A stretch of 64,000 bases of DNA, from positions 90,133 through 154,132 of the forward strand of contig JAVZJR010000001.1 in assembly GCA_038870635.1 (NCBI GenBank), read 5' to 3'. The position numbers and the translations under genes are program-made. The notes below the pieces were generated by a model that was given only the letters and a program-made list of their open reading frames with translations, was not told where the DNA came from and did not search any database. Shown here one piece after another: positions 1 through 64,000 of the stretch; position 1 is the stretch's first letter, and the number at the start of each line of letters is the position of its first letter. Source of the DNA: Candidatus Bilamarchaeaceae archaeon. GTDB lineage: Archaea > Micrarchaeota > Micrarchaeia > Anstonellales > Bilamarchaeaceae.

Positions 1-136
1 CGGAAATTTTAAAAATATTGCTCTAATATTTGCTTTAGATAAATTTATAAATGTTTCTTTAAACCGTAATTTTTTTATATCCGCTTTTGCGTGAAGATAA
101 TATTATAAATTATATCGTCGATATATCGGCGTCGCG

Positions 137-379
137 TTGCGACTTGAAGGTGGAAATATGGCAAAAAGAGAAAAAGTAACAAATGAAAAAATTGAAAGAG
201 AGGAGGGGTACCTTTATTATATAGGAAAAGATGGCTATGTTTGGGCTGCACCAATGAAGCACAATAAAGGTGGAAGAAAGAAAAAAGTAGGAAATGAAAA
301 GATAACAAAAGAAGCAGGTTATATGTACTTCGTTGGTACAGACGGATATGTTTATAAGGTAAAGATGAAGAATGCGTAA
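137..379 (+). CDS. Small hypothetical protein (80 aa) built of two ~33-aa tandem repeats (…EKxTxEAGYxYxxGxDGYVxxxxMK…)
   Basis: ORF carries an internal duplication visible in the translation; oligo-T run follows the stop; no family recognised. Confidence 0.35.
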   Translation: MRLEGGNMAKREKVTNEKIEREEGYLYYIGKDGYVWAAPMKHNKGGRKKKVGNEKITKEAGYMYFVGTDGYVYKVKMKNA

Positions 380-479
380 CTCCTCTCTTTTTTTCTTTTT
401 TTATTTTTTGTTTAAAATTTTAGATTGAATTCCCTTTTTTAATATTTCTAATATATAATAAACAAAACTAGGTGGTTTA

Positions 480-875
480 ATGCAATTGATAATCTCGGAC
501 CCAAAAACAGGTAAAAGCTATAAAGTAGATATCCCAAAGGATAAAGAAATAGAAATTATAGGAAAAAAGATAGGTGATGAAGTAGAATTAGGATTTTTAG
601 GTGCGCCAGGTTACAAAATAGAGCTTACGGGCGGAAGCGATGGAAGCGGCTTTCCAATGAGAAAGGACATACGAGGAACAGGAAGAAAAAGTACTCTTCT
701 TACAAAAGGTGTTGGTTTCCGAGCAAAAGAGAAGGGGAAAAGAGTAAGAAAAACAGTAAGAGGGAACACTTTCTCTTCCGAGATTGTGCAAGTTAATAGT
801 AAAGTAAAAGAATATGGCGCCACGCCGCTTGAAGAAATATTTAAGATGCCTGAAAAGAAAGAAGAGAAAAAGTAG
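480..875 (+). CDS. rps6e: 30S ribosomal protein S6e
   Basis: Translation (KSYKVDIP…GGSDGSGFPMRKD…GRKSTLLTKGVGFR) matches archaeal S6e; TATA-like tatataat and AGGTGG SD lie upstream of the ATG. Confidence 0.85.
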   Translation: MQLIISDPKTGKSYKVDIPKDKEIEIIGKKIGDEVELGFLGAPGYKIELTGGSDGSGFPMRKDIRGTGRKSTLLTKGVGFRAKEKGKRVRKTVRGNTFSSEIVQVNSKVKEYGATPLEEIFKMPEKKEEKK

Positions 876-884
876 GTGAATTAA

Positions 885-2075
885 TTGCAGGCGGAAGTTA
901 ACATCGGTCTTTTAGGTCATGTCGATCATGGAAAAACAACACTTACAAAAGCATTAACTGGTAAATGGACAGATACACACAGTGAAGAGATAAAACGGGG
1001 GATATCGATACGACTTGGCTATGCCGATGCAGTAGTCCGCCACTGTAAAAAATGTAATAGAATAACACTAAAAGAAGAATGCCCAGTATGTAAAGAAAAG
1101 ACCGATATTAAAAGAAAGATATCATTTGTTGATGCGCCCGGGCACGAAACATTGATGGCCACTGTTATTGCCGCTGCTAGCATCTTAGATGGAGCGTTAT
1201 TCTTAATCGCAGCAAATGAACCTTGTCCACAACCGCAAACAGTTGAACATATGATAGTGCTCAACGCTCTTGGGATAAAAAATATAATAATAGTACAAAC
1301 AAAAATAGATTTAGTAAGCAAAGAAAAAGCCTTAGAGAATTATAGACAGATAAAAGAATTTCTTAAAGGAACGATAGCAGAGAACGCACCTGTAATACCA
1401 GTGGCTGCTAATGTCGGCTTAAACATAGATGAATTAGTAGCTGAAATAGAAAAAAATATACCTACACCAAAAAGAGATGAAAACGCACCACTACGTGCTT
1501 ACATCTCGCGTTCATTTGATGTAAATCTACCAGGCACAGAGATAACAAAATTAAAAGGAGGAGTAGTCGGTGGGTCAATAGTAAGCGGTGTTCTTAAGGA
1601 AGGAGAAAAAATAGACATAAGCCCAGGCATTCAAAGAAAAGAGAATTTGCCATTTGAAAAGATAACTACCACTGCGAGAAGTATAAGAGAAGAAAATGAA
1701 AAGTTAGAGATTGCAAAACCAGGAGGATTGATAGCAGTAGCAACAGATATCGATCCCGCGTTTACTAAATCTGACGGGCTAGTTGGCAATATAATAACCA
1801 AAGCAGGCGAGGCAATTCCTGCGAAAAACGAGATTGAGGTAAGCTATACCTTACTCAATAGACCAGATATGGAGGTACAACCGCTCAAAGAAAACGAACC
1901 TGTTGTTGTTAACGTACATACATATACAGGTATAGGAATAATAAAAAACTTAAAAAAAGGAATAGCGCTTATTCAATTAAAAAGACCTGTTGTGATATAC
2001 CCTGATATGTATATCGCATTGAGTAGGAAAGTTGGCCAAAGATGGCGTCTTTGCGCTCTTGGAAAAATGAAATGA
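885..2075 (+). CDS. eif2g: Translation initiation factor aIF-2 gamma subunit
   Basis: GHVDHGKT G1 motif, zinc-ribbon insert (CKKC…CPVC), EF-Tu-like domains II/III; TTG start preceded by TAGGTGA SD. Confidence 0.9.
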   Translation: MQAEVNIGLLGHVDHGKTTLTKALTGKWTDTHSEEIKRGISIRLGYADAVVRHCKKCNRITLKEECPVCKEKTDIKRKISFVDAPGHETLMATVIAAASILDGALFLIAANEPCPQPQTVEHMIVLNALGIKNIIIVQTKIDLVSKEKALENYRQIKEFLKGTIAENAPVIPVAANVGLNIDELVAEIEKNIPTPKRDENAPLRAYISRSFDVNLPGTEITKLKGGVVGGSIVSGVLKEGEKIDISPGIQRKENLPFEKITTTARSIREENEKLEIAKPGGLIAVATDIDPAFTKSDGLVGNIITKAGEAIPAKNEIEVSYTLLNRPDMEVQPLKENEPVVVNVHTYTGIGIIKNLKKGIALIQLKRPVVIYPDMYIALSRKVGQRWRLCALGKMK

Positions 2076-2083
2076 TATTAAGT

Positions 2084-2167
2084 GCTGGGGTCGCCTAGTC
2101 CGGTAGGGCGGCAGGTTGCTAACCTGTTGCGCGTAAGCGTTCGGGAGTTCAAATCTCCCCCCTAGCG
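2084..2167 (+). tRNA. tRNA-Ser (anticodon GCU), class II with long variable arm
   Basis: 7-bp acceptor stem GCTGGGG/CCCTAGC, anticodon stem-loop GCAGG-TTGCTAA-CCTGT, long variable arm, T-arm GGGAG-TTCAAAT-CTCCC, discriminator G; oligo-T follows. Confidence 0.8.
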
Positions 2168-2176
2168 CTTTTTTAA
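2168..2176 (+). terminator. Oligo-T run after tRNA-Ser (archaeal-style terminator)
   Basis: tttttt directly 3' of the tRNA. Confidence 0.4.
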
Positions 2177-2233
2177 CTTCTGCATCTAAACAACTTAAAA
2201 GCTTTATTGATTAGAGAATAAAAGGGGAATAAA

Positions 2234-2827
2234 ATGAAAAATAAAATAATTGGAATTCTGGTGATAATTGCAGGTTTGTTAAATGCAGCACTTGTCGTTT
2301 CAGGTGATGCAGGGATATCTTTTGCTAAAAACAAATCAACAGAGATGTGCAATGATCCGCGCGTGTCTGAAGTATTCATCTGCTCAGGCAATGTAGTAAA
2401 AGTCGTCTGGGCGGATATTGGAAAGGGCTCAACTTTCTTTGTGCCAGATGGCAGAGTAGTTGATTGTATCACGCTTGAACCAGGAAAAACTAGTGCTGCA
2501 TGTGTTCAATTCTCTATACCGAATTATTGTACGCAAAAAGTAGAATGCTCCAAGGAAGAGAAAAAGGCAACCGAAGAAAAGGAAAAGGTAACAATAATAG
2601 AAGAAACAAAAAATGAAAGTAAAAAAATAGAAGAAAGTATAGAAAATAAAACAACACCGCCAAAAAAAGAGAACCAAACCATAGTAATACCTTTTGATAG
2701 AACAGCTGAAAAAAATAAAGAAGAGAGTAGTAATTTCCTTACACCAATCACGATTGCAGTAGTAGCGATGATTGCGGTTCTTCTAGCGCTTTATTATATA
2801 TTCAAAAAAACAGTGATAAAAAATTAG
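2234..2827 (+). CDS. Secreted, membrane-anchored hypothetical protein (N-terminal signal peptide, Cys-rich domain, K/E-rich linker, C-terminal TM)
   Basis: Hydrophobic N- and C-termini and 8 Cys in the translation; no family recognised. Confidence 0.4.
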   Translation: MKNKIIGILVIIAGLLNAALVVSGDAGISFAKNKSTEMCNDPRVSEVFICSGNVVKVVWADIGKGSTFFVPDGRVVDCITLEPGKTSAACVQFSIPNYCTQKVECSKEEKKATEEKEKVTIIEETKNESKKIEESIENKTTPPKKENQTIVIPFDRTAEKNKEESSNFLTPITIAVVAMIAVLLALYYIFKKTVIKN

Positions 2828-3262
2828 TCACAATTTTCCAACTGCGTGACCACGTATTAAGAGATGTTTTATTTTTTCCTTCTCATCTTCATTTTTAATC
2901 ATCAAATCTATTTGTTTTAAACGATTAGCGTAATGATGGTATGCTTTAATAGCAGCAGCATAAGCATCCCTTACATGAGAGTCAGCGATACCCTTACTAA
3001 CTCTCTTTTTATCTTTAACTAAAAGAGATTTTTTTGGTTCAAAAAGAGGTGCTGCGAAACGAGCGGCTATTTTTTTAACAAAAAAAGGCGCGGGCGATAC
3101 ATCGGTAGCGATAACTGAAGGCGTCCCAAAAGACGATATTATACGCACAAGGTCGTCATAGCCCACTTCTTTGACAACACCAAAAGCAATTAGCTCTCCT
3201 CTTAAATTAAGTATTGCATAACCTGTTTTTATACCTGCATCAACTCCGACTATTAGGTACAA
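2828..3262 (-). CDS. RNase H-like fold protein (YqgF/RuvC-like putative nuclease)
   Basis: N-terminal MYLIVGVDAGIKTGYAIL resembles the hhGhDhGxKxhGhA motif of YqgF/RuvC-type resolvase folds. Confidence 0.4.
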   Translation of the reverse strand: MYLIVGVDAGIKTGYAILNLRGELIAFGVVKEVGYDDLVRIISSFGTPSVIATDVSPAPFFVKKIAARFAAPLFEPKKSLLVKDKKRVSKGIADSHVRDAYAAAIKAYHHYANRLKQIDLMIKNEDEKEKIKHLLIRGHAVGKL

Positions 3263-4525
3263 TTAATCACTTTGCTTTTTTCCTAATTCGCTTATCTTTC
3301 TAAAACCTAACTGCTGCTGCACAAAAACATATAATCCACTTGGCACATTTCTGTTGACGACAACACCAGAGTGTATCCAGCAATTAGGTCCGATAAGTTT
3401 TCCTGGCATAACAGAAGCTAACACGCCAAACTTAACATTATCGCCAACTATAGCACCGAGTTTTCTTCTGCCACTATTAACCCAACCACGCTCAGTGGAA
3501 ACATTGACATTTCCCTCATCAAAACGAAAATTGGCAAGTTGAGTTCCTGCTCCAAAATTAACATTTCTACCAATGACACTATCACCTATATATGCAAGAT
3601 GCTTCGCGTCTACTTCATCAAAAATAACACTTTCTTTTACTGTAACAGATTCACCAATGCAACAGTTATCCCCTATTGAAGTAGGGCCACGAATATATGC
3701 ATTTGGGCCTATAATGGTATTTTTTCCGATATAAACATCTCCCTCAACATAACTGTTTATTATTCTCGCACCTTCTTCCATAATTACTTTACCAATTATA
3801 GTAGAGTTTTGTATGTCGCCTGCTTTTGGTTCCAACCTGGCCAGCATCTCCTTGTTAGCCTCAAGAAGATCCCAAGGATAACCAACATCCCACCAATAAC
3901 CTTCAACTTCAATTGCTTTTGCACCTACAAGTATATCAGTAATTTCGTACTCACCTCGGGATGAGGGCTTGATATCATTTAACCTCTCAAAAACAGATGG
4001 CTCCATGCAATATATGGAAAGATTCGCAAGATTGCTTCGTGGATTTTTTGGTTTCTCTTCTATATAACTTATTCTTCCATCCACAACATCTACAATGCCA
4101 TATTTCTCAGGTTTATCTACTTTTTTTAGAGCCACTGTTATGTTGTTGCCCCCTGCCTTATGCGTTTCTAAAAGTTTTTTTATTATAGAGGAATCAAAAA
4201 GAAGATCGCCTGCGACAACTATAAAAGTATCATCTACTTTACCTTCGGCCGAAAGCAACGCTGCGGCAGTCCCATTTTCTTTTCCCTGTTCTACAACAAA
4301 CAAACGAAAACCAAACTGTTGCTGAAGAGAAGAAACATAAGCAATTATTTGTTCTTTTTTCTCGCGAACAACAAAAACAAATTCATTGACCCCTGCTGCC
4401 ATAAGCTCTTTTATCTGATGATAGGTTATTGGCTTTCCTGCTACTGGAAGTAAACATTTAGGGCGTGTTTCTGTAAGCGGCCACATTCTTACGCCATTAC
4501 CCGCCGCCATTATTATAGCTTTCAT
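3263..4525 (-). CDS. Bifunctional sugar-1-phosphate nucleotidyltransferase / acetyltransferase (GlmU/ST0452-like)
   Basis: N-terminal MKAIIMAAGNGVRMWPLT NTP-transferase G-loop, C-terminal left-handed beta-helix hexapeptide repeats; start moved to the internal ATG behind a GGTGGGAGA SD (track ORF extends to 4621). Confidence 0.7.
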   Translation of the reverse strand: MKAIIMAAGNGVRMWPLTETRPKCLLPVAGKPITYHQIKELMAAGVNEFVFVVREKKEQIIAYVSSLQQQFGFRLFVVEQGKENGTAAALLSAEGKVDDTFIVVAGDLLFDSSIIKKLLETHKAGGNNITVALKKVDKPEKYGIVDVVDGRISYIEEKPKNPRSNLANLSIYCMEPSVFERLNDIKPSSRGEYEITDILVGAKAIEVEGYWWDVGYPWDLLEANKEMLARLEPKAGDIQNSTIIGKVIMEEGARIINSYVEGDVYIGKNTIIGPNAYIRGPTSIGDNCCIGESVTVKESVIFDEVDAKHLAYIGDSVIGRNVNFGAGTQLANFRFDEGNVNVSTERGWVNSGRRKLGAIVGDNVKFGVLASVMPGKLIGPNCWIHSGVVVNRNVPSGLYVFVQQQLGFRKISELGKKQSD

Positions 4526-4577
4526 TCTCCCACCAAAAAAACTATTTGCAAGAAGTGATTTATAATAATTTGCAACA

Positions 4578-5663
4578 CTACCTGTTAAAATATATAAGCT
4601 CGTAAAGCTTTTCTCTATCAAGCTTATCTAAAAATTCTTTTTTTATTTTAATAAACGTTTCATTATCTAATGGTGTTTTTTCTTTTTTAGAATCTGCAGA
4701 TTGGCGAAGAGATTTTGCTCTTATTTGTATATTTTCCTTTGAGGCAGGAGGTTGTCCTGGTCCGCCCACGCAACCAAAAGGACACATCATAATTTCAACT
4801 AGATGGTAGGTTTGGCCAGCTTTAATTTCCTCGTATAGCTTTTCAAAATTAGGCAGACCGTGTACTATCGCTATATTTAGAATATGTTTTCCTATCTTCA
4901 CTGTTTTTTTTCTTATTTCACCATTATCCCTAAAATCAGTTATCTCGATTTTCTCCCCATACATTTGGGCGAGGGTAGTAATTATTGCTTCTGTAACGCC
5001 TCCGGTAGCTCCAAAAACCACTCCATCTTTTGAGCTATTCGGCATAAAAGAGGAAAATTTATCTTCTGGCAAGCTGTTAAAATCTATTCCTTTTTTCTTT
5101 GCCCATTGCGCAAGTTCTACAGTAGTAACAACATAATCAACATATCGATTACCATTCCTCATAACTTCTAGTGTTTCATATTTTTTAAGAGCACATGGCA
5201 TTACACCAACTATTATTATGTCTTCTGGTTTTCTATTCAATTTCTCCGCAAAATAATACTTTGCCACTGCCCCTATTGTCATTTGTGGTGATGCAACAAT
5301 AGTTATATTACCTAAAAGTTCTGGATGCATCTTTCCCGCATACATTCGCCAGCCGATGCAACAGGAATTAAAAATCGGAAATTTTCCTCCTCCATTGTCT
5401 AATCTTTCCTTTAAATCTTCGGCTTCATAATAAGTACTTATATCTGCACCAAGTGGGGTATCCACCACTTCTTGAAAACCGAGTTTTTTTAGCAGTGTTA
5501 TCGCCTTTCCTTCCACGTTTGTGCCCACTGGAAAGCCAAACAACTCCCCTAATGCAACTCTAACAGCAGGAGCAAGTTCTGCTATCACAATCTTTCCGCT
5601 CTTCATTTCATTTTCTATTTTTTCAAAAAGTGCATCACCATAAATAATTCTGTCATTGGCCAT
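4578..5663 (-). CDS. hydA: [FeFe]-hydrogenase catalytic H-domain protein, minimal form with no accessory FeS domains
   Basis: All three H-cluster signatures present: FNSCCIGW (L1, TSCCPxW-like), MPCALKKYE (L2, MPCxxKxxE), EIMMCPFGCVGGPGQP (L3, ExMACxxGCxxGGGQP); also APAVRVALGELFG and FGATGGVTEA, colinear with Clostridium CpI / Chlamydomonas HydA1 core. Confidence 0.75.
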   Translation of the reverse strand: MANDRIIYGDALFEKIENEMKSGKIVIAELAPAVRVALGELFGFPVGTNVEGKAITLLKKLGFQEVVDTPLGADISTYYEAEDLKERLDNGGGKFPIFNSCCIGWRMYAGKMHPELLGNITIVASPQMTIGAVAKYYFAEKLNRKPEDIIIVGVMPCALKKYETLEVMRNGNRYVDYVVTTVELAQWAKKKGIDFNSLPEDKFSSFMPNSSKDGVVFGATGGVTEAIITTLAQMYGEKIEITDFRDNGEIRKKTVKIGKHILNIAIVHGLPNFEKLYEEIKAGQTYHLVEIMMCPFGCVGGPGQPPASKENIQIRAKSLRQSADSKKEKTPLDNETFIKIKKEFLDKLDREKLYELIYFNR

Positions 5664-6541
5664 TACATCTTCCTCAATCTTGTGATTCTTTCATCTATTG
5701 GTGGGTGAGTAGAAAATAATCCCGCCGCTTTTTTGAATGGATCAGCGATAAAAAGAGACGCAGTAGTCTCGTTTGCAGCTTGCATTTTATATGGATAAGC
5801 TTTTATTTTTTCAAGTGCTCGCGCAAGCCCTTCTGGATAACGAGTAAGCTTTGCTGCATTTGCGTCTGCTAAGTACTCTCTTTCACGCGATATCGCCATC
5901 CTAATAAAAAAAGCAATGAGTGGCGCGATTATCATGAAAATAAGGCCCAAAATCAGTAGAAAACCGCTGCCTTTTTTATTATCTCTCCCCCTGCCCCAAA
6001 AGAAAGTTCTTAAGAAAATTTCAGAGATAAGACCGATTGCGCCAACAAGAGCAACTGTGAGCATCATAAAACGAATATCATAGTTTGCTATATGCGAGAT
6101 TTCATGCGCGAGGACACCTGCAAGTTCTTCTTTTTTCATGCTATCCAACAAACCAGTTGTTACTGCGATTGCAGAATGTTGCGGATCTCTTCCAGTTGCA
6201 AAAGCATTTGGAAAAGGGTCGTTTATTATATATATCTTTGGAGTCGGTATTCCTGCGGCCATTGCAAGACCTTCCACAACATTATAGATATATGGATTAT
6301 CTTGGTGTTTTAGCTCTTTAGCACCACTTAGTGCAAGAATAACTTTATCACCTGCGTAATATGCTCCAAGGATATAAATTATAAGAATTATAAAACCAAA
6401 AACATAACCACAAATCCCATAATCTAACACTTCGGATATTATATATATTAGGATTAAAAAAATAAGAACAACAGCAAAAATAAGAAGAAGGGAATTTCTT
6501 TTGTTTTGCTCGATTGCATCAAAAAAACTTACTTTTTCCAT
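5663..6541 (-). CDS. htpX: HtpX-like M48 zinc metalloprotease (membrane)
   Basis: HEISHI HExxH motif with four TM segments; GGTGA SD. Confidence 0.8.
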   Translation of the reverse strand: MEKVSFFDAIEQNKRNSLLLIFAVVLIFLILIYIISEVLDYGICGYVFGFIILIIYILGAYYAGDKVILALSGAKELKHQDNPYIYNVVEGLAMAAGIPTPKIYIINDPFPNAFATGRDPQHSAIAVTTGLLDSMKKEELAGVLAHEISHIANYDIRFMMLTVALVGAIGLISEIFLRTFFWGRGRDNKKGSGFLLILGLIFMIIAPLIAFFIRMAISREREYLADANAAKLTRYPEGLARALEKIKAYPYKMQAANETTASLFIADPFKKAAGLFSTHPPIDERITRLRKM

Positions 6542-6558
6542 TTTAGAAAATCACCGTT

Positions 6559-7158
6559 TTAATCAAATTTTACCTTTACTGCTTCTTTTTCTGTTGCAGC
6601 TGCTTCAAACAATGGTTCATGCTTAAAACCAAAGATACTAGCAATTATGTTGCTTGGGAAAACATCACATGCTGTATTAAATTCATATACTGCGTCATTG
6701 TACGCTGTCCTTATATAAGATATTTTATCTTCTGTACCTGTAATTTCATCTTGCAATTTTTGGAAATTTTCGCTTGCGCGAAGTTGGGGATAATTCTCTG
6801 CAACCGCAAAAATAGATTTTAATGTAGCAGAGAGTACATTGTTAGCCTTTGCTCTTTCTTCAACATTCCCACTTATGAGTTGTGCGCGTAATTTCGTGAT
6901 TTCCGTTAGAGTTGCTCTTTCGTGTTTCATATAACCCTTTACGGTTTCTACAAGATTCGGTATGAGGTCGTATCTTCTTTTAAGTTGGACGTCAATTTGC
7001 GCCCAAGCGTTTTTTACTCTATTTCTTAGGGTTATCAAACGATTATAAACCATTACAACATATGCAAGAATTACAACTAACAAAGCACCAATACATAAAA
7101 CAGCTGTACTAGCCAGACCCAATCCAAATAATTCAAAAGCCATATCCACCACCAGCAA
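6559..7158 (-). CDS. lemA: LemA family membrane protein
   Basis: N-terminal TM followed by conserved LemA core (YNRLITLRNRVKNAWAQIDVQLKRRYDLIPNLVETVKGY). Confidence 0.75.
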   Translation of the reverse strand: MLVVDMAFELFGLGLASTAVLCIGALLVVILAYVVMVYNRLITLRNRVKNAWAQIDVQLKRRYDLIPNLVETVKGYMKHERATLTEITKLRAQLISGNVEERAKANNVLSATLKSIFAVAENYPQLRASENFQKLQDEITGTEDKISYIRTAYNDAVYEFNTACDVFPSNIIASIFGFKHEPLFEAAATEKEAVKVKFD

Positions 7159-7194
7159 TATAATAACAAATAGTTTAATTAATACATAATATAA

Positions 7195-7515
7195 TTATTC
7201 TATTGAAGAACTACAAAATTTGCAGATTGATACGTATTTTTCGTATTCATTAGCGCACACAGGGCAAACATAAATAAAGCGTACAGATTTTTCAGAAGCA
7301 AGATTGTAACCGCACTTTGTGCATCTCCCATTATCAAGTTCGTTTAAAGAACCACATTTAGGGCATTTTCGTGCTATGATGTTATGTAGATTAAACCCAC
7401 ATTTAGCGCACCTTTCTGATGAGCTTTCACATTCCGCTCCGCACTTGGGACAGGAAAAGTAATATATCGCTTTCTTTGGACCAAAGATACTACTCAAAAA
7501 ATCAAAAAAACCCAT
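7195..7515 (-). CDS. Small protein with three double-zinc-ribbon modules
   Basis: Three repeats of CPxCG…CxKCG spacing in 106 aa. Confidence 0.4.
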   Translation of the reverse strand: MGFFDFLSSIFGPKKAIYYFSCPKCGAECESSSERCAKCGFNLHNIIARKCPKCGSLNELDNGRCTKCGYNLASEKSVRFIYVCPVCANEYEKYVSICKFCSSSIE

Positions 7516-7582
7516 AAAGACATTTTGTACTTAAAATTTAAATTCTTTCCTATGATAATGTTAGCAAAAAAAGGTGCTAATT

Positions 7583-8557
7583 ATGGCTGATGACAAAGAA
7601 GAGGATTATTTGCCTTGGACAGAAAAATACAGACCAAAAAAACTTTCAGAAGTTGTTGGTCAGAAAGAAACTGTAGAAACATTAAAGGCTTATGTAAAAG
7701 CAGGAAATATGCCTAACATGCTTTTTTCAGGACCGCCAGGTGTTGGCAAAACAACATGTGCACTTGCGTTGGCGCATGAGATATATGGAAAAGACATAAG
7801 CGGGAATTTTTTAGAGCTCAACGCAAGCGATGAGAGGGGGATAGATGTTGTACGTGGTAGAATAAAAGATTTTGCACGCAGCGTTTCACTCGGTGGCGTG
7901 CCATTTAAGATAATATTTTTAGATGAAGGTGATGCGCTTACCGCTGATGCGCAACAAGCACTCAGAAGAACAATGGAAAGCTATTCAAAAGTAACTCGTT
8001 TCATCATATCTGCTAATTATTCATCAAAGATAATTGAGCCCTTGCAAAGCCGTTGTGCGATATTTAGATTTTTGCCTATTGAGGAAAAAGATGTTAAAAA
8101 AGCACTTGAGCATATCGCAAAAGAAGAAAAACTTAAAGTGGATGAAGAAGCGCTTTCAGCTATATATTATGTTTCAGAAGGAGATATGAGAAAAGCAATA
8201 AACATATTGCAAGGCGCAGCGATGCATTCCAACCATATAACAGCAGAACTTGTCCATAAGATAAGCAGCAGGGCAAAACCAAAAGAGATAAGGGAAATGG
8301 TAGACCTTGCGCTTAAGGGAGACTTTAAAGGAGCGCGGGAAAGATTAGATAAACTTATAATAGAATACGGTTTAAGTGGAGAAGACGTGATATTCCAAAT
8401 ATACAGAGAAATACCATCACTTGAAGTATCAGAAGAGAAAAAAGTGCTTCTCATTGACAGAATTGGAGAATACAATTTCAGGTTGGTGCAAGGCGCAAAC
8501 GAAAGAATACAAATAGAAGCTTTGTTAGCGCACTTTACTGCTATAGGTAAAAGGTAA
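7583..8557 (+). CDS. rfcS: Replication factor C small subunit
   Basis: GPPGVGKTT Walker A, DEAD-like FLDEGD, SRC motif; start set at ATG after AAGGTG SD (track ORF begins at a GTG 9 nt upstream). Confidence 0.9.
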   Translation: MADDKEEDYLPWTEKYRPKKLSEVVGQKETVETLKAYVKAGNMPNMLFSGPPGVGKTTCALALAHEIYGKDISGNFLELNASDERGIDVVRGRIKDFARSVSLGGVPFKIIFLDEGDALTADAQQALRRTMESYSKVTRFIISANYSSKIIEPLQSRCAIFRFLPIEEKDVKKALEHIAKEEKLKVDEEALSAIYYVSEGDMRKAINILQGAAMHSNHITAELVHKISSRAKPKEIREMVDLALKGDFKGARERLDKLIIEYGLSGEDVIFQIYREIPSLEVSEEKKVLLIDRIGEYNFRLVQGANERIQIEALLAHFTAIGKR

Positions 8558-8563
8558 TATAAA

Positions 8564-9241
8564 ATGAGTAGAATAATTTTATTTTTGATTATTTTTTTAG
8601 GTATTTTAAATGCTATTCAAATACCAATATACGAAGAAAAAGAAACCGGTGCGACAGGTACGGCGCACTTTAGTATTAAAGTATATTATGATTGCGAAAA
8701 AATGATAACAATTGAGGTAGCCGACGAAGCAACAAACCAGCCAATACAAAATGCTCAAATTTTTGTTTTTTATGAAGAAAGATATACGTCTTTGCTTGGA
8801 AGTGGAAAAACAAACAACGAAGGGATATATAACTACTCTCTTATAGGAAACCCGCAAAACATGAAAAATTTATTCCTCATAACTTTTGAAAAAAGTGGCT
8901 ATAGAACAAAAGAAGTGCACTTTTTCATTCCTCAATACTGCGTGGAAATAAAGAAAGAAGAAAATGGCGCCAACGATTCGGTAACAAATAAAAAGAACGA
9001 TACAATAGATGACAAAACTACGCCTTCTGTCAATGAGCAAAAAAGTAAAAACGAGGAGAACGCTTCGATAAGAAATAACAATCAGACAAGCCAAAACATT
9101 GAAGAAACGAAAAAAGAAAAAAATGATGAAAACCAAATTGAAGAAAGTAAAAAACAATTTTGTTGTATAAGCGGGATAGTGTCGCTACTGACTTTTGCTT
9201 TTTTGCTCATCCAAAATCGCAAGCGCTCCAACCACATTTAG
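8564..9241 (+). CDS. Secreted hypothetical protein with N/K/E-rich linker and C-terminal hydrophobic anchor
   Basis: Signal-peptide-like N-terminus and low-complexity linker; C-terminal tail overlaps the small zinc-ribbon ORF on the opposite strand. Confidence 0.35.
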   Translation: MSRIILFLIIFLGILNAIQIPIYEEKETGATGTAHFSIKVYYDCEKMITIEVADEATNQPIQNAQIFVFYEERYTSLLGSGKTNNEGIYNYSLIGNPQNMKNLFLITFEKSGYRTKEVHFFIPQYCVEIKKEENGANDSVTNKKNDTIDDKTTPSVNEQKSKNEENASIRNNNQTSQNIEETKKEKNDENQIEESKKQFCCISGIVSLLTFAFLLIQNRKRSNHI

Positions 9242-9326
9242 GGCATTCGATACATCCCTCTCGATGAATTAGTAACGCGCCACAAACAGGACATTTTTCA
9301 AGTTTATGATTTTCGTTTTCTTCCAT
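9207..9326 (-). CDS. 39-aa zinc-ribbon micro-protein (CPVCG…CIECPKCG)
   Basis: ATG…TGA ORF below the track cutoff, read off the reverse strand; two CPxCG knuckles. Confidence 0.3.
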   Translation of the reverse strand: MEENENHKLEKCPVCGALLIHREGCIECPKCGWSACDFG

Positions 9327-9330
9327 ATAA

Positions 9331-9699
9331 TCATTTAAGAAGGCCGCCAAGCGACTTTATGCTTTTTATTATACCTTCTGATTTTGCCTTCCACCCTGCA
9401 AGGAAGCCTTTTAATTTTTCGGAGCCACGAAGTAATGATAAGATTTCACCAGCTGCATTTAGCATCTTTTTCTCTGAAGTAAAACTGCCGCCTTCATGGA
9501 GCACTCGAAGAAGTTCAGTAACTCCTGCTTTGGTATACATGTGTTCTCCTGTTTTGGGATCTATTTTATTTGTCCACTCTTTTACAAAAGCCTGTGCCTC
9601 CGGACTTTTTATAAATTCTTTAAAGGAGGAACCTCTTTCCTCTTTTTTTTCCTCAGGTTTAACCATTTCTTCTTTATAGATACCAAACCATTCAAGCAT
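9331..9699 (-). CDS. Hypothetical protein (122 aa)
   Basis: Track ORF 9331..9903 trimmed to the internal Met (MLEWFGIYKEE…) because the upstream 68 aa are low-complexity and overlap the start of the next gene. Confidence 0.35.
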   Translation of the reverse strand: MLEWFGIYKEEMVKPEEKKEERGSSFKEFIKSPEAQAFVKEWTNKIDPKTGEHMYTKAGVTELLRVLHEGGSFTSEKKMLNAAGEILSLLRGSEKLKGFLAGWKAKSEGIIKSIKSLGGLLK

Positions 9700-9766
9700 T
9701 ATGGTCACCTTATGCTTTGAGATAGGTATATTAAAATTTATAAATATTAACAGGTTTTGTTTAAAC

Positions 9767-10681
9767 ATGAAAAGTAGAATATACTTCCTAATGAGTATGC
9801 TAATCGTCTTTTTACTCTTAAGTGGTTGCATAAATATACCTACAAATGAAAAAGGAGTAGAAAAATACGAAAAACAAAATAATGAATTAAAAAATGAGGA
9901 CACTAAAGCGGTAAATACTCAAGAACAAAAAATTATAGATAACAAAACACAACAAACTGAGACAGATGAAAATAAATCAGTTTCAATTGAAGAAGAAATA
10001 AAGAAAACTAAAAAAAAGGAGATAAATTTCAAAACGAAAGATTCGTGGTTGATATATGGAGATATATATTATTCAAAAACAAAAGAGCCGCAAAAAGCAA
10101 TAGTTTTGCTTCATCAATTGGGGTCAGATAGAAATGATTACGCTTCACTCATACCGCCACTACAAGAAGCATTTCCAGAATACGATATAATAGCACTTGA
10201 TTTAAGAGGTCATGGCAAAAGTACAAACTTAGGCAGTTACAGCAACTTTGGGAGCGGTGATTATAAAGCGATGAAAAATGATGTTGAAGGGTTGAAAACT
10301 TATCTTGATGTAGAGAGACCAACAATAAAAGAATTTTACTTAGTAGGCTCAAGTATTGGAAGCTCAGTTGCGCTTGACTACGCAGCAAATAGCGGTTTTG
10401 TTAAAAAAGTGATAATGATATCGCCTGGTATTGCATACAAAAATTACAATATAAAAGAAGCTGCAAAAGATTATATGTACGGCTTGTACTTAGTAGCTGC
10501 AGAAGAAGATGATTACTCTGCTCAATCAGCAGAAGAGATATATCATTTATCTCCATCAGACTCAAAAGTCTTAAAGATATATTACAATATGGGAGCGCAT
10601 GGTATGGAGTTAAGTGAAAAAACAAAAAACGAAAGCGAGCCACTTAATAGTCTAATTATAAAATGGATTGGAAAAAACTAG
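9767..10681 (+). CDS. Secreted alpha/beta-hydrolase fold protein with lipobox-like signal peptide
   Basis: [21 protein letters not shown] signal/lipobox, LRGHGKS and GSSIGSS (GxSxG nucleophile elbow); start moved to the internal ATG. Confidence 0.55.
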
Positions 10682-11787
10682 AAGATGCCTAAAAACTTTT
10701 TACCACTTTCTTTTTCAAATTCTTCAAGAAGTTCTCTTTGCCTTTTAGATAATTTCTTTGGTATTTCTACTTTTATATGAATTTTGAGGTCTCCCCTGCC
10801 GCTTCTCTGAAGACGAGGCATTCCTAAACCTTTTAGAGAAATAGTATCTCCCGGTTGCGTGCCTGCGGGGATAGTTATTTTTTTCTTTCCATCTACAAGA
10901 GTTTGTATCTCAATTTCTTTTCCTAAAGCGGCTGCTGTAAAAGGAATCGTATACTCAGTAATAAGGTCATCACCTTGCCGAGAGAATAAAGGATGTTTTT
11001 TTATCCTAACATCGATATAAAGGTCACCATAGCCTCCTTTATCATATTCTCCGCCATTATCTATTCTTATTCGCATCCCATCGAATGCGCCCGCTGGTAT
11101 ACCAATAACCATTTTTTCTTTTTGTTTTTTTATACCACTGCCTTCGCAAGCGCGGCATATTTTTTCATGAATCTTTCCACTTCCACCACATTTACGACAA
11201 GTAGTAATGGCTTGAAAAGTCATTGGACCCATTCTTTTAGTAGAGCGTACCTGCCCCCTGCCGCCGCAATCAGGGCAAAGGCGTAAAGAAGAACCAGGTT
11301 CTGCACCACTTCCGTTGCATACGTCACAACGTTTGTTCCTTACAAATTCAACTGTATGACTTACTCCTCTGGCAGCATCTTCTAATGTTATTTGAACAGT
11401 AGCTTGAAGGTCTGCACCTTTTCTTGCTCGTGAACTTCTACTAAAGCCGAAAATATCAAATGGATTTTTGCCAAATCTTCCAAAAGGCCCAAAACCAAAC
11501 TCAGCGAAAAGATCTTCGAAATCAGAAAAGTCTGCACCTCTGAATATATCTTCCTGCGTATAGTATTGGCCAAAACCTTCATGACCATAGGTATCGTACT
11601 GCCTTCTCTTCTCATCATCGCTAAGTACAGCATAAGCTTCATTTATCTCTTTGAACTTTTCCTCTGCTTCTTTTGATTTGTTGCGATCAGGATGATATTG
11701 TAGCGCTAGCTTTCGATAGGCGTTCTTTATCTCTTCTTTAGTTGCGTTCCTTGAAACACCGAGAATTTCGTAATAATCTCTCTTCAT
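10678..11787 (-). CDS. dnaJ: Chaperone DnaJ (Hsp40)
   Basis: J-domain with HPD, G/F-rich region, four CxxCxGxG zinc-finger repeats. Confidence 0.9.
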
Positions 11788-11801
11788 TAATTCACTTCCT
11801 A

Positions 11802-13685
11802 TTAATTACTGTCTTCTGGCCTTTTTTGACCTCCAGTGCCATATCCCTCATAAGAGTTCCCCCCTGTATCGCCACTTGAGTAGCTACCACCTGCGCCAGG
11901 CCCAGGTCCTTCAGTACTGCCAAAACTTCCGCCGCCAGTGCTTTGCTGATAGAAAGAACCACCGATCTTTTCTAAAACTTTTTTAAGTTGGTCAGTTAAA
12001 TCATGAATCTTAGCTATGTCATCGCCTTTCATAGCCTCTAACAATTGCTCTTTTGCTTTTTTCACTTCATTCTTTTGCTCCTCTCCTATTTTATCCTTAA
12101 ACTCTTCTAGCATTTTATCTCCAGCGTATATGACAGATTCCGCATTATTTTTTGCCTGTGCAAGCTCATATTGTTTCTTATCTTGCTCTGCGTATTGCTC
12201 TGCCTCGCGCATTCTTTTTTGTATTTCCTCTTCGCTCATTTTGTGAGGCGCAACAATTTGTATTCTCTGTTCTTTACCAGTAGCCTTGTCTTTTGCTGAA
12301 ACATTTAGTATGCCATTGGCATCAATATCAAAAGTTACTTCTATCTGTGGAACGCCACGAGGAGCGGGGGGGATACCGGTAAGTGTGAAACGACCAAGTG
12401 AAATGTTATCTTTTGCCATTGGCCTCTCTCCCTGAAGCACGTGTATATCAACCGAAGTTTGAAAATCTGCAGCAGTAGTGAAGATTTGTGATTTTCTTGT
12501 AGGAATAGTGGTGTTTCTTTCGATAATCTTTGTCATTACGCCGCCAAGAGTTTCTATACCAAGAGTAAGCGGTGTTACATCAAGCAAAACAATATCTTTT
12601 ATTTCTCCTGAAAGGACTCCGCCTTGGATGGCCGCACCCATAGCAACACATTCCATTGGATCGATGCCGCGCTCCACTTTTTTGCCAACTATATCCTCAA
12701 CGAATTTTTGGATAATAGGCATTCGTGTAGGACCACCAACAAGTATAACTTTATCTATTTGACTCGGCATAAGTTTAGCGTCAGCTAGTGCACGCTCTAC
12801 AGGACCGCTGCAACGCTCTACGATTGGCCTAACAAGATCTTCGAGCTTGGCCCTTGTGAGTTTGTAAGTAAAGTGTTTAGGAGTATTGTTTACAGATGTT
12901 AGGAAAGGTAAATTTATTTCAGTCTCAAGCATTGTTGATAGCTCTATCTTTGCTTTTTCTGCAGCTTCCCATATCCTATTTACTGCTTGTTTATCATTTC
13001 TTATATCTACACCACTTTGTTTTCTGAATTCATCTATCAAGAACTCTGCGATTACTCTATCCATATCAGTTCCACCGAGTTGGGTATCTCCAGCAGTTGC
13101 TTTTACCTCAAAAACACCACCACCAAATTCCATTATAGTAACATCTAAAGTACCGCCACCTAAATCAAAAACCATTATCTTCATGTCTTTTCCAACTTTA
13201 TCAAGCCCGTAAGCAAGACAGGCAGCAGTAGGCTCATTAACTAAACGCACTACTTCTAAGCCAGCGATTCTTCCTGCATCTTTTGTTGCCTGCCTTTGAT
13301 TATCATTGAAGTAAGCGGGCACTGTTATAACTGCTTTTGTAACTGGTTCACCTAAATGAGCTTCTGCATCTTTTTTTATTTTCTGCAATATAAAAGCAGA
13401 GAGTTCTTGCGGCGTGTACTCTTTTCCTCTAATGTTGTAACGAAAAGTTGTTCCCATCTTACGTTTAAAACCAGTTACTGTTCCTTCTGGATTAGCGACA
13501 AGTTGTCTTTTTGCTGGCTCTCCAACAAGACGTTGACCATCTGCTGTAAAAGCTACATAACTGGGAAACGACTTTCCATAGAGTGATGTCCCTTCACTAC
13601 TTGGAATTATACGTGGTTTTCCACCATCTAAATAAGCTGCTGCACTATTTGAAGTTCCTAAATCTATCCCTATAATTCTACTCAT
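11802..13685 (-). CDS. dnaK: Chaperone DnaK (Hsp70)
   Basis: [29 protein letters not shown] signatures; GAGGTGAT SD. Confidence 0.95.
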
Positions 13686-13697
13686 AATATCACCTCT

Positions 13698-14221
13698 TTA
13701 ATTTTTTTCATTTTTATTATCATTACTTTTTCTACCTATTATCACTTTTGCATGGCGCAATACTTTTCCATTGAGAAGATAACCTTTTTGCACTACTGCC
13801 AAAATCTTTCCATCTTCTCCTTCTTCTGTTTTTACCGCTTCATGAAGATAAGGATCAAATCTACCGCTACTTAAATCCATTTCCTCTAAACCTTCTTTTT
13901 TTAATGTAGAAAAGAGATTTTTGTATACTAAATCCATACCGTGGCGAAATTCTTCTGCATTATTTTTCTGTTGTAAACCAAGTTCAAATTGATCCAAGAT
14001 AGGCAATATATTAAGAATTAAAGATGCTTTACTACTCTTTGCAAAGTCAACCTTTTCTTTTTCAGCTTTTTTTATGTAGTTATCAAAATCAGCATGAAGG
14101 CGCAAAAGCTTGTCCTCTAACTCTTTAAGGCGTTCCTCCAGCTTCTGCGCCCCTTCGTTGTCTTTTTCTTCATTCTGTTTTTTCTCTATTTTTTTCTCGT
14201 CGTTTTTTTCGCTGATAACAT
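13698..14221 (-). CDS. grpE: Nucleotide exchange factor GrpE (N-terminal ~39 aa requires a +1 correction in an A7 run)
   Basis: GrpE helix/beta core is in the ORF 13698..14105; the upstream in-frame sequence (…EGAQKLEERLKELEDKLLRLHADFDNY…) is GrpE-like but has no start codon, whereas an ATG overlapping the hsp20 stop (TGATG) sits in the +1 frame. Confidence 0.7.
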
Positions 14222-14658
14222 CACCTTACTTTTATTTCTTTCTTTGGTGCGCTTGCGGCTACTTTAGGCAAACTAATAGTCAACACGCCGTTTTTGAATT
14301 CGGCATCAACTTTATTTGGATCTATTTCTTCAGGTAAACCAAACACACGTTTGTATCCTGTATAACTTCGCTCGCAATAATAATAGTTCTTTTTCTTCTC
14401 CTCATCAACAATTTTTCGCTCTGCACTAACAGAAACTGAATTCTTGTCCGCAGTTATTTTTATGTCTTCTTTTTCAACTCCAGGCAATTCAACACGAAGC
14501 TCAAAAGAATTTCCCTTATCTACAAGATCACTTAATGGGCTTCTGATAGACCACTCTTTTCGCCCCACCGTCATAAAGTTTTCAAACAAGTCATCCATCT
14601 CTTCTTGCAGCTTTCTAATCCTTTCAAAAGGGTCATACAACCTTATTTCTCTTCTCAT
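14221..14658 (-). CDS. hsp20: Small heat-shock protein Hsp20 / alpha-crystallin family
   Basis: Alpha-crystallin domain (FELRVELPGVEKEDIKI…GVLTISLPK); GAGGTGAT SD. Confidence 0.85.
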   Translation of the reverse strand: MRREIRLYDPFERIRKLQEEMDDLFENFMTVGRKEWSIRSPLSDLVDKGNSFELRVELPGVEKEDIKITADKNSVSVSAERKIVDEEKKKNYYYCERSYTGYKRVFGLPEEIDPNKVDAEFKNGVLTISLPKVAASAPKKEIKVR

Positions 14659-14669
14659 ACAATCACCTC

Positions 14670-15146
14670 TTAATCCATACGCATTATTTCATTTTCTATC
14701 AAGCGTGCGATGCGTTTTATTTTTTCAAAACGGCGAAGTATTTCTTCTTCCAATTCTTCAATAGTATCATCTAATCGTTGTCTCTTAAGATAGTAATATC
14801 GTCCATGCTTTACAACAAGGCCGGATTTCATCAAAGTGTTTAAATGATAAACAACCGCGCCTTGCGTAACTTTACATCTTTCACTTATTTCAGCAGAACG
14901 GACACCACCATCACTTCTTTTTACGAGTTCTTTAAAAACTTCTTTTGCAACGCGATCATCTTCCTCACCAAAACCAAGACATTGAAATATCCATTCTATG
15001 TATTCCTCAGCATTTCTTCCACGTGGTTCTTGAACATCCTTTAGTATAATGGCCGCACATGGTTTTTTCCTGTATGCTGCTGCAGGGTTATCGTTTAGTT
15101 TTATAACTTTTAGTTTTTTTGGTCTTATCTTTTGGGAAGCGACCAT
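14670..15146 (-). CDS. Winged-helix transcriptional regulator, putative heat-shock operon regulator
   Basis: C-terminal wHTH (SAEISERCKVTQGAVVYHLNTLMKSGLV); first gene of the hsp20-grpE-dnaK-dnaJ strand. Confidence 0.5.
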   Translation of the reverse strand: MVASQKIRPKKLKVIKLNDNPAAAYRKKPCAAIILKDVQEPRGRNAEEYIEWIFQCLGFGEEDDRVAKEVFKELVKRSDGGVRSAEISERCKVTQGAVVYHLNTLMKSGLVVKHGRYYYLKRQRLDDTIEELEEEILRRFEKIKRIARLIENEIMRMD

Positions 15147-15173
15147 GAAAGAATTATAAAATGAAAAAATTTA

Positions 15174-15200
15174 AAAATGTTTTGAAAATTTTAACATTTT
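15174..15200. promoter_or_regulatory. Inverted repeat AAAATGTT-N11-AACATTTT in the promoter region upstream of the heat-shock regulator
   Basis: 8-bp perfect arms, read directly from the sequence. Confidence 0.25.
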
Positions 15201-15259
15201 ATTAAAATTTTTATAAAAATAATGCGAAAAATTATAAAAGTAGAACGAAAAAAAACAGC

Positions 15260-15823
15260 ATGAAAGAAAGAGTAGCAGGCTCCCTGTTGATTTTTGCATC
15301 TTTGCAGCTTTTCTTTAGCATAATCGTCTCCGAAGGTATGTATGAGGGATATCATACAAACAACAATATGATAAGCGATTTAGGTGTTGGTAAAACAGCA
15401 ATAATATTTAATACAGCAATGGTATTGCAAGGGTTGTGCGCAGCAATTGCCGCTTATTACATATTACAAATTTTCAAACAAAAAATAATTTTTTATACAA
15501 TGCTACTCTCTTCAATCGGTGCGATAATTGTCGGCATTTTTCCTGAAACAATCATAGCACCACATGCTGCTGGCGCCTTTTTAGTGTTCTTTTTTGGCGG
15601 AATTGCTGCCATACTTTCACAAAAATTTTTTCCTTCGACAACTCCTGTCTTCACTACACTTGGTGCCATTTCCATCTTATTTTTTCTACTCTTCTCACTT
15701 GCATGGTTTAATGGTTTAAAGTCAGGTGTTTTAGAGAGAATGATAGCGTACCCACTTATTTTTTGGGAATTTGGCGCGGGTATTATACTTCTCTATAATA
15801 GAGAAAATGCAAAAAACAAATAG
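15260..15823 (+). CDS. Polytopic membrane protein (about 6 TM), unknown function
   Basis: Hydrophobic-segment pattern only. Confidence 0.4.
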   Translation: MKERVAGSLLIFASLQLFFSIIVSEGMYEGYHTNNNMISDLGVGKTAIIFNTAMVLQGLCAAIAAYYILQIFKQKIIFYTMLLSSIGAIIVGIFPETIIAPHAAGAFLVFFFGGIAAILSQKFFPSTTPVFTTLGAISILFFLLFSLAWFNGLKSGVLERMIAYPLIFWEFGAGIILLYNRENAKNK

Positions 15824-15852
15824 CTTTTATTTTTAATTATCGATAGCAGAGT

Positions 15853-16785
15853 ATGCAACAAAAAATAAAAGACGAAATAAAAGACATAAAATCTCTAAAA
15901 ATACAAGGAGCGAGAAATGTTGCAAAAGCAGCGTTAGATGCTCTAATTTTGCAGGCAAGACTATCAAAAGCAAAAAACATCCATTATTATGTAAAAGAAC
16001 TAACAGCAGTAAAGGAAATTTTAGCTTACTCGAGACCAACGGAACCTATGATGAGAAACCTCTTAGATGACGCAATAGATTTCTTAGTCGTAGAATCAAA
16101 AAAAGTAAAAAGTATGGATGAATTGCGAGAGATCTTTGTAAGAAGAGAAAAAGAAGTTATAGAAAGATTAGACCAAGATGCTAAAAAAATATATGAATAT
16201 GGTGCAAGATTAATACCCAAAGGTTACACAGTAATGACGTATTGCCACAGTTCTACTGTGACTGGTATACTAAAAAAAGCAAGAGAAAAAGATAGAACAC
16301 TTAAAGTAATAGTGTGTGAAACAAGGCCGCGATACCAAGGAAGAATAACAGCAAAAGAGCTAGCAGAAGCTGGCATAGATACCACTCTTATAGTAGATGG
16401 TGCAGTAAATATGTTTATGAAAAAAACCGATCTTGTACTTGTTGGGGCAGATTCTGTTACAAGCAGGGGCGACCTCATAAATAAAGTCGGCACCTCCACA
16501 TTAGCCCATATAGCTAGAATGCATGATGTTTCTTTTTATTCTGCAGCAGAACTCTTTAAGTACAGTAGAAAAACATTTGAAGGAGAACTTGAAAAAATAG
16601 AAGAAAGAGATAAAAAAGAAGTATGGGAAGACGCCCCTAAAAAAGTAAAGATAAGGAATCCTGCTTTTGATGTCACTTCTGCAAAATACATCAATGGTTA
16701 TATAACAGAAGTTGGTGTAATCCCACCTCAATCTTTTTTTGCGCTAGCAACTGAAAAGTTAGGATTGAAAATATTTGGAAGGTGA
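15853..16785 (+). CDS. e2b2: eIF-2B alpha/beta/delta family isomerase, probably ribose-1,5-bisphosphate isomerase
   Basis: eIF2B-like fold with Cys (TYCHSSTV) and Asp (GADSV) at the catalytic positions; sits immediately upstream of AMP phosphorylase. Confidence 0.6.
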   Translation: MQQKIKDEIKDIKSLKIQGARNVAKAALDALILQARLSKAKNIHYYVKELTAVKEILAYSRPTEPMMRNLLDDAIDFLVVESKKVKSMDELREIFVRREKEVIERLDQDAKKIYEYGARLIPKGYTVMTYCHSSTVTGILKKAREKDRTLKVIVCETRPRYQGRITAKELAEAGIDTTLIVDGAVNMFMKKTDLVLVGADSVTSRGDLINKVGTSTLAHIARMHDVSFYSAAELFKYSRKTFEGELEKIEERDKKEVWEDAPKKVKIRNPAFDVTSAKYINGYITEVGVIPPQSFFALATEKLGLKIFGR

Positions 16786-16790
16786 GAAAG

Positions 16791-18407
16791 ATGGTAAATA
16801 AAAATAATGAAAATATAAATAACGATAAAAAGAAAAACGACAATAACAAAATTTTTGTAGAAAAAGAAACAACGAAAGTAGATGTTTGGAGAATAAAGAA
16901 ATATGTGTGTAAAGTAAAACCAATAGGAATTTATACAGGTAAAAACATAATAGTGCTAAACAAAACGCAAGCAATGGGACACGATATATACGAAGGCTAT
17001 CGAACAATATTGAAAAAAAATAGCACAGAAATAGTAGCAATAGTAGACGTTAGCGATGAGATAGTAAAACACGGAGAGGTTGGTGTTTATTCCGATATCG
17101 CAAAGGAATTTGGACTTAAAGAAGGTGACACAGTAGAAATAGTGCACATGGACCAACCTGATTCAATAGCATACATAAAAAAGAAATTAAATAAGGGAAC
17201 GCTTAGTGAGCATGAAATAAAAACAATAGTAAACGAAATAATGCGAAACGAATTAAGCGAAATAGAAGTGTCGGCTTGGATAACGGCTGCTTACATCAAT
17301 GGTTTTTCAGATGATGAGATAGTAGCACTAACTAATGCAACAGTGGAATCTGGAGAACGTTTGGAACTCGGAAAAAAACCAGTTGTAGATAAACATTGTA
17401 TAGGAGGAGTTGCTGGAAACAGAACTACCATGATAGTAACTCCAATAATAGCTGCCGCTGGTCTTTATATACCTAAAACATCTTCACGAGCGATAACATC
17501 CGCGGCTGGGACTGCAGACACAATGGAAGTTCTTTGCAATGTAACATTCAATATCCATGAGTTGAAAGAAATCGTACTAAAAACACATGGTGCGATGGTA
17601 TGGGGCGGCGGAATGAAACTTGCCCCTGTGGATGATAAACTCATAAGAATCAGACACCCATTAAGCTTGGATCCAGAGGGAATGTTATTGGCGAGCATAC
17701 TCGCGAAGAAGAAAGCAGTGGGCGCAGAATATGTTATAGTTGATATTCCAGTCGGACGCGGTGTTAAAGTACCATACTACGAAAAAGGACAAGAATTAGC
17801 TAAACATTTCCTTAGAATAGGAAATCAACTTAACATGAAATTAGAGGTTCTGATAACGGATGGTGCTGAACCTATAGGACAAGGTATCGGACCTGCATTA
17901 GAATGTATAGATGTTCTAAAAGTTTTATCTGGCGAAGGCCCAGAAGATCTTAAACACAAATCCCTTTTAATGGCTGGAAAATTGCTTGAGTTAACTGGTA
18001 AAGTAGGAAAAGATGAAGGTTACAAAGCAGCTGAAGAAATTCTACTTTCTGGGAAAGCGCTTAGGAAATTCTTAGAAATAGTAGAAGCGCAAGGCGGAAA
18101 CCCAAACGTAAAGATAACAGATATCCCTGTTGGTCAGTATACTTATACTGTAAAGGCTCAAACAAAAGGGACTATTTACCATATTGATAACCACACAATA
18201 GCAAAAATAGCAAGAATAGCAGGCGCACCCCGTTCGAAAGGTGCTGGCGTTTTACTTCATAAAGCACGAGGTGATAGAATAGTCCCTGGCGATCCATTAT
18301 TCACGATATATGCTGAAAGCGAGCAATCTTTAGATTATGCAATAAAGGCACTTGAAAAAATAGAACCAATAGAACTCAGAAAGATGCTTCTTGGCACAAT
18401 GATGTAA
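16791..18407 (+). CDS. deoA: AMP phosphorylase (thymidine phosphorylase family with N-terminal extension)
   Basis: DKHCIGGVAGN and SAAGTADT pyrimidine-nucleoside-phosphorylase motifs plus a ~90-aa N-terminal extension typical of archaeal AMPpase; GGAAGGTGAGA SD before the ATG. Confidence 0.7.
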   Translation: MVNKNNENINNDKKKNDNNKIFVEKETTKVDVWRIKKYVCKVKPIGIYTGKNIIVLNKTQAMGHDIYEGYRTILKKNSTEIVAIVDVSDEIVKHGEVGVYSDIAKEFGLKEGDTVEIVHMDQPDSIAYIKKKLNKGTLSEHEIKTIVNEIMRNELSEIEVSAWITAAYINGFSDDEIVALTNATVESGERLELGKKPVVDKHCIGGVAGNRTTMIVTPIIAAAGLYIPKTSSRAITSAAGTADTMEVLCNVTFNIHELKEIVLKTHGAMVWGGGMKLAPVDDKLIRIRHPLSLDPEGMLLASILAKKKAVGAEYVIVDIPVGRGVKVPYYEKGQELAKHFLRIGNQLNMKLEVLITDGAEPIGQGIGPALECIDVLKVLSGEGPEDLKHKSLLMAGKLLELTGKVGKDEGYKAAEEILLSGKALRKFLEIVEAQGGNPNVKITDIPVGQYTYTVKAQTKGTIYHIDNHTIAKIARIAGAPRSKGAGVLLHKARGDRIVPGDPLFTIYAESEQSLDYAIKALEKIEPIELRKMLLGTMM

Positions 18408-18444
18408 AGTTTAAAAAGAGTTGTAATAGTAATTTTCATACTAA

Positions 18445-18573
18445 CCCGACGTAGCTCAAAGTGGCGTATGCCCGAGCAATGGTAGAGCGATCGGCTGTAG
18501 TTTGTTTTCTCCATATGGAGAGATAGGTCGCTCAGAAACCGATAGGTTCCTGGTTCAAGTCCGGGCGTCGGGA
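18445..18573 (+). tRNA. tRNA-Tyr (GUA) with two introns (D-loop ~18460-18479 and canonical 37/38 ~18501-18537)
   Basis: Perfect 7-bp acceptor stem CCCGACG/CGTCGGG, discriminator A, T-arm CCTGG-TTCAAGT-CCGGG, anticodon stem ATCGG/CCGAT enclosing CTGTAG+intron+A; removing a 20-nt insert restores the canonical D-arm GCTCAATGGTAGAGC. Confidence 0.65.
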
Positions 18574-18581
18574 TTTTTTTA
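18574..18581 (+). terminator. Oligo-T run after tRNA-Tyr
   Basis: ttttttt directly 3' of the tRNA. Confidence 0.4.
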
Positions 18582-18599
18582 CTTTTAAGAAGTGGTATT

Positions 18600-19622
18600 T
18601 TGAAAATAAAGAAAATATTAGCAACACTTATTTTTCTATTCCTTTTAGTACTCACTCTCTTATATCTAGAACAAAAACAAGAAAATGAAAAACCACAAGA
18701 AAATTGCGGCAATCTAAGTATTTACATAATAAATGTAAGCCAAGCAGATTCTATTTTAATAATCACACCGCAAAACAAAACAATACTAATAGATTCGGGC
18801 TCTTCTATAACTAAAAACTCAAGCAAAGCAGTAGTGGAATTTTTAAAAGCGCGAGGTGTAAAAACAGTGGATATTTTTATAGCAACACATTATCACGAAG
18901 ACCACATAGGAGGGGTACCGCTGATTTTCAAAAATTTTGAAGTTAAACAAGTATATGACAATGGAAATTGCGGCAATTATAGTAGCGAAAGTCAGAGAAA
19001 GTATGTGGAATACACAAAGCTAATCAATCGAAAAATTGTCTCAAAAAACGAACAATTGAATATTGATAATTGTATTAACAGCAGTATAATCGTGCCCTAC
19101 GCAACTATGGGTTGCCAACCTAGCCATAAGGATACTAAACTAGAAAATGAAAATTCAATAGTGGTTTATATAAAATACAAAAATACCTCTTTCTTACTTG
19201 CTGGCGACTGTGAACAAAAATGCGAAACGGAATTAGTAAAGAGGTACAACATATCAGCAAATTTATTGAAAATAAATCATCATGGAAGCGATACTTCTTC
19301 TACTAAAGAGTTTTTGAGTATGGCAAATGCGACTTATTTTGTTATTTCCACTAATAAAGACAGGAGTGCAGAGTTAAATTACTACCATCCTCGTGCAGCG
19401 ATGCTTAGCAGAATCTACATTCACGGAGCACGCCTTGGTACTTTCTTCCGCACTGATCTGAACGGAAATATAGCTATAACATCAGATGGAACAAAGATAA
19501 ATGTAGAAGCAGACTATCTTGTAGATGAATGCGAACTTTTTAGTGGTTATTACTCAAATAACTTCTACTCTTACAAGCCAATAGAAGAGTTGAAACAAAA
19601 ATGCGCAAACAATTTAAACTGA
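18600..19622 (+). CDS. Secreted metallo-beta-lactamase fold hydrolase (ComEC-type MBL domain-like)
   Basis: Signal peptide, ADSILIITPQNKTILIDSG and ATHYHEDHIGG (HxHxDH) motifs; TTG start. Confidence 0.55.
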   Translation: MKIKKILATLIFLFLLVLTLLYLEQKQENEKPQENCGNLSIYIINVSQADSILIITPQNKTILIDSGSSITKNSSKAVVEFLKARGVKTVDIFIATHYHEDHIGGVPLIFKNFEVKQVYDNGNCGNYSSESQRKYVEYTKLINRKIVSKNEQLNIDNCINSSIIVPYATMGCQPSHKDTKLENENSIVVYIKYKNTSFLLAGDCEQKCETELVKRYNISANLLKINHHGSDTSSTKEFLSMANATYFVISTNKDRSAELNYYHPRAAMLSRIYIHGARLGTFFRTDLNGNIAITSDGTKINVEADYLVDECELFSGYYSNNFYSYKPIEELKQKCANNLN

Positions 19623-19631
19623 ATAAGAGAA

Positions 19632-21362
19632 ATGAGGAATATGCTTTTTGAGGATGTTGTAAAAGTATTTGACAAAGTTGAAGAAAAAAGCGGCCGCATC
19701 GAGATGACTAACATTCTTGCAGAACTATTTAACAAAGCAACTTCTGCGGAAATAGAGAAAATAGTCTATTTTGTGCAAGGCATTGTTGCACCACCTTACG
19801 AGGGAGTAGAGTTAGGGATGGGGGAGAGGTTTGCTATTGCTGCAATAGCAAGTGCCACAGGCTACTCTGCCCAGGAAGTTGATGAGAATTATAAAAAAAC
19901 AGGCGACCTTGGCATAACAGCAGAAAATTTTCTCAAAAAAAAGAAACAGCGTTCTCTTTTTGCAAATCCGATTGATGTAATCCACCTTCATGAATCATTG
20001 GTAAGAATAGCAAAAGCAAGTGGACCAGGAAGCACAGAACTTAAGAAAAAATATTTAGTCGAACTGCTAAACAACGCAACTCCTCTCGAAGCGAGATACA
20101 TCGTGCGTTTTGTTCTTGGAAGATTACGTCTTGGTGTTGGTGACCCAACCATCCTAGATGCACTTTCAGTTGCAAAATTTGGTGACAAATCCTGGCGAGA
20201 AAAATTAGAAAGAGCATACAATGTCTGCGCAGATATGGGTTATGTAGCAAAACTTTTTTATGAAAATGAAAAAAATATAGATAAGTTTAAAGTGCAACCA
20301 TTCAAACCTCTTATGCCTGCACTTGCAGAAAGGCTAAGCACCGCCGAAGAAATAATAGAGAAGATAGGTGTATGTGCGGTAGAAGGAAAATACGACGGTT
20401 TTCGTTTGCAAGTTCACAAAAAAGGGAATGAAGTTGAGCTTTACTCACGTAGGTTAGACAAGATGACAAAAATGTTTCCTGAAATTGTAGATGCGGTGAA
20501 AAGATTACCAGTAGATAGTATAATATTTGAAGGTGAAGCGCTTGCTTATAATGCCAAAGAGCGTAAATATTATTCCTTCCAGCAAACAATGCAAAGAAAA
20601 AGAAAACATAGAATAAGTGAAAAAGCAGAAGAACTGCCGCTGAATTTATTTTGTTTTGATATCCTTTATGTTAATGAAAAAGATTACACACAAGAACCAT
20701 ATAAAGTAAGAAGAAAAAAATTAGAAGAGGTGTTTAGAGAAAATGAAGTTCTTAAAGCAAGTGAGCAGCACATCGTCAAAACAGCAAAAGAATTACAAAA
20801 GTTATTTAAGGAAGCAATCGAGCGCGGTCTTGAAGGAGTGATGGCAAAAGACCTTGAAGCACCATATACAGCAGGAAAAAGAAAATTTGCATGGATAAAA
20901 CTGAAAAAATCATATGGTCAAGCAGTAGATACAATAGATGGTATTATTGTTGGTTATTATTTAGGAAAAGGCTCAAGGGCACAATTTGAATTCGGTGGTC
21001 TTTTGGTCGCAGTGTATAACTCAGATAATGGAAGATTAGAAACGGTTGCTAAAATTGGTTCTGGTTTTAGCGAAGAAGAAATGGTTATGCTAAAGGAAAT
21101 GTTAGACAAGATAAAAAGAACTGCGCCCCCTGCAAATGTTAGTTACAAAATAGAACCTGATTTTTGGGTAGAGCCAAAATATGTAATAGAAGTTGCATTT
21201 GACGACATTACACTTTCACCAGTCCATACTTGTGGATTACGTGGTGATAAGGGATATGCTCTTCGTTTTCCACGAATGATTCGCTTAAGAGAAGACAAAG
21301 GAATAAATGAAGCGACAACAACAGACGAAGTAAAGGAAATGTATGAAAAACAAAAAAAATAA
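19632..21362 (+). CDS. lig: ATP-dependent DNA ligase
   Basis: KYDGFR adenylation motif and OB-fold region; the true start may be the ATG at 19641 behind a GAGGA SD. Confidence 0.9.
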   Translation: MRNMLFEDVVKVFDKVEEKSGRIEMTNILAELFNKATSAEIEKIVYFVQGIVAPPYEGVELGMGERFAIAAIASATGYSAQEVDENYKKTGDLGITAENFLKKKKQRSLFANPIDVIHLHESLVRIAKASGPGSTELKKKYLVELLNNATPLEARYIVRFVLGRLRLGVGDPTILDALSVAKFGDKSWREKLERAYNVCADMGYVAKLFYENEKNIDKFKVQPFKPLMPALAERLSTAEEIIEKIGVCAVEGKYDGFRLQVHKKGNEVELYSRRLDKMTKMFPEIVDAVKRLPVDSIIFEGEALAYNAKERKYYSFQQTMQRKRKHRISEKAEELPLNLFCFDILYVNEKDYTQEPYKVRRKKLEEVFRENEVLKASEQHIVKTAKELQKLFKEAIERGLEGVMAKDLEAPYTAGKRKFAWIKLKKSYGQAVDTIDGIIVGYYLGKGSRAQFEFGGLLVAVYNSDNGRLETVAKIGSGFSEEEMVMLKEMLDKIKRTAPPANVSYKIEPDFWVEPKYVIEVAFDDITLSPVHTCGLRGDKGYALRFPRMIRLREDKGINEATTTDEVKEMYEKQKK

Positions 21363-24047
21363 TTACTTCCTCTCACCATATTTCTCTAAGAATAATTCAT
21401 AGGTGCGCAGCATTGATGGCGTAATTGAGGGCCTACGAACAGATATTATAGCCAAAAGATCATCTGTTGTTATTTTTGGCTTTGCAACACCTTCTAATTT
21501 CTTTCTAAGAGCCTGCATCTTTGCGCTTTGGCATATCGAAGCAATGTCTGCACCGCTATAACCATCTGTTGCTTTTGCCACTGCATCAAGATTTACCCCC
21601 TCTCCATATTCTCCAAGGTGAATCTTGAACATTTCCTTTCTCGTATTTTCGTCGGGCGGCGGAATGTAGAATATCTTATCGAATCTGCCTGGCCTTAACA
21701 ACGCTTTATCTATTAAATCTGGCATGTTTGTCGCAGCGATTACTACCACTCCTTTAAGTTCTTTTATCCCATCCATCTCTGTCAAGAATTGACCAACGAC
21801 ATCAGAAGTAGCGCCTATTCCTCTTGCAGGTGCAAAGGTCTCTATTTCATCAATGAAAAGTATCGATGGAGCGTTCTCACGAGCACGATTAAATGCTTCT
21901 TTTATAATAGAAGTTGCTTTATAAAAGCCCTCTTTGCTTAAATCCGCACCGCTTAATGTTTGGAAAGAAACATGCAATTCATTTGCTGCAGCCTTTACTA
22001 GAAGGGTTTTACCAGTACCTGGCGGCCCGAAAAGAAGAATACCCTTACTCGGCTTTATCTTAAATTCTTTCATTAAATCTTCCCTAAGAAGTGGAAGCTC
22101 TATTGCTTCTAAAAGTGCCCTTTTAACCTCTTCCATACCGGCAACATCTTTCCAACTAACCTCTTTTTCCTCAACTTCTTCAACTTTTGTTATTGCACTT
22201 CTTTCGAAATCCATTCTAAACTTTTCGTATTCATCTAATTGCTCAAAAGTAGTGCTCGGCTTTATCTTCTTAAGAAGCAAGAGGAAGTGTTCCATTGTAA
22301 TAGGTACCACTTTACCTGCCATTTCAGCTTCTTTTGCAGCCAATCTTTTAGCTTCAGTTACTAAATTTTTGAGGTCAGCACCTGAGAATCTATCTGTTTT
22401 TTTTGCAAGAATATCAAAATCAATATCAGGAGATAAAGGAATTTTTCGTGTGAGTTTTTTCAGTATATCTTTTCTTGCTGCTAAGTCTGGTAGGTGCATG
22501 TATATTATTTTGTCAAATCTACCAGGTCGCAGAAGAGCAGGGTCAAGTTGATTTGGAATATTTGTAGTTCCAACAACAATAAGATTTGCTTTTGTCTTTA
22601 CTGCGCCGTCCATTTCTTGAAGCATAGTGCTGAGAATACGTGGGGTAACTTCATCAGTACCTCCTTTTTGTCTCTTTTTTCCGATGACATCTATCTCATC
22701 AAAGAAAAGTATCGCAGGGGCCATTTTCCTCGCTTTTTCAAAAACCTCAACAACATTCTTTTCAGATTCGCCATACCATTCACTCATAATGTTAGCGCAT
22801 TTTACTTCAATAAAGTTGTATTTCAATTCTTTTGCAAGTGCCCTCATAAGCATTGTTTTACCTGTACCTGGAGGACCAAAAAGAAGAATTCCTGAAGGCG
22901 GTTTTATACCATAAGCAAGAGCAATTTCTTTTTTCTCAAGAGGAGTTATTATTGCCTCTTTAAGTTCTTGCTTAACATCTTCATAACCACCAACATCATC
23001 CAAAGTTTCCGTACTTGCAGCACCTACATCTTTAAAACCAAACTTATCATAGGCTTTCATTCTATCGGCTTTTTCAAGCTCTGCTTCTTTGCTTATCTTA
23101 ATGCCAAAATGTTCAGCTACTGCTAAGACAACTATTGAAAGTAAAATCAATAAAGTAAAATTAATACTCAAACCGCTTGTTCCAGAAACCACTCCTGCAA
23201 AATAATAAAAAGGCAACAGCAATAAAAGCAAAAGAGCAGAAATGGTTTGGGAATTTTTTTTCAAACGGCCGGAGACGTAGGACATGGCAAATAACACAAC
23301 AGACCAGCCTGCTATTTGAATAAAACCAGAATCCTTGAAAAGCAATATTACACTTTGACCTAGTATAACCAAAAGGCCCTCAAATAACTGAGAGATACTT
23401 TCAAAACTAATAAAATTTGAAAAAAGCGCTGGAATTAAATTTAACTCGCTTAACGCAACGGCCGACCTACTTATCTTCAACGGATTGTCTGGAGAATAAA
23501 GGTTTAGATTTATCGAAAAATAAGCTGTATTTTGTACAAAAAATAAAGAAGACAACAGAAGGATAAGAAAAACAGATGGCGCGGCAACTAACACACTCTT
23601 TTTTGAACCAAAATAATATGAAGCGCAAGCCATACCTAAAATAGAAAAGAAACCGCCAAAAGGAAGACCACCAAAGCTAAATGGTGCGAAAATAAGTATT
23701 TGCAGAATAGATATTAGTAGTTGGTGTTCGAAAACCTCAAAAGCCACTAAAATTAAAACTAATAAAAAAACCCAACCCAATGCAAAAGACTGGTAAATAA
23801 AAGCAGGTAGAGCCAATATAAAAGAAATAAGAGTTGCTATAGGTGGACTAAAGTAAGATATAATAGCGCAAAAAATTGCTAAAAGAAACACAAGAAAAAT
23901 AGGGTAGAATGGAATGGCGGACAGCATAAGAAGAGTTGCAAGAAACACAAAAATAAAAATAGGAAATTTCTCATTTTCTCGTACCATCTGTATATAAGCC
24001 TTTATTTTATTTGCTTCTAAACTTTGATCTATCTGTTTTAATGCCAT
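21363..24047 (-). CDS. Membrane-anchored tandem AAA+ ATPase (CDC48/VCP-like D1-D2, with ~330-aa polytopic N-terminus replacing the N-domain)
   Basis: Two complete AAA modules (GPPGTGKT…DEID…PGRFD, twice) preceded by roughly 10 hydrophobic helices. Confidence 0.8.
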   Translation of the reverse strand: MALKQIDQSLEANKIKAYIQMVRENEKFPIFIFVFLATLLMLSAIPFYPIFLVFLLAIFCAIISYFSPPIATLISFILALPAFIYQSFALGWVFLLVLILVAFEVFEHQLLISILQILIFAPFSFGGLPFGGFFSILGMACASYYFGSKKSVLVAAPSVFLILLLSSLFFVQNTAYFSINLNLYSPDNPLKISRSAVALSELNLIPALFSNFISFESISQLFEGLLVILGQSVILLFKDSGFIQIAGWSVVLFAMSYVSGRLKKNSQTISALLLLLLLPFYYFAGVVSGTSGLSINFTLLILLSIVVLAVAEHFGIKISKEAELEKADRMKAYDKFGFKDVGAASTETLDDVGGYEDVKQELKEAIITPLEKKEIALAYGIKPPSGILLFGPPGTGKTMLMRALAKELKYNFIEVKCANIMSEWYGESEKNVVEVFEKARKMAPAILFFDEIDVIGKKRQKGGTDEVTPRILSTMLQEMDGAVKTKANLIVVGTTNIPNQLDPALLRPGRFDKIIYMHLPDLAARKDILKKLTRKIPLSPDIDFDILAKKTDRFSGADLKNLVTEAKRLAAKEAEMAGKVVPITMEHFLLLLKKIKPSTTFEQLDEYEKFRMDFERSAITKVEEVEEKEVSWKDVAGMEEVKRALLEAIELPLLREDLMKEFKIKPSKGILLFGPPGTGKTLLVKAAANELHVSFQTLSGADLSKEGFYKATSIIKEAFNRARENAPSILFIDEIETFAPARGIGATSDVVGQFLTEMDGIKELKGVVVIAATNMPDLIDKALLRPGRFDKIFYIPPPDENTRKEMFKIHLGEYGEGVNLDAVAKATDGYSGADIASICQSAKMQALRKKLEGVAKPKITTDDLLAIISVRRPSITPSMLRTYELFLEKYGERK

Positions 24048-24075
24048 GGATTAAATTCAAACAAAAAACTTTTAT

Positions 24076-25512
24076 TTAGTACTGCCGAGCAGCATAAACG
24101 TAAACAGTTGCTTCTTTTTCACACGCTATGCATTTTTTTCCTTCTGGCTTTTCGTTATTACCGAAAAGCGTCCCTCTTATATTAGCATGACAGTGCTCTT
24201 TTACAATATCAGCGCATTTTTCACCTTCTTTTTGATCAGTACAAAAAGGTACTTTAACAAAACCAAATTTTTCAAGTTTCTTTTCTAAATCCTCTAACGA
24301 ATCTGCTGATGATATTTGAGATTTAAACCAATCATCTGCACGTTTAATAAGATTTTTTAAAAGCTCTTCTCTTATTTTCTCTATTTCAGTTTTGAGATTA
24401 TCCTCTTTAACTTCAATTTTTTCCTTGGTGTCTCTTCTGAATACAGTAACCACTCCTTTTTCGATATCACGTTTTCCAACTTCTAAGCGTACCGGAACCC
24501 CTTTCATCTCCCAATAGTTAAACTTTGCTCCTGGCGTTTCCTCACTGCGATCGATTTTAACCGAGTAATCCTCTTTTAAGCGTTTTTCTAATTCTTCACA
24601 TTTTTTGAAAACCTCTTCTGCAGTAGCTGCTTTTATTATTGGTACAATTATTATCTGTAAAGGAGCCAGGTCAAAAGGCAAGACTAAACCTTTCTCATCA
24701 CCATGTGTTGCAAACACAGCAGCATATATTCTTGAAATCGCCGGCCCATAACAAGTTTGCCAAACGTATTGCTCTTTTTCATTTTCGTCCATATACTTTA
24801 TACCAAAGGCTTTTGAGAAATTTTGGCCAAGCATATGCGTGCTTGGAAGTTGAAGCACTCTCCTATCAGGTAAAAGAGTATCTGCTGCATACGTGTCTAC
24901 TGCACCTGCAAACTTATCCCATTGTGGCCTTTTGAAAAATAAAAAAGGCACCCCAAATTTTTGGTGTATTATATTCTCTGCCATCTCCATATCTTCTCTT
25001 ACTTGTGCTTCTGCTTCTTCTTTTGTTGCAAAGCAATCGTGCGCCTCTATCCAATAAAACTCTCTTGAACGAATAAAAGGTTTTGTTGCTTTTGTTTCAT
25101 AACGCCATACTTGACAACGCTGGTATATTTTTAGAGGTAAATCTTTTTTCCCATGTATCCAAAGAGAATACATCGTATACATGGCGGTTTCACTGGTTGG
25201 CCTCATCGCAAGTCTTTCATCAAGTGGGTTGTTTCCGGCAGCAGTAACCCAAAAAACTTCTGGTACAAACCCTTGAACATGCTCGCTTTCTTTTGTAAAA
25301 TAACTTTCCGGTATAAGCGCTGGAAAAAGAGCAGGGACATGGCCCCTTTTTTGCAGCTCTTTCTCGTACATTTCATACATTTTATTCATTGTCATGACTG
25401 CCCAAGGAAGAAAAACTACAAAACCTTTTACACCATAACGAATATCGCAAAGTTCTGCTTCTTTTATTAACTGATTGTACCATTCTGAGAAGTTTGATTT
25501 GTCTAATTGCAC
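24076..25512 (-). CDS. proS: Prolyl-tRNA synthetase (archaeal/eukaryotic type)
   Basis: Class II aaRS motifs plus C-terminal zinc-binding domain (CIACEK…); GTG start behind a GGTG SD. Confidence 0.9.
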   Translation of the reverse strand: MQLDKSNFSEWYNQLIKEAELCDIRYGVKGFVVFLPWAVMTMNKMYEMYEKELQKRGHVPALFPALIPESYFTKESEHVQGFVPEVFWVTAAGNNPLDERLAMRPTSETAMYTMYSLWIHGKKDLPLKIYQRCQVWRYETKATKPFIRSREFYWIEAHDCFATKEEAEAQVREDMEMAENIIHQKFGVPFLFFKRPQWDKFAGAVDTYAADTLLPDRRVLQLPSTHMLGQNFSKAFGIKYMDENEKEQYVWQTCYGPAISRIYAAVFATHGDEKGLVLPFDLAPLQIIIVPIIKAATAEEVFKKCEELEKRLKEDYSVKIDRSEETPGAKFNYWEMKGVPVRLEVGKRDIEKGVVTVFRRDTKEKIEVKEDNLKTEIEKIREELLKNLIKRADDWFKSQISSADSLEDLEKKLEKFGFVKVPFCTDQKEGEKCADIVKEHCHANIRGTLFGNNEKPEGKKCIACEKEATVYVYAARQY

Positions 25513-25741
25513 AATAACACCAAATTGATGTTTATAGAAAGAATTTAAAAATAGTAAAATTTGAAAAACTTAAAAAAATAAAAAATTATTTCTTCTTTTT
25601 TGATTTCTTTTTTGAAGTTTTCTTTTTTGTTGCTTTTGATTTACAACTCTTACAACCACATGCCATTACATCACCAATTAAATACTCACCAACTTATATT
25701 TAAATTTTATTCTGTCAAATAAATACAGATAAAGTGAGCAA

Positions 25742-27031
25742 ATGGATTTTATAGAAGCGTGCGCTGAATCAAAGAAAATCGCTTTTTCATTCTCTAATCC
25801 GCTTATCGTCCATCACTATGACACAGATGGTATTACTTCCGGGGCAATAGTATGCGCTGCTTTTTTAGAGAACAATAAAAAATTTAGACGTCTATGTATA
25901 AAAAAACTTGACGATATCGCAATAGACAAGCTATCACATGAGAAAGAAATCATTTTTGTAGACCTAGGAGGAGGAAATAAAAGAGTTAACGAACTTAAAG
26001 ATGTGGTTATATTGGATCATCATCAAACTACAGGTATAGAAAAATTTCAGATAAATCCCCATCTTTATGGCATTGACGGGAGTACAGAAATGTCAGCATC
26101 TGGTGTCGCATATTTTGTTTTTAAAACTAAAATAGAACTTGCTATAACTGGAGCAGTAGGTGACATGCAAGCCCCTTTTGTAGGAAAAAATAGGGAATTG
26201 CTCGACATAGGGGAAAAAGAAGGCAGGGTGCGAAGAGAGCAAGACCTTTGCTTTTATGGAAGATATTCTCGCCCATTAGTACAATTCCTTGAATACAATG
26301 ATGAACCCTATATTCCAGGAATATCATATCGTGAAGACAAGTGTATCAACTTGCTTCAATCTCTTCGTATAGAAATAAAGAAAGGTGAAAAATACAGAAC
26401 ATATGCGGATTTAACAAAAGAGGAAAAAAAGGCACTTGTTTCTGCACTTGCAGACATTTTAATAGAGCGTGGCAAGATAAAATCTATTAGCGAACTTATA
26501 GGTGAAAGTTATGTTTTTACAAACCATCAACTAAATGAAAGTTATGAAGCTGGGGAATTCTCTACTCTCCTAAATGCTTGTGGAAGACATAAAAGAGACG
26601 ATATAGGTATCGGAGTTGCTTTGGGTAACGAGAAGTTTTTTGATGAGGCGCGAAAACTCTTACACCATCACAGAGTTATGCTTAAAAATGGTGTGGAACA
26701 CGCGAACACAAGTCTGCAAAATCTTGGGCCTTTTTATCTTATAGATGGACGAGAAATGATAGATGAAAGTATAATAGGAATAGTTTGCGGGATGGTTAAT
26801 CGAAGTGAGTGGGGGAAACCAGTTTTAGGAATAGCAAGAAGTGAAAAAGGTCAGTTAAAAGCATCTGTCCGTGGAAAAGGAAAAAATCTTGGACTCGCTA
26901 TAAAAAAAGCAGCAGAAAAATGCGGCGGTGTGGGAGGAGGTCACACGGTAGCAGCTGGTGCTTCCTTTCCAGAAAAAAATTTAGATGATTTCATTCTTTT
27001 CTTCGCAGAAGAACTAAACAAACAAAATTAG
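25742..27031 (+). CDS. DHH/DHHA1 phosphoesterase, RecJ/GAN-like nuclease
   Basis: HHYDTDG (DxD), ILDHHQ (DHH), GGVGGGHTVAAGA (DHHA1 GGGH) motifs. Confidence 0.6.
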   Translation: MDFIEACAESKKIAFSFSNPLIVHHYDTDGITSGAIVCAAFLENNKKFRRLCIKKLDDIAIDKLSHEKEIIFVDLGGGNKRVNELKDVVILDHHQTTGIEKFQINPHLYGIDGSTEMSASGVAYFVFKTKIELAITGAVGDMQAPFVGKNRELLDIGEKEGRVRREQDLCFYGRYSRPLVQFLEYNDEPYIPGISYREDKCINLLQSLRIEIKKGEKYRTYADLTKEEKKALVSALADILIERGKIKSISELIGESYVFTNHQLNESYEAGEFSTLLNACGRHKRDDIGIGVALGNEKFFDEARKLLHHHRVMLKNGVEHANTSLQNLGPFYLIDGREMIDESIIGIVCGMVNRSEWGKPVLGIARSEKGQLKASVRGKGKNLGLAIKKAAEKCGGVGGGHTVAAGASFPEKNLDDFILFFAEELNKQN

Positions 27032-27079
27032 GCAAATGCCGAAAATTTAACAAAAAAATTTATAAATAAATTTGTTTTT

Positions 27080-27433
27080 TTGTGTTTTGCAAAAAAAAGA
27101 TTAACACTAATGCTGGGGGTATTAATGAGAGGTCGTTTTATTGTTAAAGACTTAGAGAAAAAACTTGACTTAGAGAAAAAACTTCGACCAATAATTAATT
27201 GGCGTAATCCTGCATTAGGAAAATTTTATTATCCGAAAGGTTTGAGAAGGAAAAAATTTAAAAAATCACCCGACACCTTTAGAAAAATAAAAAAACCATT
27301 AATAGAAGATAGCTCGATATTTAAACCATCGAAAGTGATAAGTGGTAAAGAACCAGAAAAAATTTTCTATCCTTCAAAAGTTATATCTAAAAAGATAAAT
27401 ACTGTCCCTATTAAAAACAGCAAAACATTTTAA
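27080..27433 (+). CDS. Hypothetical basic protein with short internal repeats
   Basis: ORF only; contains an 18-bp tandem DNA duplication; weak. Confidence 0.2.
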   Translation: MCFAKKRLTLMLGVLMRGRFIVKDLEKKLDLEKKLRPIINWRNPALGKFYYPKGLRRKKFKKSPDTFRKIKKPLIEDSSIFKPSKVISGKEPEKIFYPSKVISKKINTVPIKNSKTF

Positions 27434-27465
27434 CCATAACGTATTATAAGAATGGAAGGGAGAAG

Positions 27466-29001
27466 ATGGCGTATGCATTATTGAGCGTTTATCAGAAAGA
27501 AGGCATTGTAGAATTTGCAAAAGAACTTTCAGAATTAGGTTATACTATAATTTCAAGTGGTGGAACAAGCAAAACACTACAAGAAAGCGGCATAAAAACT
27601 ATAGAAATATCAAAATTTACAGGTTCTCCGGAAATGATGGACGGAAGAGTAAAAACACTTCATCCAAAGATACATGCAGGAATATTAATGGATAGAAGTA
27701 ACAAAAAACACATTGAAGAAGCAAAGAAAAATGGAATAGAACCAATAGATATAGTTGTGGTTAACCTTTACCCTTTTGAGGAAACAGTACTAAAAAAACC
27801 ATCACTCGAAGAAGCAATAGAAAACATCGATATAGGTGGACCAACTCTGTTAAGAGCTGCGGCAAAAAATTATAAAAACGTTATAGTAGTATGCAATCCA
27901 AAATATTATAGAAGAGTAATCGATGAATTAAAAAAAGGAGAATTATCTGAAAAATTGCGAGAGGAGTTAGCAGCAGCGGTGTGGGAGCACGTCGCCCACT
28001 ACGATACAGTAATAGAAAATTACTTCAAAAAAAAATGGCAATTGACAGAAGCTTATCCTGATTATCTCAATTTAACATTTAGAAAAAAATGTGAACTGAG
28101 ATACGGCGAAAATCCGCACCAAACAGGGGCGCTTTATTACGACCCTCATGATGGAAATATATCAATAGCTGATGCAAAACAATATGGCGGAAAAGAGCTT
28201 TCCTATAACAATATATTAGATATGAACTCTGCTTACAGATTGATAAACCAATTTGAAGAACCAACGGCAGTGATAATAAAACATAATAATCCATGCGGTG
28301 TTGCGACAAATACTAGCGTAGTTGAAGCGTATAGGATAGCGCGAGCAGTTGACCCAGAAGCAGCTTTTGGCGGAATTGTTGCAGTAAATCGAAAAGTAAC
28401 AAAAGAACTTGCAAATGAAATAATAACCCGTTTTGTCGAAATAGTTTTGGCGCCAGAATATGATAAAGAAGCGATTGAGATTCTCAACAAAAAACCAAAC
28501 TTGCGTGTAATGGAACTTCCTTTTGTACCAATAAAAAACAAATTTAAGACATATCGATCCGTCCTCGGCGGTCTTCTGGTGCAGGATGCAGATATTGAAC
28601 TATACAATGAACTAAAAGTAGTCACTAAAAGAAAGCCAACGAAAGAAGAGATGGAAGCGATGCTCTACGCTTGGAAGATTGTAAAGTATGTACGCTCTAA
28701 TGCGATAGTGTATGCACGAAAAAATAGGGCAGTAGGAATAGGTGCAGGCCAAATGAAAAGAATAGATGCTGCTAAAATCGGAGCCATGATAGCACAAGAA
28801 TTTGGCGATAATACAAAAGGATGTGCGATGGCGTCGGATGCATTCTTTCCGTTTCGTGATGGAATAGATTACGCGGCCAGTTTAGGTATAACTGCCATAA
28901 TACAACCTGGCGGCTCAATCAAGGACAATGAAGTTATAGAAGCAGCAAACGAGCATAATATAGCTATGGTTTTCACTGGGATGAGGCACTTTAGACATTA
29001 G
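27466..29001 (+). CDS. purH: Bifunctional AICAR formyltransferase / IMP cyclohydrolase
   Basis: MGS-like IMPCH N-domain (ISSGGT…VKTLHPKIHAGIL) plus AICARFT C-domain; GGAGA SD. Confidence 0.9.
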   Translation: MAYALLSVYQKEGIVEFAKELSELGYTIISSGGTSKTLQESGIKTIEISKFTGSPEMMDGRVKTLHPKIHAGILMDRSNKKHIEEAKKNGIEPIDIVVVNLYPFEETVLKKPSLEEAIENIDIGGPTLLRAAAKNYKNVIVVCNPKYYRRVIDELKKGELSEKLREELAAAVWEHVAHYDTVIENYFKKKWQLTEAYPDYLNLTFRKKCELRYGENPHQTGALYYDPHDGNISIADAKQYGGKELSYNNILDMNSAYRLINQFEEPTAVIIKHNNPCGVATNTSVVEAYRIARAVDPEAAFGGIVAVNRKVTKELANEIITRFVEIVLAPEYDKEAIEILNKKPNLRVMELPFVPIKNKFKTYRSVLGGLLVQDADIELYNELKVVTKRKPTKEEMEAMLYAWKIVKYVRSNAIVYARKNRAVGIGAGQMKRIDAAKIGAMIAQEFGDNTKGCAMASDAFFPFRDGIDYAASLGITAIIQPGGSIKDNEVIEAANEHNIAMVFTGMRHFRH

Positions 29002-29504
29002 AGATATCTCTTAAATTTATCTACAATGGCCATACTGAGAACGCCATAACTTTTGTGTAGGCCGTGGGGGGCCGTTTCTTCTATTTTTTTTCTTGTTTCT
29101 TCATCAGATATTTGTATCTCAGCACTTATGTCGTTGAGATTAAAATTTATGTTAAAACCACGATAACCACTTTGCTTTGGTTTTGAGTAGTAATCATCAA
29201 CAGATGGTGATTTACCTTTGTTCTTTAGATTGGATATAATTTTTTTGGCAGTTTCTACGGCCTCCTTAACTTCATTAAACACCAATCGCGTACCAATAAG
29301 GTCGTTGATGTACCCTTTTTCTTCAAGCTTTAATGTTGCGCTTTCAGGTGACTTTATTCGCATTTCGACTTCGCAACTCTCCACACCCAAAAGCACTTTA
29401 AGATTTTCAATTGTCTTTTCTAAATCATTCTTTCGTACTTCAAGTTCTCTCTTAATTTTTTTAAGTGTAAGACCAAAAGATTTTTCAACTGCTTTTTCTC
29501 TCAA
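28998..29504 (-). CDS. Small RelA/SpoT-like (alarmone-synthetase fold) nucleotidyltransferase
   Basis: Motifs RIKSPESATLKLEEK (RxKxxxSxxxK), DLIGTRLVF (DxxGxRxV), SGYRGFNI (GYRS-like), AEIQIS (EIQIRT-like). Confidence 0.5.
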   Translation of the reverse strand: MREKAVEKSFGLTLKKIKRELEVRKNDLEKTIENLKVLLGVESCEVEMRIKSPESATLKLEEKGYINDLIGTRLVFNEVKEAVETAKKIISNLKNKGKSPSVDDYYSKPKQSGYRGFNINFNLNDISAEIQISDEETRKKIEETAPHGLHKSYGVLSMAIVDKFKRYL

Positions 29505-29994
29505 TTTTTTTACCAGTAGGCGGGTCTATGACCTCCGCAATCGCAGCGTAAACATAAAGAGTTTTTTTGGGGTCATCTACAATATTAGCCTCTGCCAGCA
29601 CAATTCGGGATATAAGTGTCGCCACGCTTATCTCGTTTTTAAGAATTTTATCTTCATATATTTTAAGTTCCTCTTTTCTTAATTCTTTTTCTTCAAGTAC
29701 CTCTACAATCCTAACTTCACTCATTATTTTAGAAAGTTTTAAAACATCAATAGTAGTAAGGGAAGGTCCGTTTATGCATTTAATTAAAAGATTGAGTACT
29801 GCATTCTCTTTGCTTTTCGGTACTGCAGTTAGAAGTGTTGCCAAAAATGCAGCATCCTTGTCTTCTCCTTTTGCGAGAGAATAAGCACGTTCTGCTAAAG
29901 GGATTCTCTCATATAGTGTTTTTTTATCACAAACGACTGACAGAATGGAAATGTATGTTTCAAACCCCCCAAGCACTTTGTTTTTGTGTACCAT
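29485..29994 (-). CDS. Hypothetical alpha-helical protein, upstream partner overlapping the RelA/SpoT-like gene by 20 nt
   Basis: ORF only; same strand, 3' end overlaps the downstream start. Confidence 0.35.
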   Translation of the reverse strand: MVHKNKVLGGFETYISILSVVCDKKTLYERIPLAERAYSLAKGEDKDAAFLATLLTAVPKSKENAVLNLLIKCINGPSLTTIDVLKLSKIMSEVRIVEVLEEKELRKEELKIYEDKILKNEISVATLISRIVLAEANIVDDPKKTLYVYAAIAEVIDPPTGKKIERKSS

Positions 29995-30091
29995 AATGTA
30001 ATATTATGTTAATACATTTTATAAACCTGACTACCACTTAAAAAACCAAAAGAATTTTAATCTAAAATGGCATAAAGAGGCAGGTGGGTTG

Positions 30092-31684
30092 ATGGAAGAA
30101 TTCAGTGAAAAAGAAAAAGAAATACTTCTAAAATTTGTAAGCAATACTGACAGAGATATATTTGTGCTAAAAAATCTGCCAGAAGTGGTAAAAGGAGCTC
30201 TTTTTTCTAGGTATAGTAGAAGCAGTAAAAGTTTGAGACGGCTTTTACTTGATGAATTTATAGAAAACAAAGATCTTGATATAAGACAACTTGCCAGTGA
30301 TACAAAAGATGACATAGTACTCACAAAAAAGGCCGAGGAGTTTTACGACCGTGTCTTGCTTGGTTTTGGTGATGATTCTGTTGCAGAACTCGCAGGAGCA
30401 CACATAGCACTTGAAAATATATCTATCATAGCAACTAAAGTAGTAGAGGACAACCGCATAGGAATTTCTCCACTTGAAAAATCTACTCGCTATGTTTATT
30501 TTGACAAAAAAGTGGATGGAAAATGGTTATACTACCGCGAACCCACACTTATGGAGAATATGCCAGAAGAGTACACAGAAGTTTGCGAAAGATGTTTTGA
30601 AACTTATGCTAGATTAATCTCTAATATATCAAAATATGTAAGTGAGAGACTCGAACGAGGAGAACTAAGTGAAAGAGCATATGAAGCAGTTGTAAGGGCA
30701 AAAACTTGTGATGTATTACGAGGACTTTTGCCTGCCAGTACACTAACAAACGTTGGGCTTTTTGGTAATGGCAGGGCTTTTGAATATCTTATAACAAAAC
30801 TCTACGCGAGTAATTTAGTCGAAATAAGAAATCTGGCGGCGACGATGGAGAATGAACTTAAAACAGTCATACCTTCATTTGTAAAAAGAGCAAGCGAAAA
30901 ACATGGAAAAGAAATGCGCGATTACATAAAAGCAACTACAGAGAGAACCAAAGCACTTGCACCGCATGAGCGTTCAGATGCAGCAGATATTGTAAGGATA
31001 ATTGATTACGAAAAAAATGCCTACCAAAAAGTTATTGCGGCGATTCTTTACCCGTATAGTGAACTATCACTTGAAGAATTAGAGAAAAGAGCAGAAATGC
31101 TGAGCGAAGAAGAGATAAGGAAAATAATCACTACCCATCTTGGAGAGAGAAAAAATAGAAGACACAAAGGAGGGAGAGGATTCGAAAGAATCTATTACAC
31201 ATTTGAAATATGCACTAATTTTGGTGCGTATAGAGATTTGCATAGACATAGAATGCTAACACAGCAAAGGCAACTTCTCACTACGAACTTGGGTTATGAT
31301 ATCCCTCACGAAATAGTAGATGCAGGATACGAAAAAGACTTTAAAGATGTAATGGAGGTTGCAAAAAACAACTATGAATTAATAGCAAATAAGTATAAAG
31401 AAGAAGCGCAATACGTAGTACCTTTAGCCTATCGCATCCGCTGGATGATAACAATGAATCTGCGAGAGGTATACCATCTTTGCGAAATAAGAAGTACACA
31501 ACATGGACACAGAGATTACAGAAAGGTTGCACAAGAAATATACAAAAAAATAAAAGAGACTCACCCATTACTGGCAGAGGGAATGATGGTTGACATGAAT
31601 GAATATGAATTTGAAAGATTGGAAGCAGAGAAAAAAATTGACAAAAAAATAGAGAGCATAAAACAAAAGTATAATAAGGTATAA
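30092..31684 (+). CDS. thyX: Flavin-dependent thymidylate synthase ThyX, long (~530 aa, two-lobed) form
   Basis: YRDLHRHRM ThyX signature in the C-terminal half and a ThyX-like N-terminal half; AGGTGGG SD; ATG at 30092. Confidence 0.7.
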   Translation: MEEFSEKEKEILLKFVSNTDRDIFVLKNLPEVVKGALFSRYSRSSKSLRRLLLDEFIENKDLDIRQLASDTKDDIVLTKKAEEFYDRVLLGFGDDSVAELAGAHIALENISIIATKVVEDNRIGISPLEKSTRYVYFDKKVDGKWLYYREPTLMENMPEEYTEVCERCFETYARLISNISKYVSERLERGELSERAYEAVVRAKTCDVLRGLLPASTLTNVGLFGNGRAFEYLITKLYASNLVEIRNLAATMENELKTVIPSFVKRASEKHGKEMRDYIKATTERTKALAPHERSDAADIVRIIDYEKNAYQKVIAAILYPYSELSLEELEKRAEMLSEEEIRKIITTHLGERKNRRHKGGRGFERIYYTFEICTNFGAYRDLHRHRMLTQQRQLLTTNLGYDIPHEIVDAGYEKDFKDVMEVAKNNYELIANKYKEEAQYVVPLAYRIRWMITMNLREVYHLCEIRSTQHGHRDYRKVAQEIYKKIKETHPLLAEGMMVDMNEYEFERLEAEKKIDKKIESIKQKYNKV

Positions 31685-31686
31685 AA

Positions 31687-32607
31687 ATGAAAAATAAAAA
31701 AATTTTCTTAATTGGCGCAAACGGAAGGTTAGGAAAAAAAATTTGCCAAAAATTATACGAAGAAGGTTTATCTTTTATTCCAATAGTTCGTAAACAAAGT
31801 GGACTAAAAAATGAGATAGTTTGCAACTTTAGCATAGAAGAACTTAGAGAAATACTCAAAAAAGCAGATGTAATAATAAACACGGCAGGCTCAACAAAAA
31901 CATATGATAAAAGGGAAATGGAAAGAGGAAATGTTGAGCTTGTAAAAAATATTGTAGAAGCTGCACCAAAAAATGCAAAGATAATACATGCTAGTTCAAT
32001 ATCTGTTTATGGAAAAATGTTAGCAAAAAAACCTGCTGATGAACAAACCCCGATAAGACCAGATAGTGAATATGCAAAAACAAAATATGAAGCAGAAAAA
32101 ATATTATCTCAAAATAAAAATGTAGTGGTATTAAGAATAGGCACAATATACGATGAAAGTGATGATTACGTATACATAGTAAAAAAAATAAAAGAAGGAA
32201 AGATGTATATTATAGGAAATGGAAACAATCGTATACCATTTGTACACATCGATGACGTTGCTTCTGCTTTTTTGGCGGCCCTCAAAGCACCACCAGGGGT
32301 TTACAACATAGTCGGTGACCCAATAACACAAAAAGAAGCCTATCAAATAGTTTCAAATGTTTTGGGTGTAAAACCACCTCAAAAACACATACCATTTTGG
32401 CTCGCTAATTTATACGCCTTCATCGAAGAAAAAGTATCAAGTATATGGGGGAAAAAACCAAAAATAACAAGAGAGCATGTAGCCATTCTTTTTTTTGATA
32501 GAGTATTTGACTGCAGCCTAGCAAAAGAAGTACTTGGTTTTAATCCACAAAAAAACGCAGATGGAATAAAAAAAGTTACTGAAACAATATTACAAAAAAA
32601 TTTGTAG
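31687..32607 (+). CDS. NAD(P)-dependent epimerase/dehydratase family (SDR) protein
   Basis: N-terminal Rossmann IGANGRLGKKI and YxxxK-type SDR fold. Confidence 0.65.
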   Translation: MKNKKIFLIGANGRLGKKICQKLYEEGLSFIPIVRKQSGLKNEIVCNFSIEELREILKKADVIINTAGSTKTYDKREMERGNVELVKNIVEAAPKNAKIIHASSISVYGKMLAKKPADEQTPIRPDSEYAKTKYEAEKILSQNKNVVVLRIGTIYDESDDYVYIVKKIKEGKMYIIGNGNNRIPFVHIDDVASAFLAALKAPPGVYNIVGDPITQKEAYQIVSNVLGVKPPQKHIPFWLANLYAFIEEKVSSIWGKKPKITREHVAILFFDRVFDCSLAKEVLGFNPQKNADGIKKVTETILQKNL

Positions 32608-32619
32608 ATACAAATAAAT

Positions 32620-34820
<2,201 letters not shown>

Positions 34821-34844
<24 letters not shown>

Positions 34845-35210
34845 ACGAAATGCTTTTCTTGGTTTATCCACCCAAAGAGCAATAATACCTTTTTCACCAT
34901 TACCCGCTATTAATCTCATATTTTTTATGAGAATCTTTTGCTCTGCTAAAACATTCTTTATATTCTCCATTTTACGAAGATAATCAGGAACTCTTAAAAC
35001 CATCGTGTTTTTTTCAACAATTTCAAAACCATTTTTAGCAAGTGCTTCTTTTGCATTGTTAGCATCACGAACAAGTATAGATATTGCTGTCTTTCCACCT
35101 GCTGCCTCAATACTCATATTCTCTACTCTTACACCTTCCTTCCCAAGGATATAAAATAGCTCTGTCAAAAGATTTGGTCTTTCATCTGCTAGTACAACTA
35201 CTGATTGCAT
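34821..35210 (-). CDS. Tandem ACT-domain protein
   Basis: Two beta-alpha-beta-beta-alpha-beta ACT-like halves (VVVLADERPNLLTELFYILGKEGVRVENMSI…). Confidence 0.45.
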
Positions 35211-35220
35211 CTGAACCCCT

Positions 35221-35553
35221 TCATAAATACTTTCTTATATCTTCAGATATAGAATCAAGAATTTGGAATGTTCTATAACCTTCAGGGGTACCTAAAGCAG
35301 CTGATTTTATCTTAGCTTGATTTATTAAGCGGACTAAATCTATCTTTTCATTTGGCTCAAGCGCAACACCAGAAACAATGAAATCTCTTAATTTTATTAT
35401 TGCTTCTACGACTGCCTCTTGCTTTTGACTGAACTCGTTATAATTAAGCAAACTAACGGTTTCAAGTTGATTTCGCGCCTTTACAAAATCATCCTTAATC
35501 ATATTGATATTGAGTTTTTCTTTTGATGTAAACATACTCAACAAACAAACCAT
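35221..35553 (-). CDS. Hypothetical helical protein
   Basis: ORF only. Confidence 0.3.
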   Translation of the reverse strand: MVCLLSMFTSKEKLNINMIKDDFVKARNQLETVSLLNYNEFSQKQEAVVEAIIKLRDFIVSGVALEPNEKIDLVRLINQAKIKSAALGTPEGYRTFQILDSISEDIRKYL

Positions 35554-35825
35554 ACAACCACCCCATTTTTATTTTATGTATTGTGAAGTATTTATATATT
35601 TTGTAAAAAAATATGTGAAAAAATTAAATAAAAAAGCCTATTTATTGTGTTTTTTATAAAAAATTAAGCTAAAAAAACATAAAAAAATAATAATAACAAC
35701 GCTTAAAACACCATTTCAGAAGAGAAATTAAAAATGTGAAAAAACACTAAGAGAACTAATTAAAAATGTTTTTGAAGAAATACAGTCGCTGATATATAAA
35801 AATTATTAAAACAAGGGTCAATTTT

Positions 35826-36920
35826 ATGAACTTCCCAAATATATATAATATAAAAGGTTATAGAATTTTAGCAATCCCACCTTTGATTTTGCTTCTAGTT
35901 GCTATTCTATACATACCACATATAAAACTGGGTGTAGAATTCAATGGCGGCACTCTTCTCTCTCTTGATTTAGAGGAAAAAATGGTTGACACTTCTGTAT
36001 TAAAGAACACGCTTATTGCTAATGGTCTACAAGGAAACGTAAAGATGTATGACACACCCGTCGGACAAAGAGTAGAAATAGAATTGCCACAAAGTGATAC
36101 TTTAATAAAAGCAGAAAAACTCCGAGCGGAATTTGATAAAAATTTAGCAAGCGCAAGCACTCTCGAAGTTGAAGCAGAACAAAATAGCACAAAAAAAGCA
36201 GAATATGAAAAAAAATACTCTGAATGCGAAGAAATAGTCAAAGATATGTATTCGCTTGCTGGTATGGAGTACCAGCCTTCAGAAAAAAAGAGCGTCAATG
36301 AATTAGATAAAAAAATATCCTTAGCATATAAAGAAATATACTCTAATTATGAAAAGTCAATCGTAGGCCCAATAAATAAAGTAGTTAAGTACAAAAGCAT
36401 GTCGATAAAAACAATTAGCCCAATTTTAAGCGCAAGTTTCATAGATACTGCGATAAAAGTAGCGCTAGTGGCCGCGGTACTTTCCTCAGTATTTATATTC
36501 GCTTATTTTAGGGCAGTAGTGCCCAGCATTGCGGTGTTAGTTGGCGCGACCTGTGATATAGTTATAGCATTAGGTGCAATGGGGTTCTTTGGCATACCAT
36601 TAACATTAGCATCATTTGCTGCATTATTAATGCTTGTAGGTTTCTCCCTTGACACAGATATTCTTTTGACTATGAGAATGTTAAAACAAAAAGGAAGTCC
36701 ACGAGAACACGCCTATGATGCTATGAAAACAGGACTCACAATGAGTACAATGGCACTTGTTTCTTTTGGCATTCTTTTCATATTGGCTAATATAACACAC
36801 ATAAGCACTTATTATGAAATCGCAGGTGTTGCTTTGGCAGGTTTGGTAGGAGACATGTTTGCTACGTGGGGCATAAATGCAGTAATGCTTCTTTATTACT
36901 TAGAACAAAGGAGGGGATAG
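35826..36920 (+). CDS. secF: Protein-export membrane protein SecF
   Basis: N-terminal TM, periplasmic domain, C-terminal 5-TM bundle; paired with the larger SecD immediately downstream. Confidence 0.65.
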   Translation: MNFPNIYNIKGYRILAIPPLILLLVAILYIPHIKLGVEFNGGTLLSLDLEEKMVDTSVLKNTLIANGLQGNVKMYDTPVGQRVEIELPQSDTLIKAEKLRAEFDKNLASASTLEVEAEQNSTKKAEYEKKYSECEEIVKDMYSLAGMEYQPSEKKSVNELDKKISLAYKEIYSNYEKSIVGPINKVVKYKSMSIKTISPILSASFIDTAIKVALVAAVLSSVFIFAYFRAVVPSIAVLVGATCDIVIALGAMGFFGIPLTLASFAALLMLVGFSLDTDILLTMRMLKQKGSPREHAYDAMKTGLTMSTMALVSFGILFILANITHISTYYEIAGVALAGLVGDMFATWGINAVMLLYYLEQRRG

Positions 36921-36923
36921 ACT

Positions 36924-38651
36924 ATGGATAGTAAATTTTTGATCTTACTAGTACTTTTCCTTATAGTTGGAGCCAGTATAATAAATTGGGGGACTTATGC
37001 TGGCATAATTCTAATATTTGCCATAATTGTTTTTGGCGGTCTGTCCCTATTCTGGAAGGAAAAAAACATAAAAATAGCAGGTTTGGTTTTTATACTTTTA
37101 CTATCGCTTGTGAACATAGGTGTGAATGGGCTCAAATTTGGTATTGACTTTAAAGGTGGAACAAGGATTCCAGTAATTTTAGAAAGGTCAGTTGACGATC
37201 AAACGATGACAAAGATGGTATCTATAATAAAAGAGAGAGCCGGTGCTTTTGGGCTATCTGAAGTAAAAGTAAGGGCAGTAGGAAACAACCAAATAGATGT
37301 AGAAATACCCAGCAGCGACGAACAGAGAATAAAAACTATAGAAGATGTTCTATCTCACAAAGGCGTATACTGGGGCGTTATAGATGGAAGAATAGCGATA
37401 AGCGGTGACCACATATTCTCTAAATCCATCGGTGCCATGGATCAACAATCCTTATTAAGAAGCGGCGCGGATTGGGGAATAAGTTTTATGGTTGACCGCG
37501 AAGGCGCAGAGATGTTTGCAAGAGCAGCAAAAGGCAAAGGAGATTATCCTGTTTATATGTTTTTAGATAGACCAAATGACGCAGATATATTTTACACTAG
37601 AGCGGAAATACGCGCAGTGATGCTTGGCGACAGCGGAGAAAAAGAAACTATTACTTCTTTAAAGAATGCTCTAAAATTAAATGATGGTAGCACTATTGGA
37701 GTATATATACTTGACGATGTTCTAAATTCTACCAACATTACAATTGGGCCTCGAACTAACAATACGATTGCCATTGTGAGTAAGAATGCATCGGTGGAAT
37801 ATAAACAAAAACTTGAAGAATTAGGTTATAAGGTGAAAGAAACAGAATGGGAAACAATGAAACCTGATTTCATAAGAACAACAACAGGGGTTCTTGTTGT
37901 AGAAAAACTCGAAGCAGTTGGGCTTTTATCTGCTCCAATATTAAATCCTGATCTTGGTGCAGGCACACCTGCTTACAACTTTGCCATAACAGGAAGTCTC
38001 GGAAACGTAACAGGTGCTCAAAAAGCTCTTTTAGCAAGAGAAAAAATGCAGTACATGGAATCGATATTAAAGGGTGGTTCCCTCCCAGTAGGAATATCAT
38101 TAGGTTCACGCACTACTGTCCCACCAACGTTGGGTGAACAATTCTTAAACCTCAGTATGATAAGTATTGCTATATCGCTCATAGTAATATCTTTATTAAT
38201 AGGTTTGCGTTATAGAAATATAAAAGCGACTCTCCCAATAGTAGCAATTAGCCTTACTGAATTTGCAATATTAATATCAGTGCTGGGTTCTTTCACAATA
38301 GATTTGGCTGCGATAGCAGGTATTCTCGCCGCAATCGGCGTAGGTGTAGATGCCCAAATAGTTATAACAGACGAACTGCTCAAGAAAGATAAAAGAGAAA
38401 CAGAAGAGAAAATAGGCTATGCCTTTGAAATAATAAAAACAAACGTCATCGTAGCATCATTGTCAATGCTACCACTTTTATTCTCAAAAATAATATCTGG
38501 CGTAATTGTTGTCGAGATTATTGGATTTGCAATATCGACAATACTCGGCGCACTACTTGGTTATCTTCTTTCAAGACCTGCCTACGCTGTAATAGTGGAA
38601 TACATAATAGAAAGGAATGAGAAGGAAGAAAATAAAAGTTCAGCTAAATAA
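36924..38651 (+). CDS. secD: Protein-export membrane protein SecD
   Basis: GIDFKGGTRI motif, large periplasmic domain, C-terminal TM bundle; GGAGGGG SD. Confidence 0.7.
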   Translation: MDSKFLILLVLFLIVGASIINWGTYAGIILIFAIIVFGGLSLFWKEKNIKIAGLVFILLLSLVNIGVNGLKFGIDFKGGTRIPVILERSVDDQTMTKMVSIIKERAGAFGLSEVKVRAVGNNQIDVEIPSSDEQRIKTIEDVLSHKGVYWGVIDGRIAISGDHIFSKSIGAMDQQSLLRSGADWGISFMVDREGAEMFARAAKGKGDYPVYMFLDRPNDADIFYTRAEIRAVMLGDSGEKETITSLKNALKLNDGSTIGVYILDDVLNSTNITIGPRTNNTIAIVSKNASVEYKQKLEELGYKVKETEWETMKPDFIRTTTGVLVVEKLEAVGLLSAPILNPDLGAGTPAYNFAITGSLGNVTGAQKALLAREKMQYMESILKGGSLPVGISLGSRTTVPPTLGEQFLNLSMISIAISLIVISLLIGLRYRNIKATLPIVAISLTEFAILISVLGSFTIDLAAIAGILAAIGVGVDAQIVITDELLKKDKRETEEKIGYAFEIIKTNVIVASLSMLPLLFSKIISGVIVVEIIGFAISTILGALLGYLLSRPAYAVIVEYIIERNEKEENKSSAK

Positions 38652-38655
38652 AAAA

Positions 38656-39387
38656 TTAACCATACATACTTCCACCAGCGCTCTCTTCTACAGTGGCACC
38701 GCGCTTTGATACTTTTGACTTTATAAGTGCTTCCTTTGTTCCTTTTGCTTCTTTATCTAAACGAGCGGTGCTTATTTCGACGTTTAAGATTTTTGCCAAA
38801 GCTTTTAGAACGCGCGATGCTGCATCAGCATCAAGATATTCGTCAGAGGATTCAGCAAGGAGAGTGATAATTGGAAATTTTTCAAGAGCGCCTTTAGTCA
38901 ATAACAAACCAGTTACTCCTGTTGTTGCACCCTCTCTAATCGGTTTAGCAATGCGTTTCTCAGTTATATCTTTTGTCATCTCTTTATTGCTCGCGATAAC
39001 ATAAACTTCGGTTTTACCTTCTTTTAATGAAATGCCACCGATACTTATTATTTTATTGCATTTTAAAGATTTGGCAAAATCGAATATAGCATCAGCAAGG
39101 GGCGCAGCTAAAACAACAGGGACGGACATTTCAGAAAGAACAAGAATAAGATTATACTTCTCAGAATAGTGAATGCGGGCCGCAGGCATAGGTGTATAAT
39201 CATGAATGGCTGCAAGTGGCGCAAATTCTTCGCTCTCTATATAACCGCCAAAATCAAGTTTGAGCACGTCTATTAAATGAGAAGCAGCGACACTTCCTAC
39301 AAGGCCAGTGCCTGGAAAACCTACAATTACAGTAGGGTTCTTAAGATTACTAAAGTTTGCCATTTTCTTAATCTCTACGATTGCCAT
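38656..39387 (-). CDS. PAC2-family protein (putative proteasome assembly chaperone PbaA/B-like)
   Basis: N-terminal VIVGFPGTGLVGSVAASHL resembles the archaeal PAC2 / COG1938 family. Confidence 0.5.
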   Translation of the reverse strand: MAIVEIKKMANFSNLKNPTVIVGFPGTGLVGSVAASHLIDVLKLDFGGYIESEEFAPLAAIHDYTPMPAARIHYSEKYNLILVLSEMSVPVVLAAPLADAIFDFAKSLKCNKIISIGGISLKEGKTEVYVIASNKEMTKDITEKRIAKPIREGATTGVTGLLLTKGALEKFPIITLLAESSDEYLDADAASRVLKALAKILNVEISTARLDKEAKGTKEALIKSKVSKRGATVEESAGGSMYG

Positions 39388-39479
39388 AAGATAATTCCTT
39401 CACTTGCATTTAAAACATTTTTGTTTTTTGTTAAAAGTAAATATTTAATATTTAACTTGGTAAATTGAGAGGCGAGGAA

Positions 39480-40394
39480 ATGAAACTAATTGAAAAGAAT
39501 AACAAATATAGAATTTATGAGGTAAAAAAGAAAGGCTTACCAAAAAACACCTATATTGTATGTTCAAATGATACACGTTCGATACTATATAATCCACAAA
39601 TTGCAGGAAAAAAATTACACGACAGGATGGAGAGGGTAAGCAAAATATTTATTGACTTAATAAGAAAAAAAGCATTAGACAAAAACGATAAAGAAAATGT
39701 TGTTGAATTTGTGCTTTTGAGCGGTGGGTTATATTATAGGTTAGCTGACAGTTTTAGAAAGTTGTGTGGTTATGCACTACCTCAATGCTTTCTTGGAATA
39801 AAAAGACAGAGAGTAGAGGGAACTGAGGGCTCATTTCAGGCAGTTTCAACATATGAGAATTTTGAAGCATTGCCTAAAAAGGCGGTGGTCATTGTAGGGG
39901 ATACGATAGCAACAGGAGCGACTATGATTAGGGCGCTACACGATCTTGAAAGAGCTGCAGAAGAAAACAAAGGAAAAATAAAAAAACTCATAGTGTGCTC
40001 GCTTGCCTGTTCAACAGATGGTGCAAGAAAACTAAAAGATGTTGAAGAAAAATTCAGGAAAAAAAATAAAGAGTTTAAGCTATACTTAATAGTTGCAGAG
40101 CAGTTATACCACCTTATGCCAGATGGCACTGATCTTCGATTTCTTTGGCCAGATAGTATAATGCCGGATGAAACAAAAGAGTATACACTAAAAAGATATG
40201 GCAAGAAACTTGGAAAAGAAATGAAATGTGCTGTTTTTGATTGGGGTACACGTTGCAAAAATCCAAAAAAGCATTATGAAGAATTTTTAGAATTTGCAGA
40301 GTTTGCATTAAAAAATTTAGATTTAGACAGCAAAGGCAAAAATGAAATAAAAAGAATGGTAGATGAAGTAAAAAAAGAAATTAAAAACTATTAG
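39480..40394 (+). CDS. Type I phosphoribosyltransferase-domain protein
   Basis: PRPP-binding loop AVVIVGDTIATGATM; start at ATG after a GAGGCGAGGAA SD. Confidence 0.5.
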   Translation: MKLIEKNNKYRIYEVKKKGLPKNTYIVCSNDTRSILYNPQIAGKKLHDRMERVSKIFIDLIRKKALDKNDKENVVEFVLLSGGLYYRLADSFRKLCGYALPQCFLGIKRQRVEGTEGSFQAVSTYENFEALPKKAVVIVGDTIATGATMIRALHDLERAAEENKGKIKKLIVCSLACSTDGARKLKDVEEKFRKKNKEFKLYLIVAEQLYHLMPDGTDLRFLWPDSIMPDETKEYTLKRYGKKLGKEMKCAVFDWGTRCKNPKKHYEEFLEFAEFALKNLDLDSKGKNEIKRMVDEVKKEIKNY

Positions 40395-41491
40395 ACGGAA
40401 GAGTCATCAAAGACATAGTCAAATGAAGAAAGAGCAATTCTTCCGAATACTTCTTTAGTTATCAAAAGTATTTTTTCTTCTGCTTCCTTCGCAGCTTTTT
40501 TCTCCTTTTCAGTCGTAGGGAATGATTTTCCAGGAATAGCGCCTATAACAGCAGATATTAAACCTGTTTTTATGCTTATCCCTTCGAGAGTAAACTTTTT
40601 TGCTAAAAAGTCTATGACTAATTGTTCCATTTCGGTACTAATGACACCGTATTTCTTATTTAATTCAACGAATTCTTTCTCGCCCATTTCAGCATAGAGA
40701 GAGTCTTTTGTAAAATTAGGCCCAATAGCAAAAGAAATGTTGCGCAATTTTACAACTTTTTTAAACTCACCAACCAATTCGTCAGAACATTTTGTAATCA
40801 AGTATTTTTTATCTTTAGTTAAAATAATATCTGAACTTTCAAAGTCGCCAGAAAGATCTGCTGCTTTTAAAAGCTCTTTTTTTGCATTCACCGCGCTTCT
40901 CCCAACAAAGTCAAGTATCCCAAGATAAGATTGAATTATTGCGCCAACAGCGCCAATATTAAAGTTCGCTATTGCGACGTCACCTATACTAACAGAAGGT
41001 ATAAAAGGGTCATCACTATTTACTCCAGCACACGTTCCTGCACGTACAACATAGATGCTTTCTTTTCCATTTATAATTTTATTATTATAAGAGTACTGTC
41101 CTTGTCTTGTGAAATAAAGAAGCTCATGCATGTTTATTTGAGTGGCAGGACAGCCCATTTGTGTTTCCACTACAGAAATTGGAAAATCAATGCCCCCGGA
41201 TTCTGCAATTCCAACAAGTATGCTAACTCGTCCATAAGCAGAAGTGCCAAATTTCTTAAGCGCGTATTCATCTATAAAAACAGAATCGCGAAGTTTAAGT
41301 ATTTCTTTTGCTTTCATAACACGAACACGACTGCCAACGCAGATCATAAAAGGAGGGAGCATGCAGTGGTTTTCTCTTAGATAAGGTACATCTTTCCATT
41401 TTCCTAAATCGTAAAGATGACCGACTGCTGTATGCGTCCCTAGCGGTTTGAGTTTTTTCCTATCATAAAGAGTTTTTTTCTGCTTTAACAT
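40391..41491 (-). CDS. PNP/UDP-family nucleoside phosphorylase-like protein with N-terminal extension
   Basis: VVETQMGCPA…GTCAGV…ISTEMEQ pattern of the PNP_UDP_1 fold. Confidence 0.5.
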   Translation of the reverse strand: MLKQKKTLYDRKKLKPLGTHTAVGHLYDLGKWKDVPYLRENHCMLPPFMICVGSRVRVMKAKEILKLRDSVFIDEYALKKFGTSAYGRVSILVGIAESGGIDFPISVVETQMGCPATQINMHELLYFTRQGQYSYNNKIINGKESIYVVRAGTCAGVNSDDPFIPSVSIGDVAIANFNIGAVGAIIQSYLGILDFVGRSAVNAKKELLKAADLSGDFESSDIILTKDKKYLITKCSDELVGEFKKVVKLRNISFAIGPNFTKDSLYAEMGEKEFVELNKKYGVISTEMEQLVIDFLAKKFTLEGISIKTGLISAVIGAIPGKSFPTTEKEKKAAKEAEEKILLITKEVFGRIALSSFDYVFDDSSV

Positions 41492-41545
41492 AAAAAACCC
41501 CCTAATACAACGAAGATAATTATAATTACGAGTATTTAAAAACCA

Positions 41546-42316
41546 TTACATTTGGGATAAAACCTTTGGAAGTTGAAACACGGAATTTATAACAAAGTCT
41601 GCATTTGCTTTTTTTGCCTCGGCTTTTTTTACGAGACCGCTCAAAACAAGAGCACATTTTGTTCTGGCTTTTTTAGCAAGCGCAACGTCAGTAATTATAG
41701 AATCCCCAACTAGTAAAATATCATCTTTTCTCAATCCATTATCTTTAGTAAGCCAATCGAGCATAAGAGTAGATGGCTTACCTATAAGCAATGGTTTTTT
41801 ACCAGCAGCCGCCTCAACAGAAGCTACTATCGCACCGGCACCAGGCATTGTTCCGCTCTCGACAGGATATTCTGCATCTTTATTTGTTGCGATAAACGTC
41901 GCACCTTTTTTTATGAGATGATACGCTTTAGCGATTTTATCGTAAGAAACACTTCGGTCTAAACTTACTATTACTGCTTTTGCTCGCTCGCTGTCAAAAA
42001 TTAAGCCAAAAGATTCTATCTCCTCTATTGCGCTTTTTTCAGCAATAGCATAAAACCTTGTTCCTTTTCCGTAGTTCTCTAAAATATAACGCCCTGCGCC
42101 ATAACAGCTGCTGTATATTTCGTTTATATTTGCTCTTATACCAAAAGATTGCAATTTTTTTAAGATATCTTCTCTTTTGTTAGTACCAGAATTTGATAGG
42201 AAAAAGACAAGATAACCCATCTTTCTTATTTTTTCCACTGTCTCTTTAGCACCCTTAATTTCTCTTTCGCCTTTGTAGAGTGTGCCATCCAAGTCAAAAA
42301 CAACTGCACGCAACAT
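41546..42316 (-). CDS. HAD-superfamily subfamily IIA hydrolase
   Basis: VVFDLDGTLY motif I, SNSG motif II, LLVGDSIITD motif IV. Confidence 0.7.
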   Translation of the reverse strand: MLRAVVFDLDGTLYKGEREIKGAKETVEKIRKMGYLVFFLSNSGTNKREDILKKLQSFGIRANINEIYSSCYGAGRYILENYGKGTRFYAIAEKSAIEEIESFGLIFDSERAKAVIVSLDRSVSYDKIAKAYHLIKKGATFIATNKDAEYPVESGTMPGAGAIVASVEAAAGKKPLLIGKPSTLMLDWLTKDNGLRKDDILLVGDSIITDVALAKKARTKCALVLSGLVKKAEAKKANADFVINSVFQLPKVLSQM

Positions 42317-42355
42317 ACTACTCCTTTTTAATATTTAGGAGGGAGAAATAAAAAC

Positions 42356-42991
42356 ATGCGTGTTGTGTGTTTATTTTCCGGTGGTAAAGATAGCACTTAT
42401 GCTGCGCAATGGGCAATGAAAAATGGTTATGAGGTTATTCTACTCAACGTCAGACCAGAGCCATATTCTATGATGTTTCATCATCAAAATGTCAAATGGA
42501 CAGAAATGCAAGCAGAAGCTTTAGGGTTATCATATTCTTTTATCGAGGTAGATGAAAATAATTGGGAAAGAAAAATAAAAGAAAAAATAGAAAAACTAAA
42601 AATTGATGGGATAGTTAGCGGCGCAGTTGCAAGCAATTACCAAAAAGATAGGATAGACAAAATTGCAGAAGAACTTTCTATAAAAAGTTATGCACCGCTT
42701 TGGCATGCTACCGCAGAAGTTTTTGAAGAAATGGTAAATACAATGGAAATATACATAACAGGAGTTGCCGCAGAAGGGATGGGAAAAGAACTTCTTGGAA
42801 AAAGATTAACAGGAGATTTCAAGCATCCAAAATACGTGCATACTTTTTTTGAGGGCGGAGAAGCGGAAACATTTGTTGCTAATGCGCCCCTATTCAAAAA
42901 AAGAATAGTCATAGATGAATGGGAAATTAAATGGGATGGTGTGAGAGGTTCGGCTGAAATAAAAAAAGCATATTTTGAAAATAAGCTTTAA
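42356..42991 (+). CDS. PP-loop ATPase of the MJ0570/Dph6 family (putative diphthine-ammonia ligase)
   Basis: VVCLFSGGKDSTYA PP-loop, ~210 aa; GGAGGGAGA SD. Confidence 0.6.
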   Translation: MRVVCLFSGGKDSTYAAQWAMKNGYEVILLNVRPEPYSMMFHHQNVKWTEMQAEALGLSYSFIEVDENNWERKIKEKIEKLKIDGIVSGAVASNYQKDRIDKIAEELSIKSYAPLWHATAEVFEEMVNTMEIYITGVAAEGMGKELLGKRLTGDFKHPKYVHTFFEGGEAETFVANAPLFKKRIVIDEWEIKWDGVRGSAEIKKAYFENKL

Positions 42992-43965
42992 GCGATTTTA
43001 GCTCGCTTCTCACCACAAGAGACAAAAACTCCTTTTTCATCTCTTACTTTGCCGACAACGCTTGCGTTTATATCATATTTTTTGGCAATGTTTATCACCG
43101 TATCTGCTCTATCCTCCGGCAGAATAATGCACATGCCAATACCCATATTAAATGTTTTAACCATATTCTCAAATTCAACGCTTTTTGATAATTCTTTAAA
43201 TATACCTTCTGGCTTCGGCACTTCTATTTCATAACCAAACTCACTATTTAAGCGTGTTATCTTGGAGAACGCACCACCAGTTATGTGCGCTATTCCATGG
43301 ATATCACAGACATCTATCATCTCTAAAACAGCGTTAACGTATATTCTCGTGGGTTTAAGCATTTCCTCTAGCCATTCTTTACCTTTTAACAGCTTTCGCG
43401 CAAGGGTATAGCCATTACTGTGTAGACCACTACTCTCTAAACCAACAATCACGTCACCACTAGAAATATCATTTCCATAAATCTGTTTTTTTATTCTTCC
43501 AACAACTGTAAAAGCAAGATCAAAAGGCCGGCTGCCACCTTTTATCACGTCTGGCATTATAGCAGTTTCACCACCAACTATCGCGCAATTGCTCTCTTCT
43601 GCACCAGCCACAAGACCTTTTGTTATTTCTTCTACTAGTTGTTCATCTTCTTTTGCAAGCGCAAGATAATCAACACCGACAAGAGGTTCCCCTCCAACGC
43701 AAAGTATATCGTTAACAGACATAGCAACTGCATCTATTCCCACAGTATCGTATTTTTCAAGTTCTTGCGCCACGAGTACTTTTGTGCCTACTCCATCTGT
43801 ATGAATTACAAGTGTTTCTGATCCACACTTAAACAAACCGCCATAGTGACCAAAAAGTGGAAGAGGTTCGCCGAATCCCTTTCGGAATGGAAATGTTTTT
43901 TTTATACTCTCCCATATAGAACTCTGAATTTTCTTAACTTTTGGTATGTCGATTTGATATTCCAT
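42988..43965 (-). CDS. purM: Phosphoribosylformylglycinamidine cyclo-ligase (AIR synthetase)
   Basis: HTDGVGTKVLVAQ…DTVGIDAVAMSVNDILCVGGEPL; start set at MEYQIDIPKV (track ORF runs 130 aa further as antisense of the neighbouring gene). Confidence 0.85.
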   Translation of the reverse strand: MEYQIDIPKVKKIQSSIWESIKKTFPFRKGFGEPLPLFGHYGGLFKCGSETLVIHTDGVGTKVLVAQELEKYDTVGIDAVAMSVNDILCVGGEPLVGVDYLALAKEDEQLVEEITKGLVAGAEESNCAIVGGETAIMPDVIKGGSRPFDLAFTVVGRIKKQIYGNDISSGDVIVGLESSGLHSNGYTLARKLLKGKEWLEEMLKPTRIYVNAVLEMIDVCDIHGIAHITGGAFSKITRLNSEFGYEIEVPKPEGIFKELSKSVEFENMVKTFNMGIGMCIILPEDRADTVINIAKKYDINASVVGKVRDEKGVFVSCGEKRAKIA

Positions 43966-44026
43966 GTCTTTTTTTGGAATACTAAAAATATTTAATAATG
44001 TTGTTTGTTTAATCATTTTGGTAATT

Positions 44027-44470
44027 ATGGTCTTTGGTTCGTTCGCAGAATTCGCAAAGAAAGTTATGGATGCTGCTAAAAAGGGCGGGCTGTCAGCAAG
44101 AGACTTAAAAAGATTGGAGAGACTTTTAGAAAAGGATGGAAAAAGAAATAAAATACTCGCAGCTGGACTAGTAGCCGCAATGAAAACGGGGGCTTCAGAA
44201 AAAGAGATAGAAAAACTTGGAAAACTTTTTGAAAAAGCAAGTGAGAGAATAGCGAATGGAAAAGCTCCATTTACAGATGCAGATGCACAAATACTCCGTT
44301 CAATGCTTGAAGGCGCGGGCATATCAAAAAAGACTAGTAAATGGGTATCAAAAAATATTGATGAGATGCTTGCTGCAGAAATAAAAGAGTTTATCACTGG
44401 AAAAAAAATAAGTAGAGTTGTTATACCAAAGAAAAGCGAAGAAGAAAAGAAAACGCTTGCAGTGAGGTGA
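44027..44470 (+). CDS. Hypothetical alpha-helical protein
   Basis: ORF only; start uncertain, since the track start at 43964 abuts the purM start codon back-to-back. Confidence 0.3.
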   Translation: MVFGSFAEFAKKVMDAAKKGGLSARDLKRLERLLEKDGKRNKILAAGLVAAMKTGASEKEIEKLGKLFEKASERIANGKAPFTDADAQILRSMLEGAGISKKTSKWVSKNIDEMLAAEIKEFITGKKISRVVIPKKSEEEKKTLAVR

Positions 44471-44474
44471 AAGC

Positions 44475-44981
44475 TTGAAAATTAAGCTTACACCTGAACT
44501 TGCGTATCTCATAGGGCTTTGGAGAAAACGTCGTTCTTTTGAAGGGCTAGGAGTTCATGGTGATCAAAAAATTCTAGAAACGTTCTCGAAAGAAGCACTA
44601 GAACAAAAACTCACAACGCCAGATAAACTTCTCACAAATGGAAAAAAAGTTTATTTTTACCATACGGCGTATAAAAAATTTTTTAATCAAGTTGAAGAAG
44701 AACAACTCGAGAGGTTTAAATATCTAAATGAATACGCTGCCAATTATCTTGCTGGGCTTTTTGATGCAGTAGGAGAAATAGATGAAAATGGCGTTGTTTC
44801 TCTATCAAAGCTAACTAATGAAGATGAGTTAATGCTATTAAGGTTAGGATTTAAAACAAAGAGAAAAAAAGAGAAATGTATAATAGAGAAACCACTCGTC
44901 TTTCTCTCATTTATAAAAAACTATGTCAAGATATCAAAAGAGAACAAAATATTTGAAATCGTGGAAAAAATAAAAAAATAG
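44475..44981 (+). CDS. Free-standing double-motif LAGLIDADG-like protein (degenerate homing-endonuclease fold)
   Basis: Motifs LAYLIGLW (res ~9) and LAGLFDAVGEID (res ~101) roughly 90 aa apart. Confidence 0.5.
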   Translation: MKIKLTPELAYLIGLWRKRRSFEGLGVHGDQKILETFSKEALEQKLTTPDKLLTNGKKVYFYHTAYKKFFNQVEEEQLERFKYLNEYAANYLAGLFDAVGEIDENGVVSLSKLTNEDELMLLRLGFKTKRKKEKCIIEKPLVFLSFIKNYVKISKENKIFEIVEKIKK

Positions 44982-44983
44982 CG

Positions 44984-45097
44984 CTAAAGCTCTCCTACTC
45001 TTCTTTTCATTTTTCTCTTGAGTCTCTTTCTCTTCTTCTTTACCCACTTCCAGCGCATTCTGTTTTTTTTCTTCCACTTTCTTGGCTTTGCACCCAT
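44984..45097 (-). CDS. 37-aa extremely basic K/R/W-rich micro-protein, ribosomal L41e-like
   Basis: MGAKPRKWKKKNRMRWKWVKKKRKRLKRKMKRRVGEL read from the reverse strand; shares RMR…LKRK…KM pattern with L41e. Confidence 0.25.
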   Translation of the reverse strand: MGAKPRKWKKKNRMRWKWVKKKRKRLKRKMKRRVGEL

Positions 45098-45451
45098 CAC
45101 TATCCCTCAAAGTAAATAAACTAAAGAACAACTATGATTAGTTAAGTAAGATTTTAAAATGCATTGAAGGCAGGTAATAATTACTAACAACCAACGAAGC
45201 CTTCCAGGTTATCTACCATTGGCTGTTTTTTTGCGATTTCGTTTTTTTTGCTCAGAGATTTGCTAATCTCTTCTAATCTGCCGTTTTCGCTGGAGCCAAG
45301 ACTCCTAGCTATCTCGTCTTTTTTTAAAATTTTTTTTAAATCAACCAAAAACACCACCTTAGTATTCTTCAATGTATATTTTTATACATTATTGATTTAT
45401 AATATACGTTATAGTAGAAATATTTAAAAAGCTTGTGGAAGAAGAAAAATC

Positions 45452-45955
45452 ATGTGGGAGAAGATTAGTAAAAAGTTTAGTGATTACCCGGCAAGAGAAG
45501 CAGTAGCCAAAAAGATGATAGAATATGGATTAAGAATTGGAAACAAGGGAAAAATATTTTGTGGTGATATCGAAATAAAAGATAGCGCCCTTGCGAAAAG
45601 TGTTGGAGTTGATAGAAGAGCAGTTCGAACAACTATAGATGCAATAAGAAAAGATGATGAGCTAAAAATATTATTTGCAAACATATTGCCTGCAGGTGCA
45701 TTGTTGAAAAATGTAGCAAAAGAATTAGGTTATGGTGCTGTTGAGATAGAAGCAGATGCTAAAAAACCTGGCATATTGGCGGCATGTGCAACTCTTTTAG
45801 CAAAAAGACAAATAAGTATAAAACAAGCACATGCTGATGACCCTGCACTTGTTGAAAAACCAAAATTAACTATAATAACAGAGAAAAAAATACCTGGTGA
45901 AATAATAAATGAATTTTTAAAAATAGATGGAGTGAAAAAAGTTTCAATAATTTAA
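45452..45955 (+). CDS. Putative ACT-domain regulator of amino-acid metabolism (COG2150-like)
   Basis: N-terminal HTH-like segment plus C-terminal ACT-like GILAACATLLAKRQISI. Confidence 0.4.
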   Translation: MWEKISKKFSDYPAREAVAKKMIEYGLRIGNKGKIFCGDIEIKDSALAKSVGVDRRAVRTTIDAIRKDDELKILFANILPAGALLKNVAKELGYGAVEIEADAKKPGILAACATLLAKRQISIKQAHADDPALVEKPKLTIITEKKIPGEIINEFLKIDGVKKVSII

Positions 45956-46204
45956 TTACTTTTTTTTCTCCGTGATGAGGATTCCGTCTATTATGCCATA
46001 GGCGTAATTTGCCGCGCCAAAACTGCTAAAGTAATCCCCTTTTTGGTAAAAATGCATCGCATCGTGTAAATAATTTTTTGCCCAAGTGTAAGCATCAGCA
46101 TATTTTTTATTAAGACCTAAATTCTCAAAGAGCAAAAGAATCTCTTTTAACTTTTCAACATCTTTCAGTGCGCGTTCCTTAAAATCCATAATTACACCTT
46201 CCAA
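45956..46204 (-). CDS. Small conserved archaeal-type hypothetical protein
   Basis: ORF overlapping the Lhr start by 13 nt (co-transcribed). Confidence 0.35.
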   Translation of the reverse strand: MEGVIMDFKERALKDVEKLKEILLLFENLGLNKKYADAYTWAKNYLHDAMHFYQKGDYFSSFGAANYAYGIIDGILITEKKK

Positions 46205-48726
46205 TATTTCTTTGTTTTAACAAATGTCTTTTGTGCTTCTATAAGATCAAGATAAAAAGAATTTTCATCCTTGTGAAGCCTTGCAAGTATTCTCTCTGCT
46301 GTAACAGGCCCTATCCCATAAACAGAAAGAGCGATAAGTGCTTTTTTTCCGTAAGTTTGTATTAATGCTGCGCTCAATTCCATATCATCTGCCGAACGAC
46401 TCTTTAAAGCGAGGGCTTTTTTTCCGCATTTTGCGCATTTAAGTTCTTCTTCTGCACTTGCAAGATAAACAAAACGGGTTGCGCCACAGTTAAGACAAAC
46501 CAACTCTTTTGTATAAGAAAGAATTTTTTCTTTAAGCGCAGCGATTATCCTATCTTTTGGCTCAAAAATTCCAATAGCTTCTCTTGCTGAAACGCGATTT
46601 AATCCAATCTGCGCAAAAAAGCTCGGGGTTTTTCTCTCGTCGAGCACTACTTTTATTTTTCGTGATTTAATCCCTTTAAAAATCTCTTCTGCACCATCTA
46701 AATCAAAATAACGAAAAAATATTGAGCGTATTGTTTCTTCGTAAACTACGGAATAGCGAAGGGCATCTATAAATTTTTGTCCTACTGTTGCGTCCTCTTC
46801 TATTAAACCAAACATTCTCGCAACATGGCTAAATTTAAAACGAAGAAGGTTTGAATTTCTAAGACTTTCTTCTAATTTTTTTCTCGGGCTAATACCACAA
46901 GACATAAAAACATCATTTATTTTTTTTGGTTCGATAGGGTAAGGAAGTTTTATTATTATCCGATAAGCATCAGCAACTGCACGAACGCTTTCGCCGATAA
47001 TTTCAGAAATGAGATAAGCGAAAATTCTTCCTATGGTTTCATTTATCTTATTCCCAAAACAGGAATGGACTACTATAACATCGCTTATAACTTCTATTAC
47101 TATTGTTTTATCATCTGGTACAACTTGCTCCTTTATCTTTATTTTTCGCATCGCGCCAACCATCTCCGCGATTTCTTTTGCAACAGGAATATCTTCTCCA
47201 ATCCAAGATGGAATTGTGATTTCCGTGCTTGTGCCTGGTGAAACTACCACTGCATCTTCTGTTATGTCAAGTACTTCCCACACCTGTCCTTTTGAAAGAA
47301 AATTATCTCCAGTTGTGATATTACTAACAAACTCTTCATCCAAAGATGCTATCTGCCGATTAGATGAGGAATCAAAAAGAACAAATTTTTTTGTTTTAGG
47401 TATAGTACTTAGATAGGTGTAGTAATAGTCTCTTGCTCTGTTTCTAACCTTTATCGTCCCATCTTGATTAAAAAATACAAGAGATTCTGCATGCAACTGT
47501 AAGAGCAACGATTTAAGCTTATCTATTGTTATTCCATAAGCGCCAGACTCTTTGAATATTGAATGAATTTCATCAAAATGCATCTTATAGTTCTCAAGCA
47601 AAAGACCAATTATCTGATGAGCAATTACATCAAGCGCTCCTTTCTCGATTGTTTTTCTCTCCACCCAACCATTCTGGGCGAGAGAAACAATAGCCTCTGC
47701 TTCAAGAAAATCATCAAAATCAAGAGGGAATACTATACCTTTTGGTACCTTTCTTATGGAATGGCCAGAACGCCCAACTCTTTGAATTAGACGAAAAACT
47801 TGATGGGGGGAACCATACTGAACTATTAAATCAACATCGCCCACATCTATACCAAGCTCTAGAGAAGAAGTACAAACAAGTGATTTTATTTTGCCTGTCT
47901 TAAAATCATCTTCAGCGCTTACCCTAACTTCTTTTGAAAGCGAACCGTGATGGACTTCAATTGGTGCTTTTTTTTCTTTTAACCACCCGCCTATTTCTTC
48001 AGCCGTGCTTCGCGTATTAACAAAAAGAAGGGATCGTTCCTTTTCAACTATTGATTTTATTTTTTCTAATCTTTTTTCTCGCTCTTCCTCGTAAAAAACA
48101 GAAAAATCAAAAGTTCTTTTAGAGCCTGCTTCAATCACTTTATAATCTCGTTGTCCAAAAAGAAGAGCTGCAGCCTCAGTAGGATTCGGAAGTGTTGCAC
48201 TTATACCTATCCTACTAAAAGAAGCAATTCTTGCCAAACGCTCAAGAGAAAGTGAAAGTTGTGCTCCTCTTTTGTTATCTAAAACATCATGGATTTCATC
48301 GACTATTACATAACGGACGTTTTGCAGATGTTTACGCATTATAGGTGCAACTAAAAGTGCTTGAAGGGATTCAATAGTTGTTAATACGATTTGTGGCGGG
48401 TTTTTTCTTTGTTTTGCCCGCTCTGATATAGTCGTATCCCCATGTCGTATATCACTGGTTATGTTGTAAATAGTACACCATTCCTTAAACCTTCTCAAAA
48501 GATCACGGTTAAGACTTCTCAAAGGTGTTATGTAAAGCGCTGCTATACCTTGCTGGGATTTTATATTATCCAGGACAGGAAGTAGAGCTGCTTCTGTTTT
48601 ACCATAACCAGTGGGCGCGATTATTAGCACATTTGCTCCGCTCGCCACGACACTAATGGCTTTTTCTTGAATTTCAGTCAGCGAGCCGAAACGATTGCGG
48701 AGCAATTCCTCTGGACTTTTTTCCAT
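46192..48726 (-). CDS. lhr: Lhr-like ATP-dependent DEAH-box helicase
   Basis: APTGYGKTEAALLPVL motif I, DEIH motif II, SATLPN motif III, helicase-C motifs, long C-terminal Lhr-type domain. Confidence 0.7.
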   Translation of the reverse strand: MEKSPEELLRNRFGSLTEIQEKAISVVASGANVLIIAPTGYGKTEAALLPVLDNIKSQQGIAALYITPLRSLNRDLLRRFKEWCTIYNITSDIRHGDTTISERAKQRKNPPQIVLTTIESLQALLVAPIMRKHLQNVRYVIVDEIHDVLDNKRGAQLSLSLERLARIASFSRIGISATLPNPTEAAALLFGQRDYKVIEAGSKRTFDFSVFYEEEREKRLEKIKSIVEKERSLLFVNTRSTAEEIGGWLKEKKAPIEVHHGSLSKEVRVSAEDDFKTGKIKSLVCTSSLELGIDVGDVDLIVQYGSPHQVFRLIQRVGRSGHSIRKVPKGIVFPLDFDDFLEAEAIVSLAQNGWVERKTIEKGALDVIAHQIIGLLLENYKMHFDEIHSIFKESGAYGITIDKLKSLLLQLHAESLVFFNQDGTIKVRNRARDYYYTYLSTIPKTKKFVLFDSSSNRQIASLDEEFVSNITTGDNFLSKGQVWEVLDITEDAVVVSPGTSTEITIPSWIGEDIPVAKEIAEMVGAMRKIKIKEQVVPDDKTIVIEVISDVIVVHSCFGNKINETIGRIFAYLISEIIGESVRAVADAYRIIIKLPYPIEPKKINDVFMSCGISPRKKLEESLRNSNLLRFKFSHVARMFGLIEEDATVGQKFIDALRYSVVYEETIRSIFFRYFDLDGAEEIFKGIKSRKIKVVLDERKTPSFFAQIGLNRVSAREAIGIFEPKDRIIAALKEKILSYTKELVCLNCGATRFVYLASAEEELKCAKCGKKALALKSRSADDMELSAALIQTYGKKALIALSVYGIGPVTAERILARLHKDENSFYLDLIEAQKTFVKTKKYWKV

Positions 48727-48728
48727 GT

Positions 48729-48983
48729 TTATTTTTTGTTAAAACTGCTTAATATTTCTTCCCATTCGCTCTCAGATACATCAATAAATATCTTTTTGCG
48801 TCGTGATTTAGAACCAGAGATTATCTTTACCTCTTTTCCTGTTAAACTACGAAGTTCTTTTATAAGTTCTAGATTTGCCCGATTTCCTTCTGCTTTTTCG
48901 GTTAGATAAACCTTAATGATATTTTCCTTTTTTTGTATTAAAAAAGATGGGGAAGAAGGTATAACACTAATCTCTATCAGCAT
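48729..48983 (-). CDS. DUF167 (YggU-like) family protein
   Basis: KAEGNRANLELIKELRSLTGKEVKIISGSKSRRK matches the YggU/UPF0235 pattern. Confidence 0.5.
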   Translation of the reverse strand: MLIEISVIPSSPSFLIQKKENIIKVYLTEKAEGNRANLELIKELRSLTGKEVKIISGSKSRRKKIFIDVSESEWEEILSSFNKK

Positions 48984-49623
48984 CCTTCATCGCCTGTTTA
49001 AGTTCCTCTAAAGAAACAATACCTACATAAGAATAGTTGCCGATGATGGTCATAGGTATAGCGTTAACATTATACTCCTTCATTAAAGAGTGGACAACTG
49101 AGCTGTTTATACCTGTATCAAATGCGTATATTTTTATTTTATCTTTTGTAGAAAAGCTATCACGCGCTTTGAGAATAATTTCTCCTTGTCGTTTACAATC
49201 AGTGCAATTTACATTGTCGTAAAAGAAGAGAACAAAACGATAATCTTCTCCACATAATTTTTGTACTTTTTTAGAAAAAAGAAGAGACTGTATCTGTAAG
49301 ACCATATACTTTCTTTTAATTTCAGGAGAAGAATAACCTTTTTGGTCTTCCATTAACGATAACTCGTAACCAAGCTTTTCTCTTTCCCTATCAAAAGAGG
49401 TTAATTCTTCTTTATAAAATGAGCAAAAATTACTATTCTGATCCTCTAAAAAAAGTAGAACACCTATATTAGAAATCTTTGTATTTGCTTCCTCAATTTC
49501 ACTTGCAAGCGAACTCATCACATTTTGATTTATTAAAGTACCAACATAAACACCAACTGCAAACAAAATCGATGCAAAAATAAATGCAATCACATATAGA
49601 TATATTGAAATCTTTCTTTCCAT
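48967..49623 (-). CDS. Membrane-anchored thioredoxin-like protein
   Basis: N-terminal TM, CTDCKRQ CxxC motif, Trx-like beta-alpha-beta order. Confidence 0.35.
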   Translation of the reverse strand: MERKISIYLYVIAFIFASILFAVGVYVGTLINQNVMSSLASEIEEANTKISNIGVLLFLEDQNSNFCSFYKEELTSFDREREKLGYELSLMEDQKGYSSPEIKRKYMVLQIQSLLFSKKVQKLCGEDYRFVLFFYDNVNCTDCKRQGEIILKARDSFSTKDKIKIYAFDTGINSSVVHSLMKEYNVNAIPMTIIGNYSYVGIVSLEELKQAMKDADRD

Positions 49624-49627
49624 CAAA

Positions 49628-50818
49628 TCACCACGAAAATTTCTCATGTTTTAATTCTTTATAAACGAGCAAGAGATTATAACATAGCATAAGATACCAA
49701 TAAAAGAAATAATATAATATTATGGGGATTATACCAACTTTCTCATTTTTAAAGCTGCCAAGAACCAAAGCAAGCCAAGCAACAGAAGCAAGACCAGCAA
49801 AAAAAAGAGGAACAGAAATTGGGTTTATCCCCATACCTATACTCTCTATAAAAATGTAGGAAACATAGTAAGGTGTATTTACTATCGCATTTATCATAAG
49901 ACCTAAAACTATGAAAAAAGATGCTAATGTTATGAAGTTTAAAGGAACAAAAAATAGTCCAAAATCACCATATTCTGGTGTTATAAGATGCTTGTAGTTC
50001 CAATAGTTTCTTACACCTCCCCGCTGCCACCTTACTCTTTGTTTTATTAAATCCTGAATTGTTTCGGGGGGATTAGTATAAACTTCTGCCTTTACTGAAC
50101 TTCTTATTTTAAAGTGATGTTTTTGTATTCTCAATGCTATTTCTTGGTCTTCTACTAAATTATGCTCGTCAAAACCACCAACTTTTTTGAAAACAGATGC
50201 ACGAAATATAGAGAAAGGGCCAGGAGTAACAGGTACCGCGTCTATAAAACTCAACAACTTTCTTGAGAAAATTATCATCAGATATTCTATTCTTTGCAAC
50301 TCTACAAGCAACGAATTTGATGGTCTAATCTTTATGGCAGGAGTAACTGCCATCACTTCTGGGTCATCCTTAAAAAAGGCAAGAAGCTGCTTAAGAGTTT
50401 TTGGTAGAACATAGGAATCGGCGTCCATTGTTACTATGAATTCTCCTTTAGCGATTTTAAGTCCATGGTTAAGAGCTGCACCCTTACCTGCATTTTTTTG
50501 TGTTACAACTCTAACACCATATTTTTCAAACTTTTTCGCTTCTTCTTCTGTCAAGTCAGTTGAGCCATCGTTTATAACAATAATATCTAATTTATCTTTA
50601 GGATAGTCAAGCTCTAATAAAGTTTGAAGGCACTTCCCTATATATTTTTCTTCATTGTATGCAGGCACTATTATGCTAACTAACGGTGTAAAATTTTCAT
50701 CTATCGGGGGTTCTTCTTCATAATTTTTTTTGTATGTGAAAAGAAGAAGAAAGTAAAAAACCACCACATAAACAGAAAAAAAAGCAACAAAGTAATTGAG
50801 TGCGTGTACTAAGTCCAT
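49628..50818 (-). CDS. Processive family-2 glycosyltransferase (CesA/NodC/HAS-like, with QxxRW motif)
   Basis: VSIIVPAYNEE…INDGSTD (D, DxD), VTMDAD, QRVRWQRGG, and TM helices at both ends. Confidence 0.75.
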   Translation of the reverse strand: MDLVHALNYFVAFFSVYVVVFYFLLLFTYKKNYEEEPPIDENFTPLVSIIVPAYNEEKYIGKCLQTLLELDYPKDKLDIIVINDGSTDLTEEEAKKFEKYGVRVVTQKNAGKGAALNHGLKIAKGEFIVTMDADSYVLPKTLKQLLAFFKDDPEVMAVTPAIKIRPSNSLLVELQRIEYLMIIFSRKLLSFIDAVPVTPGPFSIFRASVFKKVGGFDEHNLVEDQEIALRIQKHHFKIRSSVKAEVYTNPPETIQDLIKQRVRWQRGGVRNYWNYKHLITPEYGDFGLFFVPLNFITLASFFIVLGLMINAIVNTPYYVSYIFIESIGMGINPISVPLFFAGLASVAWLALVLGSFKNEKVGIIPIILYYFFYWYLMLCYNLLLVYKELKHEKFSW

Positions 50819-50831
50819 TAAAAATCAAGCC

Positions 50832-51707
50832 TCAGAAACCAAAAAGAAGATTCTTAGAAAAGAAAAGTGCAAGCACCATTCCAACTAACAAAAACGGAAT
50901 AAACGGTGGAAGATCGGTGTACACCCAAATCGTTTGCAAACCTGCCTCCTTTAAACGCTGAATCTCGCTTACTGTTGCCAACCTCTTAATATTGTATTGT
51001 TTAATAATTGCAGGTTCTATAAGTTCTAAGGCGAAAACATCTTCGGGTTCTACCTTTTCTAGTGGTAATTGCTCTGCGAGCATTAAAATGATGTCCTGCT
51101 TATAAACCATAAAAAATATAGATGCCAAAAGTAAAACTGAAATTATAAATAGATAAGTTAAAGAAAAAACAGGGGAATTAATATAAACGTAAATAAAAAA
51201 CAAAAAAGGCAAAAGAAGAAGAAGGTAGAGAAGATTGGGTGTGCCGCCTTGAGATATTATTTTCAAAGCAAACTTTATTGTAACATACACGGTCAATAAG
51301 AGACCGCCATATATCATAGCAGGGATTATAAAAGGTAAATTAAACGACAAACCAGCAAAAGAAGGAACAAAAGGTATGAGTAGCATGACAGAAGTTATGA
51401 CAATAACATCTGCGCCACCTATTTGCCCAAACCTGTAAAAAATATAACCTATTACAGAAATAAATAACGCTGCGCCAAATGTAAACAAAAGAACATCAAA
51501 ATCAGGTTGCATAAGGTAAAAAACAATGTTAAGCAAGATAGCAATACCTAAAAAAGAGTAAAGGATTTTATCAGGAACATTCTTTTTGTTAAAAAGATCG
51601 TAGTAAGAAGCAACAAGAACACCAATAAAAGCCACGATAACCCTCAAAACTTCTCCAGCAACAGGGACATTTGTGAATAACACCTTTTCTATCATTCCAT
51701 CAAGCAT
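50832..51707 (-). CDS. Polytopic membrane protein, probable A24-family prepilin/preflagellin peptidase (PibD/FlaK-like)
   Basis: YYDLFNKKNVPD and IGGADVIVI candidate catalytic Asp motifs ~63 aa apart within TM helices. Confidence 0.45.
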   Translation of the reverse strand: MLDGMIEKVLFTNVPVAGEVLRVIVAFIGVLVASYYDLFNKKNVPDKILYSFLGIAILLNIVFYLMQPDFDVLLFTFGAALFISVIGYIFYRFGQIGGADVIVITSVMLLIPFVPSFAGLSFNLPFIIPAMIYGGLLLTVYVTIKFALKIISQGGTPNLLYLLLLLPFLFFIYVYINSPVFSLTYLFIISVLLLASIFFMVYKQDIILMLAEQLPLEKVEPEDVFALELIEPAIIKQYNIKRLATVSEIQRLKEAGLQTIWVYTDLPPFIPFLLVGMVLALFFSKNLLFGF

Positions 51708-51758
51708 AAAATCACGAATTTAATTTAACGCGGAATGAATAAAAAAGTATAGTTTAGC

Positions 51759-52031
51759 CTATTCCATTAGGTTTTTTAGCGCCTCGCTGGTGAGGTCATT
51801 GGAAAGTGCTTGATCAAGACCAGGTATGCCACCACTAGCTGTGCCTTCTGTTGAGATAGTATGAGTAGAAACAGATGTTTTCTCAACTACTGCGAAGTCT
51901 ATCTGCAACATATTACCACAAACAGGGCATTTTCCGATAGCAGTCATTTGCTGAAGCTCGATATTACCGTTAAAAATAAAATTAAGCTCTGCCCCACACT
52001 TAAGACATTTAACGTTTCTTTTCAAGTCCAT
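51759..52031 (-). CDS. Small zinc-ribbon protein
   Basis: CLKCG…CPVCG. Confidence 0.35.
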   Translation of the reverse strand: MDLKRNVKCLKCGAELNFIFNGNIELQQMTAIGKCPVCGNMLQIDFAVVEKTSVSTHTISTEGTASGGIPGLDQALSNDLTSEALKNLME

Positions 52032-52076
52032 AGAATCGCCAAAATTTAATCTAACGTTTATAATATAAACATTACT

Positions 52077-53216
52077 TTACATCACATCTAGTTTTGTCTT
52101 ATTGGATGAACTAAGAGGTAAGCTCCCTCCGCTTGAAGGCGATTTCACTTTATCGTTGAGCAAAATATCTTTTTTAGCGAATTCCATTCTTTGCTTTAGT
52201 AGTTCAACCAAACTTTCAAGTTTTAATAAAACAGGATCTTTTATGCGGACATGTAAACCTAACTTGGAAGCGTTTGAGAGTAATTTTTTTGTTGTTTCTA
52301 ATCGTTGCTCACGTGCTAACTCAATCTTCTCCATCATTTTTTTTATTAATTCTATAGAATTGGCATTAGAGACCAAATTCTCCATACATTCCGAGCAAAC
52401 CTTTCTTGTTTCACTGCTCTGGGTGGTTGCAATGCTGTGAGGTAAATAACAAAATGAAGAAAGAACGTTCTGGCCATTTTTGCCTGCAAAAGCAATTACC
52501 TGCACGGCCAAATCTTTTATTTGTTGATTGCCTAAAGAAATACCAAGTCGATACATTAACTTAACACTTTCCAGAAAAGGCGGCGGGTCATTCTTGCTAC
52601 GTGCAGGCAAGAGATAGCCATTTTTAAGAGGCAGAAGTATAATATTTAGCAGCGAAATCGTATGTGCTATAGTTTTTTCTTTTTCGCTCTCTTTCGCACC
52701 GTTTGACAAAAATACAAAATTATCTACAAGAGCATGTGAAATAGAAAGGAAAAAGGCAGGCGGTAATTCGACGCCCTTAGCTACCGCATGTTTTATTGTT
52801 TCTTTTATAACATAATGAGATTGATAACTAAAAGAATCACGATCAACTAGATAGTTTCCTAAAGCATTGAGAATAGAAGAACGGAGTGGGTTATCCTCTG
52901 AGTAATGTTTTAATGCAATTAAAAAAGCGCGGTGAGCAAGTTTGCCTGCTTCGCTCAGCTCCGTTTCTGAGATTATTTTTGCAACACTTTCAATATCAAG
53001 ATAGCACGATATTAAAGCAAGCTTGACCAACTCTATACGAGGATAACTTATTTTTTTAGCTGCATCATTAAAAGCAGCTTCTTCAAGCATCATAAGAACA
53101 GAGTAGTTAATTGTCTTATCTAAAGATAAAATTTCATTTTTTATTTTATCTATATTTTTTCTTTCTAAAGAGTTTAAGTCAGCACATATCCTCCTTATTT
53201 TTTCCATATCTCCCAT
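52077..53216 (-). CDS. Hypothetical alpha-helical repeat protein
   Basis: ORF only. Confidence 0.3.
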   Translation of the reverse strand: MGDMEKIRRICADLNSLERKNIDKIKNEILSLDKTINYSVLMMLEEAAFNDAAKKISYPRIELVKLALISCYLDIESVAKIISETELSEAGKLAHRAFLIALKHYSEDNPLRSSILNALGNYLVDRDSFSYQSHYVIKETIKHAVAKGVELPPAFFLSISHALVDNFVFLSNGAKESEKEKTIAHTISLLNIILLPLKNGYLLPARSKNDPPPFLESVKLMYRLGISLGNQQIKDLAVQVIAFAGKNGQNVLSSFCYLPHSIATTQSSETRKVCSECMENLVSNANSIELIKKMMEKIELAREQRLETTKKLLSNASKLGLHVRIKDPVLLKLESLVELLKQRMEFAKKDILLNDKVKSPSSGGSLPLSSSNKTKLDVM

Positions 53217-53365
53217 ACAACCCCCACAAATTATTTATTTAGTAAAGTTTATAAAGTTTTATTTTATGTTTTTTTATGTATAATGTCTGCTAATCTGGGA
53301 AGATAAAAATTTCTTGCAAAAATATTATAAGAAAATTTAAATATTTAATGAATTATTAAATAGTC

Positions 53366-54460
53366 ATGTCGAAAATAAGATGCGCAGTTGTAGGTGTTGG
53401 TAATTGCTTTGCAGGCTTAGTGCAAGGAATAGAATATTACAGACAAAACCCAAAAATGGAAATAATAGGAGTTATGCATCCCAAAATAGGTGGCTATTCA
53501 ATATACGATCTTGACTTTGTGGCTGCATTCGATGTTGATAAAAAAAAGGTTGGAAAACCTTTGAACGAAGCAGTATATGCTGAACCAAACAAAGTAAGAT
53601 GGGTGCCTAAACTTAGCACAATGAATGATGTTGTTGTAAAGCAAGCTCCACGTTTGGATGGAGTTGGGCACTATGTTGAGAAAGTTGTTGAACCGGTTCC
53701 GGAAAGGCCGCTCGATGAACTAAGAAAAGAAATAATAGAAGAGTTAAAAGAAAAAAAAGTAGAGATTCTTGTTTCTTATCTACCAGTAGGGTCAGATAAT
53801 GCGACCAAGTTTTGGGCGCAAGTATGTTTGGATACAAAAATAGCATTTGTAAATTGTATGCCAAGTTTTATAGCATCGGATCCACAATGGGCAAAAAAAT
53901 TTTCCGATGCAGGAGTACCGGTGATTGGAGATGATATAAAAGGGCAAGTAGGCGCCACCATAGTCCACCGAACACTTGCAAAACTCTGCGATGACCGTGG
54001 AACAAAAATAGAACGCACTTATCAGATAAATGTCGGCGGCAATACTGATTTCCTATCTATGAAAGAGCAAGAGAGATTGCATTCAAAAAAAATATCAAAA
54101 ACAGAAAGTGTGCAAAGCCAACTCAAACAGCGATTGCCAGACGATAGCATTTATGTTGGCCCTTCTGATTTCATCCCATTTTTAGGAAATACAAAACTTA
54201 TGTTTATGCGTATAGAAGGCAGGATGTGGGCGAACATACCATACAACATAGAGGTTAGATTAGAAGTAGATGATAAAGCCAACTCTGCCGGTATTGTAGT
54301 AGATGCAATAAGACTTGCAAAAATTGCGTTAGACAGAAAAATGGGCGGGCCTATAATTGCGGCTTCAGCTTATCTTATGAAACATCCACCCTTACAAATG
54401 AGTGATGCGGACGCAAAAAAAGCATTAGAGGAATTTATAGAAAACAAAAGGAATATATAA
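53366..54460 (+). CDS. ino1: myo-Inositol-1-phosphate (inositol-3-phosphate) synthase
   Basis: VGVGNCFAGLVQGIEYY, FVAAFDVDKKKVG, LVSYLPVGSD, FVNCMPSFIASDPQWAKKF, VIGDDIKGQVGATI, NVGGNTDFLSM, SKKISKT are colinear with bacterial/archaeal MIPS. Confidence 0.9.
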   Translation: MSKIRCAVVGVGNCFAGLVQGIEYYRQNPKMEIIGVMHPKIGGYSIYDLDFVAAFDVDKKKVGKPLNEAVYAEPNKVRWVPKLSTMNDVVVKQAPRLDGVGHYVEKVVEPVPERPLDELRKEIIEELKEKKVEILVSYLPVGSDNATKFWAQVCLDTKIAFVNCMPSFIASDPQWAKKFSDAGVPVIGDDIKGQVGATIVHRTLAKLCDDRGTKIERTYQINVGGNTDFLSMKEQERLHSKKISKTESVQSQLKQRLPDDSIYVGPSDFIPFLGNTKLMFMRIEGRMWANIPYNIEVRLEVDDKANSAGIVVDAIRLAKIALDRKMGGPIIAASAYLMKHPPLQMSDADAKKALEEFIENKRNI

Positions 54461-54485
54461 AAAGAAAACAAAAATAATAAAAAAA

Positions 54486-54767
54486 TTAGAATTTTGGCAT
54501 TATGTCTGGTTTCTCGTCAGTGAGTAAGAGTAAATATGGTAACCAGCTAATTGCATAACCAACATATGCCATAATTATCTTGTTTAATATTTCGAGCCTC
54601 TTACCAAAAATAAGTACATACAAGAATTGCAATGGCATGGCAATGTAAACCGAAATTACTGCAAGTACGCCCATGATTATACCCACTATTACAAAGTACA
54701 CTAATCGAATAAACAATTCCACTCTATTTGCTTCTTCCTCAAAAGGAAGTTTTACGTCCACTCTCAT
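54486..54767 (-). CDS. Small membrane protein
   Basis: Two TM segments. Confidence 0.3.
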   Translation of the reverse strand: MRVDVKLPFEEEANRVELFIRLVYFVIVGIIMGVLAVISVYIAMPLQFLYVLIFGKRLEILNKIIMAYVGYAISWLPYLLLLTDEKPDIMPKF

Positions 54768-54788
54768 CAGTTCACCTCTAAAAATTTT

Positions 54789-56204
54789 CTAATATGATTT
54801 CTCCGATAACTTAATAAAGGTTGTAGCTAAAAGCCTTACTCCCGCTCCACTGGCCCCTTTTTCAAGATAAGGATGGTTTGTATTGATGAGGTCAACGCCT
54901 GCTATATCTAAATGCGCCCATTTAGTATCACCGACAAACTCCTTAAGAAAAACTGCACCTGTTATTGAACCAGCCTCGCCAGTATCACTTATATTCTTTA
55001 TATCAGCGATGTCAGATTTCATCATTTCACTATATTCTTTCCAAATAGGTAAACGCCATACCCTTTCAAAAGTTTCCTTTCCCGCATCTTCAATTACTTT
55101 TGCTAATTCATCATCGTTGCTGAATAAACCAACAGCGTGTCTTCCAAGTGCAATAATTATCGCACCAGTAAGTGTTGCGATATCTATTATATAATCAGGT
55201 TTCTTTTCTGCAATATAGGAAAGAGCATCTGCAAGTATAAGACGACCTTCAGCATCAGTATTCAATACTTCTATTGTTTTTCCATTATATGCTTTCCAGA
55301 TATCTCCTGGTCTTTGTGCGGTAGCAGAAGGTAAATTTTCCGCAAGAGGCAAAACAGCAAGAAGACGAATTGGAAGTTTTAATTCTGCAACTGCCTTTAT
55401 TGTAGCAAGGGCTGCCAACGCGCCAGACTTGTCATATTTCATTTCATGCATTTTCGCAGATGGTTTTATTGAGATACCGCCACTATCAAAAGTTATACCT
55501 TTGCCAACAACTGCGCAATAAGGCCTTTTGGCGCCTTCATACTCTAAAATTACTAAGTATGGTGGGTTTTTACTTCCTGCACCTACAGCAAGCAATGCAT
55601 TCATACCCATTTTTTTCAGTTTTTTCTCGTCAAAAACAGTAGCTTTAAGATTATATGTTTTAGCTAAATTAAGCGCCTCTTTAACAATAGCCGAGGGCGT
55701 TATTATGTTTGCTGGTTTTTCATCAAGGGAACGCATATAGTTTTGTGCAGATGCAAGCACCTCACCTAACCTCACTTCTTTTTTTATGTCTTTATCAGAT
55801 ATAAGTATAAGCCGTTCAACAAAACTCTCCTCAACTTTACTTTTAAATTCGGTACATTTATAATTTGCAAGAATTGCGCCTTCTGTAATCAATTGCGCAG
55901 CTTTATTTAAATTTGGCACGACAATGCCAACTTCTTTATATTTAAAATAGCGTGCCATACGAATCGCAGCGCCCCCGCCTCTTCGTAGAAAATCATCTTC
56001 AAATTCCTCTTTTTTACCAAGCGAGTAAAAAGAGATTCTTTTGTAAGGTTTTCCTTTAACCGCAGTTGAATAAACAGAACCTGTCTTTCCCTCCAAATTT
56101 TTAAAATCATCTTTAAAATCTTCAAAATCTTTTGGAAAATCTTTCTCAAAACCAAAGAAAAAAACAACATCTCCTGATAAGTTTCTCTTGATACAAATTT
56201 CCAT
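54789..56204 (-). CDS. pepA: Leucyl aminopeptidase (M17 family)
   Basis: NTDAEGRLILADAL M17 signature and flanking metal ligands. Confidence 0.85.
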   Translation of the reverse strand: MEICIKRNLSGDVVFFFGFEKDFPKDFEDFKDDFKNLEGKTGSVYSTAVKGKPYKRISFYSLGKKEEFEDDFLRRGGGAAIRMARYFKYKEVGIVVPNLNKAAQLITEGAILANYKCTEFKSKVEESFVERLILISDKDIKKEVRLGEVLASAQNYMRSLDEKPANIITPSAIVKEALNLAKTYNLKATVFDEKKLKKMGMNALLAVGAGSKNPPYLVILEYEGAKRPYCAVVGKGITFDSGGISIKPSAKMHEMKYDKSGALAALATIKAVAELKLPIRLLAVLPLAENLPSATAQRPGDIWKAYNGKTIEVLNTDAEGRLILADALSYIAEKKPDYIIDIATLTGAIIIALGRHAVGLFSNDDELAKVIEDAGKETFERVWRLPIWKEYSEMMKSDIADIKNISDTGEAGSITGAVFLKEFVGDTKWAHLDIAGVDLINTNHPYLEKGASGAGVRLLATTFIKLSEKSY

Positions 56205-56264
56205 ATCACCACCTGATAGACCATTTCATCTTCTCTTTAAAAATTTAGCTGATAAATTTAAACT

Positions 56265-57116
56265 ATGGCTAAAAAAGAGGGCGTTAGATTTGGACCAGCT
56301 GGTATCCCCATTCAATGTGAAGGACGAAGCACATTAGATGGCGTTCGTTGTTGTTACGAACTTGGTCTAAAAGCCATGGAAATGGAATTTGTACAAGGCG
56401 TTCGATTAAATAAAAACGCGGCAGCAGAAGTTGGAAAGGTTGCAGAACAACTTGACATCTCTCTTTCTTCTCATGCACCCTACTTCATAAATTTTTGCTC
56501 TAAAGAGGAAACAAAAATAAAGAATAGTATAAGAAACTTAGTAGAAGCTGCAGTGGCAACGGCTTCGGCAAAAGGCAGTATAACTGTTTTTCATCCTGGT
56601 TTTTACCAAGGCCAAGGAAAAGAGGAGGCATATCAAAGGGCCAAGAAAAACATCATGGCAGCATATGAAAAAGTAAAAGAAGCAGGAGCGGAAAAAGTAA
56701 TTCTTGGCGCAGAAACAGTAGGCAAAAAAAGTGCTTTTGGCGGATTCGAAGAAGTTGTAAGATTGGCATCGGAATTAGAGTATGTACAACCAGTACTTGA
56801 TTTTGCACACATGCACGCTCGAAGAGATTTCATTATAAAAGGAGTTGATGACTACAGAAAAATATTTGAAATTTTAGAGAAAAAATTAGGAGACTATGTA
56901 CACCATTTCCACAGCCATTTCTCTGAAATAAGGTACAGTGAGAAAGGAGAGCTATCCCATCTTCCACTTGGCACAAATAATGAACCGCCAATAGAACCTT
57001 TGCTTAAAGTAATAGTAGAGAATGGCTATTCCGGAACAATAATATGTGAAACACCGCAATTAGATATCGATGCACAAAAAATGCAAAAAATTTACAGCAG
57101 GATGGTGAAAAAATGA
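56265..57116 (+). CDS. nfo: Endonuclease IV (AP endonuclease, xylose-isomerase-like TIM barrel)
   Basis: SSHAPYFINFCS matches the HAPYLINL signature; His/Glu metal-ligand pattern. Confidence 0.75.
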   Translation: MAKKEGVRFGPAGIPIQCEGRSTLDGVRCCYELGLKAMEMEFVQGVRLNKNAAAEVGKVAEQLDISLSSHAPYFINFCSKEETKIKNSIRNLVEAAVATASAKGSITVFHPGFYQGQGKEEAYQRAKKNIMAAYEKVKEAGAEKVILGAETVGKKSAFGGFEEVVRLASELEYVQPVLDFAHMHARRDFIIKGVDDYRKIFEILEKKLGDYVHHFHSHFSEIRYSEKGELSHLPLGTNNEPPIEPLLKVIVENGYSGTIICETPQLDIDAQKMQKIYSRMVKK

Positions 57117-58003
57117 GCGAGTTATTAGTAGATTATCTTGAAGATGCTGCGGCTTTCATAAAGAAAAGAAAAGAACGCCTTAACGAACTTGAAAAATATT
57201 ATAGAGAAACCTATTCAAAAGATATAAGAGAAGAGATGGAAATCATAAAAAAAGAGATAAGAAAAAAGAGAAAAGAGATAACAGACAAACTTTATGAAAA
57301 CTCAGAAGAACTTAATTACATAAAAAAATACTTTCCAGATTTTTTTGAAGTGCTTCTTGAAGAGGACGAAATAGGAAAAATAATAAAAAAAGAAGATTTA
57401 CTTTACGACCGATTAAGATTTCCGGGAGCACGTCAACATTTACTTAGGTTAAAAGCTGCGCGTGCACAATTAAAAGACGCTATTGATTTTCTAGAGAAGT
57501 GGCCCGGCATTATAAAAGAAAAACAACTCATTGCAACCTATCCAATCCTCAAGGGCGAGATAGAAGGGGATAAGGAAAGCGGGGAGATAATAGAGAAAAT
57601 AAAAGAACTTGAAAAAAAATTAGTGCACGAAGGATGGAAAGTAATAATAAGTAATGAGGATATACTTCTTGAATTTCTCGATAAATATATAAAAAAACTA
57701 AATAAAGCAGAGATTAATCTAAAAAAAGCACAATTGAATTATGAGGATGCAAAAGGAAAAGGAACCGTGACAGAAAACAACGCCCTTCGAATGTTAAGAG
57801 CAGCAGAAAAAAATAAAAAAAACATTGAAGAGCGCATAAGAAAAATGCTTTTGGCTAATCCCTTAGTGCTTGCAAAACTAAAAAAGAAAAAATGGTTGGC
57901 AAGGGATAAAAAAACACAACTGGAAAAAATTGCAGAAAAAATAACGCCAAAAAAAATAAAAGAAAAGGTTTGGTTAACTGAAATGAAAAAAAGATTAGGC
58001 TAG
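57113..58003 (+). CDS. Hypothetical K/E-rich coiled-coil protein, translationally coupled to nfo (ATGA overlap)
   Basis: ORF only. Confidence 0.3.
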   Translation: MSELLVDYLEDAAAFIKKRKERLNELEKYYRETYSKDIREEMEIIKKEIRKKRKEITDKLYENSEELNYIKKYFPDFFEVLLEEDEIGKIIKKEDLLYDRLRFPGARQHLLRLKAARAQLKDAIDFLEKWPGIIKEKQLIATYPILKGEIEGDKESGEIIEKIKELEKKLVHEGWKVIISNEDILLEFLDKYIKKLNKAEINLKKAQLNYEDAKGKGTVTENNALRMLRAAEKNKKNIEERIRKMLLANPLVLAKLKKKKWLARDKKTQLEKIAEKITPKKIKEKVWLTEMKKRLG

Positions 58004-58561
58004 TTATTTTCTTTTTAGCTCGTCTAACGCAGCTTTTGCTACTTCTTTATCGTTCTTACTGTAGAAAGGATTTTTCTCTATTACTTCGTTAAAGAAATTA
58101 TACAATAAAGAGAGCGTTCTTTCTCTATTAGAACGAAAAGCCTTTTTTATGTAATTTGAACTCAGAGGATTACCCTCAAGCAGATAACATATTGCTAAAT
58201 AAAAGTTAGCCTCGTGTCTGTCTGGATCAATTTCTATACAAGACAAAAATTTTCTTTTTGCAGCCTCAGTATCTAACATTTCTAAATAAGCAAGCCCATC
58301 AAAAAAAAGAGGGTCGTAGTCTTTCTTTAATAAAAATGAACGCTCAAAATACTCGTGGGCGCTTTCATAATTTTTCAAACGCATAGAGATAATACCAAGT
58401 AAATACCAAGCAGTGGGATCATCTTTCGTTTTTAATAGGTAATCATTTAGAAGCTTCGCAGCATCACGATATTTTGCTTTTAAAAGAAGGGACTTAACCC
58501 TTGCTTCTTCAACTTTGTCCATATTAAGACCTTCTCTGTATTCTTTAAAAAACATTTGCAC
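58004..58561 (-). CDS. TPR-repeat protein
   Basis: Three or four 34-aa TPR-like helix pairs (W/LG/Y/A/F/A/P pattern). Confidence 0.5.
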   Translation of the reverse strand: MQMFFKEYREGLNMDKVEEARVKSLLLKAKYRDAAKLLNDYLLKTKDDPTAWYLLGIISMRLKNYESAHEYFERSFLLKKDYDPLFFDGLAYLEMLDTEAAKRKFLSCIEIDPDRHEANFYLAICYLLEGNPLSSNYIKKAFRSNRERTLSLLYNFFNEVIEKNPFYSKNDKEVAKAALDELKRK

Positions 58562-58672
58562 CGAGCATTTTTTAAATGTTTATTTTTGTATATAAATATG
58601 TAAATAAAAAGAAAATTAAAGGTAAGCTTTAAAAATAGTTTTGTATATATATTTCGCTATAAGTGGAAAGAT

Positions 58673-58942
58673 GTGGTTTTAATGTTCAAAAAAGAAGAGA
58701 GAAAAGAACAACGTCTTCAAAGAGTTCCTGAATTAGATATAAAGATTGCAGAAGGTAATAATACGAATAGAGTCATAGGTGGAGCGGTTAGAGTGTGCTG
58801 TCAGTCACGAGAAGCAGAAAACAACATAAGAGAAGCTGAGAGAGCGCTACAAATTAAAAAAAATGAAGAAAAACTCGGACTTGATGTAGGGAAACTTGTT
58901 AAAAATTTCACAAACTTTTTAGGGATTAAAAAAATAGTATAA
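58673..58942 (+). CDS. Hypothetical small protein
   Basis: ORF only. Confidence 0.25.
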   Translation: MVLMFKKEERKEQRLQRVPELDIKIAEGNNTNRVIGGAVRVCCQSREAENNIREAERALQIKKNEEKLGLDVGKLVKNFTNFLGIKKIV

Positions 58943-58999
58943 ATCTCATTTTGAGAGCAGAAAGAAAAGATTTTAATTCGCAACTTCTAATTACAAAAT

Positions 59000-59434
59000 A
59001 TGCGGGGAGTAACAATAGTAAAAACACGACCACAACCAATAAAAGCAATAGAAACAGCAGAAATAGCGTTGGAGCTTATAAAAGCAGCTGAAGAAAAAAT
59101 AAAAAACCAAAACACTGAAGAGACGTATACAACATCATTACAAGCAATAAGAATGGCTGCGGCATCGTTGATGTTTATGGATGGCTATATCGCTCCAACA
59201 CTAGAAGGCGCTGTAGAATATATAAAAAATAATCACCCTCGTCTCAACGCAGAAGAATGGAAGATATATGAATACAATCATCCAAAAAATAGGAGTATAG
59301 TAGATGCGATACTTGAAATGTTAAATATAAAAAAGAAAATAAACGAAGAGGAGATGTCGGATAAAGTTTTTTCACTTGCGAAAGAGTTTGTAAATTATGC
59401 GGAGAGAGCGACAAAATATGGAAAAATTGAGTGA
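59000..59434 (+). CDS. Hypothetical helical protein upstream of alaS
   Basis: ORF only. Confidence 0.3.
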   Translation: MRGVTIVKTRPQPIKAIETAEIALELIKAAEEKIKNQNTEETYTTSLQAIRMAAASLMFMDGYIAPTLEGAVEYIKNNHPRLNAEEWKIYEYNHPKNRSIVDAILEMLNIKKKINEEEMSDKVFSLAKEFVNYAERATKYGKIE

Positions 59435-62168
59435 TATTATGGATGTTGATAAAAAAGAACTTAGAAAAAGATTTGCACAAGAGTGGGAAAAACATTACAA
59501 ACTTGAAGCACTTATTTCGCGTGGTTTTAAAAGGCAAAAGTGTAAAAAATGCGGAAAAAATTTCTGGAGTGTAAAAGAGCGCGACCTTTGTGCTGACGCA
59601 AGCTGTATAGGATTTCAATTTGTAGGCAACACACCAGTACAAGATAGATTAGGTTATATTGAAACATGGAAAAAGATAGAAAATTACTTCACGGAAAACA
59701 ACCACACTTACATAAAACCATACCCGACCGTGGCAAGATGGCGTGATGATCTTTATTTTACAATTGCAAGCATAAACGATTTTCAACCATATGTAGTAAA
59801 TGGAGAACTCGACCCGCCTGCAAACCCTCTTATTGTCCCACAACCCTGCATAAGGTTTCCAGACATACAAAATGTTGGTGTTACTGGCTCTCATTACACT
59901 AACTTTGTAATGATTGGCCAGCACGCTTTTAACAACGAAAGAACTGGTTTATTTTATTGGAAAGAGGAAGCAATCAATCATGATATAAACTATCTTAATC
60001 GTTTAGGAATACCACTTGAGGAAATAGTATTTCAAGAAGATGTGTGGGCAGGTGGCGGTAATTTCGGTCCAAGCATGGAATATTTTGTTCGTGGGTTAGA
60101 GCTTGGTAATTGTGTTTTCATGCAGTATGAGATTACACCAAGCGGAGCAAGAGAATTACGCACCAAAGTAATCGACATGGGCGCTGGTCTTAGCAGGCTT
60201 GCGTGGATAACATCAGGAGATCCTACAAGTTATGAAGTGGTTTTTGGAGATGTTGTTGAGATTATGAAAAAAAATGCAGGAATAAAAACAGATAAACAGC
60301 TGTTAACAAAATTTACTCGCCTTGCAGGTAGCTTAAACATAGATGAAGTAGAAGATATAGAAGCGGCAAAAGAAACTGTTGCAAAAGAGCTCGGAATGGA
60401 AAAAAAAGAACTTTTTGAAAAATTAGAACCATTACAAGCTATTTATGCGAGTGCAGACCATCTATTAACTATTTTATTTACAACAACAGATGGCATGTTG
60501 CCTAGCAATGCGGGCGGCGGCTACAATTTAAGAATGATATTACGAAGAACTTTTGGTTTCAACGATCGCTACCATCTTAATTTTGATTATGAAAAAATAA
60601 TAGAAGGACATGCAGCTTACTTAGAGCCAATTTTCCCCCATCTAAAAGATGGTACAGAAACAACAATAGATGTTATAGAAGAAGAAAGAAAAAAATATGA
60701 AAGCACAAAGGAAAAGGCGCGGGTTATCGTAGCTAATATCATCCGAAAAGCAAAGGGAAATGATAAAACTGCTAAAAAAGAAAGTGCATACGAAGCAAAA
60801 AACAAAATAAGTGTAAACGATTTAGTTTTACTCTATAAAAGTCATGGCGTGCCACCCGATTATGTTATTGAAATTGCAAAAGAGAATGATGTAGAAGCGC
60901 AAATGCCCGGTAATTTCTATGAACTAGTAAGAGAAGGAGAAGGCGGTTCTAAGGTTGAAGAAGAAAAGAAAAAAGTATTGGACTTAGATGTAATAGGCTA
61001 CCCAAAAACAGAGGTGCTTTACTATAGCGATATTAGTGAATTTGAAGCTGAAATTATAGATATCACAAAAAACGGCTATGCGGTACTTAATAAAACCGCA
61101 TTTTATCCAGAAGGCGGCGGTCAAGTCGCAGACAAGGGATGGATTGAAGGAATAGAGGTCACAGACGTAATAAAAAAACATGGAGTAGTGCTACATAAAG
61201 TAGCAGAACCAAATAGACTAAAAAAAGGAAAGGTTAGATGCAAAGTAGATACAGCCCGAAGAAAGAGGATAACTACACATCACACTTGCGCGCATCTTTT
61301 AAACGCTGCTGCAAGAGAGGTTCTTGGAGAACACATTTGGCAGGCCGGTTCTTACAAAGATGAAGAGAAAGGACATCTTGATATAACACATTACAAAAAG
61401 ATAACTCAGGATGAATTGGATGAGATAGAGAAAAAAGTAAACGAATACATAAGACAAAATCTTCCAATAAAAGTAGAAGTGCTTCCCAGAAACGTTGCTG
61501 AGCAAAGGTATGGTTTTAGATTGTATCAAGGCGGGGCAGTGCCAGGCAAAGAGCTTCGCATAGTATCTATTGGAGATATCGATCACGAAGCGTGCGGCGG
61601 CACCCACCATATGCTAAAATCCACAGGTGAAATTGGAGTATATAAGATAATAAAAAGAGAAAGCATACAAGACGGCGTAGAGCGAATAACTTATAAAGCA
61701 GGAGATGTAGCCATTAAATATATACAAGAAAGAGAAAAAATGATAAAAAGGACAGCCGCCATAGTAAGTGTAGGGGAAAACGAAATAGAATCCACGATGA
61801 AAAGATTTTTTGAAGAATGGAAGATGCAAAAAAACATTATAGAAAATCTTAGCACCAGATTGGCCGCTGTTGAAAGCCAACAGATAGCCGAAGAACATGC
61901 AAAAACCAAAAAACCAATTTTTAGATTGACTGATCTTGATGTAGAGGTTTTGAAAAAAATAGCGATAACGCTAAGTGCTGAAAACAAAGATATATCGTTT
62001 TGTATACTCAACAAAAAAGGCGACATAGTATGCGCAAGCGGAGAAAATTCGCTTTATAGCGCTGAAGAGATAATGAAAAAAGTTATTGAGAAGTTAGGTG
62101 GAAAAGGCGGAGGAAGCCGAAGGATAGCGTTTGGTAAAGTTTCAAAGATAGGTATTGTTGAGTTTTAA
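59418..62168 (+). CDS. alaS: Alanyl-tRNA synthetase (archaeal type)
   Basis: N-terminal zinc ribbon KRQKCKKCGKNFW, class II core, editing-domain HxxxH…CGGTH, C-terminal DHHA1-like GGKGGG; ATG after a GGAGAGAG SD. Confidence 0.9.
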   Translation: MEKLSDIMDVDKKELRKRFAQEWEKHYKLEALISRGFKRQKCKKCGKNFWSVKERDLCADASCIGFQFVGNTPVQDRLGYIETWKKIENYFTENNHTYIKPYPTVARWRDDLYFTIASINDFQPYVVNGELDPPANPLIVPQPCIRFPDIQNVGVTGSHYTNFVMIGQHAFNNERTGLFYWKEEAINHDINYLNRLGIPLEEIVFQEDVWAGGGNFGPSMEYFVRGLELGNCVFMQYEITPSGARELRTKVIDMGAGLSRLAWITSGDPTSYEVVFGDVVEIMKKNAGIKTDKQLLTKFTRLAGSLNIDEVEDIEAAKETVAKELGMEKKELFEKLEPLQAIYASADHLLTILFTTTDGMLPSNAGGGYNLRMILRRTFGFNDRYHLNFDYEKIIEGHAAYLEPIFPHLKDGTETTIDVIEEERKKYESTKEKARVIVANIIRKAKGNDKTAKKESAYEAKNKISVNDLVLLYKSHGVPPDYVIEIAKENDVEAQMPGNFYELVREGEGGSKVEEEKKKVLDLDVIGYPKTEVLYYSDISEFEAEIIDITKNGYAVLNKTAFYPEGGGQVADKGWIEGIEVTDVIKKHGVVLHKVAEPNRLKKGKVRCKVDTARRKRITTHHTCAHLLNAAAREVLGEHIWQAGSYKDEEKGHLDITHYKKITQDELDEIEKKVNEYIRQNLPIKVEVLPRNVAEQRYGFRLYQGGAVPGKELRIVSIGDIDHEACGGTHHMLKSTGEIGVYKIIKRESIQDGVERITYKAGDVAIKYIQEREKMIKRTAAIVSVGENEIESTMKRFFEEWKMQKNIIENLSTRLAAVESQQIAEEHAKTKKPIFRLTDLDVEVLKKIAITLSAENKDISFCILNKKGDIVCASGENSLYSAEEIMKKVIEKLGGKGGGSRRIAFGKVSKIGIVEF

Positions 62169-62861
62169 CAAAGAAGGTTTTTTCAGAAATTCAAACTTTT
62201 GCGGATTAGCAACAAACTCTAAAAGAATGTCTTTACACTCAAATCCATATCTCTTGTTTATATCATTTGTTTTTACCCTTTCATTTTGTGATATTATATA
62301 ATAAGGATTATGTAAAAAGCCGCCATCAGGTGTAACGTAGTAGGCAGCGCCGTGATTTTTCTTAAACATCGAGTAATCTGATGTAAAATCATCAGCTACG
62401 ATGTTCGAAAGAACAAGCATATCTTTACTACTATTAATTGTGGTATGACAAAAGTTAGGTGGTATCAGAAGGATATCACCTTTTTTGCCCTCTACAATAG
62501 AAACAAAAAAACCACCATTCGAAAGTTCTTTTTGCAAAATAAAGATAGCAGTGCCAGAAAGTATTTGGTAAACTTCAGGATAAGAAAGATTTTTTTCTGC
62601 AATAGGGTGGCAATGGCCATAAGTTTTTGACATTTCCTTTTCTTTTTCCCACACGGGTATAACAGTTATGTCGTAGCGAAGTCCATCTTTTTTTATAATT
62701 TCTCTATACATGTAATATGCATCACCTTCACTTACTGGCTCCTCATTCAAAACATCTTTAAGTTCTGAAAAAGTTCTTACAATAGGATGAATGGTTTTAC
62801 TGTTAGCAATTAAAGTTGTACCCAACAACTCTATACGAAAAGGTTGAGAATAAAAAATCAT
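62142..62861 (-). CDS. pgiA: Cupin-type glucose-6-phosphate isomerase (cPGI)
   Basis: TYGHCHPIAEKNLSYPEVYQILSG and ILLIPPNFCHTTIN are colinear with Pyrococcus cPGI TKGHFHAKLDRAEVYVALKG / VVYVPPYWAHRTVN. Confidence 0.75.
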   Translation of the reverse strand: MIFYSQPFRIELLGTTLIANSKTIHPIVRTFSELKDVLNEEPVSEGDAYYMYREIIKKDGLRYDITVIPVWEKEKEMSKTYGHCHPIAEKNLSYPEVYQILSGTAIFILQKELSNGGFFVSIVEGKKGDILLIPPNFCHTTINSSKDMLVLSNIVADDFTSDYSMFKKNHGAAYYVTPDGGFLHNPYYIISQNERVKTNDINKRYGFECKDILLEFVANPQKFEFLKKPSLLKLNNTYL

Positions 62862-63238
62862 AACTCTATTACTTCTTTCATCTTTTTAAATTCTAGTCTT
62901 TTTTCCAGCACTTTATTGGCTAAAAGACTTTGTCTTTCAAATTTTAGCACGAGAGACCTCATAAAAAAAATAAATTGTGGATTTTGTTCACCTAATTCTT
63001 TTTCCAAAGAAGCCAATGTCTTCAATGCACCCATAAGAAGAGAAGCATTTATAGTTCCATGGCCATTAAGCGTTTGCAAGTAGCTATCTATTATCCCTTT
63101 TATGAAAAAAACTCTATATCGTGTTCTCTTATTCTTTATGTTTGATAGATTTATTCTCTTCATTATAGCAGACAAAGTAAGCCAATCTTCACTAGCAAGA
63201 ATAGTAGATAAGCTACTAGTTTCTTTTTTTGGGTGCAT
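62858..63238 (-). CDS. Hypothetical protein
   Basis: ORF only. Confidence 0.25.
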   Translation of the reverse strand: MHPKKETSSLSTILASEDWLTLSAIMKRINLSNIKNKRTRYRVFFIKGIIDSYLQTLNGHGTINASLLMGALKTLASLEKELGEQNPQFIFFMRSLVLKFERQSLLANKVLEKRLEFKKMKEVIEL

Positions 63239-63269
63239 GGAGAATTATTTTAGTGCAAGTTTAAAAATA

Positions 63270-63929
63270 TTATTCTTCGCAAATGCTAAAACCTATTAAA
63301 AACCACGAGGTGTAGGGAATTTTAAAAGACAATTCTGGAACAGATGCCTGCAGTTGCTCTATAAACAATTTTGTAGGTTGCTTTTTATCTTTTCTTAAAA
63401 TTTCTAAATTCAAAACTAATACATCTTCTGCTGTTAGAAAAGCACGTACAAACTTAAGAGTTACTTTATCATTTTTGCTAAGTGGGTCTCCACCTTCAAC
63501 TTCTATTGTTTCACCTTCTTTTAACTCTATAAAATTTGTATTACGAGCTAAAAGAATGAGAGCAACCTTTTTACCAGTTAAACCAAATTGTACTCCACTT
63601 TTTCCTATTGAAGAAACACATTCTAAATTATTATTTTCTTTATATTGTAAAGAAGAATTACCCTCAATATTATTAACAGAATATAGTACAGAACCCCGCT
63701 CTTCTATTTTTTCTATTTTAAGAGAGGCACCACAAGAAAGATAAACCTTTTCTCCTTCTGCTAATATTTTAGTAGAGTATTCATTGTTATTTTCTATTTT
63801 TACTTTTACATAAGAAGGTGGATCACAAGAGAAATTTTTCTGTGTTTGGTAAGGATTGCAAGAGCAAAGTCCAATTAAAAAAATAGAACTCATGAATTTA
63901 GAAAAGACAGATGCTGGTTTTTTTTGCAA
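63270..63929 (-). CDS. Secreted hypothetical protein with lipobox-like signal peptide (…LIGLCSC)
   Basis: N-terminal signal peptide and Cys pair. Confidence 0.35.
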   Translation of the reverse strand: MQKKPASVFSKFMSSIFLIGLCSCNPYQTQKNFSCDPPSYVKVKIENNNEYSTKILAEGEKVYLSCGASLKIEKIEERGSVLYSVNNIEGNSSLQYKENNNLECVSSIGKSGVQFGLTGKKVALILLARNTNFIELKEGETIEVEGGDPLSKNDKVTLKFVRAFLTAEDVLVLNLEILRKDKKQPTKLFIEQLQASVPELSFKIPYTSWFLIGFSICEE

Positions 63930-64000
63930 CTTTTGGTTATTGTGTTCGTCTATTTTTTTATTATCTTTAATATCTTCGGCTTTTCTTCTTAAAAATTTCA

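Follow-up and report, generated by a model that had tools for sequence, protein, structure and literature searches.

The hydA gene and its neighbors

The hydA gene lies on the minus strand of the window (the whole 64-kb stretch of DNA analyzed here), with a GlmU-like gene downstream of it and an HtpX and LemA pair upstream. The features of this neighborhood, in the order of their coordinates, are:

3263..4525, minus strand: GlmU-like sugar-1-phosphate nucleotidyltransferase/hexapeptide protein, 420 aa in the GenBank call (NTP_transferase, E 8e-44, plus Hexapep)
4526..4577, minus strand: 52-nt spacer after the hydA stop codon, with a run of seven T residues, followed by GGTGGGAG and the start codon (ATG) of the downstream gene
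4578..5663, minus strand: hydA, ATG start, 361 aa; predicted H-domain-only [FeFe] hydrogenase of minimal group A1/M1 architecture
5663..6541, minus strand: HtpX-like membrane Zn-protease (Peptidase_M48, E 5.3e-35; HEISH motif)
6559..7143, minus strand: LemA-family membrane protein (Pfam LemA, E 4.2e-60), 194 aa as called in public assemblies
7195..7515, minus strand: double zinc-ribbon protein of 106 aa (Pfam DZR/Zn_Ribbon_1), upstream of lemA

The TAA stop codon of htpX overlaps the ATG of hydA (TAATG), and lemA, which is located 17 nt upstream of htpX and is itself preceded by an AT-rich, TATA-like stretch, is the first gene of a putative lemA–htpX–hydA transcription unit. Judging from this arrangement, hydA is probably translationally coupled to, and co-transcribed with, the lemA–htpX pair. 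The run of seven T residues in the spacer that follows hydA is a possible archaeal terminator. The order lemA–htpX–hydA is kept in relatives whose HydA proteins are 66–75% identical to that of the window (loci L004, L005/6, L011/12, and L013) and is not kept in relatives at 48–51% HydA identity (L007, L008, and L009), a distribution that suggests a clade-specific operon. The presence of lemA–htpX beside hydA may simply be inherited synteny rather than a sign of a functional tie to the membrane protease pair. A double zinc-ribbon gene is also found near the cluster at L002, L003, L004, L012, and L013.

A preliminary description of the locus had placed hydA between these same GlmU-like and HtpX/LemA neighbors and in an archaeal host, and both statements hold, the former on the strength of Pfam matches on either side of the gene. 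Judged by its gene content, the window is archaeal housekeeping DNA throughout: it carries genes for S6e, aIF2-gamma, the RFC small subunit, DnaK/DnaJ/GrpE, an ATP-dependent DNA ligase, a Cdc48-like AAA protein, and ProRS, as well as for AlaRS, diphthamide synthase, PAC2, SecD/F, riboflavin genes, an e2B-like isomerase, and an AMP-phosphorylase-like protein. Immediately outside the window on its left side, a public contig (L001 14475-16740) encodes a NifS-like/NifU_N pair together with a ZIP transporter.

The HydA protein is not new. An identical sequence is already in GenBank (MEM3422129.1 and others, from "Candidatus Bilamarchaeaceae" MAGs) under the name [quoted passage not shown] and the enzyme class to which it belongs was described, and shown to make H2, in 2024. 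The Bilamarchaeaceae belong to the Anstonellales, within the Micrarchaeia of the DPANN kingdom Nanobdellati (PMC8561730). The contigs that encode the identical protein (JAWAMZ..., JAVZFN...) fall within the accession range JAVYKE–JAWCTO, which belongs to a study of archaeal MAGs from Tengchong geothermal springs; the presence of group A [FeFe] hydrogenases in Micrarchaeia was already noted in that study (PMC11094006). The preliminary description had called such enzymes rare in archaea; within its own lineage the family is not scarce: more than 100 clusters (at 90% identity) of HydA-family proteins of 320–400 aa are found in Micrarchaeota and Iainarchaeota.

Family membership, active site, and fold of HydA

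The hydA product has a computed mass of 40.4 kDa and a computed pI of 7.6. It matches the Pfam profile Fe_hyd_lg_C with an E value of 1.9e-72 over the whole of the profile (positions 1–245 of 245); this is its sole Pfam domain, and no PAS or signaling domain is present. Hydrogenases in the PDB match with E values from 1e-69 to 1e-59, and the sequence matches to HydA1 of T. kivui HydABC (E 9e-69), to D. desulfuricans DdH, and to residues 212–570 of CpI each run as one colinear stretch. Thus, the colinearity with the CpI catalytic core proposed in the preliminary description is upheld. The HMMER match to C. reinhardtii HydA1 (PDB 3lx4, 6gm5) is in two stretches because of insertions in the algal protein. 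Among the NCBIfam models, those for group A gave 282 bits (TIGR02512) and 308 bits (the A6 model), as against 130 bits for the group B1 (monomeric) model; all of these scores lie below the curated full-length cut-offs because HydA is without the N-terminal F-domains that those models expect. By these profile scores, HydA appears to have a greater sequence affinity to group A than to group B, C, or E.

HydA contains exactly five cysteines: four are ligands of the H-cluster and the fifth is that of the proton relay. Since all five are at H-cluster or relay sites, no accessory cluster would be bound. The match to CpI begins at residue 212, and F-cluster domains are absent from the 361 residues. 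The presence at the locus of HydB/HydC, GltD, or formate-dehydrogenase partners would indicate subgroup A3, A2, or A4, respectively; no gene for HydB/HydC (NuoF/NuoE-like), GltD, or a formate-dehydrogenase partner was found among the approximately 60 ORFs of the window. With no accessory FeS cluster and no partner genes within the window, HydA is assigned from its sequence to the M1 architecture, as the preliminary description had it, and to subgroup A1.

To map individual residues, we aligned HydA with residues 252–574 of CpI, whose sequence was validated against PDB 1feh/1c4a (35% identity over 302 aligned residues), and for counts of conservation we used a set of 111 database homologues of 320–400 aa. 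The sites of interest are:

5403..5426, minus strand: proton-transfer helix, with E80, D83, and R87 corresponding to E279, E282, and R286 of CpI
5349..5372, minus strand: L1 motif FNSCCIGW (aa 98–105), with C101 and C102 corresponding to CpI C299 and C300
5301-5303, minus strand: T121, equivalent to CpI S319
5175..5201, minus strand: L2 motif MPCALKKYE (aa 155–163), with M155, C157, K160, and E163 corresponding to CpI M353, C355, K358, and E361
4749..4796, minus strand: L3 motif EIMMCPFGCVGGPGQP (aa 290–305), with M292, C294, and C298 corresponding to CpI M497, C499, and C503

All three signatures that the preliminary description had read in the protein are therefore present, and their chance occurrence is ruled out, the match being far beyond chance. 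The alignment confirmed the four cluster ligands and the proton-transfer cysteine: C102, C157, and C294 are the ligands of [4Fe-4S]H, C298 is the cysteine that bridges [4Fe-4S]H and [2Fe]H, and C101 is the relay to the adt amine. K160 takes the place of the lysine that contacts CN- and E163 that of its partner. The pocket around [2Fe] is likewise kept, with F217, P126, and Q127 (CpI F417, P324, and Q325) in addition to M155 and M292, and S125 aligns with CpI S323. Along the proton pathway there are two conservative changes, from S319 to T (T121) and from E282 to D (D83).

L2 and L3 agree exactly with the signatures MPCxxKxxE and ExMxCxxGCxxGxGQP. L1 departs from the canonical TSCCPxW at two positions (T to N at N99 and P to I at I103) while keeping S-C-C-x-G-W, and this variant is the norm in the family, with N in 96 and I in 92 of the 111 homologues and the cysteines in every one. 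Invariant throughout the set are all five cysteines, K160, M155, M292, E163, and F217; if P126 is included, the pocket and relay residues C101, K160, M155, M292, F217, and P126 are invariant or nearly so. The relay positions are more variable: E80 is found in 108/111, position 83 is E in 54 and D in 31, position 121 is S in 65, T in 27, and C in 15, and R87 is present in only 13/111. A relay cysteine beside the first ligand separates the catalytic groups A and B from the sensory-type groups. Such conservation of the [2Fe] pocket across the 111 sequences is difficult to account for unless H-cluster binding is under selection.

An AlphaFold2 model of HydA, built from a 56-sequence alignment, had a mean pLDDT of 93.3 and a pTM of 0.92. 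In Foldseek comparisons the model matched the H-domains of CpI, DdH, and the HydA subunits of HydABC (T. kivui HydA1) with query-normalized TM scores of 0.90–0.91 (0.91 for CpI) and an rmsd of approximately 2.1 Å. Model and alignment together show HydA to have a predicted hydrogenase fold with all of the residues that build the active site. We conclude that the window holds a real and intact gene of a tiny, symbiotic archaeon and that its product is a whole [FeFe]-hydrogenase H-domain without further domains, in confirmation of the core of the preliminary description, which had taken it for an M1-type [FeFe] hydrogenase in a DPANN genome.

How does HydA compare with known enzymes? [FeFe] hydrogenases have been found in nine archaeal phyla, among them a "minimal" group A1 with a mean length of 363 aa and an "ultraminimal" group E with a mean of 286 aa, both modeled as monomeric H-domains with a solvent-exposed H-cluster; in the archaeal enzymes all of the cysteine ligands are kept and the proton-transfer residues vary (Greening et al., Cell 2024, PMC11216029). 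The Micrarchaeota enzyme "Mu" (group A1; UBA95 sp002499405) was produced in E. coli and, once supplied with [2Fe]adt for maturation, gave H2 at roughly half the rate seen with a CrHydA1 lysate; "Ia" (Ca. Iainarchaeum andersonii) was some 100-fold less active than Mu despite their high similarity (PMC11216029). HydA resembles Mu and Ia in being, by prediction, a monomeric H-domain only, in its length (361 aa versus the mean of 363), in its group A affinity, and in its kept cysteines and varied proton-transfer residues; genomes that encode such A1 enzymes are usually without HydEFG, and Mu is from the same phylum as HydA. What sets the window apart from the published A1 clusters is the lemA–htpX–hydA unit and the lack of adjacent hyd6TM (see below) and OFOR genes.

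With C. reinhardtii HydA1, the classical M1 enzyme, HydA shares the H-domain-only architecture, the ligands, and the proton-relay cysteine. The algal enzyme, at whose [4Fe-4S]H ferredoxin docks directly, differs in being eukaryotic, plastid-targeted, matured by HydEF/HydG, and approximately 100 residues longer, with insertions. As compared with CpI (PDB 1feh, 4xdc), all of the first- and second-sphere residues that we checked are conserved, but CpI is extended at its N terminus by approximately 210 residues that carry four accessory FeS clusters (M3), and its L1 motif reads TSCCPGW instead of NSCCIGW. Finally, HydA resembles group E enzymes, such as Fm of Ca. Forterrea multitransposorum, in its DPANN host, its H-domain-only architecture, and its predicted single [4Fe-4S] plus [2Fe]; group E differs in its mean of 286 aa, its condensed loops, and its position as sister to the sensory group C, whereas HydA has 361 aa and is of group A. 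The preliminary description, which had invoked the ultraminimal forms of DPANN lineages, was thus right in seeing an H-domain-only enzyme in a DPANN genome and mistaken in the label, which belongs to group E and not to a minimal A1 enzyme.

Activity, maturation, and origin

From sequence, model, and analogy, we consider it very probable that HydA is a cytosolic, monomeric, H-domain-only [FeFe] hydrogenase (M1, group A1) of a geothermal-spring Bilamarchaeaceae archaeon and that it vents fermentative reductant as H2. On this proposal, C102, C157, C294, and C298 would bind [4Fe-4S]H, with [2Fe]H attached via C298 in a pocket lined by K160, M155, M292, F217, P126, and Q127. Protons would pass by way of R87, D83, T121, and E80 to C101 and from there to the adt amine, and electrons would be delivered by a soluble, low-potential carrier directly to a solvent-exposed [4Fe-4S]H. 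If HydA behaves like algal HydA1 and the archaeal A1 enzymes already published, the donor would most likely be ferredoxin reduced by a 2-oxoacid:ferredoxin oxidoreductase; ferredoxin-coupled fermentative H2 production has been proposed for the archaeal A1 enzymes (PMC11216029). The net effect would be the disposal of fermentative reductant as H2. Weighing against this reading are the departure of L1 from the canonical motif at N99 and I103, the two substitutions in the relay, the roughly 100-fold lower activity of the related enzyme Ia as compared with Mu, and the lack within the 64-kb window of a ferredoxin motif, PFOR/OFOR, or maturase.

The 64-kb window holds no genes for PFOR/OFOR, HydE/F/G, or NuoE/NuoF-type partners. 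The absence of HydE, HydF, and HydG had been remarked on in the preliminary description, and we likewise found no radical-SAM or HydF-like gene among the approximately 60 ORFs scanned; the radical-SAM motif CX3CX2C is absent from every ORF in the window of more than 150 aa, and a six-frame search of the window for the ferredoxin motif CxxCxxCxxxCP yielded nothing. It is because of these absences that we infer the electron donor and the maturation route.

Might HydA, then, be made but never supplied with [2Fe], persisting as an apo-like [4Fe-4S] protein with another role or none? The window contains no maturase genes, and most archaeal genomes that encode a hydrogenase are also without them, only 5/130 carrying the full HydEFG set (PMC11216029). 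We nonetheless regard this as very unlikely, given the near invariance of C101, K160, M155, M292, F217, and P126 among the 111 homologues and given that active enzyme is made without HydEFG by some eukaryotes and by "Ca. P. syntrophicum," an H2 producer in culture (PMC11216029). The preliminary description had held that a genome without maturases would cast doubt on catalysis. That inference does not stand: missing maturases are the rule in archaea and do not refute activity, artificial maturation has yielded active enzymes from genomes that have no maturases, and the small number of archaeal genomes with HydEFG implies an alternative maturation route (PMC11216029).

Very unlikely, in our judgment, is that an active HydA serves mainly in H2 uptake, or in redox or H2 sensing, instead of in fermentative H2 evolution. 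[FeFe] hydrogenases are bidirectional in vitro, and there is no PFOR or ferredoxin nearby to set the direction; but HydA is of group A and not of the sensory groups C/D, it keeps the relay cysteine, and it has no PAS or signaling domain. Moreover, Micrarchaeota of this kind are predicted to be obligate fermenters without respiratory reductases, and the archaeal A1, B, and E enzymes that were tested evolved H2, the group E enzyme Fm being biased toward proton reduction (PMC11216029).

Small size and the lack of F-domains would also fit a non-catalytic relative of the Nar1/NARF type or an ultraminimal enzyme of group E, and to both we assign next to no probability. A Nar1/NARF-like identity is excluded by the CpI alignment: the catalytic-pocket residues that are lost in Nar1-type proteins are all present, the relay is kept, and there is neither an N-terminal cysteine cluster nor any cysteine beyond the five. 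Group E is excluded by the length of 361 aa, by the scores of 282–308 bits to group A (group E proteins being of 286 aa and sister to group C), and by colinearity with the whole of the CpI H-domain, including the C-terminal small-subunit-like helices.

As to origin, the composition of hydA (GC 36.5%, GC3 26.5%) and its codon usage are well inside the distribution for the window, and its arrangement is identical in three independent assemblies; hydA is therefore native to the genome. The same typical composition led us to reject a recent horizontal transfer visible in composition. A scan of GTDB genome contigs with HydA returned a single match, an unrelated, 33%-identical locus in a "Gammaproteobacteria" MAG. 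That hydA is bacterial DNA misassembled or misbinned into an archaeal contig has a vanishingly small likelihood and is rejected: although the closest non-minimal relatives are clostridial-type enzymes (approximately 43% identity) and archaeal group A enzymes are thought to stem from lateral transfers (PMC11216029), the start of hydA overlaps the stop codon of htpX, archaeal genes flank it on both sides, neither its composition nor its codon usage stands out from the rest of the window, and its arrangement recurs in independent assemblies and in relatives at 66–75% identity.

A membrane protein beside mini-hydrogenase genes, and wider significance

In all seven of the relative contexts that we examined, a multi-pass membrane protein of 178–188 aa is encoded convergently to hydA. 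Searches with this protein of Pfam and NCBIfam produced no match. It is an uncharacterized membrane protein whose fold is that of the S components of ECF transporters; ECF S components are capture proteins for vitamins, cofactors, and metals. Presumably, it is "hyd6TM," a name that Greening et al. use only in figure legends (PMC11216029). A tblastn search at E < 0.1 found no hyd6TM in the 64-kb window, where its place is taken by the GlmU-like gene and a DUF460 gene, and of 127 hyd6TM homologues none appears attributable to contigs known for the species of the window. In Patescibacteria, we note, hyd6TM homologues are located directly upstream of, and overlapping, a gene for a Fe_hyd_lg_C protein of 258–259 aa in which the four cluster cysteines are kept and the proton-relay position is occupied by Pro. 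One could imagine that hyd6TM is part of a HydEFG-independent route by which genome-reduced symbionts acquire or deliver the H-cluster or a precursor of it, and that in the lineage of the window it has been moved elsewhere, lost, or superseded by some other membrane-linked arrangement, but we think this unlikely. The pairing of hyd6TM with mini-hydrogenases across domains could guide work on hydrogenase partners or maturation and lies outside the present window, and the interesting biology may perhaps reside in the partners (hyd6TM and lemA–htpX) rather than in the enzyme.

The minimal archaeal [FeFe] hydrogenases are the smallest natural group A catalysts for H2 and hence attractive scaffolds for engineering. 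They offer genome-reduced DPANN symbionts a one-gene route for the disposal of reductant as H2, and they work in organisms that do not have HydE, HydF, and HydG, an indication that the H-cluster is assembled there by some other route. These points were established for the class in 2024; the window adds one intact member with a slightly different neighborhood and no new principle. Its value rests on the class, that is, on the maturation route and the potential for engineering, and on the leads provided by the neighborhood, rather than on hydA as a discovery.

Gene order around hydA

The gene for the 361-residue, H-domain-only [FeFe] hydrogenase (hydA) is preceded in the window by three genes in its own orientation, and the stop codon of htpX overlaps the start codon of hydA in the sequence TAATG.

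Window 5663-7515 (-): zinc-ribbon gene, lemA and htpX (M48), followed by hydA

Among relatives whose HydA is at least 66% identical, the order lemA-htpX-hydA is kept and the outer flanks vary; in relatives at or below 51% identity the order is gone. On L001, a public contig that carries the hydA locus, a further group of genes lies just outside the window on its left side, about 6 kb from hydA and past genes for TFIIB and an HTH regulator.

L001 14475-16740: cysteine-desulfurase-like gene (Aminotran_5), NifU_N scaffold gene and ZIP metal transporter gene

These three genes could be a source of the [4Fe-4S] part of the H-cluster.

A hydrogenase-like gene pair in Patescibacteria

A homologue of hyd6TM, the multi-pass membrane protein gene found beside hydA in relatives, also occurs on two Patescibacteria (CPR) contigs, where it lies directly upstream of, and overlaps, an Fe_hyd_lg_C gene.

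L014 5001-6291: hyd6TM homologue and Fe_hyd_lg_C gene
L015 5001-6304: hyd6TM homologue and Fe_hyd_lg_C gene

The Fe_hyd_lg_C product, at 258-259 residues, is smaller still than the HydA of the window. It has five cysteines, and all four that align with the cluster ligands are retained; the proton-relay cysteine is replaced by proline, and leucine aligns with the methionine of the third H-cluster motif (M497 of Clostridium pasteurianum CpI). The protein is hydrogenase-like, and the pairing with the same membrane protein thus recurs in a second domain of life.

Other genes of the window

Window 2084-2168 (+): tRNA-Ser(GCT)
Window 15853-18407 (+): e2B-like gene (IF-2B family), then a 541-residue AMP/thymidine-phosphorylase-like gene
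Window 30089-31684 (+): ThyX (Thy1) protein, 531 residues, two matched stretches
Window 32620-34844 (+): DHBP synthase, a 294-residue DMRL_synthase protein and GTP cyclohydrolase II

The tRNA gene is the sole RNA gene that ARAGORN and Rfam (gathering threshold) turned up in the 64 kb. The IF-2B family is that of ribose-1,5-bisphosphate isomerases, and in the pathway by which archaea salvage AMP and nucleosides the e2B-like and phosphorylase-like genes account for two steps. A type III RuBisCO is what this pathway usually supplies; a RuBisCO was not seen anywhere in the 64-kb window. The ThyX protein is about twice the usual length, which points to duplication or fusion of a flavin-dependent thymidylate synthase. 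The 294-residue protein of the riboflavin set contains two lumazine-synthase (DMRL_synthase) matches, and so compact a riboflavin gene set is noteworthy in a genome-reduced DPANN archaeon.

Follow-up and report, generated by a model that had tools for sequence, protein, structure and literature searches.

Does the 129-nt segment at positions 18445 to 18573 encode a working tRNA-Tyr whose transcript loses two introns, one of them in the D-loop, or is it the remnant of a degenerate tRNA gene? The segment lies in a 64,000-nt stretch of DNA analyzed here over its whole length (the window) and assigned to the Bilamarchaeaceae (Micrarchaeota, DPANN). The assignment agrees with the protein evidence: a "Candidatus Bilamarchaeaceae archaeon" MAG encodes a protein that matches the AMP phosphorylase of the window at 100% identity, and the close hits of this enzyme are all from Micrarchaeota. 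The family is placed in the order Anstonellales, class Micrarchaeia. The G+C content is ∼36% throughout. We consider the segment to be, with a probability of about 0.88, a functional tRNA-Tyr(GUA) gene with two protein-spliced introns. The features on which this reading is built are as follows.

18410 to 18417, plus strand: TATA-like box TTTAAAAA, 28 to 35 nt upstream of the mature 5' end and right after the AMP phosphorylase stop codon
18445 to 18459, plus strand: exon 1 (tRNA nucleotides 1 to 15), with the acceptor 5' strand CCCGACG, U8, A9, the D-stem 5' strand GCUC, A14, and A15
18454 to 18477, plus strand: bulge-helix-bulge (BHB) core of intron 1, as found in the MFE structure
18460 to 18479, plus strand: intron 1, 20 nt, AGUGGCGUAUGCCCGAGCAA, at position 15/16 in the D-loop
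18480 to 18500, plus strand: exon 2 (tRNA nucleotides 16 to 37), with the rest of the D-loop, the D-stem 3' strand, the anticodon-stem 5' strand, C32, U33, the anticodon GUA (18497 to 18499), and G37
18501 to 18537, plus strand: intron 2, 37 nt, UUUGUUUUCUCCAUAUGGAGAGAUAGGUCGCUCAGAA, at the canonical position 37/38
18526 to 18533, plus strand: intron strand GGUCGCUC of a helix that we call helix X, complementary to exon positions 18485 to 18492 (GAGCGAUC) and present in the MFE structure
18538 to 18573, plus strand: exon 3 (tRNA nucleotides 38 to 73), with the anticodon-stem 3' strand, the variable loop AGGUU, the T-arm, the acceptor 3' strand, and A73
18574 to 18580, plus strand: run of 7 T immediately after A73

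Read in order on the plus strand, the gene consists of CCCGACG UA GCUC AA, then AGUGGCGUAUGCCCGAGCAA, then UGGUA GAGC G AUCGG CUGUAG, then UUUGUUUUCUCCAUAUGGAGAGAUAGGUCGCUCAGAA, and finally A CCGAU AGGUU CCUGG UUCAAGU CCGGG CGUCGGG A. Removal of positions 18460 to 18479 (20 nt) and 18501 to 18537 (37 nt) left 72 nt, for which the MFE structure was an exact cloverleaf (−28.4 kcal/mol) and for which ARAGORN returned tRNA-Tyr(gta). When intron 1 alone was removed, ARAGORN gave a tRNA-Tyr with an anticodon-loop intron, corresponding to intron 2. At the predicted mature junction of exons 1 and 2, GCUCAA is joined to UGGUAGAGC. The spliced product has the properties of a class I archaeal tRNA-Tyr: a cloverleaf, the anticodon GUA, C1-G72, A73, and a short variable loop. 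The C1-G72 pair and A73 are archaeal Tyr identity elements. CCA is not encoded at the 3' end of the gene after A73. The original prediction had proposed a tRNA-Tyr(GUA) with two inserts, a perfect acceptor stem, a D-arm restored by taking out positions 18460 to 18479, and a second intron of 37 nt at 37/38. Each of these points was borne out, with seven of seven Watson-Crick pairs in the acceptor stem (CCCGACG/CGUCGGG), a restored D-arm of GCUC-AAUGGUA-GAGC, and exact coordinates for the second intron. The T-arm, also described as perfect, does pair over 5 bp (CCUGG/CCGGG, with the T-loop UUCAAGU), but one of the five is a U-G wobble.

The unspliced gene went unrecognized by the tRNA finders that we applied. 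ARAGORN made no call for it in the whole 64-kb window in either default or intron mode, and the Rfam tRNA model at its gathering threshold detected nothing at the locus. Only in E-value mode was there an Rfam match, which at 18.9 bits lies below the gathering score of 29. We set aside two kinds of spurious output: with a lowered threshold, ARAGORN yielded nonsense calls only, such as a tRNA-Thr(ggt) with a 43-nt "intron," and the 18.9-bit Rfam alignment starts inside intron 1 at CCCGA (18471), an acceptor misalignment and no alternative gene. The ARAGORN check suggested with the original prediction thus leaves the precursor uncalled and recovers a tRNA-Tyr once the inserts are cut out in silico. 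Because the gene is missed by ARAGORN and falls below the Rfam threshold, genomes of this Bilamarchaeaceae lineage can seem to be without tRNA-Tyr, which affects completeness estimates of DPANN MAGs. The Bilamarchaeaceae type genome has been reported with 20/21 tRNA types (PMC8561730). tRNAscan-SE 2.0 does look for such introns, with models trained on Crenarchaeota, Euryarchaeota, and Thaumarchaeota (PMC8450103). Elsewhere in the 64-kb window, an uninterrupted tRNA-Ser(GCU) is located at 2084 to 2168, 9 nt after the aIF2-gamma gene (885 to 2075); no tRNA beyond this one and the tRNA-Tyr was found there by ARAGORN, by Rfam at its gathering threshold or in the E-value scan, or by a custom acceptor-plus-T-arm scan.

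The tRNA-Tyr gene is set among archaeal protein-coding genes. Upstream are the genes for ribose-1,5-bisphosphate isomerase (15853 to 16785) and AMP phosphorylase (16782 to 18407), which overlap by 4 nt and form a pair that is syntenic across Micrarchaeota; the latter stops 38 nt short of the tRNA. A metallo-beta-lactamase-fold protein is encoded downstream (18600 to 19622), and further archaeal flanking genes encode an ATP-dependent DNA ligase and a Cdc48-like ATPase. At 4578 to 5663 on the minus strand, we also noted an open reading frame matching the Fe-only hydrogenase large subunit C-terminal domain (PF02906, 1.9e-72), in what is a small DPANN genome. An A/T box (TTTAAAAA, TTATAAAT, or TTTTAAAT) was present at the same distance from the tRNA in 12/12 syntenic relatives, and T-runs follow tRNA-Tyr in most of them. 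We regard the box as a putative archaeal promoter of the tRNA and the run of 7 T as a putative archaeal transcription terminator.

Whether the D-loop insert is an intron depends on the structure that it can form with its exons. At intron 1, a BHB core is part of the precursor's MFE fold (−51.3 kcal/mol). Its central helix, H, pairs exon nucleotides G10, C11, U12, and C13 (18454 to 18457) with the intron sequence GAGC (18474 to 18477) over 4 bp, at a pair probability of 0.98. The helix is flanked by two 3-nt bulges, one made up of A14, A15, and the first intron nucleotide, A (18458 to 18460), and the other of the last two intron nucleotides, A and A, with U16 (18478 to 18480). Between the bulges, the inner hairpin h' (18461 to 18473) comprises a G-C pair, a 1-nt U bulge, the helix GGC/GCC, and the loop GUAU, with pair probabilities of 0.74 to 0.98. 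An outer helix h is absent at intron 1, where A9 and U8 are unable to pair with nucleotides past the 3' bulge. Since no outer helix can form, the motif belongs to the relaxed HBh' type, with H, two 3-nt bulges, and h', and lies outside the strict hBHBh' type. A BHB-type motif at the D-loop junctions had been named as the structural check on the original prediction, and the relaxed form of that motif is what the fold provides.

The same geometry fixes the position of the intron. By sequence alone, its boundary slides over four positions, from 12/13 to 15/16, with the product unchanged; cutting each strand after the second bulge nucleotide sets it at 15/16, which is where the insert of about 18460 to 18479 had been placed from the outset. 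This cutting rule agrees with the canonical 37/38 geometry and with the A-I pair of yeast pre-tRNAs. One detail of the original prediction had to be replaced. The intron ends in GAGCAA, which had been taken to mimic the exon sequence at the 5' boundary; instead, GAGC is the complement of exon GCUC (nucleotides 10 to 13) and forms H, and the final AA belongs to the 3' bulge. The GAGC of the intron is also the same as the D-stem 3' strand that takes its place after splicing.

The locus was then compared with those of relatives. The gene order ribose-1,5-bisphosphate isomerase, AMP phosphorylase, tRNA-Tyr is kept, and the tRNA was recovered in 12 syntenic relatives whose AMP phosphorylases are 60 to 91% identical to that of the window. 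An AMP phosphorylase scan of genome contigs gave 10 loci, which serve as controls and do not amount to a broad survey. Inserts of 16 to 33 nt occupy the same D-loop site in seven types of relatives (L079, L001/L080/L055, L002, L003/L004, L083, and L084); these mostly differ in sequence, and all start with AG and end with GAG(C/U)A(A/U). The exon 1 sequence is shared unchanged by L079, L001, L080, L005, and L081. Across the window, L079, L001, and L005, the exons are 100% identical, whereas intron 1 is 65 to 80% and intron 2 62 to 92% identical, and the length of intron 1 changes. Unchanged exons with diverged introns are the opposite of pseudogene decay.

Two of the relatives offer a natural empty site. 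In L005 and L081, all 72 exon bases are 100% identical to those of the window and the D-loop is uninterrupted (GCTCAATGGTAGAGC), with no insert; the adjacent protein is 83 to 84% identical, the Rfam tRNA score reaches 56.3 bits, and ARAGORN in intron mode finds the gene. Neighbor-joining analysis of the adjacent protein places L005 and L081, with a bootstrap value of 100, within a clade whose other members all have the insert. The insert-bearing L002 and the L003/L083/L084 group branch outside that clade in the same tree, and the outgroup relatives L009 and L010 (60%) likewise are without a D-loop insert. Since L005 and L081 carry the exact predicted junction and are nested among insert carriers, their state points to precise intron loss. 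These placements indicate that an ancestral D-loop intron followed by one precise loss in L005/L081 would be the simplest reading, and the empty sites confirm the mature junction predicted from the window.

Several other features of these loci were observed along the way. The tRNA-Tyr sits in a 190- to 250-nt gap after the isomerase/AMP phosphorylase pair in most relatives examined, and the pair is a handy anchor for locating hidden tRNA-Tyr genes. In L005 (3164 to 3291) and L081 (2364 to 2491), the 37/38 intron measures 56 nt versus 37 nt in the window and has an extra hairpin (CTGGCAAATCCAG), such that loss of the D-loop intron coincides with a longer 37/38 intron. L003 (4150 to 4315) and L004 (GCA_038851325.1/GCA_038870055.1) have a third insert of ∼39 nt, which interrupts the T-loop between TTCAA and GT and runs from ATGCAC to GAATAC; with all three inserts taken out, 72 nt remain and ARAGORN calls tRNA-Tyr. 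L004 departs from L003 in that 10 nt (ATACCGATAG) are duplicated in tandem where the 37/38 intron meets its 3' exon, which makes for a longer intron and a better central helix.

To follow the D-loop motif beyond the syntenic loci, we scanned the metagenome collection with the pattern TAGCTCAR-N{10,40}-TGGTAGAGC-N6-CTGTAG, in which only exon bases are constrained and the insert is free. The scan matched 64 contigs with 56 unique D-loop inserts. With the register (0 to 2 nt) picked to maximize H, 43/56 inserts form a perfect 4-bp H with exon GCUC (through GAGC, GAGU, GGGU, or GGGC) exactly 2 nt before exon 2, and another 10/56 form three of the four pairs; the scan pattern itself fixes the exon strand of H, which leaves G-U variation as the only kind that H can show. 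A hairpin directly abuts H in these inserts. Among the 56 unique inserts, the combination of a 4-bp H with an h' of at least 3 bp occurred in 62.5%, compared with 0.3% of shuffles, and the 3-4-3 bulge-helix-bulge spacing is kept while insert length ranges from 15 to 36 nt.

Covariation in h' was assessed in an end-anchored alignment (A1) of 46 distinct rows, with the variable middle swapped for a spacer. Standard pairs fill 92.4% of cells in A1 versus 71.4% in shuffles, a value that 0/500 shuffles reach. All four h' pairs covary, with 92 double-change cells against 28 expected and all six pair types present, and pairing falls to 37 to 55% when the 3' partner is slid by 1 to 3 columns. The motif is thus kept by compensatory change while intron sequence and length drift. 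The conservation of the D-loop BHB motif with covariation in homologues upholds the original view of the gene as a multi-intron archaeal tRNA.

The metagenome set also contained tRNA-Tyr genes of other kinds. Long 37/38 introns of 44 to 129 nt are found in D-loop-intron tRNA-Tyr genes of other lineages (L016, L027-L035, L040, L050, L052, L054, L058, L061-L065, and L073-L076). These share the pattern ...(R)ATGAA...TCAGCC(G/A), of which CAGCCG complements exon C29-G34, and additional inserts are present in the variable or T region of several of the genes. A different class is represented by L019, L024, and L070, tRNA-Tyr-like sequences with the acceptor CCGAAC/CCGAGC, an A/T-rich D-loop insert that has no GAGC strand and in which no BHB was parsed, and a 37/38 intron of only 12 to 16 nt.

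Intron 2 occupies the canonical site and forms a less regular motif. The outer helix is the anticodon stem (27-31/39-43). The central helix is only 3 bp long, pairing CUG at 18495 to 18497 with CAG at 18533 to 18535 (C32-G, U33-A, and G34-C), with a U35-U mismatch, and the internal hairpin of 7 bp (18506 to 18512 with 18517 to 18523) does not abut it. As for the fold expected at the 37/38 junctions, the 3' splice site does lie in a 3-nt bulge of A, A, and A38 (18536 to 18538), cut before A38, but the central helix stops at 3 bp and the 5' splice site is outside any clean 3-nt bulge. The motif is relaxed and hBH-like and falls short of the strict hBHBh' form. In constrained folds, the BHB-compatible conformer of intron 2 lies 2.2 kcal/mol above the MFE, and 0.6 kcal/mol above it once intron 1 has been removed.

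The precursor MFE favors the 8-bp exon-intron helix X over the anticodon stem. On its exon side, helix X takes up the D-stem 3' strand and the anticodon-stem 5' strand, and it competes with the cloverleaf. The 8-nt intron strand is found again in several intron types that are otherwise unlike one another, and in L002 a change in it compensates one in the exon. Shuffled introns, however, form an exon-intron helix of 8 bp or more (G-U allowed) in ∼50% of cases, and for this reason we do not claim helix X as a feature. Two side observations concern intron 2 itself. One is GGTCGCTC, a stretch of this intron that is complementary to exon GAGCGATC (D-stem 3' and anticodon-stem 5' strands). In addition, the exon heptamer GATAGGT is repeated in intron 2 (18522 to 18528, with the exon copy at 18541 to 18547), which suggests an old junction duplication, as in L004.

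How else might the locus be read? If it were a degenerate tRNA pseudogene, the D-loop insert would be a disruption that is never removed and the product would be nonfunctional. The failure of ARAGORN and Rfam to recognize the gene fits that idea, as do BHB motifs that are relaxed and not strict, yet the exons have remained 100% identical among relatives whose neighboring protein is only 83 to 91% identical, while introns and flanks have diverged. In dozens of lineages, compensatory changes preserve the BHB layout of the insert. The promoter box has likewise been conserved, as has the T-run, and no second tRNA-Tyr was seen at the locus; we judge decay to be very unlikely. An error of assembly, whether a misassembly or a chimera, is conceivable because the source is a MAG. 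The identical gene of 129 nt, however, has been assembled independently three times, in two NCBI MAGs and in one Logan assembly, so it is not an assembly artifact; homologous insert-bearing genes are moreover present in many unrelated assemblies, and this explanation is effectively excluded.

It is also conceivable that the tRNA is functional but loses only the 37/38 intron, the D-loop insert being retained as an expanded D-arm. The insert does form a stable local hairpin. With the insert in place, however, the D-stem 5' strand would pair with it at the expense of the normal 3' partner, which would destroy both the D-arm and the context of G18-G19. A fixed 3-4-3 spacing combined with variable length fits an EndA substrate and not a structural expansion, and close relatives function with identical exons and no insert. 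Retention is, in our judgment, highly improbable.

We therefore return to a functional gene with two introns, for which transcription, cleavage, ligation, and the order of the two splicing events are inferred from the sequence. A precursor of ∼130 nt would probably be transcribed from the gene's own TATA-box promoter. In this transcript, GAGC of intron 1 would pair with the D-stem 5' strand GCUC to give the 4-bp helix, the two 3-nt bulges that flank it, and the inner intron hairpin, and EndA would cut after the second nucleotide of each bulge, between 15 and 16. Intron 2 would be cut at 37/38 within the relaxed hBH-type motif on the anticodon stem. An RtcB-type ligase would then join the three exons, CCA would be added, and the 72-nt tRNA would fold into the cloverleaf. 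A bolder proposal is that selection has maintained the 15/16 intron in Micrarchaeota and other uncultured archaea as an old element of fixed position and vertical descent, which works with the 37/38 intron to block the cloverleaf until both are out. Intron 1 would sequester the D-stem 5' strand (GCUC with GAGC), and intron 2, through GGUCGCUC, the D-stem 3' strand and the anticodon-stem 5' strand. If true, the two introns would serve as a lock, built into the gene, for folding or quality control, or as a gate to modification of the D-arm; we consider this unlikely.

Relaxed motifs raise the matter of the enzyme. An EndA was not found in the window or in the fetched loci by phmmer with the M. 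jannaschii EndA as the query, a query confirmed against PDB 1a79 and matching ARMAN-2 4fz2 at 3e-34. When the query was rebuilt from the 4fz2 alignment, 1416 proteins were retrieved from the protein collection. The top matches are 368 to 406 aa long, cover 97 to 100% of the query, and are mostly labeled Micrarchaeota; representatives at 38 to 41% identity are labeled Anstonellales. A profile of these Anstonellales EndAs detected a 389-aa three-unit EndA in another Bilamarchaeaceae MAG (GCA_053576935.1), which is not the genome of the window, and the same profile search revealed that Anstonellaceae MAGs also encode such an EndA. The 389-aa protein is collinear with the ARMAN-2 epsilon-type enzyme, and in the alignments Y160/K161, Y236/H251/K282, and K224/D357 are invariant. 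These residues are reported to be, respectively, ARMAN-specific loop residues needed for bulge recognition (PMC12397907), the catalytic triad (PMC12397907), and dimerization contacts (PMC3239211). Judged by protein sequence, the Bilamarchaeaceae are a family with a three-unit epsilon-type EndA. Epsilon-type EndA is reported to have relaxed specificity (PMC3239211, PMC12397907), and cutting of relaxed motifs has been shown experimentally in ARMAN-2.

Neither multi-intron tRNAs nor introns in the D-loop are new to archaea. As many as three BHB introns, at noncanonical positions, are well known from single archaeal tRNA genes (PMC4090602, PMC4033280), and the present gene leaves the current view of archaeal tRNA splicing unchanged; its main value is for annotation. 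What it contributes is a clean case of a 15/16 D-loop intron in Micrarchaeota, with a natural empty site, precise loss, and dozens of covarying homologues. Reviews list 20/21, 22/23, 25/26, 29/30, 45/46, 59/60, "etc." and leave 15/16 unnamed (PMC4090602, PMC4033280). In a search that fell short of key older intron papers and supplements, we came across no mention of a tRNA-Tyr intron at 15/16, and we do not claim the position as new. The Thermoproteales likewise have several BHB introns per tRNA gene at noncanonical positions, with frequent gain and loss (PMC4090602, PMC4033280), but they belong to a different phylum and have a different EndA type; L003 of the present tRNA-Tyr set, with three introns, compares with the Thermoproteales maximum of three.

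Three individual systems come closer. The pre-tRNA-Glu(UUC) of Methanopyrus kandleri likewise combines a 37/38 intron with a relaxed HBh' D-loop intron, which is cut well only by a broad-specificity EndA (PMC5829648). There, however, the D-loop position is 20b/21, the tRNA is that for Glu, and the host belongs to the Methanopyri, as opposed to 15/16, Tyr, and Micrarchaeota here, and the likely enzyme is (alpha-beta)2 in M. kandleri and epsilon2 in the present case. Aeropyrum pernix pre-tRNA-Thr2(UGU) also has a D-loop BHB intron, which is cleaved in vitro by an (alpha-beta)2 EndA and hardly cut by a narrow-specificity EndA, a precedent for D-loop introns as real substrates (PMC3241643). That crenarchaeal tRNA has a single intron, an EndA of another subunit architecture, and demonstrated cleavage, whereas the present introns are known from sequence alone. 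Nearest in phylogeny is Ca. Micrarchaeum acidiphilum ARMAN-2, of the same phylum, in which 56% of tRNA genes are disrupted, introns are noncanonical, some tRNAs have two introns, and relaxed hBH motifs are cut by the epsilon2 EndA (PMC3239211, PMC3488258, PMC12397907). Its main-text examples are T-loop introns at 53/54 and 59/60 in tRNA-Cys and tRNA-Pro, and a 15/16 intron in tRNA-Tyr is not mentioned among them. ARMAN-2 belongs to the order Micrarchaeales and the Bilamarchaeaceae to the Anstonellales, and the present locus extends the association between epsilon-type EndA and disrupted tRNA genes from the former order to the latter.

Follow-up and report, generated by a model that had tools for sequence, protein, structure and literature searches.

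A tandem AAA ATPase fused to a predicted ten-helix membrane domain forms a conserved protein family in Micrarchaeota

Results

An intact gene joins a polytopic membrane domain to two AAA modules

One gene of the window (the whole stretch of DNA that was analysed, 64,000 nucleotides long) encodes an 894-aa protein in which a polytopic membrane domain of ~313 residues is followed by a linker of ~35 residues and two complete classical AAA modules (Table 1). We consider it an even chance that this protein works as a membrane-embedded hexameric unfoldase that extracts membrane proteins or controls their quality. The accession of the protein is MEM3422111.1, under the title 'AAA family ATPase [Candidatus Bilamarchaeaceae archaeon]', 'AAA family ATPase' being all that the database annotation says of it, and full-text literature searches and the Ca. 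Bilamarchaeum paper gave no description of the fusion with a polytopic domain.

Table 1. Coordinates of the fusion gene, its domains and motifs, and the two flanking genes
Feature	Residues	Nucleotides	Strand	Basis or remark
Whole gene, membrane-embedded tandem AAA ATPase	894 aa	21363..24047	(-)	Single ORF
K/R-rich N-terminal helix, predicted cytoplasmic	1-26	23970..24047	(-)	AF2 helix 2-24
TM helices 1-7, very short loops	27-169	23541..23969	(-)	AF2 + hydropathy
Motifs in residues 27-169	PFYP 46-49, YQS 85-87, APF 121-123
GSKKS loop, cytoplasmic (predicted)	147-151	23595-23609	(-)
Weakly hydrophobic insert, predicted extracytoplasmic or interfacial	170-240	23328..23540	(-)
Motifs in the insert	QNTAY 172-176, LY 183-184, D239
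TM helices 8-10	241-313 (241-261, 266-288, 295-313)	23109..23327	(-)	AF2 helices
RLKKN loop, K/R-rich, cytoplasmic (predicted)	261-265		(-)
Cytoplasmic linker (predicted)	314-348	23004..23108	(-)	Helix 321-335
AAA module D1, membrane-proximal	349-619	22191..23003	(-)	Pfam AAA + AAA_lid_3
D1 Walker A	391-398	22854-22877	(-)
D1 pore loop 1 EWYGESE	423-429	22761-22781	(-)
D1 Walker B	446-451	22695-22712	(-)
D1 sensor-1/Arg fingers	495-512	22512-22565	(-)
D1-D2 linker + AAA module D2	620-894	21366..22190	(-)	Pfam
D2 Walker A	674-681	22005-22028	(-)
D2 pore loop KEGFYKA, non-canonical	705-711	21915-21935	(-)
D2 Walker B	729-734	21846-21863	(-)
D2 sensor-1/Arg fingers	773-790	21678-21731	(-)
Conserved C-terminus Y..F...YGERK	883-894	21366-21401	(-)
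ProRS		24076-25512	Same strand as fusion gene	28-nt gap
ATP-dependent DNA ligase		19632-21362	Convergent with fusion gene	Abutting

The reading frame starts with an ATG that agrees with the aligned N-termini of homologues, contains zero internal stops and ends with the stop codon at 21363-21365. A reading made from the sequence alone (hereafter, the sequence-only reading) had named a frameshift joining two ORFs as the finding that would undo the fusion. Two observations gave some ground for such an artefact, in which a frameshift, a misassembly or a wrong start would have made one ORF out of separate genes for a Cdc48-like ATPase and a membrane protein: gene callers split the ORF of one relative (L001) into 260 aa and 123 aa, and comparison of the window with a sister contig showed 46 indels in 22.7 kb. 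However, the break in the relative comes from one in-frame TAG where a Tyr codon is conserved, after which the frame runs on unchanged, and the window ORF is intact, with the identical 894-aa protein present on 12 contigs from several samples. The membrane domain and two AAA modules also lay in one ORF in 17/17 complete loci, out of 18 loci that were found in GTDB with alignment A1 (A2 was too divergent for a genome scan) and that are skewed to close relatives, and the same architecture was recovered in at least 120 protein clusters by full-length profile search. No stand-alone membrane domain was found; the sole candidate (P0025) is truncated by a contig end. On these grounds the artefact is, for practical purposes, ruled out.

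Word-indexed searches with the membrane domain alone or with its profile gave only fragments, and the family was recovered by exhaustive HMMER search and the full-length profile. The HMMER search, covering 1.84 billion proteins, returned 40 representatives with the membrane domain, and in every one long enough to be judged this domain was fused to AAA modules. All organism labels but one in the family were Micrarchaeota (DPANN). The phylogenetic survey that the sequence-only reading had proposed thus points to a conserved fusion family and a candidate lineage-signature gene of Micrarchaeota.

Both AAA modules are complete and Cdc48-like

Pfam searches recognised the AAA core (PF00004, E 4e-82) in two stretches and identified AAA_lid_3 twice. 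The best NCBIfam model was TIGR01243 (CDC48), with 536.8 bits, under its curated cut-off of 802.65, and both stretches aligned to its D2 part. Taken singly, D1 scored 280 bits to the CDC48 model, and 227 bits to p97 D2 versus 175 to p97 D1; D2 scored 269 bits to the CDC48 model, and 227 bits to VAT D2 versus 173 to VAT D1. Both modules, which are 40% identical to each other, are therefore closer to Cdc48 D2 than to Cdc48 D1. The best PDB matches of the protein were p97 (5c18) and VAT (5g4f/5vc7; E ~1e-117), and the protein is probably a hexameric double-ring unfoldase like Cdc48/VAT.

Each module carries the Walker A sequence GPPGTGKT, a Walker B sequence (FFDE or FIDE), a sensor-1 TN and the arginine-finger sequence RPGRFD; the Walker A/B, sensor-1 and RPGR arginines of D1 and D2 were invariant across 19-58 members. 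The sequence-only reading, which had listed two intact Cdc48/VCP-like modules with Walker A/B, arginine fingers and PGRFD, was correct in each of these elements, all of them present and invariant in 19 members. The D1 pore loop follows the consensus [W/Y]-[Y/V/H]-G-E-[S/T]-E and aligned with MWFGES, the pore loop that serves threading in p97 D2; 16/19 members have W or Y at position 424, and G426 and E429 do not vary. The D2 pore loop is remodelled in the family to a non-canonical K-x-G-[Y/F]. In several members homing inteins interrupt D1, within the pore loop and next to Walker B, and inteins typically occupy sites intolerant of function loss.

As had also been claimed, no protease domain was present among the Pfam matches of the 894-aa protein. 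The HbYX proteasome-docking tail, defined as [small/hydrophobic][F/Y]x at the very C-terminus (PMC3493965), is absent as well: the last residues of the window protein are ...KYGERK, and members of the family share the consensus YGER[KR]. In one of them (P0004) an extra C-terminal tail follows, which ends in GMYR.

The membrane domain has a confident fold model and no detectable relative

Residues 27-313 are strongly hydrophobic, with Kyte-Doolittle 19-residue windows reaching 2.7. AlphaFold2 modelled the membrane domain as a helical bundle with 11 membrane-length helices (pLDDT 90.6, pTM 0.86). The first seven TM helices (27-44, 50-66, 68-86, 88-104, 109-126, 129-146 and 148-169; pLDDT 90-97) have a mean hydropathy per helix of 1.45-2.3. 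Residues 170-240, which are built of a coil (170-198) and two amphipathic helices (199-212 and 215-238), showed family mean hydropathy values of -0.17, 0.72 and 0.81, contain charged residues and have hydrophobic moments of 0.29-0.36, versus 0.07-0.12 for the TM helices. Positive charge is concentrated in the N-terminal segment 1-26 (family mean 5.9 K/R), in the loop between helices 9 and 10 (family mean 2.4 K/R) and in the linker 314-348 (6.1 K/R per sequence). Family-wide charge statistics favour ten TM helices plus an outer or interfacial insert of ~70 residues, and hydropathy, the positive-inside rule and the AlphaFold2 secondary structure together favour an N-in/C-in topology; TM parity would require the insert to cross the membrane either 0 or 2 times. 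The second finding that the sequence-only reading had named as fatal to the fusion, a topology prediction without TM helices, was not obtained, and the ~10 TM helices first proposed from sequence agree with the number favoured by charge.

The linker carries a conserved FGKFG-type motif, YDKFG at residues 333-337 in the window protein. In the full-length model (pTM 0.60), pLDDT falls to 63-66 at residues ~331-350, which suggests that the 35 residues between the membrane domain and the start of D1 may act as a tether.

Across 58 sequences, ~20 positions of the membrane domain are at least 90% conserved. Q86 and G147 are invariant, and the conserved positions include N173, P178, Y184 and D239 in the insert and Q244 and W248 in TM 8-10; in the linker, E321, G334 and G337 are conserved to at least 90% too. 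The charge-based topology favours an outer-face location for PFYP, YQS, APF, QNxAY, DSG, Q244 and W248.

The sequence-only reading had placed a polytopic domain of ~330 aa where Cdc48 proteins have a double-psi-barrel N-domain. In agreement with this, residues 1-345 consistently matched no Pfam domain, CDC48_N and CDC48_2 included (0 among 23 members). The membrane-domain profile gave 0 matches at E<=10 against PDB sequences, and the structure search likewise proposed by that reading gave no relative: Foldseek with the membrane-domain model reached a best E of 0.75 against the PDB (TM <= 0.25) and of 0.82 against BFVD, with no likeness to Hrd1, Derlin, Doa10, SecY, YidC or other solved membrane proteins in the PDB. 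We detected no internal repeats by hhalign (probability <=2%) and saw no conserved set of His, Cys or acidic residues of a catalytic kind. The ten-helix membrane domain is a new membrane-protein family without detectable relative in Pfam or PDB.

The gene neighbourhood is not conserved

The genes for ProRS and DNA ligase do flank the fusion gene, as had been pointed out; a functional link was rejected, since these neighbours recur only in the closest relative (L002), and the adjacency is incidental. Other loci had prephenate dehydrogenase among the neighbours, together with genes that, from their sequences, we take to encode an aminotransferase, a membrane pyrophosphatase-like protein, a methyltransferase, and ScpA-like and CBS proteins. 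No partner gene was conserved across loci, and the neighbourhoods reflect lineage synteny with housekeeping genes. In one sub-lineage only (L023-25), a JAMM/Prok-JAB gene lies directly downstream and an S-layer protein gene also follows. Gene neighbourhoods identified no substrate, adaptor or protease partner, and no ubiquitin-like system was linked to the fusion gene. For the lack of FtsH that the sequence-only reading had supposed in the lineage, the analysis covered the 64-kb window, which held no other AAA, Lon or FtsH gene.

Discussion

Extraction or quality control of membrane proteins, the role suggested by the sequence-only reading, is the most plausible function. It fits the geometry, because the entry face of D1 would be tethered to the membrane and D1 has a canonical aromatic pore loop; the searches for a substrate, partner or protease link gave it nothing further. 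In structurally studied classical AAA unfoldases (VAT, Cdc48, FtsH/YME1, Msp1), substrate enters at the N-terminal ring face. As in other classical AAA proteins, the protein would probably form a homohexamer, and we assume that hexamers form and that 60 TM helices can be packed together. The D1 ring would then have six 10-TM domains over it in the membrane, each held by a tether of ~35 residues, and its substrate-entry face would point towards the membrane. The aromatic D1 pore loops (W424-Y425-G426) could grip segments of membrane or membrane-associated proteins and draw the chain through D1 and then D2 into the cytoplasm, with ATP hydrolysed in both rings, the outcome being extraction, dislocation or quality control of membrane proteins. 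Threading of a full-length chain through D2 is not assured, because its pore loop is non-canonical. Since the protein has neither a protease domain nor an HbYX tail, unfolded chains would presumably be released and not handed to a docked protease. The polytopic domain is probably more than an anchor and may recognise substrates or give them passage, as suggested by its being conserved like a functional domain and by the predicted topology, which puts the majority of its conserved motifs on the outer face.

Alternatively, the membrane domain might do no more than hold a Cdc48-like segregase of general function at the membrane. The segregase would then take apart peripheral or cytosolic complexes there, for example the machinery of division, secretion, pilus or S-layer assembly, and extract no integral membrane proteins. 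The predicted flexibility of the tether is consistent with this, as are the many soluble complexes on which Cdc48/VAT relatives work and the absence of a membrane-specific partner from the gene neighbourhoods. However, the membrane-anchored AAA machines FtsH, Msp1 and LonB, which form a single ring, make do with just one or two TM helices, whereas ~310 residues and 10 TM helices have been kept here with invariant polar and aromatic residues in at least 120 clusters, and among the HMMER representatives the domain was never exchanged for another anchor. We regard a mere anchor as unlikely. The conserved outer face is no less compatible with a role as conduit or receptor than with membrane proteins being captured laterally, and six membrane domains could in principle form or gate a protein-conducting path through which the motor pulls extracytoplasmic polypeptides into the cytoplasm, be they misfolded secreted or S-layer proteins or proteins derived from a host or the environment. 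The conserved outer insert, the confinement of the family to an episymbiotic, biosynthetically reduced lineage and the JAMM/Prok-JAB and S-layer protein genes that follow the fusion gene would accord with such a path, and AAA motors that pull chains through membrane channels have precedents in Ycf2-FtsHi and Cdc48-Hrd1. On the other hand, a monomer model allows no inference of a pore or channel, the domain resembles none of the solved membrane proteins searched, those neighbouring genes are limited to one sub-lineage, and the outer-face assignment hangs on the predicted topology; we judge a conduit to be distinctly improbable. There is likewise a slim chance that such a path makes the protein a self-contained retrotranslocon or import motor in a single polypeptide, one that recognises polypeptides at the outer face and pulls them into the cytoplasm without ubiquitin. 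It would then correspond, as a fused prokaryotic version, to Cdc48-Hrd1 or to Ycf2-FtsHi, an import motor.

The roles could also be reversed, with the membrane domain as the working part (a transporter, an enzyme or a lipid-handling module) and the AAA rings regulating or powering it without threading protein. The confident, compact and conserved fold and the non-canonical D2 pore loop would allow this, but no transporter or enzyme family was matched in Pfam or PDB, no catalytic set of the kinds looked for was seen, and D1 has a conserved pore loop of the canonical type in a protein of the classical clade, whose AAA members are protein remodellers. This arrangement seems very unlikely.

If the protein is an extraction machine, it would offer a minimal, ubiquitin-independent model of how a polytopic module passes substrates to an AAA pore, and an insight into membrane proteostasis in a DPANN lineage; if it is an import motor, it might be part of host exploitation by episymbionts, with proteins taken from the host cell. 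The family may relate to the unusual envelope or symbiotic lifestyle of Micrarchaeota, and the membrane domain, with its confident predicted fold, has conserved polar residues open to direct mutation.

Comparison with known systems

LonB is recognised by an AAA+ module with an inserted TM hairpin and a C-terminal Lon Ser-Lys protease domain, and both LonB and Sulfolobus-type MBA (membrane-bound AAA) proteins contain a single ATPase module with few TM helices. They share with the fusion protein that they are archaeal AAA/AAA+ proteins attached to the membrane, and among the archaeal AAA proteins MBA is given a cluster of its own (PMC3493965). The fusion protein is set apart from MBA, by description, by its two ATPase modules and ten TM helices; it scored 29.8 bits against the Lon model (cut-off 608) and has no Lon_C domain in Pfam. 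Msp1/ATAD1, a eukaryotic membrane-anchored AAA dislocase that extracts membrane proteins, also lacks a protease domain; with a single TM helix and one AAA module, versus 10 and two here, it too differs by description. FtsH, to which the mitochondrial i-/m-AAA proteases belong in this comparison, combines 2 TM helices and a periplasmic domain with a single AAA module, to which an M41 zinc metalloprotease (HEXXH) is fused. Like the ring proposed for the fusion protein, its classical AAA ring is anchored in the membrane and turns its entry face to it over a short linker, and its role is membrane-protein quality control (PMC7949044). In contrast, the fusion protein has 10 TM helices, two AAA modules and no Peptidase_M41 among the listed Pfam matches, and its score against the FtsH model TIGR01241 was 421 (cut-off 600), with only the AAA part aligned (profile positions 111-387).

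The closest likeness in the motor is to Cdc48/VAT/p97, which share the tandem of two classical AAA modules, each with a lid and with intact Walker A/B, sensor-1 and arginine fingers. They differ in having a double-psi-barrel/beta-clam N-domain where the 10-TM domain stands here, and, relative to Cdc48, the fusion protein has its canonical aromatic pore loop in D1 instead of D2 and no C-terminal tail or HbYX motif. To our knowledge, Cdc48/VCP motors act on membranes only via separate partners (Hrd1, Derlins, Doa10, Pex15/26). In ERAD, a Cdc48-type motor is linked to a polytopic membrane component and draws chains into the cytosol (PMC7319771). Cdc48-Hrd1/Derlin/Doa10 ERAD thus pairs the same two kinds of part, and whereas it uses separate membrane proteins and ubiquitin-tagged substrates, the Micrarchaeota family combines a probable double-ring Cdc48-type motor and a large, conserved ten-helix membrane domain in one polypeptide.

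A membrane domain fused to a tandem AAA ATPase

The product of the gene, deposited as 'AAA family ATPase [Candidatus Bilamarchaeaceae archaeon]', is strongly hydrophobic from residue 1 to ~313 according to its hydropathy, and Pfam returned no family for this region. The remainder carries two AAA cores and two AAA lids (Pfam). The top NCBIfam model was CDC48 (TIGR01243), with 536.8 bits and below its cut-off of 802.65, followed by PAN, FtsH and CdvC, and the top solved-structure matches were p97 and archaeal VAT (E ~1e-117). Neither Pfam nor NCBIfam detected a protease domain in the protein. These results bear out the sequence-only reading, which had described two intact AAA modules, a hydrophobic N-terminal region in the same ORF and a missing protease domain.

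The fusion is genuine. Twelve contigs from several samples encode a protein identical to that of the window. An exhaustive HMMER search of 1.84 billion representative proteins found 40 relatives of residues 1-340, and all those of adequate length run on into two AAA modules (887-929 aa, longer where inteins are present). The lone apparent stand-alone copy of the N-domain was rejected, as a contig end cuts it. Scanning one genome per GTDB species gave 18 loci; in each of the 17 that are complete, one ORF spans the membrane domain together with both Walker A motifs. A full-length family profile matched at least 120 distinct 90%-identity clusters at 98-100% coverage. The concern that a frameshift had joined two separate genes is thus countered by the uninterrupted ORF, the identical copies and the fused state of every complete locus. 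In one relative, L001 (ENA ERZ23498475 scaffold_44822), gene callers report 260-aa and 123-aa products because of a single in-frame TAG (3583-3585) where the window protein has Tyr257, a conserved tyrosine; the frame continues unchanged beyond it into the AAA module, and the TAG may reflect a point mutation or a sequencing error, or mark a pseudogene.

All 18 loci of the GTDB scan belong to Candidatus Micrarchaeota/Micrarchaeia MAGs. Except for one 'ainarchaeum' MAG, every organism label among profile matches and deposited records is Micrarchaeota (Bilamarchaeum, Bilamarchaeaceae, Anstonellales, Micrarchaeia), and divergent sub-lineages with N-domain identities of 24-31% are located on archaeal contigs. 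Database names are generic (AAA family ATPase, VCP-like ATPase, transitional ER ATPase, SpoVK/Ycf46/Vps4), and no published description of this fusion was found in the literature searched. MAG bin_281 (JAWOLP01) carries a member on each of two contigs (L009 and L014), which could reflect paralogy, strain heterogeneity or bin contamination.

Predicted topology of the membrane domain

AlphaFold2, given an alignment of 23 sequences, produced a confident N-domain model (mean pLDDT 90.6, pTM 0.86). Across the family, lysine and arginine are enriched in the N-terminal segment, with 5.9 per sequence, and likewise in the GSKKS loop (1.8), the 261-265 loop (2.4) and the linker (6.1). Hydrophobicity is weak in residues 170-240, which exceed the TM helices in amphipathic character. 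We infer an N-in/C-in domain that crosses the membrane 10 times and has an outer or interfacial insert of ~70 residues, since no other topology meets the positive-inside rule from both ends with cytoplasmic AAA modules. This agrees with the roughly 10 TM helices proposed earlier. Given this topology, most of the conserved N-domain motifs would lie on the outer face; among them, Q86 is invariant in 58 family sequences.

Features of the membrane AAA family and its loci (residues refer to the window protein)
Feature	Position	Strand	Remark
Membrane AAA gene	window 21363-24047	-	single ORF, 894 codons, ATG start, no internal stops
ProRS	upstream of AAA gene	-	same strand, 28-nt gap
ATP-dependent DNA ligase	ends at window 21362	+	convergent, abuts AAA stop codon (21363-21365)
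N-terminal helix	residues 2-24		AlphaFold2 N-domain model
Helices	residues 27-44, 50-66, 68-86, 88-104, 109-126, 129-146, 148-169		AlphaFold2 N-domain model
Structured coil	residues 170-198		AlphaFold2 N-domain model
Helices	residues 199-212, 215-238, 241-261, 266-288, 295-313		AlphaFold2 N-domain model
Linker helix	residues 321-335		AlphaFold2 N-domain model
PFYP, YQS, APF	residues 46-49, 85-87, 121-123		conserved; predicted outer face
QNxAY, LY, DSG, Q244, W248	residues 172-176, 183-184, 239-241, 244, 248		conserved; predicted outer face
GSKKS (G147 invariant), linker motifs			conserved in 58 sequences; predicted cytoplasmic
Equivalent of intein insertion point	window ~22761-22781		no intein in window allele
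Intein-bearing loci	L003 9995-14155; L007 1434-5633; L010 3394-7590
Heat-shock cluster	window ~10678-15146	-	HTH regulator, Hsp20, GrpE, DnaK, DnaJ
DHH/DHHA1 gene	window 25742-27031		whole; split in L027
RelA_SpoT-domain gene	window 28998-29994	-	two overlapping ORFs (168 + 169 aa) via 1-nt indel
Prok-JAB gene	L023 (GCA_021814005.1 JAKAJC010000012.1) 9079-9468
S_layer_C gene	L023 10055-12889
Second AAA-type gene	L006 20207-21001; L008 20415-21020; L015 20333-21001	-	cut by locus end

The AAA motor

The Walker A, Walker B (DE), sensor-1 Asn and RPGR arginines are invariant in both modules across the family, and both rings are therefore predicted from sequence to hydrolyse ATP. D1 and D2 of the window protein are 40% identical, and each scores higher against D2 of p97/VAT (~227 bits) than against D1 (~173-175 bits). 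The D1 pore loop, EWYGESE, is of the canonical aromatic type and aligns with MWFGES of p97 D2; that of D2 is remodelled to K-x-G-[Y/F]. The full-length model (pLDDT 86.2, pTM 0.60) has confident individual domains, but pLDDT falls to 63-66 where the TM domain meets D1 and to 55 between D1 and D2, which suggests a tether rather than a rigid dock.

The protein ends with the last D2 helix and a conserved Y..F...YGER[KR], which does not fit the HbYX definition for archaeal proteasome-activating ATPases. Nearly all members stop there; the related protein P0004 has an extra acidic/proline tail (...YGERGEEEEAPPPPPPEEKGMYR) terminating in an HbYX-like M-Y-R, a hint that proteasome docking may have been gained in at least one lineage.

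Several members, including P0004, P0005 and P0012, contain inteins inserted exactly in D1 pore loop 1 (WYGE|S...AHN|SEKN). These are ~490 aa long, or ~185 aa in a mini form, with Intein_splicing and LAGLIDADG domains (Pfam). P0012 has a second intein immediately ahead of the D1 Walker B (APC|ITGD...VHN|CILFFDEID).

Gene neighbourhood

The neighbouring ProRS and DNA ligase genes noted earlier were confirmed as a matter of position. No base separates the convergent ligase and AAA genes, so that separate terminators have no space between them. Only the closest relative, L002, shares the ProRS, ligase and DHH-phosphoesterase genes as neighbours, and this adjacency is therefore synteny by descent. 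The remaining members are surrounded by unrelated housekeeping genes, and no conserved partner gene was found among the loci compared.

In one sub-lineage (P0013/P0047; L023, L024, L025), the membrane AAA gene is followed ~50 nt downstream, on the same strand, by a gene for a 129-aa Prok-JAB protein whose JAMM motif (HSHPSGSARPSGAD) is intact, and then by a gene for a 944-aa S_layer_C protein; this arrangement was found neither near other members nor in the window. Three Micrarchaeota loci contain another AAA-type gene (…SGRFSKTIYIPAPD…), distinct from the family gene and ~8 kb downstream of it.

The 64-kb window holds no further classical AAA, Lon or FtsH gene. Membrane LonB is typical of archaea; FtsH is, to our knowledge, typically missing from them. 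The window also carries a heat-shock cluster, separated from the AAA gene by ~6 kb and five unrelated genes, and no link between the two was seen; a DnaK system of bacterial type is noteworthy in a DPANN archaeon. On the sister contigs L027 and L028 the RelA_SpoT-domain gene is unbroken and encodes 331 aa. Over 22.7 kb, the window and L027 show 99.3% identity and 46 gaps, and these indels appear to be either strain differences or homopolymer errors of the assembly.

Proposed mode of action

Classical AAA unfoldases take in their substrate through the N-terminal face of the ring. Here the D1 entry face would be tied to the membrane through ~35 residues, and D1 carries the aromatic pore loop that would grip substrate. 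For these reasons the most economical reading is a membrane-embedded hexamer that would pull polypeptides from the membrane side through D1, then D2, into the cytoplasm. We give about even chances to a role in membrane-protein extraction or quality control.

The membrane domain could instead be an anchor that merely localises a general segregase. We consider this unlikely, given the size and conservation of the domain and the placement of conserved residues on its predicted outer face; the same features argue that it would take part in substrate recognition or passage, beyond anchoring. A true transmembrane conduit, for retrotranslocation or import, appears less probable still, and other readings have a small share.

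Comparison with known systems

The dislocase action proposed for this membrane-embedded puller resembles that of the FtsH AAA ring and Msp1, and its pulling scheme is that of Cdc48-ERAD collapsed into one polypeptide. Cdc48/VAT are akin to it in descent and proposed manner of working, but the window protein lacks their N-domain and scores below the curated cut-off, both of which define that family; from FtsH and LonB it differs in having no protease, their defining domain. We therefore rate it a Cdc48-like type-II AAA protein, specific to Micrarchaeota, whose polytopic N-domain is uncharacterised.
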